Below, piece after piece: positions 1 through 64,000 of a DNA stretch of 64,000 nt. The notes under the pieces were generated by a model that was not told the DNA's origin, ran no database searches, and saw only the letters and a list, made by a program, of their open reading frames with translations. The DNA comes from Glycera tridactyla (lineage: Eukaryota). Position 1 is the stretch's first letter; every line of letters starts with the position of its first letter. The translations under genes were made by a program, and so were the position numbers. Location: positions 75,206,001 through 75,270,000 of the forward strand of contig OZ286469.1 in NCBI GenBank assembly GCA_965644265.1. Reading direction: 5' to 3'.

Positions 1-2374
1 CACAAGACTAAGCAAGCTTAGGACGGGTCCGTGCTTAGGATATACAGCGCTCAGGACAGAAATCAAGCTTATCAGAGTGGACCTTCTCCGAAAAAGTCTA
101 AATTCAGGCGGGCACATGAATCACAAGCAGGCACTACGTGTAAACAAAACAAGCCTCGGTTTGTTGTCTCCCCTACGTGTCTATTACAAGTACGAGCACC
201 AAAAACATTCCACCGGATCTTCAAATGACAAATACGACAGTTGTGGTCATGGAAATTGAAATACCATCAAGCTAGCATTTGATCGTTTACAAACAAGCTT
301 TTGCAAGCCGAAATAGATTCAGAAAACTGAAATTGAAGCATATTTGATCAGTCGATTAATCGATTAATCGATCGGTTAACCGTCAAAGAATTCCAGATTT
401 TCACACCATAAGAATGACGTTTGAGTATTACCTTCTCTAAACAAGCCGTTTCAATGAAAATACGGTTCTCAATAAAGAAATTCACTCGGAAAAGGAAAGA
501 TTGACTGGATCTCTATTCATATGATCAGGGAAGCTGAAGAAAACAGATCAGCTGTGTGTGCTATTTACGAAACCAGCAGCAAAGTTCACCTAAGTGGTGA
601 CCTGGTTAGTACACATGACAGCGAGCTGCCATTGTCATACCGAGATAGACATGTTCATTTCAACTCAGCCCACATGGACTGGTAGAGTTGCCGGGTCTAT
701 AAACACACAGATTCAGAGAGAAAAGACACAGTCGTCTCTGCTGTTATTCCAACTGAAAATGATCTTACAGAAATATACCTTTCACATACTTATTCCTATA
801 GGGAAATCCCGTGAATATAATTGAATTTTGAATGATTCAATCATCTAATTCACACAGAAATCCGATATTTTACTTTAATGATCAAAATCTGATTTGTAGG
901 AGCTATATCGAGACGTGTTAGCTGTTCATACACACAGCTTCTCTCACCCGGAGGATTCAGTGAGTCCAAGCTTTAAATACAATTTTACAAATTCCTGCAT
1001 AGCCCTGTTCCACCCATACTGGCGTACTGCACCGGGAACAATTCTGGAGGAACACGGCCTAGTTCCACGCAGTTCCACTTGTTCCAAATTCACCGGAACA
1101 GCACAGGGAATTAACAGAAACAGCTAGAACTACCGATATTTACGAGAATTATCAGCTAGTCGTTTTGGATCAGGACGGCATTAATGGAACAAAATCCTAT
1201 CATCCAAAATGATCCAAAAACATCCAAAACATGCAAATTCTAGATTTTGACCAGGTATGCTCGAAAGACGGTGCATTCAATACAAAACACGGAAGATCCG
1301 ATGACATGAAATGGCATGATACTAAAAATGGCCATTGGGGCAAATATGGACAATGACTCCTAATAAAGCCTCCTAAAAGGATCCTAAAACAGTTCTAAAT
1401 CTCATAAAAACTCACTAGATGTTGTAGAGCTCACTGTGGTGTATCAGAGTCCATTACTTATTCCAAGGCAGCGTTCCTGGAGAAGCTAAATGGTCACAGC
1501 TTCCGACTCCTTCAGCTCTGGTGCGTACTCTTCAGGACAGAATTTCCAAGTGCCAGAATTCCTGTCTGGAACACTTTTATGTAACCGTCCTGAAGAGCCA
1601 GCAAAGAGCGGGAAAAAAGAGCGGGAAGAGCGATGTCAAGCTCCCCAAGTCAGCTACCTCGAATGTATTCGCTCGAGACTTTCACAGATCGATTACAGAA
1701 GATTTTCTGAGAAAACATGTACATTCCATGTACATTACATATCACTTTCCTCCTGCGCAACTCCGAGCTCCTCCTGCTCAGGGAGTCGTTCACTATACTA
1801 TGTGATCAACGCTGTTGGCAAACAACCGTCCGATAAACGGCCTATACCTCGGACTAACAATTTTGCCTCGAAAGATACATTTCCCATCTTCGAAATATCT
1901 TTAGCCCTACTTCAGATACGTATCGTGTGAAAATATGGCCTTCCTACGTCCATTATTCACGGAGATATCGCAGTTTCACTGTTTCACCCTAGAAACACTG
2001 CAAGCTGGGCACCCACCGAGAACGGCGAGTCTACCGCGTGTAACTCGAACTCTAGTTGCCACACCAACAACCAGATAGGTGAAACAACAAATATTAGAAA
2101 ACTAACAGGATCACAACTGTTTTCCAACTAATAGAAGTGAAAATATCTCATGCTTCTGGAGTAGAAAGGAATTTATACCCATCTAGTAGCGTAAAACTAG
2201 TGCCGCAGGCCTCAAAAGAGGAATTCCGCGAATTCCGCTACCAGAAATCCCTATATTGTTCATGTTATTCTAACAAACGTCACGTCGTCAAAAACGTGGC
2301 GTTACAATAGCATGCCTTGTATTCCAGGTTTCTAGGTCAGTGAGTGTTGATATTCCACAAAGATGTTATTTCTA

Positions 2375-3070
2375 GAGAAGTCAAACCTGCGTACAAAGAC
2401 CATCTCTGATAACATCAAAAGGTGGTCTTAGAGAGGCGGTCATTAAGGATAGGCTGTTCACTGTATTACATTATTGACACTATTGAGGTCACAGCTCTTG
2501 TTGGTCCCTGTAGGCTGGTGGCCTCTGAAGGAAGGTGGTCTCAAGCAGGTTTGTCTGCATATAGTGGTTCACATAGTGTAGACATGATCACTGCATCAAA
2601 AGTTGCATCATTGAATGTCTAGTTAAATATTGGAATAAGCTAGTCCAGATTCATATGAAGTTCAGTCGAACCCGCTCAAAAGACCACTTTTGTAGTGAGA
2701 CCACCTCAGTCCAACCTCATATTCTGTACAGTGAACAACCTCTCTACAAATGCCACCTGCCTACAGGGACCGGTGTTTTCTGTAGAAAATACTATTGTGA
2801 TCACAGTTCTTGTTGTTTTTGTATGTCAGTGGTCTCCATATAGAGGTGGTCACAAGCAGGATCAGCTGTATATAATGGTTCGAATAGTATGAACATGGTC
2901 ACTGCATTGAATTTTAAGTCATTGGATTGCTACTTAGGTATTCGAATAGGCTGGTTCAGAACTCCTTGCAGTCCAGTCAAAACTACTACAGAGACCGCTT
3001 CTATACAAAAACCACTTTATGGAGACTATCTGGTGGCTTTATCAATATTTATACAGTGAACAACCCTGAT
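2375..3070. mobile_element. Cluster of degenerate Tc1/mariner(pogo)-type MITE copies in tandem and inverted arrangement
   Basis: Repeated (C)AGTCAAACCTG / TACAGTGAAC termini and GACCAC/GTGGTC internal motifs; the spacer block ATAGT..ACATG.TCACTGCAT is repeated about 290 bp apart. Confidence 0.55.
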
Positions 3071-3399
3071 TACCACAAGTATTGCTAGGTGATGACAAAA
3101 ATTATGACCTAAATCAAAGTTGGAAAAAAGGAAATGAAGAGATGAGCACAATAGATAACAAGGAGTTTTTTGACACAAGATGTGACGAATTTCATCAGTT
3201 GTCTTTGATTGAGGTAGATTGAGGTAGATAAAATTAATTAATTATATCATATACAAGAGATATTTGCGTCTCCTACCCCAGTCACAGATGCAGCTTTCGC
3301 ATAAATGAATAAATTGACCGGGAGAAGGTGACGCAGCAATTACATGTTAACATCGTGAAAATGGAAATGATTATACTGTATTGATGAGTTTTGTAGACA

Positions 3400-3480
3400 T
3401 GTATGTTTTCATCTGTGAAGCGTTTCGGACATTCGATATCGGCGCCATACAAATCACTATTATCACTATTATTATGATAT
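3400..3480 (+). mobile_element. L2-type SINE/LINE 3' tail fragment
   Basis: TGTGAAGCGTTTCGGAC...GGCGCCATACAAAT followed by (CACTATT)n/(TAT)n. Confidence 0.45.
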
Positions 3481-3717
3481 TCATTATTTCATTATCGACT
3501 TGATCAATGGAGAGGGGTACAACTCATTATGAGTTCAAACCAGTACATATTCACTGCCGACAAACGTGATGAACACGACTCCATGTGAATGTGTACACTG
3601 GCTGAGTATTCACCCGACAGCTAATGTTTCCAGCAGGGTTATATATTTAGATGTGGCATAGATAGGTTAATTCAGGTTCACGGGAGGCATGTAGAGGTGT
3701 GTCTGAACTCTCTGCTA

Positions 3718-3893
3718 CACTCAAACCTGTCTTCAGCAACCACCATCGGGAAACCTTAAAGTGGTTGCTGAATACAGGTGGTTGTTTAATACAGGTGAAT
3801 CATAGTGAATAATACTCCAGCGCGAAATTAGAAAGTGGCTGCTTAAGACAATTGGTTGCTGAATACAGTGGTAGCTTAATACAGATTCCAATG
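3718..3893. mobile_element. 176-bp Tc1/mariner-type MITE with TA target duplication, inserted in a family-B repeat
   Basis: Flanks read GC-TA|...|TA-CTTCCAC, while uninterrupted family-B copies read GCTACTTCCAC. A second related copy lies at about 4068-4233. Confidence 0.75.
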
Positions 3894-4422
3894 TACTTCC
3901 ACTTGATGACCTCCTGGTTCCCCCATCTTCATGTGTTCAGGGTTCATGAGAGTAAAGCACGCTGGGTGCAGATCATCCTGTTTTTATAGATCAGAGACAC
4001 AAGGTATACATACACTTATGGGTTGATAGATGCCGTTAAACCCCAATTGACAGATGCTGTAGAACTTGTACTCAGCAATCAACCCCGGGAAGCCAAAAAG
4101 CGGTTGCTAAATACAGGCAGCCGTTTAATATAGGTAGATTAGAGTGGAATATACTCCAGAGGGAATTCAGAAAGTGGCTGCGTAAGGCAGGTGATTGCTG
4201 AATACAGTGATGGCCTAATACAGATTCCACTGTAAGCATAATATCAACCAAACCGACCATGATTCGTACTGTATCTGAAAGAGTCAATAATGATCTGAGG
4301 AACCTATGCTGACAAATCGTCGTCGGTGAAGCCTTTTTTCCAAGATGATAGCGATCATGAATTCTTAATGCAGGAGGTGAATAGCAGCATGAGTTTATAG
4401 CTCACTATTCTGGAATCCTCAC

Positions 4423-5895
4423 CTTTCAACTGCTCTTCTTGACTGACATCAGCATGAAAGGGAGAAACCGAAGTTGAGCTGTAAGTTGATGCCAGTTCTT
4501 TTGCAGTACTCTCAACCACGTCATTCAAAATATCGACCAGTGCCACTGCCTGAAACAAGGTATGACTTAAGCAAAAGCTCTTGTAATAATCATGAGTACT
4601 ATCATGTACTGATGTGGCCATGTTTCCGGAGTTACCAAATGGCGTCGCTAATTTAGGTGATATTAGGCCGAACCCAGTGCAGGTCGACTGGGATATCAAA
4701 GGCTGGGCGTTTATATAGCAGTCTGTTCCTGTAGGCACGTAAAAGAACCACTGCTGTTTCTCACAAATAGTAGGAAGGCCCCCAGCAGCGGTGCCTCTTT
4801 TTGTCAGGATTTGCATTTTTTCAGTCCGATATGATTCAAGGTGGTTGTTGGATGTTAGACCCAAACATGCAAACAACAAACCACGAATATGTAACTCTCA
4901 AAATAAGCACCCATACATGATATATCTGTTGTATGAAAACAGGGAAAGTAGAGATTGTCTAGGATTTTGATCATATGCCACTTGATGGTCCGGTCATAAG
5001 ATCTCACGAAACCTCAATTGTATAGGTATGTGCCAACTATTTTGAACAACCAGTCACACTGTTCGGAAGAGCCTTGGTGTCCAATCATTGGCACAAAAAT
5101 GATATGATTAGTGGGTTGCCCATTTACTCAAGTTCCGTGTATTGTTTAACAACATCATATTGGATACAAATTTCACGAAAATCATTCCTGGTAATCAAGA
5201 CTTAATGACAGATCGCAGATAGTAGGAATTTGCAAGTTAGTTGGTTGCCTGATTGCTTCACGTCCTGGGAGCATCATTTAGGCTATACTGAGATGCCCAT
5301 ACAATGGGCATGGGTGGGATCATTAAAGACTCCTCCTTCTGGTCACTCAACAGGTGAAACTTGATGAGATTCATGGACAAGGTGTGAGTTCTGTGATCAG
5401 GGTATTGACCACCACATAGTCTCCACCAGGTCAGATAATTTGCACAGTAAGCATGGGCTCACTTCACTGGGCTTCCATATGGCCGTAAAGATCCTTATGA
5501 CTGATACAATAGAGTTGCCTGAATGACCAAAAGTATTGCTGAGCATCAAAAAGTCTCATTTGATAATTCCGTCTCATCAGAGATTAGTCCACTGTTGTGA
5601 TCGGTAGCCATGCAGTACACCAGTAATATTCCCTACAGTCCATGTAATATCCGGAGAATATACTTGAGAATTGGCCCATCCCATCAGCCATATAGTTAGA
5701 ATGATATAATCAAGCCTGGGTTAAAGAGATGTTAAGCAGTATACGATTAATCAATCCTACCAAAATCAGTCCCCACATCGAGTGGTAGATATTCCTTACC
5801 CGCGCTGCAGGCTGTAGGATCCCCTCAACATATGCTTTCCCCAGTCCACGAGCAGCACCTGTTATCAACACAACTTCATCTTCCTGGCCAACTTT
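4423..5895 (-). pseudogene. Inverted partial duplicate of the HPGD-like gene (exon 1 at 5800-5895, exon 2 at 4423-4549), frameshifted
   Basis: Exon 2 is 127 nt with intact splice sites. The exon 1 ATG-to-donor distance is 80 nt instead of 93 (13-nt deletion), giving ATG AAG TTG TGT TGA. Similarity ends near 4337 and exons 3-7 were not found in 1-4337. Confidence 0.8.
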
Positions 5896-6399
5896 CTGCA
5901 ACAAAGAGAATTCCACATTGGTGAGACGCGTCCCATGCCTATTACCATGTGACCACATATGTATCCCACATGACTGAGGTATCCCCTTCCTAACATAGCA
6001 AATAAAACCGTGGCAGGACTATCACTGACATGAGGAAATGATTGATCAGCTTCCAGAGGGAACGGATCTGTTCAAAGTATGTGCCTGGAAAATTTGAGAT
6101 CCTCCTCAAATTCACCTATCCCCAAACTACTTTTGGGCACATCCGGCTATGTTTTTTTATCATAAAACCATCAGCATCACATGGAAAGTGCATTTAGAGG
6201 AAGAATCAGCAAGATGTCCTATAATCATCCACTGCAGTGGCTCCTTGTACTGAATCACTGCACTGTTTCTGGAGATTCGGGCTGCTGCTATTGCTGCTGC
6301 TGCTGCTGCATGACCTTCACTACACCACACCTCACCGCAAGTATAATGGTCTTGTTGGCTTCATATCGGTTATCTTACTACCACCATCTTTTGTATATA

Positions 6400-7110
6400 T
6401 GTTTTTGTACTTCTAAGTGTGGGATACCTCTTATTGGACATACCTGGCTGAAACCTGATAGAGATTCCAAAACTCAATCTCTGATGCTATTTTGCTTGGT
6501 GATCTCAACCCAGGAATGCTTCACATCACCCAAAATTTCGAGTGTATCTCTCTCCCACCAGAAGCCAATCCACCTCCTACTCCTACAACTTGTCTATCAG
6601 CAACAGCTTCAATCCTCTGCTATCCATACCGAGTCACTTTAATAATGTCTCCCACCCAAGCTCTGCATCACTACCATCACCACGGATGCCAGATAGACGC
6701 AGCAGCCGTCAGGCAACCAACCACCATCCGGAGAGATTTCAGTAACATCTCGAATATATGTATTAAATCGAGTCAGAGCACACGTGCCAATGAGTTACCA
6801 ACCATGAGGCCGAATAACCTGCGGATAGCAACCATTGATGTCAACAGCATATCCACAAGAAAACTGATTTAACTGATTATCCCCACTCAAAGGGAGATAG
6901 ATACTGTTATCTCAAGCACCGAATTCCTTCCTGAAGAGTATATTGGTGATATAAGGATGGACAGAAATCCTGACGGTGGGGAAGTGATGATTTCAGCAAG
7001 AACAGGCTTAGATATAACAGTGAGGGCTCGCAGTGTGTGAGAAAAGCAGTCAAACCAGGCTGCCGCCATGAGTCTGTGTGTGACCGACTCATTAAGATCA
7101 TCAGTGAACA
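6400..7110 (+). mobile_element. Degenerate LINE 5' fragment with apurinic endonuclease N-terminus
   Basis: Stop- and frameshift-broken peptides NLRIATIDVNSISTRK and SSTEFLPEEY..RMDRNPDGGEVMIS resemble the start of an APE domain; preceded by an S/P-rich linker (SNSFNPL). Confidence 0.55.
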
Positions 7111-7240
7111 TCATCTAGAGCACACAGTTTCTCATTAGATGTCACTACACCTTAGTGCTCCATTCGTTCACCATCAGATGGCCCCAAACTCTGGAGCCGT
7201 CACTACTTGGGTAGCTTCTGACTGGATGACTGAGGCTATT

Positions 7241-7860
7241 CATGCTGACCCAATTAACCAGCAGCCATGATCTGAATGATGGATGCAGATGTTCTAGCAT
7301 CAAGCGTTGCTTTTTTAACGACCCCGGGTCGGTTCAGTGGTTATGTAGCCCAACTATAAAAATTCACCTCTACAGTCTATTCTTCAAGGAGAGACCTCGC
7401 TGGGTATATGATTTCAAAAGTCGGTAGGTATACCATTTCTCATGATAGTATGACATGATGCTCAATGCATAGTATTGGAAACAGTGGTTCACTAGAGTAT
7501 GCTTGGATTTTCATAAGTTGTTGGGAGGCCCACAAGTGCAAAAATCATGCTGACCCAGTGAACAAGCAGCCATGGCCTAAATGACGGATGCAGATGTTCT
7601 AGCATACGGCGTTGCTGGTTTACCCAACCCCTGGTCGGTTCAGTTGTTATGTAGCCCAACTATAAAAAAGCGCTTCTTCAGTCTATTCATTAAGGTTAGA
7701 CCTCACTGGGTTTTTGATTTCACAATTCGGTAGGTACACCATTTCTCATGATGTTTTTACATGATGCTCAATTCATTTATATTTGGAGCATTACTGAATA
7801 GTGGTTCATTTGAGTATGTGTGATTTTCATGAATTGTTGGAGGACAAGAAGTGCAAGAAT
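7241..7860. repeat. Diverged direct tandem duplication, period about 305 bp
   Basis: Units start CATGCTGACCCA at 7241 and 7546 and share GGATGCAGATGTTCTAGCAT, TTATGTAGCCCAACTATAAAAA and CCATTTCTCATGAT. Confidence 0.85.
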
Positions 7861-9059
7861 CAACCAACTAAACCAAACTAGCCAGCACCCTTCAGACTGG
7901 CTAAAGTATGAAAGCTGAGCTGTCACGTATCCTGGAAGATTATATTACATACCCATCGACGTCTTGACTCGTTGACCAGTGTTATCATTTGGACATACTA
8001 CACTTTGATTGGTAATAATTTGTGCCCCATTTTAATTTAGTGGACACAGTTGAAAGATCGATATAGCCGGTGGCCCTAAATGCGAGACGCACTTTCAAGG
8101 AAGTATATAAGATGTCTTGCTTAACCAACAAATCACCAGTCGGAATGACAACGGCGCCTCACCATAACCCCGTGACTCTAACCATAGCGGTTGCAAGCCT
8201 ACATTCAAGCCCATTAGCAATGCTTTCGGGTCATATGTAGTGTAGTAATGGAAGAAACGAAAAGCATCAGGGTCGGCGAATAATATGGGGAGCGGGGGGG
8301 GGGGCTGGTACATTGGGTATCCATGATCTTTATAATTTTTGGACCCAGGAGTAGTTTCGAATGATCCCATCTATGCCCATTATGTTGGCGTCTCAATATT
8401 TCACCTATGGTGCTGACGTGACGTCAAATCTACTATGTTGTTATTTGTTATGATGATCATCATCATAGCACTCTATCTATACCTAAGTTTAATACATCCT
8501 TTGTTTGTATATATGGACTTCATTTATACCGCATGCCCGAAAAGCTCGGCTGACAAACTTATGGTCAGACTGACTTCAGAATGCCCTTGACACTGATACC
8601 CACAATTCTCACCCAATCAAAAGTATGAAAAACGTTTTCAGAGAGAATTGTACTCCTTCCAGTGAAACTTTCTTATGAGAGACTGCATGTGTCGTGATAT
8701 AGGACCTAACCCAACACCAGTGTCCAACTTCCGCCATAGAACATAAAGTCAACCTGAGGCAGTACTGCTAGTATCTTCATGCTGTGTATATTTGTGATTT
8801 GTAAAGTGTACAAATTATCTCTACATACTGCCATCTATTGCCACCGTAAATATGAATTTGCCGTAGCTATCTATGTAATTGACCGCATGTTCGGTGCAAA
8901 TAGACATTGTATATTGTATTGACCTATATCGTTTGACCGTGCACACTATACCAAATACTCATGTAAATCGGGAATGTGTGTATTTATAAATAGTATATAT
9001 GTTTGTGTTCGCACCTAATACGTCCTTCCAGGACCAGTATGACTATGTGCACATATCTA

Positions 9060-9245
9060 ACACAATAGAAACAAAATTCATAGTAATAGTTCCTGTGGCA
9101 CACCACAGAGACCGATTTTTTGGGCCACACCTCTTTGTTTTACTCATAAATGACCTGCCAAACTCAATCACTAGATGTAGCACAAAAACTGTACGCAGAC
9201 GATACTGCAATATATTATTCTGGTACCGACCAAGGTGATATTTTA
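9060..9245 (+). mobile_element. L2/CR1-type reverse transcriptase fragment
   Basis: CGTPQ..(L)GPHLFVLLINDLP, then after a frameshift LYADDTAIYYSG. Confidence 0.7.
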
Positions 9246-10150
9246 ACGAAATCGCATAAAGGGGTGAATGAAACACCACCCGAGCTCACATTGAAGGCTG
9301 CATTATACATGCGTATCTGATGCTCATGAAGGTCATATGAAGGACATCAGCTGACCTTCACATCACGTCATGTCATACTGTCATCTTGCCATTCCATCAA
9401 ACTATAGTCAGTCCTATATGAGTGATGCAATCCTCTATTCGATATTACCGACGTCCCATGCATCCCCACGCACTCAACTTGTGATCCTGCTCATGCTTTT
9501 ATCATTTGTTCATTGTCAACTGTGGCAATCCACGCATGATGACGGTGGTAGTTGTGGTTGTTTATTTTGTTATTGTTGTTGTTGGTGGTGGTGGTGATGA
9601 GAGGTGGCGGTTGTGGTGGTGGCAACGAAGCCTCATTTTCAGTCCGATATAGTCCAAGGTGTTTTAAAGGACGTTGAACACGAACAGACAAAGCATGGGA
9701 GGTTCTCGGTAGTTGCCAGTCTGGTGTCATTGTAGAACAGCCAACAAGACCCTTATACTTGCAGTGAGGTGTGGTGTAGTGAAGATTATGCAGCGGCAGC
9801 CCAAATCTCCAGAAGCAGTGCAGTTGGTTGCAGCCAAGTGATCCAATACAAGGAGCCACTGCAGTGAATGATTATAGGACAACTTGCTGATTCTTCCTCT
9901 GAATGCACTTTCCACGTGATGCTGATGGTGTTATAATCCAAAAACATAGCCGAATGTGTCCAAAAGCAGTTTGGGGATAGGTGAATTTGGTGAGGATTTT
10001 GAATTTTTTGGGCACAGATTTCGAGCATATCCGTCCCTGTTAGGAAGGGGATAGTACAGTCATGTGGGATAAATGTGGAGACAGGGATTGGATATTGGGA
10101 ATGTCTCACCAAGGTAGAATCCTCTTGTTTGCAGACAGGTGACCAAGAAG

Positions 10151-10243
10151 ATGAAGCTGGAAGGAAATGTTGCGTTGATAACAGGCGCTGCTCGTGGACT
10201 GGGCAAAGCATTTGCTGAGGGGATCCTACAGCATGCTGCGCGG
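10151..10243 (+). CDS. HPGD: HPGD-like exon 1 (MKLEGNVALITGAARGLGKAFAEGILQHAAR)
   Basis: Rossmann TGxxxGxG motif; donor CGG|GTAAGG; an acceptor-like TTGTTTGCAG at 10125-10134 suggests an upstream untranslated exon. Confidence 0.9.
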
Positions 10244-13200
10244 GTAAGGGATAGCGACTGTGGAAACTATTCTGGTAGGATTGGTTGATTGTTTACTGTT
10301 CAACATCTCTTTAACCCGGGATGGATTATATCACCTTAAGTATATGGCTGACGGAATGGGCCAATTCTCAAGAATATTCTTCAGATATTATATGGATTGT
10401 AGGGAATATTAGTGCATGGCTACTGATTTCAATTTTTGATCTCAACAGTGGACTAATCTCTGATGAGACCGAAATATCGAATGAGACTTTTTAATACTTA
10501 GCAACACTGCTTATTCAGGCAACATTATCGTATTAGTCATCATGATCGTTATGGAAATGTGGAAGCCCAGTGAAGTGATCCCATGCTTACTGTGCAAACT
10601 ATCTGACCTGGTGGAGACTATGTGATTGATCCCCATTTTCACAGGGTAACTGCGTGGCGTTCAATATCCTGATCACAGAACTCACACCTTGTCTGTGAAT
10701 CCCATCAAGTTCCACCTTTTAAATTAACGTCATCTAGGGACCTCCGTTGACATTGTTATATCAGTACATGATAATACTCATGATAAGGGTTTTTGCTTAA
10801 GCCATACCTTGTTTCAGGCAGTGGTATTGGTCGATATTTTGGATGATGTGGGTGAGAGTACTGCAAGAGAACTGGAGTCAACTTACAGCTCATCTTCAGT
10901 TTCTTACTTTCATGCTGATGTCAGTCAAGAAGACCAGATGAAAGGTGAGGATTCAATCAAAGTGAGCTATATACTCATGCTGCTATTCACCTCCTGCATT
11001 AAGAATTCATGATCGCTACCATCTTGGAAAAGTGGCTTCATAAGTAATGGAGAGATAAAATGAGGATCATGATCACTCGAGAAGTAATCTCAACAACCCG
11101 GACATGCTAACTAGACAATTAATGCTCAACCACACTGTGCGTGTTTTGTTCGCCTAATCTCTTACTGTAATGTTTATCATGACCTGTAAGTTGGTTGTTG
11201 TTCATCTTGTTATCACTATCGGGGCTACATTGAGACGGCAATACAATACGTTTGGATGAGATCATTCAGGACTTCTGCTTCTGGATGTTCAATCGTACTG
11301 AACAAAGTTCGTGACAACGTTGACTGTGATTGTTTCATATTCCATCTATATTGAAACACCCATGTAATGGGTGGAAGTATTCAAGAGTCACACTTGCGGA
11401 TCCTGAAAGGAAGGTGAAATGGTATGAAATTCACAGACACTGTCACGTGCAATTCTATAGAGGATTTCTTAGTCGTGTGACTGGTATTTTCAGAAGTGTA
11501 TGAGAAGGTGATTGCTCGGTACAGTACCATCGACGTAGTGATCAACAACGCTGGTGTTGGGATTGCTCCAGACAAACATGTCATTGACGTCAATATTGTA
11601 CGTATCCTCTGCTCAATTCTGGCTCGTTATTATCGAGAATGAAGATTAATGTCTAAAGATCAAAACTCGCATACTTTCATTTCATAGTCATGGAAGTTCT
11701 GATATACATAGGCCAAGAGACTTTTGAAGGATGTCACTAGCCACATATTGGCAAATTGAACATCTCGGTAATGTCAAGCGTATCCTGACTTCATATGGAA
11801 AGGTCCAAACATTACTATTCATCTGCACAATGCTTGGGCATTCCAGTGTCGTGCTAGGAAACCCACAGACGGATAATGGGAGTATTCCACAAACATATCT
11901 CACAGATATTCTCTCATTTCATTTTGAGTAGAACAGACATTCATTTGGGTGTCGCTGATAAGTAATGGTGATTCATGGAAGAGGATGATGATTGTCTGAA
12001 AAGGGTAATGATTGGTTGGTTGTTCGATTCCCGACTGGTAAGCATCACCCAGCTGTTGTACTGATGTTAAAACCTATAAATGTTTCTTATTCACATTTCC
12101 TCACATATATATTTATTTCTAGGGTGGGACTATTAATGGAACGGAACTAGCCATCCAGCATATGACAAAAGAGAATGGGGGCAAAGGTGGCACCATCATC
12201 AATATATCCAGTATACTAGGTAAGTAATACATATGGAAGTCGACCATAGTCTATCCAACAAAACACGACTACGCAAGGCATCCCGCATGTTTATAAACTG
12301 GGATGATGCTAAAGACGCATCATTACCTAGTTTCAGACAATGCCTTCCCTCTACGGAGGTGATGGATAAAAATGCAGCCCTACTGAGCAGAGAACACATA
12401 CTGCTCCAATTACTCGTGATGAAAAAGATGGTTTCACATTAGGGTAAAACATGTGAATGTGTTTGTATACAATATCGGTTGAATTGCAGGTGATTCCGTT
12501 TTCTGACTGAAGTTTAATAGCTACACAGCTACACTTTGATGTATATTGAGAACACCCTCCCGATGTCATGACTCGTTGAATAGATGTTAGACCAGAGACA
12601 GGCTACCTCTCAATAAGTGCAAATCTGTCCATAAGACAACATTGCAACTAAATCATTGCATGAGAAATTGTTTACCTCTCAGCGCACGTATGTTTAATAC
12701 ATGAGTATGATAATCCTTACATTTTTGTAGAGTAGATGGTGTAGCAACATGAACATGACTTCATGATAGGATCACTTGAGAGGTTGAACTACTACACATT
12801 TGATGCATAGTGAAGTCAAAAGTCATATCTCATGTGTTTGATGATATCTATGTGGAGATATTACAAGCATCCTCAGTCTGACAATTGTACCCAATGCAAA
12901 TAAATGATTACAAACAGACGAACTCCACCTTGTGTCATTGGCAGGTATCAGGCTATGTCGAGAGCAGCAAGGGAAGTGGAGTATTCTTATCCTGAAAACT
13001 ATCTCATGTCTGGGTCTGTTTTATTTAGCTTTTCGGGCCAATTTTGCTGGACCAGTTTATCATGCGACCAAGGGGGCCATACTGAGCTACACGCGATCAC
13101 GGGCGGTAAGGCTTGATCCTGGGCAGGACTCTGTCTTTCATCATTCTATCAACATCGGTTCACGTTAATAATGACGACGACAACCATGACGACGACATGG

Positions 13201-16200
13201 ATACAGTCAGGGAGATGTATAGGCATACCCATGCACATACGCACTCACCCAGGGGTGGTTGGGGATTGACGTCAAATCAGCTCCATTTGTGCTATATTTT
13301 GGCGCCCATGCGATGGGCATGGGGCATCCCTCCAGCACATAACAACAACTTATGCTGAACACTGCCAGCTACCAGCGCATCTGAGAACAAAATCCACCAC
13401 ATCGCCTACATTGCGATACGACCCTGCTATACAAAATATATCACAATGCATAGCAGAGAATGATCTTCCCTAGCACACCTAACCGCCACATTCTCTGAAG
13501 AGGACCAGCCCTCTCCGTTCATAGTACAGTCACGCAACTCCAACAGAGCCACATAATGAAGACAAGCTACTTGACCCATATGCATAGTGGATAAGGGGTT
13601 CTGAAATAATTGTAGTTGATTTTTGTCCCTCCTGCTTCAGCAGTGGTGGGACATAGGTGTTACCTTTCTGCCGGTGGCGGCATCATCGTCGGCAGCATCG
13701 GCGTCATTAACATTGGTTTAAGTCTTGGTTAAGATTTTGGTTAGGTTTTTTATTTGAAGCCTCAATCGATTATTATTGTACCAACATTCTTGAAAGTTGG
13801 TATACATATGCATCAGGACATAAGTATATTATTTTTCATATTCCATCATGAATAATTGGGAAAAAGAAGACTTTCTCATTTGTGAGTTTGGAAATCTACG
13901 AGGAAGCCAGGCCCAATAGCTGTCTGTATTGCGTGAGACCCCAGGGAAATGTACAACACTTCTTTTGGCTTGCCTTTCATTGTTACGTAAGGTTCTCCGT
14001 AATTTACAATGCTTCTGTTGTTCTTACCTGTGTTATGTAACACCTTTGGTTGATTTCATTATGAAGCAATATGTTATGTAACAATGTGTCAAGTAACACA
14101 GTTGTTGTCAACCATTAGATGAATAGAAGTACATAGTCCATTTTCTTCAAGAGACCACCTCTTTTGAGATACCATCGCCATCATCATGATTATCATAATC
14201 ATCGCCAGGAACATCGTCGTCATCACCATCCTCACCATCCTAATCATCCTCATCCTCATCATCATCATCTACATCACCATCATCATCGTGATTTTGAAAA
14301 TGATAAAAATTCATACTCGTGATGGCATAACGCATGGCGATATTTTGGACCTTTTGTGAATTGAAAGTATCTCGCTGTGCCAGACAATTTAAGTCGATGT
14401 CGCTATAATCGAAAATTGGTGGCACAAGTGTGCGGTACAGCATTAGAGATACATCTTGACTTATGACAGGTCTCAACCTTCCTAGCGTTCCTGTTCGACT
14501 GATTGTTTTTGCCTTGATATAGGAAACATGGTGTTTAAAAGACAGGGTTGGATCAAGGAAAATATCTAGGTATTTCATTTTGTTGACAAACGGTAATGTT
14601 TGGCTATCAGCAGATACTCCTGTGTGTTCAAAATTTGACAGTTTGCTGGGGAGTCCCAACATCCTTAGGTTCATTTTCGTCAGATTTAACGACGACTAGT
14701 TCCTTTTCATCCATCCCGTCACCATACTTATGATGTGATTCGAAGATTCCTGCATTAATTTTGGTCTTGCAGTTATTACTGAGTAATCTGCATATAACTG
14801 ACATGAAATGCTCGATGGTGAGACAATTGTTACCCAATTAGATGTTATTGATATTTCATGGGATACATCTCGATATTGCGAACAGTGTAAAAGTGTGGCA
14901 CTCCTCAGGAAATATGGTAGGTCAATTATGTATATACTAAAAAATAATGGCCCTACAATAGAGCCCTGAGGAACGCCACTCTTAATTGGTAGTGATTCAT
15001 ACATGACAGGTCCACGTTTCTTCACACATGGTCCACCGTGTCGAAAGCTTTTTTTTAGGTCCAGGAATACCGTTCCAGTGTAGCATGAGTGAGGTATCCC
15101 GTGATATACAGTTCCTGGCCCTGCCGATGATTGAAAATCAAGTGGTAAAGTTGATCCCCATGTAAATGCTAAAGCTGGTGACAGTCAATGTGTCATTTAT
15201 GTTATGATCAACCAGGGTGGTATGAAAGTTGATGAAAGGCGATGTCAAATTCTCAAATACTCATTTGAATTGTCATTATATTTGTTTCAGCTGATGCTCG
15301 GTGAGGATACAGGCATCAATGTCCGAACACTGTGTCCTGGTGCAGTCAAAACGGAGTTAACTCGAACCGTTGTGGAAGGAGAGAAGGCAGCTGATGAGTA
15401 CATGCTCCAGCTGCTCATCGCGCTCGGAGGATGGGTCGAGTATGTTTGTTTGTTTGAGTTCAATGTCCTTTCAACCAACTCGGGTGAAAAAGCTGAAGAA
15501 ATGAGGCACTGCTGCCGGGGGCTATCCCTACTTTTTGCGAAGGACAGCAGTGATTCTGTTACGTGCATACAAGAATAGACACACAAACACATACACGGCC
15601 GGCTAGATATCCAAGTCACCGTGCACTGGGTTTTGTATATCTTTACAATGTTGACATTAACGTCTGTCAAGTCCATATGTGAATTATCTAATGTCACCAT
15701 AATCGCATGCATTACTTGTCTGTAATTGTCAGTCAATGCTTGAATCCAGTTTGATGGTACAAAATAATAAATTTTGTTCATAATAGTAAAATTATAAAAT
15801 GCACTGATACTCGAGTCATCACTTATGCATGACATTCTTGGATTACTTGATTCAAGTGCTCAACCACGATATGTCAGTCTCCAACCAGCTTCGCAATGAT
15901 CTGTGATCTGTGATCACAGTTTAACTTTATCACACTTCCTAAAAAAAATAGTTGCAGCTCTAGTTACCCAGGACTGATGTGCCTGTTATTCACTGTGTGC
16001 AAAGAGATAGTGTCTGCTAAAAGCAAACGGCCAGCCACCTACATTTCAGACCATTTGCTGAAGATTCAAGAAAGCGCTCAGAGGGACAGAATAGATGTGA
16101 AGAGAGACCCCAAGATAGTGTGAATTCGAAAAGAATGGCTGAAGATAGATGTCCCTGTTGAGTTACAATATATTATCCATCAACATGTGTGAGCTCTACT

Positions 16201-16591
16201 TGGGATTCATATGCAGGCGAACTTGTACTATGCAAGTACATGCCCTTCGCAACATGTTTATGTTCATCCCACCAAAGCATTTTCACTATTATTGACCTGT
16301 AACACATTGAGCATGATCTCGCCCTAAGCACATGCTTTTATCACGTCCATCGGCTTCATGTTTAGGACAGGTTTGGCTGTATAATGGGTAGTAGAAATTG
16401 AATACGAACTTATGAACCAGATGAATCGGATCAATTATGTTTGAATCTGCAGGATACCAGATGTGGTTGAGGCGTGCATGACAGTCATCGAGGATGAGGA
16501 CCTGCCGCAGAACACGATTGTTCTTGTGGACCCTAAGGGCAGCTGGATTGTCCACCCTGATGAAGTACCATGTACACCTTTGAAGAAGTAG
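10151..16591 (+). CDS. HPGD: 15-hydroxyprostaglandin dehydrogenase-like classical SDR, 7 coding exons, 786 nt, 261 aa
   Basis: Exons 10151-10243, 10818-10944, 11494-11597, 12123-12219, 13029-13105, 15291-15439 and 16453-16591 all have GT-AG boundaries and join in frame. Motifs TGAARGLG, D, NNAG, NISS, YHATK and CPG are present. Cumulative exon ends 93/220/324/421/498 match the human HPGD layout as I recall it (93/217/324/421/498). Orthology versus an invertebrate HPGD-like paralog is not resolved. Confidence 0.88.
10818..10944 (+). CDS. HPGD: HPGD-like exon 2 (AVVLVDILDDVGE...HADVSQEDQMK)
   Basis: TTTCAG| acceptor, AAAG|GTGAG donor, phase 0 to 1; acidic residue after the second beta strand is consistent with NAD preference. 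Confidence 0.9.
11494..11597 (+). CDS. HPGD: HPGD-like exon 3 (EVYEKVIARYSTIDVVINNAGV...VNI)
   Basis: NNAG motif; TTTTCAG| and ATT|GTACGT boundaries. Confidence 0.9.
12123..12219 (+). CDS. HPGD: HPGD-like exon 4 (GGTINGTELAIQHMTKENGGKGGTIINISSIL)
   Basis: HM.K.NGG.GG.IIN.SS signature; TTTCTAG| and G|GTAAGT boundaries; 97 nt. Confidence 0.92.
13029..13105 (+). CDS. HPGD: HPGD-like exon 5 (AFRANFAGPVYHATKGAILSYTRSRA)
   Basis: Catalytic YxxxK; 77 nt as in human exon 5; TTTATTTAG| and GCG|GTAAGG boundaries. Confidence 0.88.
14320..15060 (-). mobile_element. Degenerate L2/CR1-type LINE RT fragment in HPGD intron 5, antisense
   Basis: [33 protein letters not shown] (mutated YADD), KYL.IFLD..LSF; frameshifts and an internal deletion. 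Confidence 0.85.
15291..15439 (+). CDS. HPGD: HPGD-like exon 6 (LMLGEDTGINVRTLCPGAVKTEL...)
   Basis: G.nV..lCPG.V.T motif; TTTGTTTCAG| and GA|GTATGT boundaries. Confidence 0.88.
16453..16591 (+). CDS. HPGD: HPGD-like exon 7, terminal (IPDVVEACMTVIEDEDL...PLKK*)
   Basis: CTGCAG| acceptor; the frame continues from exon 6 to TAG at 16589-16591. Confidence 0.8.
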
Positions 16592-18914
16592 GAGTATCAA
16601 GACCACCATATCCCGATCTCTGGAATGGCCTCAAATCACAGGCACGACACAAACGGAGGAAATATATAGGCTGAAATATTCAATATTTGCTGGCTATGGC
16701 TTTGATTTTCAAGGATGCCTGGCTCACAGGCGGCCTTCTTCTATCCATCCCACTTGGGACTGCAGTCTACATGACAGAAAATTGAAGAAATTTAATACTT
16801 TTTGGGGAAAGCTAATTGTTGGTGATAAACTGCTCTGATTTCCATGTGATCTGGTAGGATTATTGGAAAGGCCTGTCTGCTCTGTATGGATCACCGGAAA
16901 ACTGCATCATCATATTGATATTTGGTGTTCTCTCCAATCCAAGAAATTCACTAAATGTTTATTATCATGGAGAAAAAAATCGTTTGTCGTTCCATTTGGA
17001 GATAGCTAGCGAATTTACTTCAAAGTAAGCTATTAGCATTGCATCACTGATTCCAGTCATGTGCGAAGAGTCATGCGCGAAGAGTGATTGGTTTGTCGAT
17101 TAGTCCTGATTAACGTCATATCATCACCAAATGTGATATATTGTGAAGCCCATGCAATAGGCATGGGTGGTAGGTTGGTTCGTTTGTTCCAGATTAACGT
17201 CACGTCAGTGCCATGAGTGCTATATTGTGACGCCCATGAAATGGGCATGGGTGGGATCATTCGAGACTCTTCCTTCTGGGTCCCCAACAGAAAGCAAAAA
17301 GTAATGACATTCGCAGACACTCAAGGTGTCATTCTTATTATAAATATTGACCATAGTGTTACCCTGTAAAGATGGGAATGATTTACATGGCTTCCAATCC
17401 TGGGATCAGGGATCAGATTGGCATTTCTCATCAAGATTTTATGGACCAACAACCAAAAGCCAACTTCATACAAACCTTGTGTGCTATCTTCACTGATGCG
17501 ATGACTCACAAACCATGAACACAGACATATGGGGAAACCTGAGATGATTGAAACCAGAGTGGTCTTATGTCATGTGACTAACAATCTAGACACACTTCTA
17601 CCGTCCTAGAATAAATATGAACCTAATATCATATCTAACTACGTAGCAGAATTCTCATATTTCCACACATGTGATAACCAGGGACATACTTCGGTTCCTG
17701 TGTCTGTTCCAGAGTGGCATTTGTGAATGCTTAGTCAGCATCCAGTCTTACAATTCCAAGGCTTCATGCTATCCATTGCTATTCCAGATGATACAATTCA
17801 AATAATTACGATTTTATTCCTTTATCTAGTTTGCAAAGCTCTCAGAGATGCCATGGCTGACTAGTCCGATGTACAGTGACATAATGATCTTATTTGGCTG
17901 GTTGGTCATTTACTAGACCGAAATTACTGGCTGTAGCCTGCTTTAATTTATCTCGATAGTGGTCTGATATCAGTTTCCTGGTGAACACATTTCTTTTCCC
18001 CATCTCTCTTCCAGTGATTTTGTTCTGGGTCATTTTATGTCATCAGAAAGATATTTTCTGTGAAAATCTCTGAAATTGTTCGTGTTGTTCACAAATACAT
18101 TGAGATCGATATTCTTATCATCCAGAGTCTGATTACTATTATTACAATGAACCAATTCTGCAGCTACCTATGTATTCCAGAGATTATCAGCTCTCTGTGG
18201 GAAATTGTACTTTCTATAAACATCACTATCTCTATATCTATGGATATCATCACGTTACATGTTGGTCCTGAAATGGACATAGGCATTCCAGTTTTTTTAT
18301 GAAAATTTCCATTTCTGGGCAATGGTGACTGTTTCTAGGGAAATCATTAGCATCCTTGTCACACGATTGCAGCACATGCATGGAGCTTCAATTTCAGTGC
18401 TAGAGCTTTGAAAAGTGATGCAACATCCTGTTTGAGATATATTCCTTCAGGACATCCATCATTTACAGGGTTTGCAATGTCCTGAGAATTATCAACAATA
18501 TCAGATATCTTGTGAGATTTTTTATGTCCTGAATATGGCAACGAGCTGCTATATATTGCTCTACTATTGGTATTTTATTTAGATGATAATTACATAAAAG
18601 TTTGTAAAAACAAGAGTCATACTCATGTGAAGATACTGAGCTAGTCAAGATGCTGAATGCAAACATTATGAAGTGGATGGAAACTTGGTCTGCATAAAAT
18701 CTCCATGAATACGTTGAATGTTGCCATGCATGCCGAAGGATTCATTTTCATCGGTCTCTGCACATCCCTTTTACCTAAACAAGTGATGGTTTCATTGTTG
18801 AAAGTTTGTTTGTTTGTTTCGTTGAGGACAGTTGCTGATAGAGCATATAAACATGGTATCATTTCTGAAGGTCAGTTATTTTTGGCCGCTTCTTCGACAA
18901 AGAACAAGGGATCA

Positions 18915-19700
18915 GTTCAAAAATACAGAAGCTAACCCCGGGGCTGTGGAGTGGTTCAGATGTTATCTATCAAGCAGGATCCATTGTACTCGTGTAAGTG
19001 GAGTGAAATATTCAGCTAAGGCCATAGCCTGTGGTGTACCCCGAGGTTCTATACTTGGACCTTCATTATTTATTGTGTGCATAAATAACTTGAGGGACTA
19101 TCTCACTGAATCTAAAATCAGTCTATATACTGACTACACAGCTATGTAGTTCAGCAGTCAATCAGAAGTGGAACTCGTGCTCAGTTTTAAACTTGACCTT
19201 GATATTGTTCGTGAATGGCTGAAAGCAAACCGCCTGATTCTCAATGTTACCAAAAATAAATATATTATCTTTAAGAACCATAAAAGTGCCTGAAGGAGTT
19301 TGAATTATACCCTGACAGTTGGAATAATCCTATTGAACAAGTCCCTGTTTTCAAATATCTTGGTCTCATCCTAGATGACAAGTTGACTTTCAATGAGCAT
19401 GTGGACCACTTGCACCGTAAAGCAACCAGCATATTAGCCATGTTGAGAAGACCTAGGAATCTTTTGGATCACACTACAGCACTCATGCTATATGTGTTTT
19501 GTTCTACCACACATAGATTGTTGTGATGTGATTTATGAGTGCACCAGCTCTGCAATTCTAAATGAACTGCAAAATATTCAAAATTGTGCATGTAGAACTT
19601 TACACTTGCCTGGTTCTAATCGGAGTATTGAAGAACAACACAAAACTCCACAGCTTTTACGTCTTGAAAACAGCCCATTAATTTTCTAAACCACAAAAAT
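18915..19700 (+). mobile_element. Degenerate L2/CR1-type LINE RT fragment
   Basis: WFRCYLSSR, CGVPRGSILGPSLF, LYTDYT, FKYLGLILDDKLTF, LQNIQNCACR; in-frame stops. Confidence 0.85.
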
Positions 19701-20199
19701 ATCTATAATCCTCGAGCAGGATTACATAAATAATATGCCCCAATCTCCCATACTGGCTGGACATCCAGAGGAACTCAAGTAAACTCATGGGAATACCAAA
19801 ATTCACGTCTGAACTTGGTAAGAAATCCACTTCATACCATGGAATTCCATAGAAAACTCGACCAGAAGTGGAGGACTTTGCCGCTTTCAAGAGACTTTTG
19901 TCAACTTCATTTATTGATTTTGAGAACTACCCCACTTGATGATATATCTACGAACTTGTGCTTCTTTATTTCAACCATCCTTATATAGCCTTCCTATATT
20001 AAGTCATCATGGTGAGAGCATACATTGGTAGGAATACTTCGTGCACATGTTTCTTGGGAGGCTTGTTGGGGCTCTTATCACTCGACTGATCTGGTGTGGA
20101 CCCTGGTTCTTGATTTTTCTTCAAACACTCTTCTATAGCTAACCACCTCCCCTCATGTTCTATATCTATACCTAAGGGGACGCCCTTATCTCAGCTTAG

Positions 20200-21610
20200 T
20201 ATTGCTTTGTTTTCACATTGTTTTTCATACTCATGATGATGGCATGCTCAAATATAAGAAGTTTGAGCTCGAGTTTTTGGCCGCAAACATTTCGGTGATG
20301 CTGGTGGTAATGGTAGTTGTGATGGTGCTATCGGTGAAGGTTGTACTGAATATGGTTGCGGTGGTGGTCGTTGTGATGAGAGAAGTGTGTGCAGTTTGAG
20401 GTTTAGACTGTATTTGGTATTGTCGGTGGTGGTGATGGTGATTTTTTTATGATGAAGATCTATTTCAGCATCATATGTTTCATTTAACTAACGTATGCGC
20501 AGGCATATGAACTTATATGAATTTATCTACTCATAAGTTCTGCACTAAATTCCCGTGGGATTGTTTGCTTTTCAAACGCCAATAGGATTTGGAATATTCG
20601 AGTTTATTTCTGCTCAGCCATGTGTTTCATTCACAAACAATTCTCCGTTTATCTACTAACCCAGTAATCTTGTTTGTATGTACTTGTACTCTGATCAGTG
20701 GAGATATGTCGCTGACTTGTTGCTGTCCTTATTCTTATTTTAAAAGAGTGTGAAAGAGTTTGGGCACTTGTGGCAGGTTAGACTTTATGTGGTAGTAATG
20801 GTTCTGGTTCTGGTGGTGGTAATGATAGTGGTTGTGGTCAATGTGGTGACGATGGTGGTGGTTTGATGGAGCTCTATTACAAAAGAATATGTGAACTAAT
20901 GGCAGGTTGCACATCATGGTCATTGCGGTGGAAGTGGTGATGATCATGGCAGTGATAGTGGTGTGGTGGTGGCGGTGGTAGTGGTTGTGGTGATTGGTTG
21001 ATCGGTTCTGGTTTAGCATCACATCAGATTAAAATGTGCTACATTGTCACGCTCACACAATGTGTATGGGTGGGATCATTCAAGATTCCTCCTTCTGGGT
21101 ACCCAACAGGAGAATATTCATGAAATTCACAGATATGGTTGTGGTGTGTGTGGTGGTGGTGGTACTGGTGATGAGGAGATCCATCTCAAGAGAATTTGTG
21201 CAATAAGGACAGGTTAGGGTGTATATGGTGTTGGTCATGGTAGTGGTGGTGGTGGTATTAATGAAGATTTATTTTCGGAATGTGTGTGCACTGTATATGC
21301 TAGTGATGTTGATGGTATGGTGGTGGTGATGGCAGCGGCTCCGCAGTGTCAGGGTTTGTGGTGATCGTGGTTGCAGTGGTTGTATTTCTGATGAGCATTT
21401 ATTACAAAAGAGTGTGTGAACTTACCGCAGGTTAAACTATATCATAGCAGTGGTGAGAGTAGTGGTAGTGGAATGGAGGTGGTGTTGTCAGTGGAGGTGG
21501 TAGTGGTTGTGAATATGGTGGTTGTGATGGCACTATTGATGATGAAGGAAGATTCATTTAAAAGAATTGAGTTGACATTCCTTATGCATTGTGCATTTAT
21601 TGTTCGCTAG
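20200..21610. repeat. Complex degenerate minisatellite of (GGT/GAT)n blocks with a recurrent linker
   Basis: Recurring ATGAAGAT.TATT / TTACAAAAGAGTGTGTGAAC / GCAGGTTAGACT segments between GTG/GAT-rich tracts. Confidence 0.65.
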
Positions 21611-22187
21611 CTCCATAGCTATACTTTCCATTGGTGACCCAGGACTATGGGTATGGTTTTCAATTGACAATAAGTGATAGACTTCATTGGCTAGGGTACT
21701 GCCACAGCACAATGCTCTATGTGATGCTGTATTTCATCGGTCAATTGCACCATTCACCTGACTTATGTTCCTAGAATGCTCAATGTGATTATCTATTGAC
21801 TGTCAACTTCAAGCGAGCTTTACATTTATGGGTGCCCTATGCTCGCGGTACAATGCCACCACATGCCCTGGTGAACCTAATGGTAGCCTCAGTAACCCAG
21901 AACTGGTGTGTGCGGTACCTGCTTTCTGAATTGTGACAATATCTGCTACAGGGAAACTGTCAGCCACCTACACCTGAGATCATTTCACTAAAGAAATAAG
22001 AAAGAGATTGAAGGGATAGAAAAGATGTGGAGAGGCCTGGTGATAATGTAACTTCGAATAAACATGGTTGTGAAGAGAAACAGTTTATTTGAAATATTTG
22101 TCATATGACATGAAAAAATACATTGAGGAAATATATATAAACAAGTATATAAACGAACTTCTCACATTTATGCAATGCATTGATTCT

Positions 22188-22276
22188 TCTCTCTCTCTCC
22201 CTCCCCCTCTCCTCTCTCTCTCTCCTATCTCTCTTTCTCTCACCCTTTCTCTCTCCCTTCCTCCCTCTCTCTCTCA
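22188..22276. repeat. (CT)n microsatellite immediately 3' of the CUTC stop codon
   Basis: Directly visible. Confidence 0.9.
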
Positions 22277-22279
22277 TCA

Positions 22280-22503
22280 TTAACAGAATTGTTCTCCTTT
22301 GAGAAGTGCTACACACTGTCTAACTTTCTCAGGATCAGTGACTTTGTTGACAAACTCTGGTGGTGACAAAGTGCCACCCATGGAGACACCGCCGTGCTTA
22401 TACAACATCTGTGAAGCTGAGCTCCCACGCATTGAACCATGCACTTCACACGCCCCTGTTTCTCGAAGGACAAGTCCAAGATTTTGTTGTGTTATGCCAC
22501 CAC
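22280..22503 (-). CDS. CUTC: CUTC exon 8, terminal ([24 protein letters not shown]...QFC*)
   Basis: GGGI and H.S motifs; TAA at 22282-22280. Confidence 0.92.
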
Positions 22504-25500
22504 CTGAAACAGATTCAGAATTGGATACATACTAGATCCTGATTACATATGGCATATGTCCCTGACCTATGAAATCTGGATTATCTGACCCCTGCAGGTT
22601 TCATTCTCACAAACCCTGAACACAAGATTATAGGAAGTCAAGAGAGGTGATAGGGGACCTGATAGGCTGTCGTGTGGAAATTTGGATTATGCATGATGTT
22701 TGTTGCTGGTCTATGAAAGCTAGGTGTTCTGTCTCCTACAGGCATCACTCTCCTGAACATGATAGGGAACCAGAAGTTTAGTAGACGAAACTCGACCTGA
22801 CGGGACACACTCGAAGTACAAGAATACTTTCTTATTGGAAAGAAGAGGAGAAAGGGGAATCTCATAAATAGCAAATCACTGTCCTGATCGTTAGTGGACT
22901 ACTTACCTGGTACAACTATGATGCGATCCTTTGCCTGTAACATAAAGATGTCATATCAAAAACCAATAAATCCAAGAAATGTATCCATTCGTTACATACA
23001 TGCATCATTTTGATGATGACTGTAAGGGAAGGGTGTGAGAGGGTGTATGTGTGTGGGGGGGGGGGGGTGTTAAGGTAGGTAGGTAGGTTGGTAGGTAGTT
23101 GGGTGGGTGTTTGGGTGTGTGTAAGGGTGTGGGTGGATGGGTGGGTGGTGGAAGAATGTGTTGCTCGTAGGTTAAGCGCGGAGGTAATCAACCAGAATGA
23201 CTGACAAACCTACCCCTATATGCTTGCCTACTTCACCACCAACACAGTCCTCTATCCACTTGTATATCTTGATAAAGCACATTTTTACCCTAGCATGAAC
23301 TAGTTTACTTAACACAAGACCATGAATGGGAAAAAAAGGCCAGCTGGTAAGTAGGTAAATTCTACCAAAATGAGGAAGCTATAACCTTGGTAATCGATCT
23401 GATCCAAATTCCACTCCATGACATGAATTAGCTGCCAAATGTATGAACCATCAAATAGAATAAATATTTTTCATCACAAAGCAACTGCAATTGTTTTCAA
23501 TAGGAAACACACTAGGATCTCCGAACTTGTGCCCTTCAAAGGTTGAGAAAAAAGAGAGAATTTCATAACAAAATCCCCTAAAATGGCTTAATATGATATG
23601 ATGAGAATGCAACCGTCGTGTTGATTCGCAACCCATGGACTGATTTTGGAGTATTACAGTCCCATTTGTTGGCATGAAAAAGGGGCTCACACTCAACAAA
23701 ATGTATGAATAGCCATGCTCCCCCTCTCCTGACAGGGTTTATGGTGAGAATCAGAGTGAGGGTGAGAAGGATGAGCTCACCCGATTGATCATCTCCTTGA
23801 TACAGGCTGCACCATCCAAGACGGAGTTTTGACCACCACTGGTCAGGACTCGCTCACATCCCAATGATATCACCGCCTCCAGTGCTCCATAGATATCCTT
23901 CGTCATGTCAATAGCTGAAAATAGATAACGATTAGAATGGGTAGTTTATCGATAGGTTGGTTGGTAGGGTGGTTGACTGTATCATATCTCATTATTAGCC
24001 CCATCTGAGCCATATTGAGTCTCCATGAAATGGGCATGAATGGTAGCATTCAAGACTCCTCTTTTTGGGTTGCTGAAATAGAAGGGGAGATGACATGGAA
24101 ATTACAGACACTCAATTTGTCAGTTCATAGGTCATACTCGAGGTGAAAGAAAGTATTTACAGTGGGGTTATTCCAGTATGAGAGTAAAATTAATGCTCAT
24201 TTCAGTAGAGTGGATAGTTTTCAGTGGATACTTCGCTTACCTCGATGAAAAGTGACTGGTAAAGGCCTGGCAATATCTACAAAGAACAAGCACAACACAA
24301 TGAACACAGATGTATAACATATTGCATGAACAGGGGACTGCAGCACTCACAATTTGATGCAGATATAAATAATTGGCATTACAAGCTGGCTAATATCGTG
24401 TTCACTCAAATAAAAGTTCTAGGTACTCCCTCAACCTTTATAGCCATGACTGGATACAAAATATCTACTCTTGTCAAACGGTGTTACATCACATAGCAAA
24501 AGAGACGTATAAGTGTATAATGTAGAACAATGCTCACCAATCAAAGTCTGACACCTATCCATATCCACAGTACCATCACTGGAAAGATATACAAAGCAAC
24601 AATTAGCATGATCAGCATATGACAGATGCTATCAATTTCTGATTGAGAAATCTTATGAAGATCCCAAAATCAGCACGTTTGTCATTCCTATCTAAAGATA
24701 GCTGGTTAGCGGCGAAGCAACTCGCTATCAACTTTTAATCACTGGTTATCAGGACATTACTTATGCGCTCTTGGTCACATCTCTCTCATTTTCTGCACTC
24801 GAAAAGAAGGAGGCCAAGTCCCTGATATGCAAGAGGAGGTGGCACTTCAGACATTCGGACACCTCAGATGATGAAACTGACGAATATGTTCATGAACATC
24901 GCTTTATAAGATGGGCTTGTGAATGAAATAATTGTATGATATGAAAGGCATAACCGCCCCTGCTTTACCCATATCAGGGCTATTATGACACATCATAGGA
25001 CAGTGGGGGAATGGTCCCTGTGTCGGAAAAGAAAGTAAGTGTTCAGATCATTGCTAATAACACAATTGTTATAAATACTTAGAAGACATATACACCTACC
25101 TGTTGAGGATGCCAATCACAACTCCATCAGCTCCAGACTGTTTGAGGGAACATAAATCAGTCTTCATCACGCTGAACTCATGCTCTGAGTACAAGAAGTC
25201 TCCTCCTCGAGGACGTATCATCACAAAGACAGGGATGCGGGCCACCTGCTTTATCACTGACAACATCCCTAGTACAAGCAAGGAGAATGGTGGTGACAGC
25301 ACAGACTTCCGAGTTGAAGCACGGGCGTTAGTGTATGTATATGCTGTAATAATATGGTGTAACAATATGGTGTAACAACATGGCGGGAACTTTCCAGCTG
25401 ATCCAGAACACCCGTAATCTTGGTGGTGATGGTGCTGGTGGTGGTGGAGGTGTCAGCAGTGGCATTGGGGTGTTAATAGTGATGCCAGCGAGCGAATAAT

Positions 25501-28500
25501 CGTATCAGAAACACTGAATGATATGATATTCTCCGAGACTAGTTAATGGCCTAAGAAATGACAGTGATGTACACTGATCAAGCTGGAAAACTGTGTTAGC
25601 GCCAAAACAATATTTCCTGTAGCGAGATTACTTCAATTTCGCCATCACTTTCATTCCAAACTGGTGTATTGCGTTCAAGGCATGGAATATCGGGATTTTC
25701 TAGCCCTCATATCATATATGGAACACATTTCTCTCGACCATGTGAGCTATATGAGAAGATTGAGTCCCCATTTTCATTTGCTTCATCCTAAAACCTCATC
25801 AAGTCCGACTTAAGACTCATAACTTTGATTAGCCAGCTGCCAGATATACAAGGTCCTGGTTGACTGCCTAATGGCTGGTACTGATGCAGACAACTCTCTT
25901 CAGTCATCACTGGGCGTGAACCATCACACTAATTGCTAGTTTTGCCCTTCAGTCAAAGCGCCTAATTTCCAGAGCGAGGTGAGCAGTGCCACATAAGCTA
26001 CACCTCTACAATCGCGTGCCAAATGTTCCCAGGACCTTTGGCACGCCAAAGGAAAAGAATAGGGCCTCTGTGTTTCCCTACATGTTATGAGAGGCGACTA
26101 ACTGGGAGTCCAGTACATGCAGACTGGAATATCAAAGGCCAGCCATTGTGAAGAAGTCTGTTCCAATATACAAGTAAAAGAAACATTGCTGCCTTTCGCA
26201 GAGTCGGGACTGCCGCCGGTAGCGGTGCCTCTTTTCTTTGGCATTTTCAGATTTTCAAGGAGGTTGCAAGGACGTTAAACTCAAACAAACAAACCGTTAC
26301 AATATCAAGCTGTCTGAAAATCACCACGTCATCCTGACGTGGTTGGAATCAGCAATACACAGAGCAATTATCATTGGTCACAGCTCATCCATTCCCGGGT
26401 GAGACGTGCGATTAGCCCGCTGAATTATTAGGCAATGGTTGATTGCTTAGTAGTGTAATTCTGTAGAAAATTCAATGATGATGAACCTCATCACACAGAC
26501 ACACGCGCGCTCGCACGCACGCATGCACACATGCATGCATGCACACATGCATGCACGCACGCACATCAGTCCCCATTTCATTCAGAGACTGACCTGTCGT
26601 TGGAGTTGATGAACCTCATCACACAGACATACGCGCGCTCGCATGAACGAACGCACGCACGCACGCATGCATGCACATCAGTCCCCATTCCATTCAAAGA
26701 GACTGACCTGTTGTTGGAGTTGTGCCACCCTCCATCAAATTACCGCACAATTCCACACGGTTAGCACCTGAAAGATGAATATTACTTGGAGCAACAAGGG
26801 GTAACATGTGAAAATTAAGGACAAGTTGACAACGAATACGACGACAATGACAATGAAAACAAGTTTCAATGTTGGAGTTAAGATAATGGGCATACACGAA
26901 GGGTTGTAATGGTTGGTTGTTTTCCATCTTGTTGACACCGACCTGGCTATGTTGAGATATCCATGGCAAGGACATGTTAAGTGGGATCTATCAAGACCCC
27001 TCCTGTTAGGTCCCAAACAGAAATTGAAAATCAATGGAATTCGCAGGAACTCAATGAGTCATTTCTGAACCCACCCTGCATGCCTGTACAGCTGGCTTTG
27101 AATACATTACAGTTACCTATGATGCACCATGGGCGTATATTGAAGGTGTGGGTGGCGGTAGTGTTTCGATGATCACCCGATTGGATCGATTACTGCATCG
27201 TTGAGACGTCCTATCTGATTGTCGCCCGCCCTGAAGGCGGGCGATCTCGAATACGGGGTTAGTTCTGGCGTATGAGAGCCGTCATTAGTCATGGAGGCTT
27301 TTCAGTGTGTCAAGCACTCAAAACGTTTGAGAAATCCCATACTGAATTCTCTCTATTACGAGTCAGCAGTAGGAATGGGTACCAGTCTACTGTACGAGAG
27401 TTCGCTACCATCAGCTTGAACTGAACTACCTCCCGAACAGCGTCACGTTCAGGGTCGTTTGCACACTTCTAGTTCTACCTACTAACACTATGTGGCACTT
27501 CATGATTATTTTTTTTGATCAACGAATCCAATGATTCTCAGTGCATAAATGGATAGCTGGAAGGAGGGAAAAGAGGATGGATGTATGGATGGATGGATGT
27601 ATGGGTGGATGGATGGATGGATGGATGGAAGAAGGGATGTATGGATGGCTGGGTGGGAGAATGGATNNNNNNNNNNNNNNNNNNNNNNNNNNNNNNNNNN
27701 NNNNNNNNNNNNNNNNNNNNNNNNNNNNNNNNNNNNNNNNNNNNNNNNNNNNNNNNNNNNNNNNNNNNNNNNNNNNNNNNNNNNNNNNNNNNNNNNNNNN
27801 NNNNNNNNNNNNNNNNNNNNNNNNNNNNNNNNNNNNNNNNNNNNNNNNNNNNNNNNNNNNNNNNNNNNNNNNNNNNNNNNNNNNNNNNNNNNNNNNNNNN
27901 NNNNNNNNNNNNNNNGATAAATGGATGGATAGATGGGAGAATGGATGGATGGAAGGAAGGAAGGATGGTTGGCTGAATGGATGGATGGGTGGATGGGTGG
28001 ATTGATGGATTGAAGGAAAAGAGGAAGGATGGATGGATGGATGGATGGATGGATGGATGGATGGATGAACGAATANNNNNNNNNNNNNNNNNNNNNNNNN
28101 NNNNNNNNNNNNNNNNNNNNNNNNNNNNNNNNNNNNNNNNNNNNNNNNNNNNNNNNNNNNNNNNNNNNNNNNNNNNNNNNNNNNNNNNNNNNNNNNNNNN
28201 NNNNNNNNNNNNNNNNNNNNNNNNNNNNNNNNNNNNNNNNNNNNNNNNNNNNNNNNNNNNNNNNNNNNNNNNNNNNNGGATGGATGGGANNNNNNNNNNN
28301 NNNNNNNNNNNNNNNNNNNNNNNNNNNNNNNNNNNNNNNNNNNNNNNNNNNNNNNNNNNNNNNNNNNNNNNNNNNNNNNNNNNNNNNNNNNNNNNNNNNN
28401 NNNNNNNNNNNNNNNNNNNNNNNNNNNNNNNNNNNNNNNNNNNNNNNNNNGATAAATGGATGGATAGATGGGAGAATGGATGGATGGATGGATGGATGGA

Positions 28501-28569
28501 AGGAAGGATGGGTGGCTGGATGGATGGATGTGTGGATGGGTGGATTGATGGATTGGAGGAAGAAAGGAA

Positions 28570-28603
<34 letters not shown>

Positions 28604-31018
28604 ATGGATGGATGGGTGGATGGATGGATGGATGGATGGGTGGATGGGTGGAAGAAAAGGTGAGTGGATAAATGGATGGATAGATGGGAGAATGGATGGA
28701 TGGATGGATGAAAGGAGGATGGGTGGCTGGATGGATGGATGTGTGGATGGGTGGATTGATGNNNNNNNNNNNNNNNNNNNNNNNNNNNNNNNNNNNNNNN
28801 NNNNNNNNNNNNNNNNNNNNNNNNNNNNNNNNNNNNNNNNNNNNNNNNNNNNNNNNNNNNNNNNNNNNNNNNNNNNNNNNNNNNNNNNNNNNNNNNNNNN
28901 NNNNNNNNNNNNNNNNNNNNNNNNNNNNNNNNNNNNNNNNNNNNNNNNNNNNNNNNNNNNNNNNNNNNNNNNNNNNNNNNNNNNNNNNNNNNNNNNNNNN
29001 NNNNNNNNNNNNNNNNNNNNNNNNNNNNNNNNNNNNNNNNNNNNNNNNNNNNNNNNNNNNNNNNNNNNNNNNNNNNNNNNNNNNNNNNNNNNNNNNNNNN
29101 NNNNNNNNNNNNNNNNNNNNNNNNNNNNNNNNNNNNNNNNNNNNNNNNNNNNNNNNNNNNNNNNNNNNNNNNNNNNNNNNNNNNNNNNNNNNNNNNNNNN
29201 NNNNNNNNNNNNNNNNNNNNNNNNAATGAGGGAAGAAGGAAGGAAGGAAGAAAGGATGGGTGGATGAACAAAAGGATGGGTGGATGGAGGGAAGGAGGGA
29301 TGGATGGATGGATTGGTGGAAGGATGGATTGATGGGAGAATGGATAGATGGATGGATGAAAGAATGGATGTGTGAATTGATCGAAGGGAGGGAGGAAGAA
29401 AGAAAGAAAGGAGGAAAGAAGGATTTGTAGATGAATGGAAGGAATTCCTAACTGGTGGACGAACTGCATGACTGAATGACTGACTGACAGAAGGACTGAC
29501 TGCCCAAAGGACTCCTTCCTGCATTCCAGTAGAAACAAATATATTCGCGGGCGAATATGATGCCTTGCATCATGTTGTTCTTGTTAAGATATACGACGCG
29601 AGTTGATAATCGATTAGACAATCGAGGACTTTCAGTGGTTAAATAGAATGACCGCAGACAATCCTGCTATCGTCAGCACAATTATATTCGTTATCTCGTA
29701 AATCTCCAAATGTAACGTTAGATATTCCATGGACGTATAATGTCGGTCCGTGGATATTCCTGCAATCGCTCAAATTACACGGAAAATGAAGGTGGGATTG
29801 TGATGGTCAGTACACGGAGATTACCAGGAGCAAGTTCAATAATTTTCCAATGGATGTAATTCCCAGCTCATTCCTGGGTCACTGCACAAGTGAGTTGCAG
29901 ATCAGAGACCAATTGGGTGTATGGTCCAACAGGACAAACATTTTTTCCTGATAGAAGTGGCAAGTGTTTATATTTTTAGATTGTTTTTTTCAAACACAGC
30001 AGTCTTTGTGGATTTCATACATTTTTACCCTCCATTGGATCTCTAGAATTGGGAGACTTGAATATTCCCATCCATTATTTGGTTCATGTATGTCATGAAA
30101 ACTTATAATATTAATAATACATCACAGGCATTTTCTTTGATCATATATCACAAGTATTTCCTTTCATCAGACTTCCCACATAACAGGGGTATGTGTGACA
30201 GCTGTAGTTAGCACCTCTGATGGAAGGTGTCATGAGTGTGAGTTGCTGTCACCCATGGAGGTGTCATGAGTGTGAGTAGCTGTCACCCTTGGAGCGGGGG
30301 GGGGGGGGGGTACTCACCCGAAATTCACCCGTGGGGGCTCCCTGTCGCGTTTAAAAATGCACCCCACGGGATCGGCCCTTCTCCAAAAAAGGACCCTATG
30401 GGATCGGCCCTACCCAGAGAAATTGACCCCATGGGATCGGCCCTACCCAGACAAATTCACCCTATGGGATCGGCCCCACCCAGAAAACTTGACCCTACGG
30501 GATCGCAGGGTGATAGCCAGCCAGCCGAAACAGTACCTCTACAAGTTTGTGGTGATGGTTGAATTCAAGATAATTACCCAACTAATTGATTTGACATGGA
30601 TTGAGTTTTGAGTTGTGTGTTTGTTTACCAAATTTGATGCCCTGGAGAGTAGTATCAATTGACTAAGGAGCTTAAGGAATGGCCTACTGGGCACCCTGTT
30701 GATTTAGGAGGCTGCCAGTTGGACCCCATGGGATCGTTTCACTCATCACCAGGGGCCTGTTTTACTAGTCCCCCTAATTGTGTGTTTAAGGAGACTTAGT
30801 CTACCTAAATTCACGTTAGGGGGATTGCCGGGTTCTTCCATATAAATATACACAATTACAATCTAGACAATTGTTTTTTTTGTTTGTTTGTTGCCAATAC
30901 ACTCAGGCTCATTCTGCCTCGCATTAATACACATCTCACACTTGCATGCATACATACTGTTTCACACTCACCTGTATATACACACTTACACACTCTCACC
31001 CACACACACACACCCATC

Positions 31019-31055
<37 letters not shown>

Positions 31056-34000
31056 AGATCAATACCTGTGTAGTTTGTGGAGGGAAGGCCGGAACCTTAC
31101 CTGAACCTGAGGTTAGTTTCCTGTGGAGCCAGTCGTATCCTCTAGTGCTTTGAGGCCTTCAGCGCAGAACTTTCCTAAGGCAAAAGCTATATGTTTGGTT
31201 GGAGCCTTCAGGGTTTGGCAAAATTTAGCGGTGCGGTCAAGGTTGCTGTAACCTGGTATGTTTTCTTCACAGATTTTGGATAAAGGTAAACGGGCGTGAG
31301 TGAGTTTGGAGCAATCTAATATAAAATGCATTTCATCACCAATTTCTTTCGGACAAAAGTGGCAAAAACGGAGGTTGGCTAGGATGTTTGTGTATCATCC
31401 TTTCTCTATTTCTAGTCTATGGGAACTGAGGCGCAACCTGGAAATTGCTTTGCGGGCATGTGAGTTACTGATGAGGAACAGGTATGGTTCTGGTATGAAG
31501 GAATCTTTTAACATTGCATATTTGCGCATTGTGTTGCCTTGCCCTGGGAGACGTCCCTGAGGAGAGTTTAAGGCTGACATACTCAATGAGACATAATAGT
31601 CTCTAAGAAGTTCCGTGGAGTGTGTTAGATCTATATCACGAGCTGCATTAGGGTCATCAACATTGGCATCTAGGTTGATCGAGTTGAAGATATTTTGGAT
31701 GTAGGTGGCCCAAGAGTAAATATTTTTGGAGTGTTGGTTAATGGCACAATGTAGGGCTTCCTTGGCAAGGGTGTTGTCTAGGGACATGATTCGGGCCCAG
31801 TTTTTGATACTTTGTAATTTGATGCAATATTCAAGTGGGAGATGGGCAACTTCCAGGCGGGTGGCATTGCTACTGGTTGTTTTACGGACTCCCAAGATAG
31901 ATTTTATATATCTGGTGTGGGTACGCTCAAATGGAGTGGAGTCTATGGAGTGTAGGAAGTCAAATGTTCTATTATTGCGCGATGCTCTTGCTAAACTCAT
32001 GGTACGTTTACTGTCAACGTCCATGAGCCAGATATCGGCATTATATGTTAGTATAGGTCTGACTAGAGAATTAAATAGTCTAAGTGAGGCGGACGTGAGT
32101 AGCGTGGCCTGTTGGGTGAGGGACCTCATCTTGAAGATTGCTTTTAGACCTTTGTGGCTCAGCGTGGCCATAGCATCTGAGAATGACCCTCGGCTGTTGA
32201 TTTCAATGCCGAGGTAGTTGTATTTTTGGCATGATGGCAAGGGAATGTTATTGTAGGTGAATGGGTGTGTTATAGGTTGGTTACTTTTTGAGAAGGTCAT
32301 TGTATTAGACTTAGAGAAGCTGAGATTTAGGCGCCATTTGGAGTTGAACTGGGCTAGTTGTTCCAGTGAGTTCTGTAGACCATCTTTGGAGGTTGAGAGA
32401 AGGATGAAATCGTCTGCCAACAGGAGGCATGGGACCGGAGTATCTACCAAGTGGGGAGGGGCACATTCATCGTCAAAAATTTCTGGCATGTCATTTATGT
32501 AGACATTGAATAGGGTCGGGCTCAAATTGTCCCCTTGTTTGACCCCTAGCTCGCTAGAGAATTGCTCACTTCGCCCACTGCTGAATTTCAGTTGGCTTGT
32601 CGTTTCACAGTACATGCTCCTGATTAGATTGATACATGAGTGGCCCACTCCAAGCTTTTGTAATTTATATATTAGGCCAGGTCTCCATACAGTGTCAAAA
32701 GCTTCTGCATAGTCGATGAAGCATGCATATAATTTCCCACCAGGGGGGCAAGGTATTTTTCTATGAGGGTCTTGAGGATGAGCACGGGATCAGAGGTTCT
32801 GCGGCCAACTGTAAAGCCATGCTGGAACAGGTTTAGTTTAGTCTTGAGTACCTGTAGGATCCTCTCATCGACAATGCTGTTGAACAGTTTGGACAAACAG
32901 TTTGTGAGAGAGATGCCATGATAGTTGGCTGGGTCAAGGGGGTTGTCTTTCTTGTGGATGAGGATCAGGTTGGAGTTGTTCCATGTTGTAGGGTACTTGC
33001 TATCTCGCAAAATACAGTTGAATAATTTGTGCAATGAATTTTGAATTTGAATTTGAAAAACTTTATTAGACTCTGGATTGGGGTGGCTAAGTGACCATAT
33101 TTCCCCATCAAGAGTATAAACACAACATAATACAATGTAACAATACAACATATATACATAATTACACATATGAGCAAAAGAAGAAAGGGTAAGTAGAAAA
33201 TAAAAACGGTCATTGAGAAAGTACTAATTGGAAAAACTTTGTGTCAATGCATCAATTGATTTAAATTACTGATAGCAAGTAATAATAATTCCACAGTCAC
33301 ACAGGTTTAAGTACATGTACTAGTAAAATGCTTGAAAACTTTATGTAAACAGTACCAATTCTTATTAGAAACAAATGGATTAGCTTCAGATTGAGAAGGC
33401 ATACTAGTTGGTATAGCTTCATGTAAATGCATCAGACATGTACTATTATAGCTAGTGAGAAATAACACTTCAGCAGATATACTTATATGTACAACAAAGT
33501 TGTTTGCGAACTTTATATAACCAGAGCTAATCATAAATGGAGCAACAAGACTAGCTTCAACTAGAGCATATAACAGGCTAGTTAGGTAACATACTATACA
33601 CATCAATATATGAACATGAATAATGCTTATATGCAAATCAAATACATTCAAGTAAGAGCATCCGCTTCAAGTTAGTGCTTGAAGTGCACTGCTATATTTG
33701 AGTAGGAGAAGTCACATCGAGTCAATGCTAAGAAAGCATTGTTATATTTATATTCAATTGAACAGATTAGCAATGTATTCATGAATCACCACAGTATGAG
33801 TGGTAAGGTTAGGCAAAAACAGTGTATAAGGCTACATTAGAGATTGTGATAATGAAATTTCAGTTGTGCATCTCTGATATTGTCATCAAGCTGGTATTCA
33901 GAGTCATATTTCATTTGATAAAACCAGTTTGTGAACCTAGATGAAATTCTAGGACATTATACCATTAGACTTAGGTAAGTTCAAATGTAATTCATGAAGT

Positions 34001-37000
34001 CAAAAATCAAAACCGCAGAGCCATTTTGCATATCAAAAGTAAGAAAACGTGGTAGTTATCACAAAAGGCTTAGGCTTTTTTCAAGTCTTCATAGATAAAA
34101 GGCTTTTAATTTCGATTTGAAATTATCAATAGAAGGGGTGGTACGTATGTCTAAAGGTAGCTTATTCCACAGGGTACCGCTTTTTATAAAGAAATTCGCA
34201 TCAGCACATTTTAATATAGTTCTTGGGATTTTCAGTAACCCACTGGTACAGGATCTCGTGCAGTATTTAGTATGAGGTAGTGCTATAGGCTGGTATTTCT
34301 CTTGATAAATAGTATGAAGTCTAGAAGAACAATTGCCATTGATTATTTTATATAATTCACAGAGAGAATGTATTTCCCGTCTATCATCAAGAGCTATAAA
34401 ACCACTATGCTTAAGCAAGACACTTGATGAAGTACGTTTGTCTTTGCATAATACTGCTCTGAGACAGTTGTTATACGCTACATGCAATCTAGCTTTGAGC
34501 TGTGCACCAAGGCCAACAAGCAAGACATCAGCATATTCAAAAAGTGGCACAATTAACGCCTGTGTCAGGTGTTTAGCAAGTGGTGTATCATTATAATTAC
34601 GCACTCGCCATAATAAACCAGTGCGTGACTTAACCTTGCAAACTATTCGTTCAACATAATCTGCAAACGTGAGTTGGCAGTCTAACATGACTCCCAAATA
34701 TTTAAACATAGCCACACGTTCAAAACCCAGCACTAAGTTGTCATTTGAGGTAATCGTTGCCAATTTTTGTCTGGTCCCAAATTGCATGTATTTGGATTTT
34801 CCACGGTTCAGTGTGAGTCGATTTTTAGAGAACCATGTTTTCAGGGCATTGATATCAGGTCCTAATTTCGACAAAATAGAATATTCATCTGATCCAGTGG
34901 CAAGGATAGCGGTATCATCCGCATACATGAAGATTTGGGAATTATTGATAATTTTAGGAATGTCATTGATGTAAAGTACAAACAGAAGGGGCCCAAGGAT
35001 GGACCCCTGAGGCACCCCGAGACTGATTTCACAAGGTAATGATATTTCCGTTCCAAATTTTGTGCACTGTATTTTTTCATGCAAATACGATTCAAACCAT
35101 GTTAGTGCTGAGTTTCTGAAACCAAGATATTTAAGTTTCGACAGAAGAAGTGTATGATCAACGGTATCAAAGGCTTTTGTCAGGTCCAGGAAGACCACCC
35201 CACAAGCAAGACCACTATCCATAGCTTCAAAAATTGTATTACAATACATCGATCATCACTGGCGCACTCGTTTTATAATTTCATTGGGGACCAGGTCTGG
35301 GCCGCAGGCTTTCTGGGGCTTCAGCTTACTAATGGCAGTTCAGATTTCTTTGTAGTTTATTGGTGAGTCCGTGATGGGGTTTGTGTCAGCGGGATTTCAA
35401 AGTGCCCTGCTTGCTTGAAGTATGTCAAGGTGTATGTCCTTGAGGGGGGTGTCATCTTTGGCCAAGGCAGAAAAGTATTTGATAAAGTCTGGGATGTTTG
35501 GTGGGTCCTCACATGGTTGAGTAGTTCGGAGTTTCGAAAGAGTTCCCCAAAATTCTTTGGTTTGTTTGGGAGAGAGTGAGTTGAGCTCATCAATTATGCT
35601 CTCATTGAATTCCCTACTTTTTTTCTTTTTCTCTCTTTTGGCAAGTCGGCACAGTGCATGGAAGTGTTCCCTGATCGAGTCACCAATGGAGGTGGCTCAG
35701 GATAGGGATCAATACTGGAGCACCGCCATCTAGTGGCAGGTCAGTGAAAGTGTGCTCATTTACATAACAATGCCGTTCGTATCGGCGCTAGAGCCGCGAG
35801 TGTGCGCTTCCTATCCCTGTAATTATACAAGTACACAGCGACAAGGACACGATGATTGCCGACTTCAATGATGTTCATGTAATGAGAGGGGAGATTTGAC
35901 ATCAGATTATAAACAGGGAAAGAATTATGTTTTCGTGATATATATATTGAATGGCTGTAACGTTAGGAACATTCAAAGTTTTTCGCACTTGATCTCTGAA
36001 TTGAAATGAAATGAAATATAATTTATTTGTACTGGTCATATAGCAAAAACACTCAATTTCCGTATATGGGCTAATCTGTCATTCCTGCATATTGCTATGA
36101 TATTCTGGTCACAATTAATCAATGTGTTCCAAGTCGGTGCTTTCAGATATATATCACGAGGAGTGCTCCTAACAACTTGGAAAGTACCAGATTTGATGTT
36201 TCGGCAGCTTAAATTGACATGGCACCGGCAGTAATGCTTCAGGGTGTTCGGTTCAACAAAAGATATAATGTTCTCAAAAAGTATTATTTATTATAATTGT
36301 GTGTCAACAATGACAGAGTGCGATTTCAGTTGCGAAAAACGTTAGCGTACTTTACTCGAGCTTGGGACCCTGTCGCACAGGCGGTCGGAACGATGATCGC
36401 GGTGGATGCTAAGTAAAATAAAATGAGAAGGTACTACACTCGGCCGGGATCCGTCTCCCGCGGATTTTCTCCTTAGCACCTTGACCCCAAGTTTCGACTT
36501 TGATTAGATGAATTAAAACAGGAATCGTTCACTCAATCATGTTCCTATAACCCTTCTTGCAACCACCAGGTCTGTATTGACTCGGCACCTTGAAGTTTTC
36601 ATTCAAGAAATGTGTGTGTGAAATTTGTGTTGGGATGTTTACTCTGGATTTGGACCAGCATGCAATGCGAAATTCTCCTGGTACCCTCTCACCCATGTTC
36701 ACTGGGGGGTTCTTGTAGCATGACAGGGATTCGGCCATCTTGGATTCATGAACTATCTGAAATTAAATCTGCCTGCTCCTAGTCGATTTACATGAAATTG
36801 GAGGGGCACAGGACATTATTGACTGGTTATGTACGTAGATAAATTTGTTTTCTACAGTCTCATGCGAGGAGGGACATTTTTGGTGCTCATTTAACAATGA
36901 AATCCAGCTTGTACTTGGACAAGTCAGATAAGCTGCCCAGCTCCGATCGCCGAGTGTAGCACCTTCTCTCATTCACTACCCTACTTGCAACTCGATCCGC

Positions 37001-37835
37001 GCATCTGTGCCCTGTCGGCCACAGTCCCGACAAGGAAGATTTCGCCCGTGGTTCAGGGCTCGGGTCCACCAAGTATATAAGATAAAATAAATACTTTATT
37101 GACACCTAATCCATATACTGACATCGGTACTACAGTGAACAAAGAACTACACAAAACATAATCATGAAACATAATACAAGTAATTAGAAAATACTGAGGG
37201 GATTTATACAGACTCGAATTGGCATACATTCATCAATTTATCATTACCAGTATTTGCATATATTGCACAAGAAAAAAAAATGATATAATACATATGGAGT
37301 TACAATTATCTTCCTTTCCTTCCCAGACACTCACACATACACACATACTGTCACACAATCAAACGCTCGATTATCACCTGATTATATATCGCCACTTTCG
37401 CTTTCAGCAACACGTGGTATGACGACAGGGCATCTTCACCAATGACCACCTGGGCAATGGATCAGCTCACAGTCTGAGTCAGCTCGAAATATGGCCGGTG
37501 AGGTGGGGCTGAATGCTGCCATTCTTAAATTGTTTGACACTAGTCAAAGAACTCATTGACGTTCTTTGCACTAGTAAATCGAGGTCCCAATAAAGAACTG
37601 GTGTCTGAGACCTGGCTGAATTACGCTGAACCGCCAGTTCCCCTTGGAGCCGTAAGGGGGCGTGACTCGCAAAGCACAGCAAGCGACACTCGGCAGCGTG
37701 GCAGTCTTTGTGTAACCCGCAGCATTTGTTTGCAAGAAAACCTTGGTTGTGACAAAGAAAACTGTGTGAATAAGAGAACCTACCCCCTTGTTGTGCGTTG
37801 AGCGTCGACTCTACGCTGTCAACGCAAACCTCCAT
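22280..37835 (-). CDS. CUTC: Copper homeostasis protein CutC homolog, 8 coding exons, 744 nt, 247 aa
   Basis: Exons 37784-37835, 26708-26767, 25100-25268, 24538-24578, 24241-24276, 23781-23914, 22907-22934 and 22280-22503 join in frame with GT-AG boundaries. CutC motifs [52 protein letters not shown] and PGGGI are present. Confidence 0.95.
22907..22934 (-). CDS. CUTC: CUTC exon 7 (AKDRIIVVP)
   Basis: 28-nt micro-exon; TTACAG| and CAG|GTAAGT boundaries. Confidence 0.85.
23781..23914 (-). CDS. CUTC: CUTC exon 6 ([28 protein letters not shown]...INR)
   Basis: 134 nt; RVLTSG motif; TTTTCAG| and CGG|GTGAG boundaries. Confidence 0.93.
24241..24276 (-). CDS. CUTC: CUTC exon 5 ([12 protein letters not shown])
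   Basis: 36 nt; PVTFHR motif; TTTGTAG| and G|GTAAGC boundaries. Confidence 0.9.
24538..24578 (-). CDS. CUTC: CUTC exon 4 ([14 protein letters not shown])
   Basis: 41 nt; frame-compatible with both neighbours; CCAG| and G|GTGAG boundaries. Confidence 0.85.
25100..25268 (-). CDS. CUTC: CUTC exon 3 ([28 protein letters not shown]...GILN)
   Basis: Core CutC motif; 169 nt; ACTAG| and AG|GTAGGT boundaries. Confidence 0.95.
26070..26298 (+). mobile_element. SINE-like family C, representative copy (about 5 copies)
   Basis: GACTGG.ATATCAAAGGC...GGTAGCGGTGCCTCTTTT...GGA(C/T)GTTAAAC plus (CAAA)n. Other copies near 4670-4885, 9630-9690, 44770-44965 and 55625-55840. Confidence 0.8.
26475..26720. repeat. 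Tandem duplication (114-bp offset) with (GCAC/GCAT)n that copies the CUTC exon 2 donor
   Basis: GAGACTGACCTGT.GTTGGAGTTG occurs at 26585-26608 and 26699-26722. Confidence 0.85.
26708..26767 (-). CDS. CUTC: CUTC exon 2 ([20 protein letters not shown])
   Basis: 60 nt, phase 1-1; TTTCAG| and CAG|GTCAGT boundaries. Confidence 0.92.
27550..29500. repeat. About 2-kb (GGAT)n satellite with N runs, in CUTC intron 1
   Basis: Directly visible; N runs at 27667-27915, 28076-28277, 28290-28450 and 28762-29224. Confidence 0.95.
30295..30800. mobile_element. Non-autonomous DNA element with a 33-bp subterminal minisatellite
   Basis: Poly-G-TACTC end; five units of GACCC(C/T)ATGGGATCGGCCCTACCCAGA.AAATT at about 30359-30515; one further unit near 30721. 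Confidence 0.55.
30865..35700 (-). mobile_element. 5'-truncated RTE-X-like LINE (RT plus C-terminal CCHC), interrupted by an L2-type insertion
   Basis: 35251-35700 encodes [31 protein letters not shown]; the element resumes at 33040 with [36 protein letters not shown], then [30 protein letters not shown] and [18 protein letters not shown]. Frameshifts are present. The clade call is tentative. Confidence 0.8.
33041..35250 (-). mobile_element. 5'-truncated L2/CR1-type LINE with uninterrupted 386-codon RT ORF (34089-35249)
   Basis: [41 protein letters not shown]; about 1 kb 3' region ending in AATAAA (33067-33062) plus a (TTCAAA)n tail. Confidence 0.9.
36340..37075. mobile_element. Non-autonomous DNA element with diverged inverted arms
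   Basis: ATGAGAAGGTACTACACTCGGC (about 36423-36444) is nearly complementary to GCCGAGTGTAGCACCTTCTCTCAT (about 36949-36972); internal GGCCATCTTGGATT motif. Confidence 0.5.
37784..37835 (-). CDS. CUTC: CUTC exon 1 ([17 protein letters not shown])
   Basis: First in-frame ATG at 37835-37833; donor GGGG|GTAGGT. Confidence 0.88.
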
Positions 37836-38022
37836 TTCCTTCAGAAGAAAGCGCGGTCTTGAGCAGTTGAGTCCCAGGGGTGAACTTGGGATATCTCCAG
37901 CCTCGTTTTGACACGACGTCCTAAATATAGATTGGGGAAGCCGTCCCTCGAGGTCGCACGTAGGCTGGCGTTTCGCAGACACTTGTCACGCTTTCGTCGC
38001 CCGATCAACAACTGTCATCAAA
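37836..38022. promoter_or_regulatory. Bidirectional promoter and 5'UTRs shared by CUTC and COX15
   Basis: 187 bp between the divergent ATGs; visibly CpG-rich compared with the CpG-poor introns. Transcription starts are inferred, not seen. Confidence 0.75.
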
Positions 38023-38109
38023 ATGTTATCACGGTGTTTACTCAGCTCAAGATGCGCTGTATTTAAATCGCTCGGTTACAGCTCGAAGTTTGCTTCCACT
38101 GCTAAACAG
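38023..38109 (+). CDS. COX15: COX15 exon 1, mitochondrial presequence ([29 protein letters not shown])
   Basis: R/S/L-rich leader without acidic residues; AAAATG start context; CAG|GTAAGC donor. Confidence 0.8.
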
Positions 38110-41100
38110 GTAAGCATTTCACTGACCGTGTGTGTTGGACTGACTTTATCAACTGACAGCTGACAGACATGTTATGAAACAGAGGTTTGTTGATTCTGAC
38201 TTATGATGATGGGTATGTCTGGGTGTGCATCCCTCAGGCTCAGTGCCATAGCACATGTCATTCTCATATTTGTTGGTGGGGAATGCATTTCTGGTACACA
38301 GAACTTCTCATTTGAATGCAGTGGTGCCTTTGAATGAGATTGTCAAACTTATGTAACTACCTCTGAGAAAGTTATGTAAGCATCAAGTTTTTCATCTACA
38401 GGACTCCATCACCTAGGTAGTAAGGACAACGGGTTTTGGACTTTTCAGGAAATCTTATGCAAACTATATATCACTATAAAGAATAAATGGAAAGAAACAC
38501 AACAGTGCAAAAATCATGTTGATACACCGATTATTAAGGATAATATGGCCTTTTTTCAAAAATTCGTGAGTGAGACTTTTCTGCCGATTTTGAGATAAAT
38601 TTGGATTTTGGGTTTCCTTCCAAAAAACCCTAAAATATTTTGGAAAAACACAGTTCTTTGACATCTGGTGAAAGCCTGAAGCAAAACCTTGACATAAGTG
38701 AAAGAATTAACATGTTTCCTTCATTTATGGCTGAGATATAGCCTCCTGAATAGCAAACCAGAACACCATTTTAAGTGGTGTCCTAGTTTGTTGCCGCAAA
38801 TTTCAAATCTCTCTCGCAAAAGAAACTTAAATCTTCTGGCATGCCATACATATTTGGTACCAGCTGAAAGCTTGGAAAGAGAACTCATTACCAGTGAAGG
38901 ATTTGATCTGATATGTCCATTCATGACAGAGATATAGCCATTTGAATTATTAGCTAGGAGGACATTGTCACTGATGCCAAAGTTCACATTTGTGAATTTC
39001 AAAATCTCAAGACCCAAATTTTAAATATTCAGAAAACTATACATATTTGGTACCAGCTGAAAGCTTGAAGCAGCACCCTGTCATTTCTGAAAGAATTGGC
39101 CTGATATGTTCATTTATGGCAGAGTTACAGCCATTTGAATAACAATCCAGGATGAAATCTCCATTTTTGGGGGTGCTGACGAGGGATAGTGTTTTGCTTT
39201 GTGGTTTGGGCAACGTTGGGCAACATGCCACTTGCACATTCAGCACATCATTTTTTTCTACAGAACCTGGGCTTCCTGAAAAACATCCTTTCACTATCCT
39301 TTCGGGCACAGCATCAAGGTGAAAAAATGCTCTAAACATTGGGAAAGTTTGAGGCATGATGCGACTATATACAGAGGCCGAAACTCAACAAAATTCACAT
39401 CCAGTGAGAGTGCATCAAGTTCTGAGTGTGATTGGCTTGGTTTCCATCCCATAATCAGGAAATCCAATGAGGAGTGATACTTGAAATGAGACCTGCTTCG
39501 ATCTGAAATCAAGTGTCAGCCCCCATGCTGGATTGAATTTTCACTGACACCCCATGTTTGGGCACCCAGATTTCCACCAAATAAATACAGAATTAATGTA
39601 ACTAAGGCACGGATCAAGTGGGCAACATCTCAAGTGTGTTCTGTGCAAATTTCGTGGCAATTGTATGAAAACTCTTGATGCAATCAGCAATTCACATGGA
39701 GCATTTTAACATGGTGACAGATAGGGATCGCGGAATCGGCGATATCGTTGGCCTCGCTAACCTAGGAGTATTCATGCTAGTCCCAGCTCTCACTGGGCAG
39801 TGAAAATGGATTGGCCCAGAAACATAAAATCATGTCCATGTATACTTTCCTGTAAATGCATGGAGTTGACAAATCAATAATGATGATAATAATACCATCA
39901 TAATAATGATAATAAATGTATCACTGATGATCATAGAATAATGAACGCTGTTCATTTATCATATATTTGAATGAAATGTGTAGAAATGGAATTTATTTAC
40001 TCTATTTTGTCCTTGTATGCATATGTTACATCCACACACAAGCGCTTATCTGCCTCTCCTTTCCTAACCCCTCCACTCTCCCCTCTATGGTACTGTAGGG
40101 GTTGATTCCAGAGGCAGCTCATCTGACCCTCTATTAGTTGCACAGATCTCTCCCCCATGACAGTAGCTGAAATTCTCACTGTCTTTTATTCTCAAGCCCT
40201 CAAACATCCATAGTTGGAGCTCATCCCCTCTTCCTTATTGCAGAGTCTTCAAACATTCAAAGTATTGACAGCACAACAATCTTCAACATTCAGCAGCCTT
40301 GTTGGAAAATGTTCGCTCATTCCAAAGCAGGTATGTGCATGTGTGTTATTTGCTCCACTGTGGTAAGGATGTACGATGGAGCATATATACCCAGTGGGAA
40401 ATGTGCTGTGGTACTTGGTCATAGTATAATCATATTCAGTGTTCTGAGGATTCCTGTAGTTTCGGAATTGGCAATTTTAAGATCAAGCCTGGAAATATAG
40501 AAAAATGATGAGATTTTGTATGCAATTTCCTCGAAGTCTTAGAGCTTGCTGGAAGTTCCACTTTTTTGTGGTCAAACAGTTTCAACAGAAACACATCTCA
40601 ATCACGAATCCAAAGTGAGATTGCCTGTGTAATGATCATGCCACATGAAAGATTCAATTTGGAGAAGATATTGGGGTGGACTATTGTGAATAGGCCAATA
40701 CCAGCAGAGATATCACACAAATTGTGTCGATCAGGGGTCATGTTCACCTGTCAGCCATTCAGCAGTAACAGCCTCTTGGAACCTGTAAAGAGCCCTTGAT
40801 GCCTGGGTGGTGGTGGCAGCACTGTATGATTGTATAATGCATCACATGCCACAAGGTGCACCAGACATGCTCTCACTTGTCAGGTGGCCGGTGGAAATGA
40901 GAAATCTTGCTTAGATTATCAGGACAAGACAAGATAGCAACTAACCTCTCCGAGGTTAGGTAGATTCTTGTGTCATGTAAAACCATTTCAACTGATGAAA
41001 TGATAATCCATAATATAGCTACTTCGATAATGTATGCAGTCTTCACGAAAAACTTTTTCAGCCACTCTCCCATCGGGAGAGCAGATTGGGAGAATCACTC

Positions 41101-44100
41101 TCCCGAAAATGAATTCACTCTCGAATTTGTGCAAGTCCCACTGATACATATTTTCCTGAGGTTAGTTCTTCAGAATCATACATGTGCAGGCAAATGCAAA
41201 GCCTACTCACAGGGACCAGGTATTATTGTTGTAATCAAAATTGTGGTGTTCTGTCTTCACAGAAAATCCATCACTCTCACATCAACTGAAAAATTTCCAC
41301 TCTCCCATCGGGAGAGTGAGTTGGAAGTTTCACTTTCCCGAAACCAAATCCACTCCCCGGGATTCGGGAGAGTGCTAAATTTGAAGACTGTGTATGACTG
41401 ACAGATAAATAGACTATTTTTCCATGGTTATCCGATGGCATGGCTGGTGAACCCTATGACAAGAGACTACCTCTGATGGGAGACTGATTCCTCAGGGCAA
41501 CTTTTATGTTGGAGAATAATTCAACTGTCCCACTGAAAATTCATCACCCATGAACTATGCAAGCTGTCATATGTGAAAGATATACAAGTTGCTTGGAGAC
41601 TGGTAGCTCTGATATCTGGACATAGTAAGTAGCTAATGTTCTGATATGAGCATGCAAGTTTTCACAATTGACTGCTATGAGTATGGGCCAGTGGAGAAAA
41701 ATATTCTACGTGCCTCATTTCTTGCAGGTCATTGCTCCTCTCCGACAGACAGCTACCCAGGCTGGAAAAGTGGCAGCTGAGCGCGCATTCCCCGATATCT
41801 CAGAACATGCACAAAAAGTGGTTGGTAGATGGTTGGCGGTGTGTTCAGGGATGGTGTTTGGAGCAGTCTGTATAGGTGGTCTAACAAGGTTTGTATCTGT
41901 ATATCACAAAACAAGCCATGAATGTTGTATCACTCATATATTAGGTACTAACATGAATGAAGTATATGATGTCATACTATGATTGCATCTGAATTATCGA
42001 AATAGATTTGCCATCACATTCGAAGGGCTATAGATAATGATGGAGTGGAGAATAAGTACCAATATATTTATCATCTGTATTCCTTGAGATAAAATAGGTC
42101 ATGGTCCCTAACCACGGATGTCAGATTTATATGTGTTCTCGCGCTGGATACACTCAGATATGACAGAATTAGGCTGGTGACATTCGTCCCATATGCACAT
42201 GTGATCCTTCAACCCTGCTTACAGGGCATGACAGTGTGAGCGCATCCTTCTGTGTGTCTGTTTGCAAGACATCATTTTGGGGGAATGATTCTGTAGTTGG
42301 CGGAAAATTGTCAGCTTTATTTGCCTTTTTATTTACCTGGTGAAGTCAAACCTGTTCAAGGGATCAGCTCTCTAGAAGAGGCTACCCTGAGCTGTGACAG
42401 TATTTTCAACTGTGAATGACCTCTCTACAATGGTCACTTTTTTAGGTGACCGAAGGTGATCATTGTAGACAGGTTTAACTATACAATATCTATTTCTTTG
42501 TTGTGAGTGTGCTGTGACTGATAAGCATTGGTGTACATTTACAGGTTGACAGAATCCGGTCTTTCTATAACCAAATGGGATCCGATATCCGGCACAATGC
42601 CACCGCTCAATGAGAAGCAATGGGAGGAAGAATTTGAGAAGTACAAGGCATATCCAGAATACAAATAGTAAGTGAAACCTACATTAATGATGCATGAATG
42701 TGATAGGGAGCTGCAATGTTTCTCTGGGGGTGATTGGTGCTATAAGTTATATACACTCAGTTTGTTCTACCCTAAGATCAGAAAAGTTGTGAGGTGTGTA
42801 TAATTGCAAAAATTTGGATTTTGATATTTTGTGGCTGGTGATTTTGTTGCAGCTTGGAACGAGATTTGACGATGAAGGATTTCAAGTTTATCTACTTCAT
42901 GGAATGGTTTCACCGGAACTGGGGCCGAGCCACAGGCATGGTGTTTCTCTTGCCAGCTATCTATTTCTGGAGGAAGGGGTATTTGGCAAAAGCAATGCGA
43001 CCACGAATCCTTATTTATGGTGTTCTTCTTGCTTCACAGGTACCATTTGATTTTTTAACAACTGGCAGTGTTTCTCACAAGTGCATTCCAGTGTATTCAG
43101 ATCAGATTGGAATGTAAACTCCCCTCCAAAAAAAAGCTGCCAAAAGCCATCACTGCTACGTATATTTGCTCAGTACCAAGCTGTTTGTGATTTCCGATGT
43201 TTTTCAGACATATCGTGAGTTGAAGAGGTTGTGACCCTCCTATCCCCATGTCTACGTTTTTTATCTCTCCACCTGAGAATTTACAGCCCCTCCCCCCCCC
43301 CTTTTCCCAACATTGAATGCAGGCATATTGTTTACCCTGGAATTCTTAACCCTACAGAACTTTACTGCCCAATCAGACTGGCAAAAGCACTTCCGTCCTG
43401 TCGTCAACCGCCCCACAATTCTGCAAACCCCAAATGTCAGATGCAGGAGGTCAACATCAGCTCCCTTACCCCCAACATCTGGATTTCACAGCACCTCATC
43501 CTCAATCAATTTTTCGACAGCTTATGACCCTGGAACCCGAATGGATTTTCACTCCACAGCATTGAATCGGATAACCCTGGGTGTATCTGGTACAGTTGAA
43601 CTTGTCCTAAGCACGAAGACAAAGGAAGTGATGAAATCATTTGCTTAGAGCAAGTTCATGCTTAGTAAGGTCATTTTTAGTGAAAAATTCTCTGGTAGGA
43701 TGAACAGAAATTTGTTGCTTAAGGCAAGTTCTTGCTTAGGACAAGTTTGACTGTGTCTCTGTAATCATCTCTATGTTTGCTCCACTTCAGGCAGTGATGG
43801 GAATTGTGATGGTGAATAGTGGATTGGAGGACCGGCCGGACTCCCATGAAATGCCTCGTGTCAGCTCCTACCGTCTCGCCTCACATCTTGGACTGGCACT
43901 CTTCCTTTATGTCAACTTTGTCTGGTCATCTCTCTTACATTTATTACCTCCTGCTAAGGCGAGTTATCATATTCTTCCACAAAACTCATGTTTGCTGGTT
44001 GTTAGTATGGAATAAACTTAGTCTGAGCCCTACTGTCACTGATTGGATAGGTTTTTCAAATCTTTGAGGGTTTCATACTATTAATAGATTTTAAAAACTG

Positions 44101-47100
44101 TTCATGAACCCTGCACCAGTATCAAAATTTACTTGCAAATTCATGAAAACATATAAGATATACATTTGAATAATTGAAACAAATTCATGTCCACCCACTG
44201 CATCTATTGGGAAGATGGCAGCCATGATCGATCTGTGGACTCTGGATGAGGTGGAACTTCAAAATAGGAAGTAGAACTATTACATTTTTATCCTAAGTTT
44301 TGTTTGAATACAGAAATATCCGTCAGGAGCTGAGATAATATATTGTATCAAAGCACACATTGATAGAAAGCTCAGAGATGTGCAGGAATTGTGAACTTTT
44401 AATTTTTTGTTTCCGGATGAATCATTGTGATCATGATCATTCTTACCATAGCTATTAATCCAATGATTTCATGAGCAGAGAATACTAATTGACATTTTTT
44501 TTCTTTCTTTTGTAGGATTTAGCCAAGGTAAGACTCACTTCTCATATTCTATTTATTATCGCATCATCTTGCTGTATAGGCAGCTCACAGTGGCGCGAGT
44601 GATATCTTCTGCAAAATTTCTTGAAGTGAAATATGTTTTGCCTGGCAAATAGCTGATAGCCTTGGATCATTTTCCGGATACATGTATCTGGCATACTCGG
44701 TGTATCAAGAACAGTCGATGGAAATGATAGATCCATTGTAGCAGTATGATTAGGGACCAATCTCCCAAATCCAGTGCAAGCTGACTGAGATGTAAAAAGC
44801 TGCCTGTGTGTATAGGAGTGAAATCCCGTTTGCTCATTAAACAAGCTGCTGTCTTTCAGGATTGCTCTGGCAGTGGTGCCTCTTTTCTTCAGAATTTGCA
44901 TTTCTACGGTTTGATATAACCCAAGCTAGTTGAAAGTATGTCAAATTCGAACAAACTAACAAATAAACCTAATCTAAACTAATCCATGGGCTTGATGACA
45001 ATGATAACAACTGGCTGTGAGCTATGTGGATTATATAATTTCATTGAAATGCTTGTCCCTAGCTATTGGAAGTGCTGCTGATGATTCCTCATCTTACTCT
45101 ACATACATGTATATATTATAGATATGCTATGTTTTATCACTTGTGCAAGATTCATTCATTCATTCATTGTTACAGTAAATGTATAGCCGATATTGATCCA
45201 CTGTGGTCATTACAGGTCTTGATCTCCCTGAATGAAGGAAACTCCAATCTTGCTCATGATTTTGCTTTCAGTTTGTCAAAACTAAACAAGTAGCCAAGTT
45301 GAGTGGACTCACACATGCTGCTATGGGATTGGTCTTCTTCACAGCTCTGTCAGGTATTTTAATAGCATCTTGCATAGCTTGAGAATGAGCAAGAATTCAT
45401 ACTAATTGACATACTATATCATCTTACATCATCGGCTAGTGTAAAGACACCTATTGATTTTGGGGCAGCCATCTTGAATTTCAAGTCAAAATTGTTTTTG
45501 GAAAATAATTTGAAAAGTTCCAGGGCTAGCCATCTCAATCCTGGTGCATAGGCTCTCCTATGGGCGGCCATCTTGAATTTCAAGGTCATTGAGTGCAAGA
45601 ACGTATTGGTTTCATTTCTGTATCTCGCTTCTCATCCTGTGACATCCATGCACTCAGCAGGGCATTCACACTCACTGAGTGCGCCTGGTTTGTATCAATT
45701 CTGAGTTCGTTGGCATTTTTGGATTGCACCACTGGGTGACTATAACTTTTTTAAGGCAATCAGAGACAACAATGGCAATAACATCAACAAGAAGGCATCA
45801 ATTCTCAGTAGCCAGTGAAATTGTTCTGGGATTGTTTGCAAAAAATGCTCCCTCCTCTGAAATCTGAGGAGCCAAATTTTGCCGATTTTGGGAATCCTGG
45901 ATGTAATCCTGCATCATTCTCTCTTCATGTTACAGGTGCCTTTGTAGCTGCTCTGGATGCAGGTCTTGTATACAACAGCTGGCCTAAGTTTGCTGACCGT
46001 TGGATCCCCAGTGATCTCTGGGCATTGGAACCAAAATGGAAGAACTTCTTTGAGCACCACACGATGACACAATTCAACCATCGTCACTTGGTATGTATAC
46101 CATATACGCATTGCTCTATACCTGGCCATTACTCCAAACACCCAAATTTCTGTATTACTAGTTGGGAGCTAAAAACCTACACATTTGTGACCAGTTGGGG
46201 GTTGTCATTTCCCGGTTTGATTGATTTGTTAGAAATTCAAAACCAATAGGATGTGCAATTTGGATTGATTTTTATAATTTAGTGCTACTGGTAGTAAATT
46301 GAGACATTTTCAGCAAGCTCAATCACATTTCAAAAATATCTGTCTGTCTAATTGCAGTTATGTGGATAAAATCATCATTGCCTTTTCTGAATTCGAGTCT
46401 GTCGACCTTGTCCAAATTAAAAATTGAATACTGGAGAGGATATCTCGATACTAAATACTAGAGAAGAAACAGGTTGTTTCCACCATGTAATCTCTGACTA
46501 ATCTACATCTCATGAGTTATGAGTTGACCCCACTTTCGATCGGGACAGGGGCTGATAATTCTTCTACCAAAGTACCAGGAAAATTTCCAAAAGTCATGTG
46601 ATCCCAATTCATCCTTGAGTTCTCTGATGATGTAACAAAGTGGTATTTGCTGATAAAATGGTGAGTTGGTACCTTGATCTTTCTTTTCTTTTTGATAGGT
46701 GTACTGTGCACTGCCAAACTGATAATCTCCTTAGTTTTCAGAACATTGAGTTTGTTTCTTCTCACGTTATCCCATGTCATATTTTCAGGGTGAGTTTACT
46801 GGTTGCCTCGTCCTTGGTTTGTGGTTTATCAGCCGACGAACACCGTTACCAGCACGAGCAAAGATAGCAATGAATGTTTTTGCTGGCGTGACACTTTTCC
46901 AGGTGAGTGCGTGTGTGTGTGTGTGCTTGTGTGTGTGTGCATGTGTGCGTGCGTGTGTGTGTGTGCTTCATTCATGATGAACACTTATGTCAGGATCTTC
47001 ATTGTTCAAATGATTGGCGAGTCACCACAAAATTTGATTACTGGTCAGAATGACAAAATAATCTTAAAGTTCTCTGCGTAATAGATAAATCAACAAATAT

Positions 47101-47523
47101 TGAAAAAATCTGCTCACTGTTTAACAGAAAGACTGGAGATTTGGGTCTGTCCATGTTTCATTGGCGATAGGGGGCAGATAGGAAGCAATTTCAGAATTCA
47201 GGAGTGGGTTTCTCGCAGGATATTTAATTAGGAGCAGGGGGAGCGAGATCTTAATTCCGGGGTATGTGAATGATGTCGATCCTCTGCATTTGGAATTCCA
47301 GGGTGGTCATAATCGTGGAGATGTGTTTTGGGGTTGGAGGTCAGAATTTCTCACTCATGTTTTCATCATCTGCTTTTATCTTTCGTTTCAGATTTCACTT
47401 GGAATCGCTACATTATTGGCATATGTGCCAGTCTGGCTTGCTGCCACACATCAGAGTAATTCTGTTGCACTTCTCACCACAGCAGTATGGGCTGCACAGG
47501 AACTCAAACGTATTCCCAAATGA
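38023..47523 (+). CDS. COX15: Heme A synthase COX15, 10 coding exons, 1296 nt, 431 aa
   Basis: Exons 38023-38109, 40244-40330, 41728-41888, 42545-42667, 42853-43039, 43791-43958, 45272-45353, 45936-46090, 46789-46902 and 47392-47523 join in frame. Motifs [44 protein letters not shown] and ATHQ are present. Lengths of exons 4-9 (123/187/168/82/155/114) match human COX15 as I recall it. Confidence 0.95.
38400..39450. mobile_element. Non-autonomous DNA transposon-like element with internal direct repeats, COX15 intron 1
   Basis: ACATATTTGGTACCAGCTGAAAGCTT twice; TCATTTATGGC.GAG.TA.AGCC-type motif three times. Confidence 0.5.
40244..40330 (+). CDS. COX15: COX15 probable exon 2, leader region ([29 protein letters not shown])
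   Basis: 87 nt, open, phase 0-0; TTCCTTATTGCAG| and CAG|GTATGT boundaries. No homology support. Confidence 0.6.
41037..41390. mobile_element. 354-bp MITE with CAGTCTTCA terminal inverted repeats and 6-bp target duplication TGTATG
   Basis: TGTATG at 41031-41036 and 41391-41396; internal palindromic CACTCTCCCATCGGGAGAG repeats. Confidence 0.8.
41728..41888 (+). CDS. COX15: COX15 exon 3 (...[23 protein letters not shown])
   Basis: First transmembrane helix motif; CTTGCAG| and AG|GTTTGT boundaries. Confidence 0.92.
42344..42480. mobile_element. Tc1/mariner-type MITE
   Basis: Inverted termini AGTCAAACCTGT and ACAGGTTTAACT. Confidence 0.65.
42545..42667 (+). CDS. COX15: COX15 exon 4 ([20 protein letters not shown]...EY)
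   Basis: 123 nt; TTACAG| and TA|GTAAGT boundaries. Confidence 0.95.
42853..43039 (+). CDS. COX15: COX15 exon 5 (...[16 protein letters not shown]...SQ)
   Basis: 187 nt; E..HR motif. Confidence 0.95.
43593..43753. mobile_element. Tc1/mariner-type MITE just upstream of COX15 exon 6
   Basis: Inverted termini CAGTTGAACTTGTCCTAAGCA and TGCTTAGGACAAGTTTGACTG; TA on the left flank. Confidence 0.75.
43791..43958 (+). CDS. COX15: COX15 exon 6 ([13 protein letters not shown]...[13 protein letters not shown]...PPAK), GC donor
   Basis: 168 nt if the donor is AAG|GCGAGT; the frame then joins the next exon. Confidence 0.88.
45272..45353 (+). CDS. COX15: COX15 exon 7 ([27 protein letters not shown])
   Basis: 82 nt; CTTTCAG| and CAG|GTATTT boundaries. 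Confidence 0.9.
45936..46090 (+). CDS. COX15: COX15 exon 8 ([23 protein letters not shown]...QFNHRHL)
   Basis: 155 nt; TTACAG| and TTG|GTATGT boundaries. Confidence 0.95.
46789..46902 (+). CDS. COX15: COX15 exon 9 ([17 protein letters not shown]...FQ)
   Basis: 114 nt; TTTTCAG| and CAG|GTGAGT boundaries. Confidence 0.9.
47392..47523 (+). CDS. COX15: COX15 exon 10, terminal ([21 protein letters not shown]...RIPK*)
   Basis: LGI.TLL..VP..LAA.HQ motif; TGA at 47521-47523. Confidence 0.95.
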   Translation: MSLGIATLLAYVPVWLAATHQSNSVALLTTAVWAAQELKRIPK

Positions 47524-49510
47524 GAACATTGCCACAGCTTTTTATACTCAGTGAAGGAAAACCTAAAGATCATGCCACTGGGAGGATTCATGTATGAGCT
47601 ACTCCTGAGAAGCTGACCACATTATGAACTGCAAATAGGAGAGGTCATGAGCTTACATCAATTTTGTATTGATAGGGAGTAACTTTCTCTGCTTATATTG
47701 CTTCAGTTAGTCAAAATATGCTTATGATGTAGCATCACAACCAGGTGTGTCCTGTGCATCTGGTGTTGGAAAAGAGACAGATGATTTGTAAAAGGATTTT
47801 GGCTGTGGAAGTTTGAGGTTCTCACCTAGGATCAATTCGTATTTATAGGATATTCACTTAGAAGAAAGTTTTGATTGAAGGCCATTTATTAAGTGTTAGA
47901 ATACCCAGTATGATGTAGGCTGTACCTATTTTGCAGTGGCAATCCAGGACAGAGATGTTACTTATAGTTGATTCACAATATATTCCTGAATTAATATTGT
48001 TCTCATGCACTCCCTGTATTGTATCTGCAACCACTTTAGTATACCACCTTTACCAACTGTGTTATGAGATGTAGGTACATCCGTGTATGAACTGACAGTT
48101 ACATTTCCGTCACAACACCTCTGCCTCCACATCATACATGATCAAAATTGGTAGATCTGGAACACTGTGCACACATAATCACATGGGTGTACAGTGAGAC
48201 CTGCGACGAGCGACCACCCTAAAAAGCACGAAAAAGTGGTCGTTCAAAAGAGGTGGTCGTTCGTCGCAGGTTAAATCAGCTGTGCCCGGTCGAGAAGACA
48301 TGGATACATTACCAAATACTCCCAATATCGCCCAGTAACCTTTCGCTGGATTGACATCGATCTTCGCCGAATCCTTTGAATACTACCAGTGACTCTCTGA
48401 ACCATCATCAGCAATATTTGATGCATAGAATGTGATTGATGATTGAAGAGCGGAAGAATGCCTTCCGCTTGTTGATTCAGGATTGAGAATTTTCTATGAC
48501 TTTTTGAAAGCTTGACGCTGTGAGTGGAAACAAATTGTCATTGTGGCCCAAACTACATAAGATTCATCCTGTTTTGCACTATGTTCTAAAGAGTCTATGA
48601 GGGTTTGTGATTTATTTATGTTCTCTAGTGCCATGAAATTTAGTTTGAATGGTTGAAGTTGATAGATTAGTCTCAGTTGTAGTGGAGCTCGTGATAGATA
48701 TGAAATTATGAGTTATGAGAATGAAAAAAGATAAAAACTTGAAAGTTTCCTCCCTATATACTTTCGGAATGTGTTTCCCTATTTAGAAATATTCAATTGA
48801 ATATTGGGTAACAAACATACTGAATCATCCATGAGCACTTGTAGTGAGAAACGCAGTGAATCCTGTGGTGAGGAAGCCCAGATGAAGTATTTGATTTCGT
48901 CACAAGCATGCATGTATGGTATGCCAGTTTGTGATTTATTGCCATTTGTTAAGATACATTTTTTCTTTCAAAGTCTGAGCATTTCTCAAAAAGTATTTTT
49001 ATCAGGCTTGGGTGTCAGCTTTCAGCCAATTGCATATTTAGATATGCTGTCTTTAGGTTCATCATGTTCATGTAAGACAGGTAGAGGTGTGTCTGAAAGT
49101 GTCAGCTTTGCCACTTGAGAACCTTTCAGGTTCCTCATCATCTTGTGTTAAGTGTCTGTGAGAGTGATGTCTGCAGGAGATAGCATATCTAACTTTCATG
49201 GACCAGTAAGACACTGTACATTTCATCCTTTGGGTTGATACATGCCGTTGGTCTTTGATCAATCCAGACTGACCTGATAACACAACACTCACGGAATTCC
49301 ACTGGATGACACACGCTGTTGAGCAGCACTGAATCAGTCATTCATCATGTCTTAGTCTCATCTCTCTTGGGTTTTCTTTGACAAATGTATCTGTTATTAT
49401 ATAAAATCTCACAGGTCATTGATCTTTTCGGACCAAGCACACCAGTCCTGGGTTACTAGGGCTGATGACTAGGTTACTAGGATGTGTGATGGCATCGTAC
49501 TGCGAGTATA

Positions 49511-50798
49511 CACGAGGAATCGCGCAAGTTCGTGGGCGCCGCCATGATGGATTTACGCACAAGTACCGCATTGCCCGCTCACTTCCGGTTCAGCTCAACC
49601 CCATTGAAAATACACTGACTTGAGGTCTGTTTTCCCCCTCCGTCAGCTTTGAGCCATGGCTTCCACACCTTTGAGGTTGACCTGTGCTCTGAGCCGTGGC
49701 TTCTAGGCCTTCGCAGTTTACATGTGAACTCCTAAGGGGTTGTGGGTTGCCGATGCTAAGGTGTGGCTTTCACAGCTTGTCGAGCTCTGAACCATGGCTT
49801 CCACACCTTCACAGTGTACCTGTGAGCTTGGGTGGTGGTGGTGGGGGGAGGGGGGGGGGGGTGTTGAGCTTTGATCCATGGCTTTCATACCTTCACAGTG
49901 TACCTGTGATCTTCAACAGGGTCGCTGGGCTTTAAAGTTTGAACCATGGCTTCCTCGCCCTCATAGTTTACCTCTGAACACGGAGAGGGTTGTTGTGCTT
50001 TGAGCCGTGGCCTCCTCGACAACACAGTCTACCTGTGATCTCAAGGATGAGTTGCCAAGCGTTGAGCCATGACATCCCCACCCTCATATTTGAACTCTGA
50101 GCCATAATTTTCATGGATTCACCATGATCATTATCATAATTATAATTATTATTATTATTATTATTATTATTATTTTCATTATGCCCCCTTCTACTTCTTC
50201 CTCCATCCTCTTCCCTAACCATCTTTTGTGGCATCAACACAACCTCAGATGACCTTTGAGCCGTTCCTTCCACGCATTCACAGTGTACCTTGAAGTGATG
50301 GTGACGATGACNNNNNNNNNNNNNNNNNNNNNNNNNNNNNNNNNNNNNNNNNNNNNNNNNNNNNNNNNNNNNNNNNNNNNNNNNNNNNNNNNNNNNNNNN
50401 NNNNNNNNNNNNNNNNNNNNNNNNNNNNNNNNNNNNNNNNNNNNNNNNNNNNNNNNNNNNNNNNNNNNNNNNNNNNNNNNNNNNNNNNNNNNNNNNNNNN
50501 NNNNNNNNNNNNNNNNNNNNNNNNNNNNNNNNNNNNNNNNNNNNNNNNNNNNNNNNNNNNNNNNNNNNNNNNNNNNNNNNNNNNNNNNNNNNNNNNNNNN
50601 NNNNNNNNNNNNNNNNNNNNNNNNNNNNNNTGGTCGTATGGAGGCTTCATCGTCTGCTACGCATTAGCGCTACTCGCCACCAGCGCGCAGAATATCGGCG
50701 CATATCGCCCGGAAGCGTTGGGGCAATGTGAGCACGTCTGCTATTACCCGTGATTCCACGCGCGTATAGTGGCGCCCCCTAGGCAACAAATCGTCCTC
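49511..50798. mobile_element. 1.29-kb insertion with internal minisatellite and microsatellite, splitting a family-B repeat
   Basis: Flanks GCGAGTATA| and |TATAGG rebuild the GC(G/A)AGCATAGGG segment of the intact copies at 56278-56290 and 21835-21850. Internal TTTGAGCCATGGCTTCC..ACC / CACAGTGTACCTGTGA tandem units. Confidence 0.75.
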
Positions 50799-51280
50799 TA
50801 TAGGACATGAAATTATTGTAAAGCTGGTTTGAAGTTGGCAGTTTGTAATTGAACACTTCGGTTGAGTATTCTCCTAACCTAATACTTTTCTGTGTGTCAA
50901 GTGCTGCGCTTTGCAAAAAAATTTTTAAAATGCATTGCTATCAGGCTTGGGTGTTACAGCTATATAGTTAGATATGCCATCCTAGGTTTATTGTGTATAT
51001 GTTTAGATTAGATAGAGGTGTGTTTGAACTGTCAGCTACTTCCACTTGACAACCTTTCAGGTTCCCCATCATCTTGTGTTCAGGGTTTGTGAGAGTGATT
51101 TCTGCAGGGGAGAGAATATCTAGCTTTCATTAAGCAGGAACACACGGCATATATAATCCTGTGGGTTGATACATGCCGTTAAACCTCAAACAATCAATCA
51201 ATCAATCAATTGATCTTTTCGGAATCGTGTGGTTACTCCAGTCATTGTATCTGCATTTGCTTTTTATACAAAACTATGCC

Positions 51281-51311
<31 letters not shown>

Positions 51312-51929
51312 ATAAAATATCTCTTTCAACACTCATGGTTTGTCCTGTGAGCAGTGGATCTGAACTTTCATGAAAATGACCAAAACCATTGAGACTGCTG
51401 CCTGCACCTCACCAAGATGCTGCCCAAGGAGATACTGGAGAGGCGTTCATGGAAGACGGTATCCGGTGGATTGTACTAGATGTTTTGACTTGCAGCCTAC
51501 CTTGTCAGTATCAGCCCTGCTGCATAAACTGGCCCACCACATGAATCAGCTCCAGTGACGTGTGGATTGCCCAAGAATTGAGGTCACCAGCTGGCACACT
51601 ACTCAGGCATCTGAATAGAGATGAAAGTTGACATGTGGCGAATAATCCAAGTCTTTCAGTGCTCTCAAATACTACAACATTTGCACTGAATTTTCCGAGA
51701 ATAGGGCAGTTTTTCGGATGCTAAACTTTATTTTGAAGGAAAGAGGTGGAAGTGAATAGAAAAGGTGAAGAAAAATGGAGATTGATTGGGTCAACATTTC
51801 CAACTGAGGTTGCAGAAATGGCACCTTGAGTGTCTGTGAATTTCATAAATTTTCACCTTTCGTTTGGGAGCCCGAAGGAGGAGTCTTGGAAGATGCGACC
51901 CTGGCATTTGACCTCAACACGCCAAGAGT

Positions 51930-52720
51930 AACAATCGCAGGATGAAACCCAGAGTTTATGTGTGAAATATCACAATGGCCAGTTCACATACCAAGTATGA
52001 AAGCATTCTGTCGAAAATTGAGGTCAGTGGAACTGAAAATGTGATTTCTAGTGAATGACCTCATGTGACCTTGACCTTTGACGTATAGGTGCCAATATCG
52101 ATAGGGTTCTTCATCTCCATATGGGTGATGTGTGTACAAGATATGAGATCAAGAAGTCATAGACCCCACCACCTACAGAGAGCTTATACATGAATATGAA
52201 GTACCAGTGACCCTGAAATTTGATCTCATGGCGCCCAGAGTAATTTTTGTTTGTTTGAGGTTTAACGGCATGTATTAACCCACAGGATTATGTATGCCGT
52301 GTGTTCCTGGTTAATGAAAGCTAGATTTTCTCTCCCCTGAGGACATCACTCTCACAAACCCTGGACACAAGATGATGGGGAACCTGAAAGGTTGTCAAGA
52401 GGAAGTAGCTGACAGTTCATTGCAGGGTAAAACCGGGAACTTATGTGTGAACGATCGCAATAAAGCAGCTCACATACCAAATATGAAAGCGATTAATTGA
52501 AAATTGTGATTTCTAGAGAATGACCTGTGACCTTTGACCTAGTGACCCCGAAATCAATAGGTTTCTTGGGGGACCAAGCTACAGGAGAGATTTGAGTTTG
52601 AACTTGATAGGTTGAATACTTTTTGAGTCATAGTCCGGAAACCTAAGCAGACACGGACACACCCACTCTCACCAGTAATTCACCCACAGAGAGCCAAGGC
52701 GAAAACATACTGCCCCATTG
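51930..52720. mobile_element. Helentron-associated (HINE/Pearl-like) non-autonomous element, containing a minus-strand family-B copy at about 52248-52420
   Basis: Repeated TGACCTTGACCTTTGAC / ACATACCAA.TATGAAAGC modules and a GTCCGGAAAC..GACACGGAC segment, typical of such elements in my recall. Confidence 0.5.
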
Positions 52721-53854
52721 GTGTAAAAATTGGTGTTTTTCACAGGCTTTATTCAATTTCGTTGGGTGATACTACAGCAATAAAGAAAAGACGAGCGCCC
52801 AGGGGTGCCGAGAGATCTCCGAAATAAAGAGAGAGGGGGGGGGGAGAGAGAAAGAGAGATATGACGATGACGACGACGACAACGACACCAGCAATGGCAA
52901 CAGCACCTTCATACCCACCACTACCACCACTACCTTCATACCCACCACCACTACTACCACAACAACCACCACCACCTCACTGACGATGATAATGACGAGA
53001 GAGAGGAGAGACAGAGGAAGAGAGAGAGGGAGGAAAAAACAGACACAGAGAAAAAGATGGATGGGTGGGGGTATTGACGAGCCCTCCTTTAGGAATATGG
53101 GACAGCGAGTCATGAGCAAGCCCCCTGTGGATTTGTCATGTACCATTATGGCCACATTTCATCACAAACAGCCTCTATGTATAAATCTCGAAAAAATTGT
53201 GTTTTGGTTGATATGATAGTTCGTAGGGGAGTAAAGTAGTGCTTCTTCTTCGCACCTCATTACCAGGTTTCATTGATCAATGCGCCGATTCATGAATGAA
53301 GTTGTAGATAGTGTGTGTAAAACCAGCCAATCAGAAACCAGGACTAATGTGTCAACATCGAAGTGGGCGTTCCCAAATAGCTTGATTGACAGGCATTTAC
53401 TATTTGTGCGTAGCTATACATCTCTGAGCGACCGTATCTGTGTGCTTCGGTAATCGGCAACAAAAACGAATGTACGGCGAAATGTCCATTACGTAATCGG
53501 TACATTTCCTAAAATTGTCGTTCATCAGATCAATAAATCATCTTAAAATTGTGTTAGATTAGATCATTTGATCCTTTTACGCAGATCCAATCAAGATTTG
53601 ATTGGTTATATCAGCCTCGAGAGTCAGAATCGGCGAAGTTAGAAAGCATTTCGAGCAGCGAGGTGATGGCATAAAGATCTCAGCTAGCGGAGATCTCAAA
53701 AACGAGCATGGCAGCATGGGCCCACATTCGAATTCGAGTTTAGTGATATTTTTTGTAGGTCCATGGTGACAGTAGAGCTGAAACATCCTATATGTAAATG
53801 TAGTGGTTAAGACTTTGATATCCTCATCGAGCTCAACCGACTTCTTCACCCCAT

Positions 53855-54085
53855 GGGGTGCCTGGGGGAGAATTAGCCCCACATTTCCCTATGTGTCGTA
53901 AGAGGCGACCAAGTGGGCATTGCAGAAATGGCTCCTTGAGTGTCTGTGAATTTCATGAATTTCCACCTTCCGTTTGGGACCCAGAAGTAAGAGTCTTGGA
54001 AGATCCCACCCATGCCCATTGCATGGGCGTCACAATATGACCCAGATAGTGCTAACGTGATGTTAAACTAGAACCAACCAAGCAA
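53855..54085 (+). mobile_element. SINE-like family A, representative copy (at least 15 copies in the window)
   Basis: Consensus GTCGTAAGAGGCGAC...CCTTGAGTGTCTGTGAATTTCAT...GATCCCACCCATGCCCATTGCATGGGCGTCACAATATAGCCCAGATGG.GCTGACGTGA.GTT plus a (CCAA/CAAA)n tail. Other copies near 5281(-), 8339, 10660, 13262(-), 17085-17330(-, internally duplicated), 21040(-), 23960(-), 51810, 54380, 58575, 59215, 61015, 61240, 61765 and 62035. Confidence 0.85.
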
Positions 54086-54119
54086 ACAAGTCACCAGCCT
54101 TCGAAAATACATTCCTTGG

Positions 54120-54270
54120 CAGGCCTATTCAAGCTTGAGCCTTTCTCATCTCCCTGGGGAGTATACAACCACAGCCACAGAGTCAACTGCATGTGTTAAG
54201 CACTCCACACTCACCATCACTGCATTTATGCCAAGTACTCATTCACACCTGAGTGAAGTGAAGTGTTGGA
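54120..54270 (-). mobile_element. V/CORE-type SINE fragment
   Basis: The minus strand reads CACTCAGGTGTGAATGAGTACTTGGC...GGTTGTATACTCCCCAGGGAG, resembling conserved SINE domains from memory. Confidence 0.4.
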
Positions 54271-56049
54271 TAACAGAGGTTCCACTCAGTTACCTCCACA
54301 CATAAGTACCTCCATTATGAGTAGCGCAGATCTGTGTAATGGGGCAGGTCTGGTATGGAATGGTGAACCTTGTGCGTGTTGGGGGATCGCAGAAATGGCA
54401 CCTTGAGTGTGTTAATTTCATATATTTTCACCTTCCGTTTGGCACCCAGAAGGAGTCTTGGAAGATCCCACCCATGCCCATTGCATGGGCGTCACAATGT
54501 AGCCCAGATGGTGCTGACGTGACGTCGAACCAGAACCAACCAACCAACCATCCATGTTGATCACCCATCCGAGGAGGAGCCCTGCTCACTGTTGTTAACA
54601 GTGCTGCTCAGTCGAGAACCAAAGTATCTGCACCTAACTCGCCACCGACATATTGTACCACACAATAGGGCATTACAAGACTACAAGATATATTGTAAGG
54701 TCAATGCTGGGACTCAAATACCCTTGCACTGATCAACCTTGTGACATATTTCAGAATTACTTTATCTAATCATTCATTATATGGAAAACACAACTCGTTG
54801 TATATGATGAAGCACTTTAATGACAGGGCCAGGCATAGCCACATCCAGTACAGTGATGTGTGACGACAAGTGATATTGAGGAGTGTTTGTGGCAGTGACA
54901 CCTAGTGTGTATAGTGAGCACTAACACACTGCCATCTGGTGGATCCCAGAGACAACAGCCAGCCCATGCCTATTTGCCTGCAGGCCCCATCATGGCTACC
55001 AGCATCCACAAGCCATTCCACTGATCCCTGAAGATTAGTACACCTACATGTTCAGGTGGAGGAACGATGATCAGACCGCTGTGCATCCCAGTTTTGTTCA
55101 TGAGCACACTACAGCAAGTCAACATCCATCAGATGCAAATCGTGTGTCCTAGGGAGCCAGGACTTACAAGCATGGAACTACATGGATTATGCATTGTCAT
55201 ACGTCATTCAAGCATTCACACAACCTATTTAAATAGAACTAATAACTAATGCTACTCATGAAAATTGCAAGAAATAATAATATATGCAATGATTTATTGC
55301 AAGTTCAGGAGAATATGCAAGAGCTTCGAATTTGGATGTGTGTTGCGATGAACTTGGGGGCCAAAATGTGGGTTGAGCAGAGTCGAGGGAGGGACAGGAG
55401 AGGGGGGGGGTGGTCAGTGGTGGGTCAGGTCTGCTATGACCACTAAAGGAATGGAATGGGGAAGTGAACAAGATAGTTTGGCTGTAGACAATGTTCACAA
55501 ATGAGAGTGAACCATTACAATGTGGAAAATATGACACAACTATTCATGGAAGTTGATCCAACAGATATATTTGATTATTTGCATGAATTGGGAATATTTA
55601 GACAAACATGAATCATATGCATGCTAAGTTGCTAACCCAGTGCATGCCAACTGGGATATCGAAGGCCTGTGTATGGAAGTTTATTCCTGTATGCGCGTAT
55701 AAGAACGACTGCTGCCTTTCGCAAAGAGTAGGGACGGCCCCCGGTAGCATTGCCTCTTTTCTTTCGCATTTTCAGTTTTTCAGTCCTATATAATTCAATA
55801 TATGTAGTTGAAAGGATGTTAAACACAAACAAACAAACCAGACCTCACATGATTGAAAGCAGGGTGGGAGTCCAGGGTCTCTATAGATGGCAGCCACCAA
55901 TGGGCGCGGGACTTTTACTCTGAAGTGTTGCCATCGGGGATGATGTGGCCTAGGTGTAGCATCATCCCTTCTCTTCTTCTCAATATCTTTTGGAATGGGG
56001 GGTTGAATGAAAACATACCTTCAAAATTTTCTATCATCTATCTTTAGGC

Positions 56050-56705
56050 ATTTTCTACCAAAATTGCACTATCACCAGATTTCTTTCTCTTTACCTCTTT
56101 CCTATCCCTCTAAGCTATTTCTTATTTCTTCAGTGAAATGGTCTCAGGTGTAGGTAGGTGATGGTTTGCCTGTAGCAGATATTGTCACTATGCAAAACGC
56201 GGGTACCAGGCACACCAGTTCTGGGTTACTAGGGCTGCGACTAGGTTTACTAGGTTGTGTGATGGCATTGTACTGCAAGCATAGGGCAAGCCATGATTGT
56301 AAAGCTGGTTTGAAGTTGACAGTTCGTAATTGAAGACATTGTTTGAGTATTCTCCGAACCTAATGCTTTTCCTTGTTTCAAGTACTGCGCTTTGCGTTAA
56401 AAAAGCATAGCTATCAGGCTTGAGTGTTAGCTTCCAGCCAGTTACATAGTTAGATATGCCATCATCAGGTTCAATATGTCTTTTTTTTTTTTTTGAGTTA
56501 GAGTTGGTAGGGGTGTGTCTGAACCATCAGCTACTTCCACTTGACAACCTTTCAGGGAGTTCCCCATCATCTTGTGTTCAGGGTTTGTGAGAGTGATGTC
56601 TGCAGGGGAGAGACCATCTAGCTTTCATTAACCAGGAACACACGGCATACATAATCCTGTGGGTTGATACATGCCGTTAAGCCTCAAACAAACAAACAAA
56701 CAAAA
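56050..56705 (+). mobile_element. Long SINE-like family B, most complete copy (at least 8 copies)
   Basis: Ends GGGTTGATACATGCCGTTAA.CCTCAAACAAACAAA. Other copies near 3610-4050, 15960(-), 21750(-), 22585(-), 49005, 49430-51200 (split) and 52248(-). Confidence 0.85.
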
Positions 56706-57443
56706 CAAATTGAAAGCACCACGAATCCTCATCTTGAATGTTTTCATGGGCTCGCTGCCATTGTTTCTTCTGATCTGTATTCATGAACCTCTCCCAGGGC
56801 TTCTCTTTTTTCCCTCTCATTTTGCTGTTGTTGATCTCTCTCTGATTGTTCTGCTCGTTCAGCTACACCCCTTTCAACGAGGGATTCAATCCCCAGTTGG
56901 CGTTTTTCTTCTGCATCCACCCCATTCTCTGGGCCTCTTCAGCAGTGGTGCGATGTTTTCCTGCTATGCTTGCTCCTTGCTGCCGAATTGCCGTTTGAGC
57001 TTTGCGTTGCTTTGCAGTGACTTTCTTTGCTTCCTTTTTCTGTGTGGCTATGGATTCTAGCTCTTCTTCCTGCTATTCCTTCTTGGAATTTTCCATTCTT
57101 TACCACCTATTTTGATGCTCCTTTCTGCTGTTTCTTCAGAGCTCACTCATTCTTTGTGACAGCTTTTTTTAGCCTCTTTCTTATCTTCATGGACACAGCT
57201 TGGTCAACACTGACCGGGCCTTGGGGAGGATCTTCAATGTCCTTCGAAATCTGTCGCCGGTGTCATATCCAGGTTAGCTGGCCCAATTTATTTTCCCAAC
57301 AGCTGCTTCCCCCAATTTGGTCAACACTGACAGGGCTCTTATTGGAGGATCTTCAATGTCCATCTCTAGCTCTGAATTGTGTCACCAGTGACATCTCCAG
57401 CATGCAAGTGTAAGTGTGCTTATACTGTCAAGAGCCTCACTAG

Positions 57444-58240
57444 CTATAGAGTGTCCATGGATTCTTTTTCTTGATCTATTTCAATAGGAGTTGTCAGCGT
57501 TAAACTGGGGTGTTTTGGATGTAGGCCCAGTGATCTGGGTGCCCAATCAGAGCCTGAGGCACATAAGTCTCTTTCTGAGCCTGATCGACCAAACTGTTCC
57601 CAACCCTGGGGATTAAAACGCTTAGGTCTTCTCAAGGCTAGATTGACCAAGTCAAGACAAGTGGTCCTGGCTACAGGCTGTCCTTGGAGTAACAACTCCC
57701 CTTGTGGATTCCAGCCTATGATACCACTTCTAGCCCTAATATGGTTCACAAGGAAAGCTTTCTTTTTACTGCTTATATGGGGACACTGGCCAAAATATTA
57801 TCTTCCCGCTAATCCTGTTTTGCAGCAGGTGACTGAACTTGGGGTGAATGTGCTGCTGGAGAGGTGTCAAGATATATGTCTTCAAACGTCAGGAATCTTT
57901 GAAGGGTCTGATTGTATTCTCCGACTTTGTCATCAGCCTTGTATGAGTTTTGCCAAGCACCTCTTTCAAACGATCATCCAAGGACGTTATCGACACAGAG
58001 CTGGTGACAGTGGAACAGATTCTTCCGTAGCATTCAGGGCACACTCACACAGACAGTGAACCAGGTCTTTATCTGTAGCTCCAGTAATGTTCTCGACCAA
58101 GGGTGGTTTTACCTTGGCCAAAAGTTGGGGCATGGTAGCATGTTTTCTGAGACGAATGTTGAGATGAGCAGTCACTCTCAAAATGATCCATCTTCTGAAC
58201 CTTAATTCGCATGTAAGATTTGCAAATAAATTCTCCATCA
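57444..58240 (-). mobile_element. Decayed Polinton/Maverick (adintovirus)-like relic with two fused accessory ORFs
   Basis: Broken peptides RLRKHA..PQLLAKVKP..VENITGATDKDLVHCLCECALNA....VPLSPA, SLDDRLKEVL..T..DDKVGEYNQTLQRFLTF and IGWNPQGELLLQGQPV..T.CLDLVNLALRRPKRFNPQGWEQF match motifs I recall from Polinton/adintovirus ORFs. No search was run. Confidence 0.6.
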
Positions 58241-60563
58241 AATCGTCTCTATGATGCTCAGCTTTGATTTTGGCTTGATTAGAGAGATGTATTCGATATG
58301 TACGATCTGAGGTGATTCAATAAATGATGTACATGTTGTTACCGACACAATGGACAGTCTCTTGGAGGCAGAACTGTTTGAAAGATGAGCCTTCAAATGT
58401 GGATGAGCACCACCGACCTCTGTAGTGCAATCCACAGTGGGATTTATTGCACTTGAATGCAATTTGTTACACTATTTTTTGATAAACGCATATTATAGTT
58501 CCTCATGGCAATGTTCCTGACAATGTCCCTACCTCAAATTGTGACTGACCCCCCTGCTGTGGGCCACTTGGGGTGCCCGGGGAAGAATTGACCCCACGTT
58601 TCCCTGCATGTCGTAAGCAGCGACTAAGTGGACATCGCAGAAATGGTACCTTGTGTGTCTGTGAATTTCATAAATTTTCACCTTCCGTTTGGGACCCAGA
58701 ACGATGAGTCTTGGAAGATCCCACTCATGCCCATTGCACAGACATCTCAATATAGCCCAGATGGCGCTGACGTGATGTTGAACCAAAACCAACCATCTGC
58801 CTGCTGTGCAACATATACGATTTGTCAAAAACGTATGGCTATGACGAAAAGGGATCCGCTTCTACATCCATTTCTATTGGATCTCGGCTGTCATGGAGAT
58901 AGTGTGGATAACTTGAGGATCCACACTGAATAGAAGATGGAACTTCACCATCACATACATCGGAGATACGCGCTGAGGATTCAGAACTGGCGGCGAAATG
59001 TTTTGAGTGTGTCAAACTTGGGCTCTGTGATGTTTATGAACTTCAAATCCAAGAACTGTGCAACACTTCGATGAAATAATTTGCTTGGGGCTCTTCTCTT
59101 GAACTGATCCAATGTTCGCTGCGTAACACAATGGCCTAAAACAACTGACCTAGTGGAAGCTATGTGAATGAATCTCATGTTCACATGTTAACACCACGGT
59201 CAACATTTTCAATAACAGAAATGACACCTTGAGTGTCTGTGAATTTCATAAATTTTCGCCTTCTGTTGGGGATCCAGAAAGAGGAGTCTTGAATGATCCC
59301 ACCCATGCCCATTGCATGGGCGTCACAATATAGCCCAGATGGAGCTGACGTGACGTTAATCCCCAACAAAACAAACGAACAAACAAAACTTCTCTTGGGT
59401 GAGAAGTATANNNNNNNNNNNNNNNNNNNNNNNNNNNNNNNNNNNNNNNNNNNNNNNNNNNNNNNNNNNNNNNNNNNNNNNNNNNNNNNNNNNNNNNNNN
59501 NNNNNNNNNNNNNNNNNNNNNNNNNNNNNNNNNNNNNNNNNNNNNNNNNNNNNNNNNTGTAGAAAATTTACAATTTCTTCCCTACCACCGGGGCTGAAAT
59601 CGTTGTGAAACATTTTTCCCATCAGCGAAAAATATGATCTATAGGTCAATGTTCCTCCTCAAATAATGACTTTTCATGTTCACACATCAATTTCTCCCCA
59701 CCTAGACTATTCCCACAAATATTCCACATACCCAGCTATAGCTACGTGTCTGATCTACCATGTGATGGCTATATTAGAACTCAAAAAGGAATAATGACAA
59801 AGCATGATGGTAATTGATACAAATAAAATGCACTATTTGGTCGAAAACAGGTGTGACGTGCTGATGCCTGTCGCAGGTCTCCCTGTGCAACTTGTGTGGA
59901 ATGGTGACAGTCATTTCAGTGCCAAAATAGAATACCATCACAATAGGAAAGAAATTTGTTCACATTCTCTCTGAGAATAAAAGGCATGTTTTTTCCGACC
60001 CTCTATCGGCTGTAGACATATAAATTTATTGATGTTTGAAGACGTTCTTTGTGTGATTGGTCCATCTTCTCCATGCATCATGGCTATGAAAATACCATAT
60101 CCCTCCTATGTGGAGACGCTCTTCATTGTTGGATTACACATAAACATTACCTAAATTCCAACACAATGCCATGGAGATAGGAATTAAGGGAATGTCTGCA
60201 TTGAATTGTCCCTTCCGCTCAAACAGTGACTGAAAATTATTATGATCGCCATCGCTTGGAATTCTCTGTTATCCAGCATGGCACAGGGCGATGTCAGGCT
60301 TGACATCCATTCATGTCCGTGCCACTTCAGAGGGAATGATGCCAATTCAACGTGATATCAATTCATCAATCAAGAAGATAGCATATCTAGATGTATCTCC
60401 ATCCGACTGTCCGTTCTACATATGTAGATTTAGTGGTTTCCCTAATTTGATTAAGATAAGTCAAACTGTCACCAAGTAAATTCCACGGCATCAAACCAGG
60501 CCTAGCATTTGTTCTGCCGCTTCTACGTTCACTATTTACAGCAGACTGACCAGGATAATATTG

Positions 60564-60570
60564 CATTACC

Positions 60571-60626
<56 letters not shown>
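60564..60626. repeat. (TA)n microsatellite
   Basis: Directly visible. Other simple repeats: (TA)n 51280-51306, (CA)n 30990-31052, (GT)n 46905-46966, GA/GAC/CAC tracts 52820-53060. Confidence 0.95.
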
Positions 60627-60632
<6 letters not shown>

Positions 60633-63029
60633 CTCATTGGGAGAAAGATGATGTATTATGCAGGATGATATGATGAGCGTAAAGGATGTGTAGGTATTTT
60701 GACATGTTGCATGGGTTTTGTATATTCTCAGGGATGTGATTGTTCTGCCTATCCGGATATTCTTTGTTTTGATCGCAAATACAGGAAGCTAGGCATGTGA
60801 AAAGGATTTTTGAATCTTGAAAATCGGGCCAGAATTTCTTGAGATAGAGCGGAGTTTGTATGGCATCATAGTAGTCATTAATCAGAAGTTGTTGGGTTTT
60901 TTTTGGTCCAAGATATCTATTGCGATTTCTATTCTAGTGACTTAATTTCTCACTGAGCTGATTTTGATTAAACCCGGAGATGCTCGTGGCATAACACACT
61001 TATGTAAACCTGGCATGACACCCTGAGTGTCTGTGAATTTTAGAAATTATCACCCTCCATTCGGGACCCAGAAGGAATCTTGGATGACCCCTCCCATTAC
61101 CATTGCCTGGGCGCCACAATATAGCACACATGAAGCTGACATGAAGTTGAACCAGACCGAATCAAAATGACCAAAAAATGAAAGTAAAGTATTCCCTGGC
61201 AATTCAAAGGGAAATCTGTGTAGATTACGGATTCACATTTCATGTCTGAATTTCGTAGATGTCCACCTTCCGTTTGGGGACCCAAAAGGAGGTAAAGCAG
61301 AGTCAACCAACCCTACGGGACAAACTTGGTCCAGGGTATGGCTGAGAGCAAGCTGCTTCCCAATTAATGATCTTTTGACATGCACTCTGGTATGAGGGAT
61401 ACATATGGCCCGTCGTCACAGACATGTTGAACAGGCCATCATTTACAAGACGACCTATATAATCTTTCAAAATATGCTGCCAATCACCGTTGCAACAGAA
61501 GGCAGTGACATTGTTCTAGTGACATATACGGTATAACTCAAGGTCATTTCAGAGCCCTGTTTGATCTGGAGAATGCATCTTGATCACGATCATGACATAA
61601 GGCTGGATGATGAAAAACTAAATAATGCAGGATACGTTGTTGTGATAGATTTGACGAATGGCATAACAAAGGCGAACATGTGTGAGAAATATATTGAAAC
61701 TTGTCATGACTAACACAAATATGTATATTCAGCGTACAGAACAGAGTGTACGACCATCAACGACGTCTCGAGTGTCTGTGAATCACAGACATATCAGGCA
61801 TTTGTCCTTGAATAATTCCCACCCATGCCCATAACATGGGCGTCTCAATATAGCCCAGATGGCGCTCATAAAATAATCAACATGTGTAAATCATCATACT
61901 TCCAAAATACGTGGTATATACATGAATTCTTAAGTGGAACTTAGGACTGTAAGTCATTATTTATATAAGAACACAACCCAGTTCATTCCGCTAATGTGTC
62001 TTCTATGATTGAAAAGGATCCAACATCATATCCAGAAATGACACTGAGTGGCTGTGAATTTCATAAATGTTCATCTTTCTTTGACACCCATGTCGATTGG
62101 ATGGGCGTCTCAATAGAGCCCAGATAGTGTTCTTGTGACTTAATACAAACAACGATCCAAACAAGCCATCCATGACGCCTGGGAGTCATGTTCCAAGTAA
62201 TGTGTAAGGATGGATTTTAGACTAGGCATGTATGCCGAAAAAAGGATGCCTGGTAACACACATCTCCTCTTCTGGTGATTGTGAGAGAAATTAATTCAAA
62301 TTTCCCGCCATTCAAGTGGGCGCCACATTCATCCAGTCCACCTGCTACTCACTGTGTCAAAATGGCTGGGAAAGGGATATCTTACTCTCAAAACCCAATC
62401 ATCAAACATGTGAATTTCACTTATGAATCACTAAATCATACAATCAAATGCTTTAATGCCTCCCAAGATTAAACTGTTTCAATGTATACCCATAATGAGC
62501 AATCGAACTTCAGTTTAAAATGAAATAAAGTAGAATAAGATAAAAGGTAGAGAGTATTCATATCATTAGCTGTATCAAACCTGCAGGAGAGCCAACATCA
62601 ATCATGAGCTGGCCAGAAATTTCTAGAAGTATGAGCCATTTTCATGGAAGATAGACTTATAAAGAGCTATCCAAGTAATATATGCAAAGCAGACAGGCTT
62701 TTACAACAACCATACAAGATTTCATGGAAATCGAAGCAGTTTTTCATCTTCAACCAGCTACCCCAAAAAAACTATCAAAATATGTTCCATTTTTTGTCAT
62801 CTAAACTGCAGTCCCAAATGAGAGTGGTAAGAAGAAGGATGCCCGCAAGGCAGGCATCCTTAAAAAAGAGGAGAAAGCATCGGCTACTGTCTATAGAGAA
62901 TTTAGACCAATCACTGTAGGCTATCCATTTGGTGTTACCAACCAACCAACCGATTGGTTGACAGTATTCCCAATGAAACTGAAAGTCTTACCATTAGCTT
63001 CTTAACACATATTGAGGTAAGACAAACAT

Positions 63030-63235
63030 AAGTCCATAATCTTTGCAGATTCTCTACCATCTCTACAAGCCTTACAGGAAATTTCAAGGTTTGTATACTG
63101 TTGCAAATCTTGGAGGAGTATTGAATATTGAAAGAGCATCGGGAAATAATCCAATTCTGTTGGATTCCAATCATATTGGAATTCCTGGAAACGAGACAGC
63201 TGATGAAGCAGCCAAAATTGCTCTAGATCTGTCGG
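63030..63235 (+). mobile_element. RNase H fragment of an I/Nimb/Ingi-group LINE
   Basis: DSLPSLQAL, then IQFCWIP, and after a frameshift HIGIPGNETADEAAKIAL. Confidence 0.75.
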
Positions 63236-64000
63236 ACACATATCTAGAAATCATTTTTTTGTGTCCATATATTGCTATAACTACGTGTTGATTGCATTAT
63301 TGTAGACATGTATGTGTATGTCGTAGCAAATACTTTGTATTGTATCAAAGTGCAGCTGATAAAGATCATTTCATTTCATCTCACTCATGTTTCGTCATTG
63401 AAAAGATATGGATTGTGTTTAGCAACATGTAACCTTAGTGCTCAAAATAGAATGGGCCCCTCGCGACACCGAGGAATTGTGCATTGTTTGACGGGTTGCT
63501 TACACGTGCGTCCTTCACACATCTATGATGATTGTGATAGGGTGCAGACCGAAACGTGCGTTTCATTGTTGTATGGGGCTTTCGCAATGGAGTGTTGCCT
63601 GCCGAAAATCTTTGGCAGCGAATATCAATTTGCCCCTTTGTTGAGCTTTCTGATGACTGTTGCAGTTGTATAGGAGTCTTTCACCCGTTTCGGAGTACCC
63701 GAACTTCATAATGGTGAGGCCTTTATTTGTATTGATGTTGTTCCTTTGGAGAAATTCAGCGGGGAATGTCGGGTGTGAAATGTGGATTTGGCCATTCTTC
63801 ATTTTTGTTGTTTCAAGAAACAGCTGAGAAAGCCAAACACGTTTCAGCTTTACCAGTACGTTTACCTGTTTGATCCAGATCATTGGTCGTGATCAGGTGA
63901 TCAAGTCATGGACTTGACAAGTGATGAATATATTTTTTTCATGAGAACCTTCCTGGGGATCAGGGCTATCCTCCCAATGTGATCAGGTCGCGGATGACGT

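What the first reader, a model, noticed from the sequence alone, without database searches (positions are those of the whole stretch)
37784..38109. CUTC and COX15 are head-to-head, 187 bp apart, as in human
Seen: divergent ATGs at 37835 (-) and 38023 (+) with a CpG-rich spacer. Known: human COX15 and CUTC are also head-to-head at 10q24, as I recall. COX15 makes heme A and cytochrome c oxidase also needs copper; the function of CutC is still poorly defined. Inference: retaining this pair in a distant invertebrate, despite heavy transposon turnover in both genes, suggests an ancestral bilaterian bidirectional promoter and possible co-regulation linking CUTC to cytochrome c oxidase biogenesis.
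Basis: partly seen in the sequence, partly recalled or inferred. Interest (0 to 1): 0.72.

Follow-up and report, generated by a model that had tools for sequence, protein, structure and literature searches.

The report
Ancient head-to-head CUTC–COX15 gene pair
Two intact genes, CUTC and the heme A synthase gene COX15, start back to back 187 bases apart in this invertebrate as they do in vertebrates; the same pairing occurs in a brachiopod, an acorn worm and amphioxus, so it is an old, often-lost example of an ordinary kind of shared-promoter gene pair, with no evidence yet that the two genes work together.

Summary
CUTC (minus strand, ATG at 37835, 8 coding exons, 247 codons) and COX15 (plus strand, ATG at 38023, 10 coding exons, 431 codons) are both intact. 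Their ATGs are 187 bp apart across the most CpG-dense spot of this neighbourhood. Spliced transcript contigs of a close relative join the 38023 exon to the downstream COX15 exons. They start at 37932-37967, at most 97 nt from the CUTC ATG.

My own survey used COX15 as anchor with 10 kb flanks.
- **Pair present, head to head:** Lingula anatina (166 bp spacer), Ptychodera flava (3.0 kb), Branchiostoma belcheri (4.2 kb, with a transposon fragment between).
- **No CUTC found:** Porites, a nematode, sea urchin, oyster, and the annelids Owenia and Paralvinella.

A single origin before the protostome-deuterostome split, followed by many losses, fits best. A 25-nt block of the spacer is shared with Lingula (11 of 2000 shuffles reach the score), which is suggestive only.

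The proposed functional link between CUTC and cytochrome oxidase is untested and weakly grounded. This is an ordinary member of a known class (conserved 5'-5' microsyntenic pairs). Its phylogenetic reach is wider than I found documented.

The parts
37784..37835 (-). CUTC coding exon 1 (ATG at 37835; 52 nt, phase 1 end)
   Evidence: [18 protein letters not shown]; 16/18 identical to human CUTC 3IWP; donor GTAGGT.
26708..26767 (-). CUTC exon 2
   Evidence: Pfam CutC positions 19-40; AG/GT sites; phase fits exon 1.
25100..25268 (-). CUTC exon 3
   Evidence: Pfam CutC 40-95, E 1.4e-16; AG/GT sites.
24538..24578 (-). CUTC exon 4
   Evidence: [13 protein letters not shown]; AG/GT sites; matches amphioxus exon.
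24241..24276 (-). CUTC exon 5
   Evidence: [11 protein letters not shown]; donor GTAAGC.
23781..23914 (-). CUTC exon 6
   Evidence: Pfam CutC 120-168, E 3.4e-9.
22907..22934 (-). CUTC exon 7
   Evidence: AKDRIIVVP; acceptor cag, donor GTAAGT.
22280..22503 (-). CUTC exon 8 with stop TAA (22280-22282); the eight exons sum to 744 nt = 247 codons + stop
   Evidence: Pfam CutC 174-201. The length equals that of Lingula CutC (247 aa).
37836..38022 (.). 187-bp divergent spacer between the two ATGs; CpG-rich putative bidirectional promoter
   Evidence: 15 CpG, o/e 1.14, GC 0.53.
37888..37912 (.). 25-nt block GGGATATCTCCAGCCTCGTTTTGAC, shared in the same orientation and at a similar distance from the CUTC ATG with the Lingula spacer
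   Evidence: local alignment score 13; 11 of 2000 dinucleotide shuffles reach it. Not found in the other loci.
37922..37929 (.). AT-rich TATA-like element TAAATATA (Lingula has TAAATA just after the shared block)
   Evidence: Its role and direction are inferred, not shown.
37932..38022 (+). COX15 5' untranslated part, minimum extent
   Evidence: table 8: contig 5' ends at 37932 (X3), 37947 (X1) and 37967 (X4). Contig ends are not mapped starts.
38023..38109 (+). COX15 coding exon 1 (presequence-like [29 protein letters not shown])
   Evidence: GT..AG joint 38109 to 40244 in all four runs.
40244..40330 (+). COX15 exon 2 (found only through RNA joints)
41728..41888 (+). COX15 exon 3
42545..42667 (+). 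COX15 exon 4
   Evidence: (Pfam COX15-CtaA 21-62).
42853..43039 (+). COX15 exon 5
   Evidence: (Pfam 65-123).
43791..43958 (+). COX15 exon 6 (the following intron has a GC donor; inferred)
   Evidence: (Pfam 114-170).
45272..45353 (+). COX15 exon 7
   Evidence: matches P0270 residues 216-252; donor GTATTT.
45936..46090 (+). COX15 exon 8
   Evidence: (Pfam 199-252, E 3e-15).
46789..46902 (+). COX15 exon 9
47392..47523 (+). COX15 exon 10 with stop TGA; the ten exons sum to 1296 nt = 431 codons + stop
   Evidence: (Pfam 280-322).
31398..35252 (-). Two reverse-transcriptase ORFs (31398-32789, 34092-35252) inside the 11-kb first intron of CUTC, which also holds N gaps at 27667-29224
   Evidence: RVT_1 E 2e-25 each.

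Best explanation
This is a conserved divergent (5'-5') gene pair inherited from an early bilaterian ancestor. CUTC and COX15 are transcribed away from each other out of one short, CpG-rich, presumably unmethylated promoter region. Because the two starts lie within about 100 bp, a breakpoint between them would damage the promoter of at least one gene. That slows separation of the pair but does not prevent it. Shown: both genes are intact; the spacing and CpG content; the COX15 transcript structure and its 5' reach; presence of the same pair in Lingula, Ptychodera and Branchiostoma; presence in vertebrates from the literature. Inferred: that CUTC starts in the same spacer; that the two promoters share elements (the 25-nt block and the TATA-like box); that the linkage is kept by promoter architecture rather than by a joint function.
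For: Gene identities and intact models. RNA joints and 5' ends at 37932-37967. CpG enrichment. Vertebrate pair listed as a potential bidirectional promoter: PMC2871058 Tables S4/S5. Same pair head to head in B. belcheri (CUTC ATG 5804, COX15 ATG 10001), P. flava (3001 bp) and L. anatina (166 bp, present twice in a tandem duplication). Shared spacer block with Lingula. General class and its proposed cause: PMC3514665.
Against: No RNA was seen on CUTC exon 1 (depth 0 at 37694-37890), so its start site is unknown. The RNA evidence is assembled contigs of a relative about 94-97% identical, not reads of this animal, so contig ends are not true starts. In Ptychodera and amphioxus the ATGs are 3-4 kb apart, so a tight shared promoter is not universal. 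The pair is absent next to COX15 in six sampled invertebrates, including two annelids. The shared motif has modest, post-hoc significance.
Confidence: 0.78

Rival explanations
1. The linkage is kept because the two genes need co-regulation for a joint task: CUTC would act in copper or heme handling for cytochrome c oxidase alongside heme A synthase COX15.
For: The tight spacing is retained in distant phyla. Knock-down of animal CUTC raises copper sensitivity (review PMC11083455). A vertebrate block of metal-related genes around the pair was noted in PMC8199184.
Against: The pair is broken in most sampled invertebrates and in all 9 invertebrates of the 2010 survey. CUTC is reported as cytoplasmic/nuclear, binds Cu weakly and does not change cellular Cu levels. 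The E. coli copper phenotype that named the family is caused by loss of the MicL sRNA (PMC4102768). No co-expression data were available here.
Confidence: 0.12
2. The pairing arose independently in this lineage (and in Lingula) and only resembles the deuterostome arrangement by chance.
For: Two annelids, an oyster, a sea urchin and a coral lack it. The phylum of the window animal is not firmly established.
Against: The same two genes, in the same 5'-5' orientation, are found in at least five lineages, with spacers of 187 and 166 bp in two of them and a shared collinear 25-nt block. A specific adjacency among roughly 20,000 genes is very unlikely to arise repeatedly (inference).
Confidence: 0.06
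3. The arrangement is an annotation or assembly artefact, or one partner is a pseudogene.
For: N gaps lie in CUTC intron 1. No RNA was seen for CUTC.
Against: Both reading frames are complete with consistent phases. All splice sites are canonical except one inferred GC donor in COX15 intron 6. The spacer itself has no gap. COX15 splicing is seen in four runs.
Confidence: 0.03

Closest known systems
Human/vertebrate COX15-CUTC divergent pair at 10q24 (PMC2871058 Table S5, entry 77)
   Same: The same two orthologous genes, the same 5'-5' orientation and a very short intergenic distance (given as below zero between gene ends in human). It is listed there as a potential bidirectional promoter.
   Different: That survey found it in 8 vertebrates only. 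Here it is in a lophotrochozoan-like invertebrate. Vertebrate CUTC has an N-terminal extension before MEVCVD (seen in the 3IWP numbering) that is absent here.
Conserved ancestral microsyntenic pairs with 5'-5' orientation, e.g. HSPE1-HSPD1 (PMC3514665)
   Same: Non-paralogous neighbours, divergent orientation and a spacer under 1 kb, kept across phyla and explained by shared cis-regulation.
   Different: HSPD1/HSPE1 are subunits of one machine and are kept in nearly all species. CUTC and COX15 have no demonstrated joint function, and the pair is lost in many lineages.
Lingula anatina CUTC-COX15 locus (L012)
   Same: ATG-to-ATG spacer of 166 bp versus 187 bp; a shared 25-nt block followed by TAAATA at a similar distance from the CUTC ATG; the same CUTC length (247 aa).
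   Different: Lingula carries a roughly 6-kb tandem duplication giving two COX15 copies and a partial second CUTC. Its spacer is AT-richer (GC 0.38).

Membership tests
CutC family (Pfam PF03932) | Sequence match to the family profile over its whole length | tested here: met
   Exon-wise Pfam hits cover profile positions 19-40, 40-95, 120-168 and 174-201. Exon 1 matches human CUTC 3IWP. The exons for positions 95-120 were found by homology to amphioxus and Lingula. The joined protein was not scanned.
COX15/CtaA heme A synthase (Pfam PF02628) | Sequence match to the family profile over its whole length | tested here: met
   Exon-wise hits cover profile positions 21-62, 65-123, 114-170, 199-252 and 280-322. 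The exons tile residues 79-452 of the full-length homologue P0258.
Bidirectional-promoter gene pair | Two genes in 5'-5' orientation with under 1 kb between their starts | tested here: met
   ATGs are 187 bp apart. The COX15 RNA 5' end lies at most 97 nt from the CUTC ATG.
Bidirectional-promoter gene pair | Both genes are transcribed from the shared spacer | tested here: inconclusive
   COX15 contigs start in the spacer. No contig covers CUTC exon 1. Contigs cannot map true starts.
Bidirectional-promoter gene pair | Correlated expression or two-way promoter activity | not testable with these tools
   No expression series or reporter data were available.
Conserved ancestral microsyntenic pair (sense of PMC3514665) | Adjacency conserved across distant animal phyla, with orientation kept | tested here: met
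   Present 5'-5' in Lingula (Brachiopoda), Ptychodera (Hemichordata), Branchiostoma (Cephalochordata) and vertebrates. Absent in six other sampled invertebrates.
CpG-island-like promoter | Local CpG o/e well above the genome background, with GC of about 0.5 or more | tested here: met
   37900-38099 has o/e 1.45 and GC 0.50, against 0.50 o/e for the window. The region is short (about 250 bp). Methylation state was not tested.

The most novel reading that the evidence does not exclude
The 25-nt block plus TATA-like box is a core-promoter element kept since the common ancestor of brachiopods and this (probably annelid) lineage. In that reading the persistent pairing reflects a real, undiscovered role of CUTC in the heme A / copper supply of cytochrome c oxidase.
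Probability: 0.08. Interest if true: 0.65.

Novelty: new member of a known kind. Interest (0 to 1): 0.3.

Why it matters
It moves a gene pair catalogued only for vertebrates back to about the protostome-deuterostome ancestor. It also gives two very short invertebrate spacers (187 and 166 bp) in which a shared promoter could be dissected. It adds one well-defined case to the known class of conserved 5'-5' pairs. It gives a mild but testable hint about the poorly understood CUTC protein. It does not change any concept.

Tried and rejected
- **Rfam scan of the window:** no family reached threshold.
- **tblastx of the related loci against the window:** no further shared neighbour genes, only reverse-transcriptase fragments.
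- **COX15 anchors P0079, P0108 and P0113:** these proved to be transcript contigs or intronless microeukaryotes and gave no animal synteny.
- **Paper search for COX15 + CUTC + bidirectional:** nothing. The supplement of PMC3514665 is not held, so I cannot say whether the pair is in its list.
- **Search for the shared 9-mer in the other loci:** negative.
- **Naming the animal from COX15:** failed. The nearest sequences are unlabelled transcripts (66% identity), and the tree places them beside annelids with weak support.
- **CUTC start site:** it could not be seen, because the only runs found were chosen by COX15 words and had no contig on CUTC exon 1.
- **Motif leads:** leads typed from general knowledge of the two families were used only to locate candidate ORFs. 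Every exon was then checked by Pfam, PDB or homologue alignment.

Full report
**Observation**

The window reads ATG on the minus strand at 37835, followed by [18 protein letters not shown] and a GTAGGT donor after 37784. On the plus strand it reads ATG at 38023, followed by 29 codons and a GTAAGC donor after 38109.

The minus-strand peptide matches human CUTC (PDB 3IWP) in 16 of 18 residues. Further minus-strand exons hit Pfam CutC, and plus-strand exons hit Pfam COX15-CtaA, with E-values down to 1e-16 and 3e-15.

The spacer carries 15 CpGs, with CpG o/e 1.14 and GC 0.53. The whole window has o/e 0.50, and only 0.7% of 187-bp windows hold as many CpGs. The densest stretch is 37891-38090.

**Gene models**

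I fixed every exon separately by splice sites and reading phase and never joined them.

- **CUTC** has eight coding exons: 37835-37784, 26767-26708, 25268-25100, 24578-24538, 24276-24241, 23914-23781, 22934-22907 and 22503-22280. They sum to 744 nt, which is 247 codons plus stop. All introns are GT-AG. The length equals that of Lingula CutC.
- **CUTC intron 1** is 11 kb long. It holds two reverse-transcriptase ORFs and the N gaps, which I left untouched.
- **COX15** has ten coding exons: 38023-38109, 40244-40330, 41728-41888, 42545-42667, 42853-43039, 43791-43958, 45272-45353, 45936-46090, 46789-46902 and 47392-47523. They sum to 1296 nt, which is 431 codons plus stop.
- **COX15 intron 6** needs a GC donor. 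This is inferred.

Both genes are intact.

**RNA evidence**

The only public runs that hold the stretch are four sets of assembled contigs from one study of a coded organism. They are about 94-97% identical to the window, so they come from a close relative or a divergent allele.

In all four runs the contigs are spliced with GT..AG joints: 38109 to 40244, 40330 to 41728, 41888 to 42545 and 42667 to 42853. This ties the 38023 exon to COX15 and reveals an exon (40244-40330) that homology had missed.

The contigs begin at 37932, 37947 and 37967. So the COX15 transcript reaches to within 97 nt of the CUTC ATG. No contig lies on CUTC exon 1, so the CUTC start remains unknown. Contig ends are not mapped transcription starts.

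**What is known**

Dávila López et al. [quoted passage not shown] They also list it among potential bidirectional promoters under 1 kb (Table S5, entry 77). The species given are human, mouse, chicken, Xenopus, Fugu, Tetraodon, stickleback and medaka.

Their 64 species also included Ciona, Brugia, C. elegans, Aedes, Anopheles, Drosophila, Daphnia, Nematostella and Trichoplax. None of these is listed for the pair.

PMC8199184 notes the vertebrate block CNNM1-GOT1-SLC25A28-CUTC-COX15-ABCC2. I found no paper that mentions the pair together with "bidirectional". The supplementary pair list of Irimia et al. 2012 (PMC3514665) is not held.

**Own synteny survey**

I obtained organism-labelled COX15 proteins. 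For twelve of them I looked up the encoding contig with 10-kb flanks. Gene coordinates there are CDS coordinates.

| Species | Locus | Result |
|---|---|---|
| Branchiostoma belcheri | L007 | CUTC head to head with COX15; CUTC ATG 5804 minus, COX15 ATG 10001, 4.2 kb apart; an integrase fragment lies between and is fused into the gene model |
| Ptychodera flava | L010 | Head to head; ATGs 3001 bp apart; an acceptor-like CAG just before the COX15 ATG hints at a 5'UTR intron |
| Lingula anatina | L012 | Head to head; ATGs 166 bp apart |
| Porites lutea | L001 | No CutC gene call and no tblastn match to the window's CUTC exons; species identified through 10.1101/2024.07.29.605683 |
| Nematode assembly GCA_001447655.1 | L002 | No CutC |
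| Strongylocentrotus purpuratus | L008 | No CutC |
| Ostrea edulis | L009 | No CutC |
| Owenia fusiformis | L011 | No CutC |
| Paralvinella palmiformis | L013 | No CutC |

The other three anchors (P0079, P0108, P0113) were transcript contigs or intronless microeukaryotes and gave no animal synteny.

In Lingula the arrangement occurs twice. A roughly 6-kb tandem duplication at about 95% identity copies CUTC exons 1-3, the spacer and nearly all of COX15.

**Which animal is this?**

Earlier notes of this scan call the genome a worm, probably an annelid. These notes are unchecked.

The nearest COX15 sequences are unlabelled transcripts. P0270 is 66% identical overall and up to 80% per exon, and it shares the unusual [12 protein letters not shown] motif.

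In a tree, these transcripts sit beside the annelids Helobdella, Paralvinella and Ridgeia in the lophotrochozoan part, with weak support. I therefore treat the animal as a lophotrochozoan, probably an annelid, but not proven.

Even without that, Lingula alone puts the pair in protostomes.

**Interpretation**

The presences fall in Brachiopoda, the window's lineage, Hemichordata, Cephalochordata and Vertebrata. The orientation is identical in all, and two spacers are under 200 bp.

One origin before the protostome-deuterostome split with repeated losses explains this better than repeated gains of one specific adjacency among some 20,000 genes (inference). The sampled cnidarians lack the pair, so nothing places it earlier.

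The frequent losses show that the linkage is dispensable. They include two annelids, an oyster, a sea urchin, Ciona and all sampled ecdysozoans. That fits the explanation of Irimia et al. for 5'-5' pairs with short spacers: a breakpoint inside a shared promoter is costly, so such pairs decay slowly. A joint function is not required.

**Promoter anatomy**

The window spacer and the Lingula spacer share GGGATATCTCCAGCCTCGTTTTGAC against GGGA-ATTCCCAGCCTCGATATGAC. The orientation is the same, and the block begins 53 and 34 nt from the CUTC ATG respectively. In both species a TAAATA element follows.

The alignment score is reached by 11 of 2000 dinucleotide shuffles. This is suggestive, but it was found post hoc and is not seen in other loci.

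The TATA-like element at 37922-37929 lies 18-38 nt upstream of three of the four COX15 contig ends. It also lies about 25-30 nt from the shared block on the other strand. It could therefore serve either direction, but that is inference only.

**Function**

The idea that the pairing ties CUTC to cytochrome oxidase assembly has no direct support here.

- The copper sensitivity that named E. coli cutC is caused by loss of the MicL sRNA encoded inside the gene (PMC4102768).
- Human and C. elegans CUTC are described as cytoplasmic, with micromolar Cu(I) binding.
- Knock-down raises copper sensitivity without changing copper content (PMC11083455).
- Co-expression could not be tested.

**Limits**

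- The profile search used an alignment in which each window exon was a separate row, given by reference.
- N stretches were not filled.

**Verdict**

The ancient origin is supported and extended by new comparative evidence. The functional inference is unsupported.

The feature belongs to a well-known class, and the pair itself was already catalogued for vertebrates. Interest is therefore modest.

Noticed in passing
window 41040-41400 (COX15 intron 2): Very high summed contig depth (about 1000-3000) and dozens of partial, rearranged contigs in all four RNA-like runs. This points to an abundant transcribed dispersed repeat.
   Followed up: no
window 43959-43960: The only in-frame donor for COX15 intron 6 is GC (AAG|GCGAGT), so this is probably a GC-AG intron. 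No RNA was laid there.
   Followed up: partly
window 43791-43830; proteins P0270, P0280: COX15 here and in the nearest unlabelled transcripts reads [12 protein letters not shown] where other animals have GLLGWYMVKSGL. This is a lineage-specific change in a conserved membrane helix. The protein as a whole is unusually divergent (at most 56% identical to labelled animals).
   Followed up: no
L012 2409-8316 and 8621-14329 (Lingula anatina): A roughly 6-kb tandem duplication at about 95% identity copies CUTC exons 1-3, the 166-bp spacer and nearly all of COX15. The 426-aa gene with no Pfam on record at 3983-8609 is a second COX15. It could be a real duplication or an assembly of two haplotypes.
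   Followed up: partly
L007 798-8072 (Branchiostoma belcheri): The public gene model fuses an Integrase_H2C2 (transposon) part to CutC. The conserved CUTC start MEVCVD lies at 5804, so the model probably runs into an inserted element between the two genes.
   Followed up: partly
window 14243-15184 (-), 18826-19146 (+), 31398-32789 (-), 34092-35252 (-): Reverse-transcriptase fragments of non-LTR type lie around and inside CUTC. One of them also matches a fragment in the Porites locus.
   Followed up: partly
It lies downstream of COX15 and is not part of this finding.
   Followed up: no
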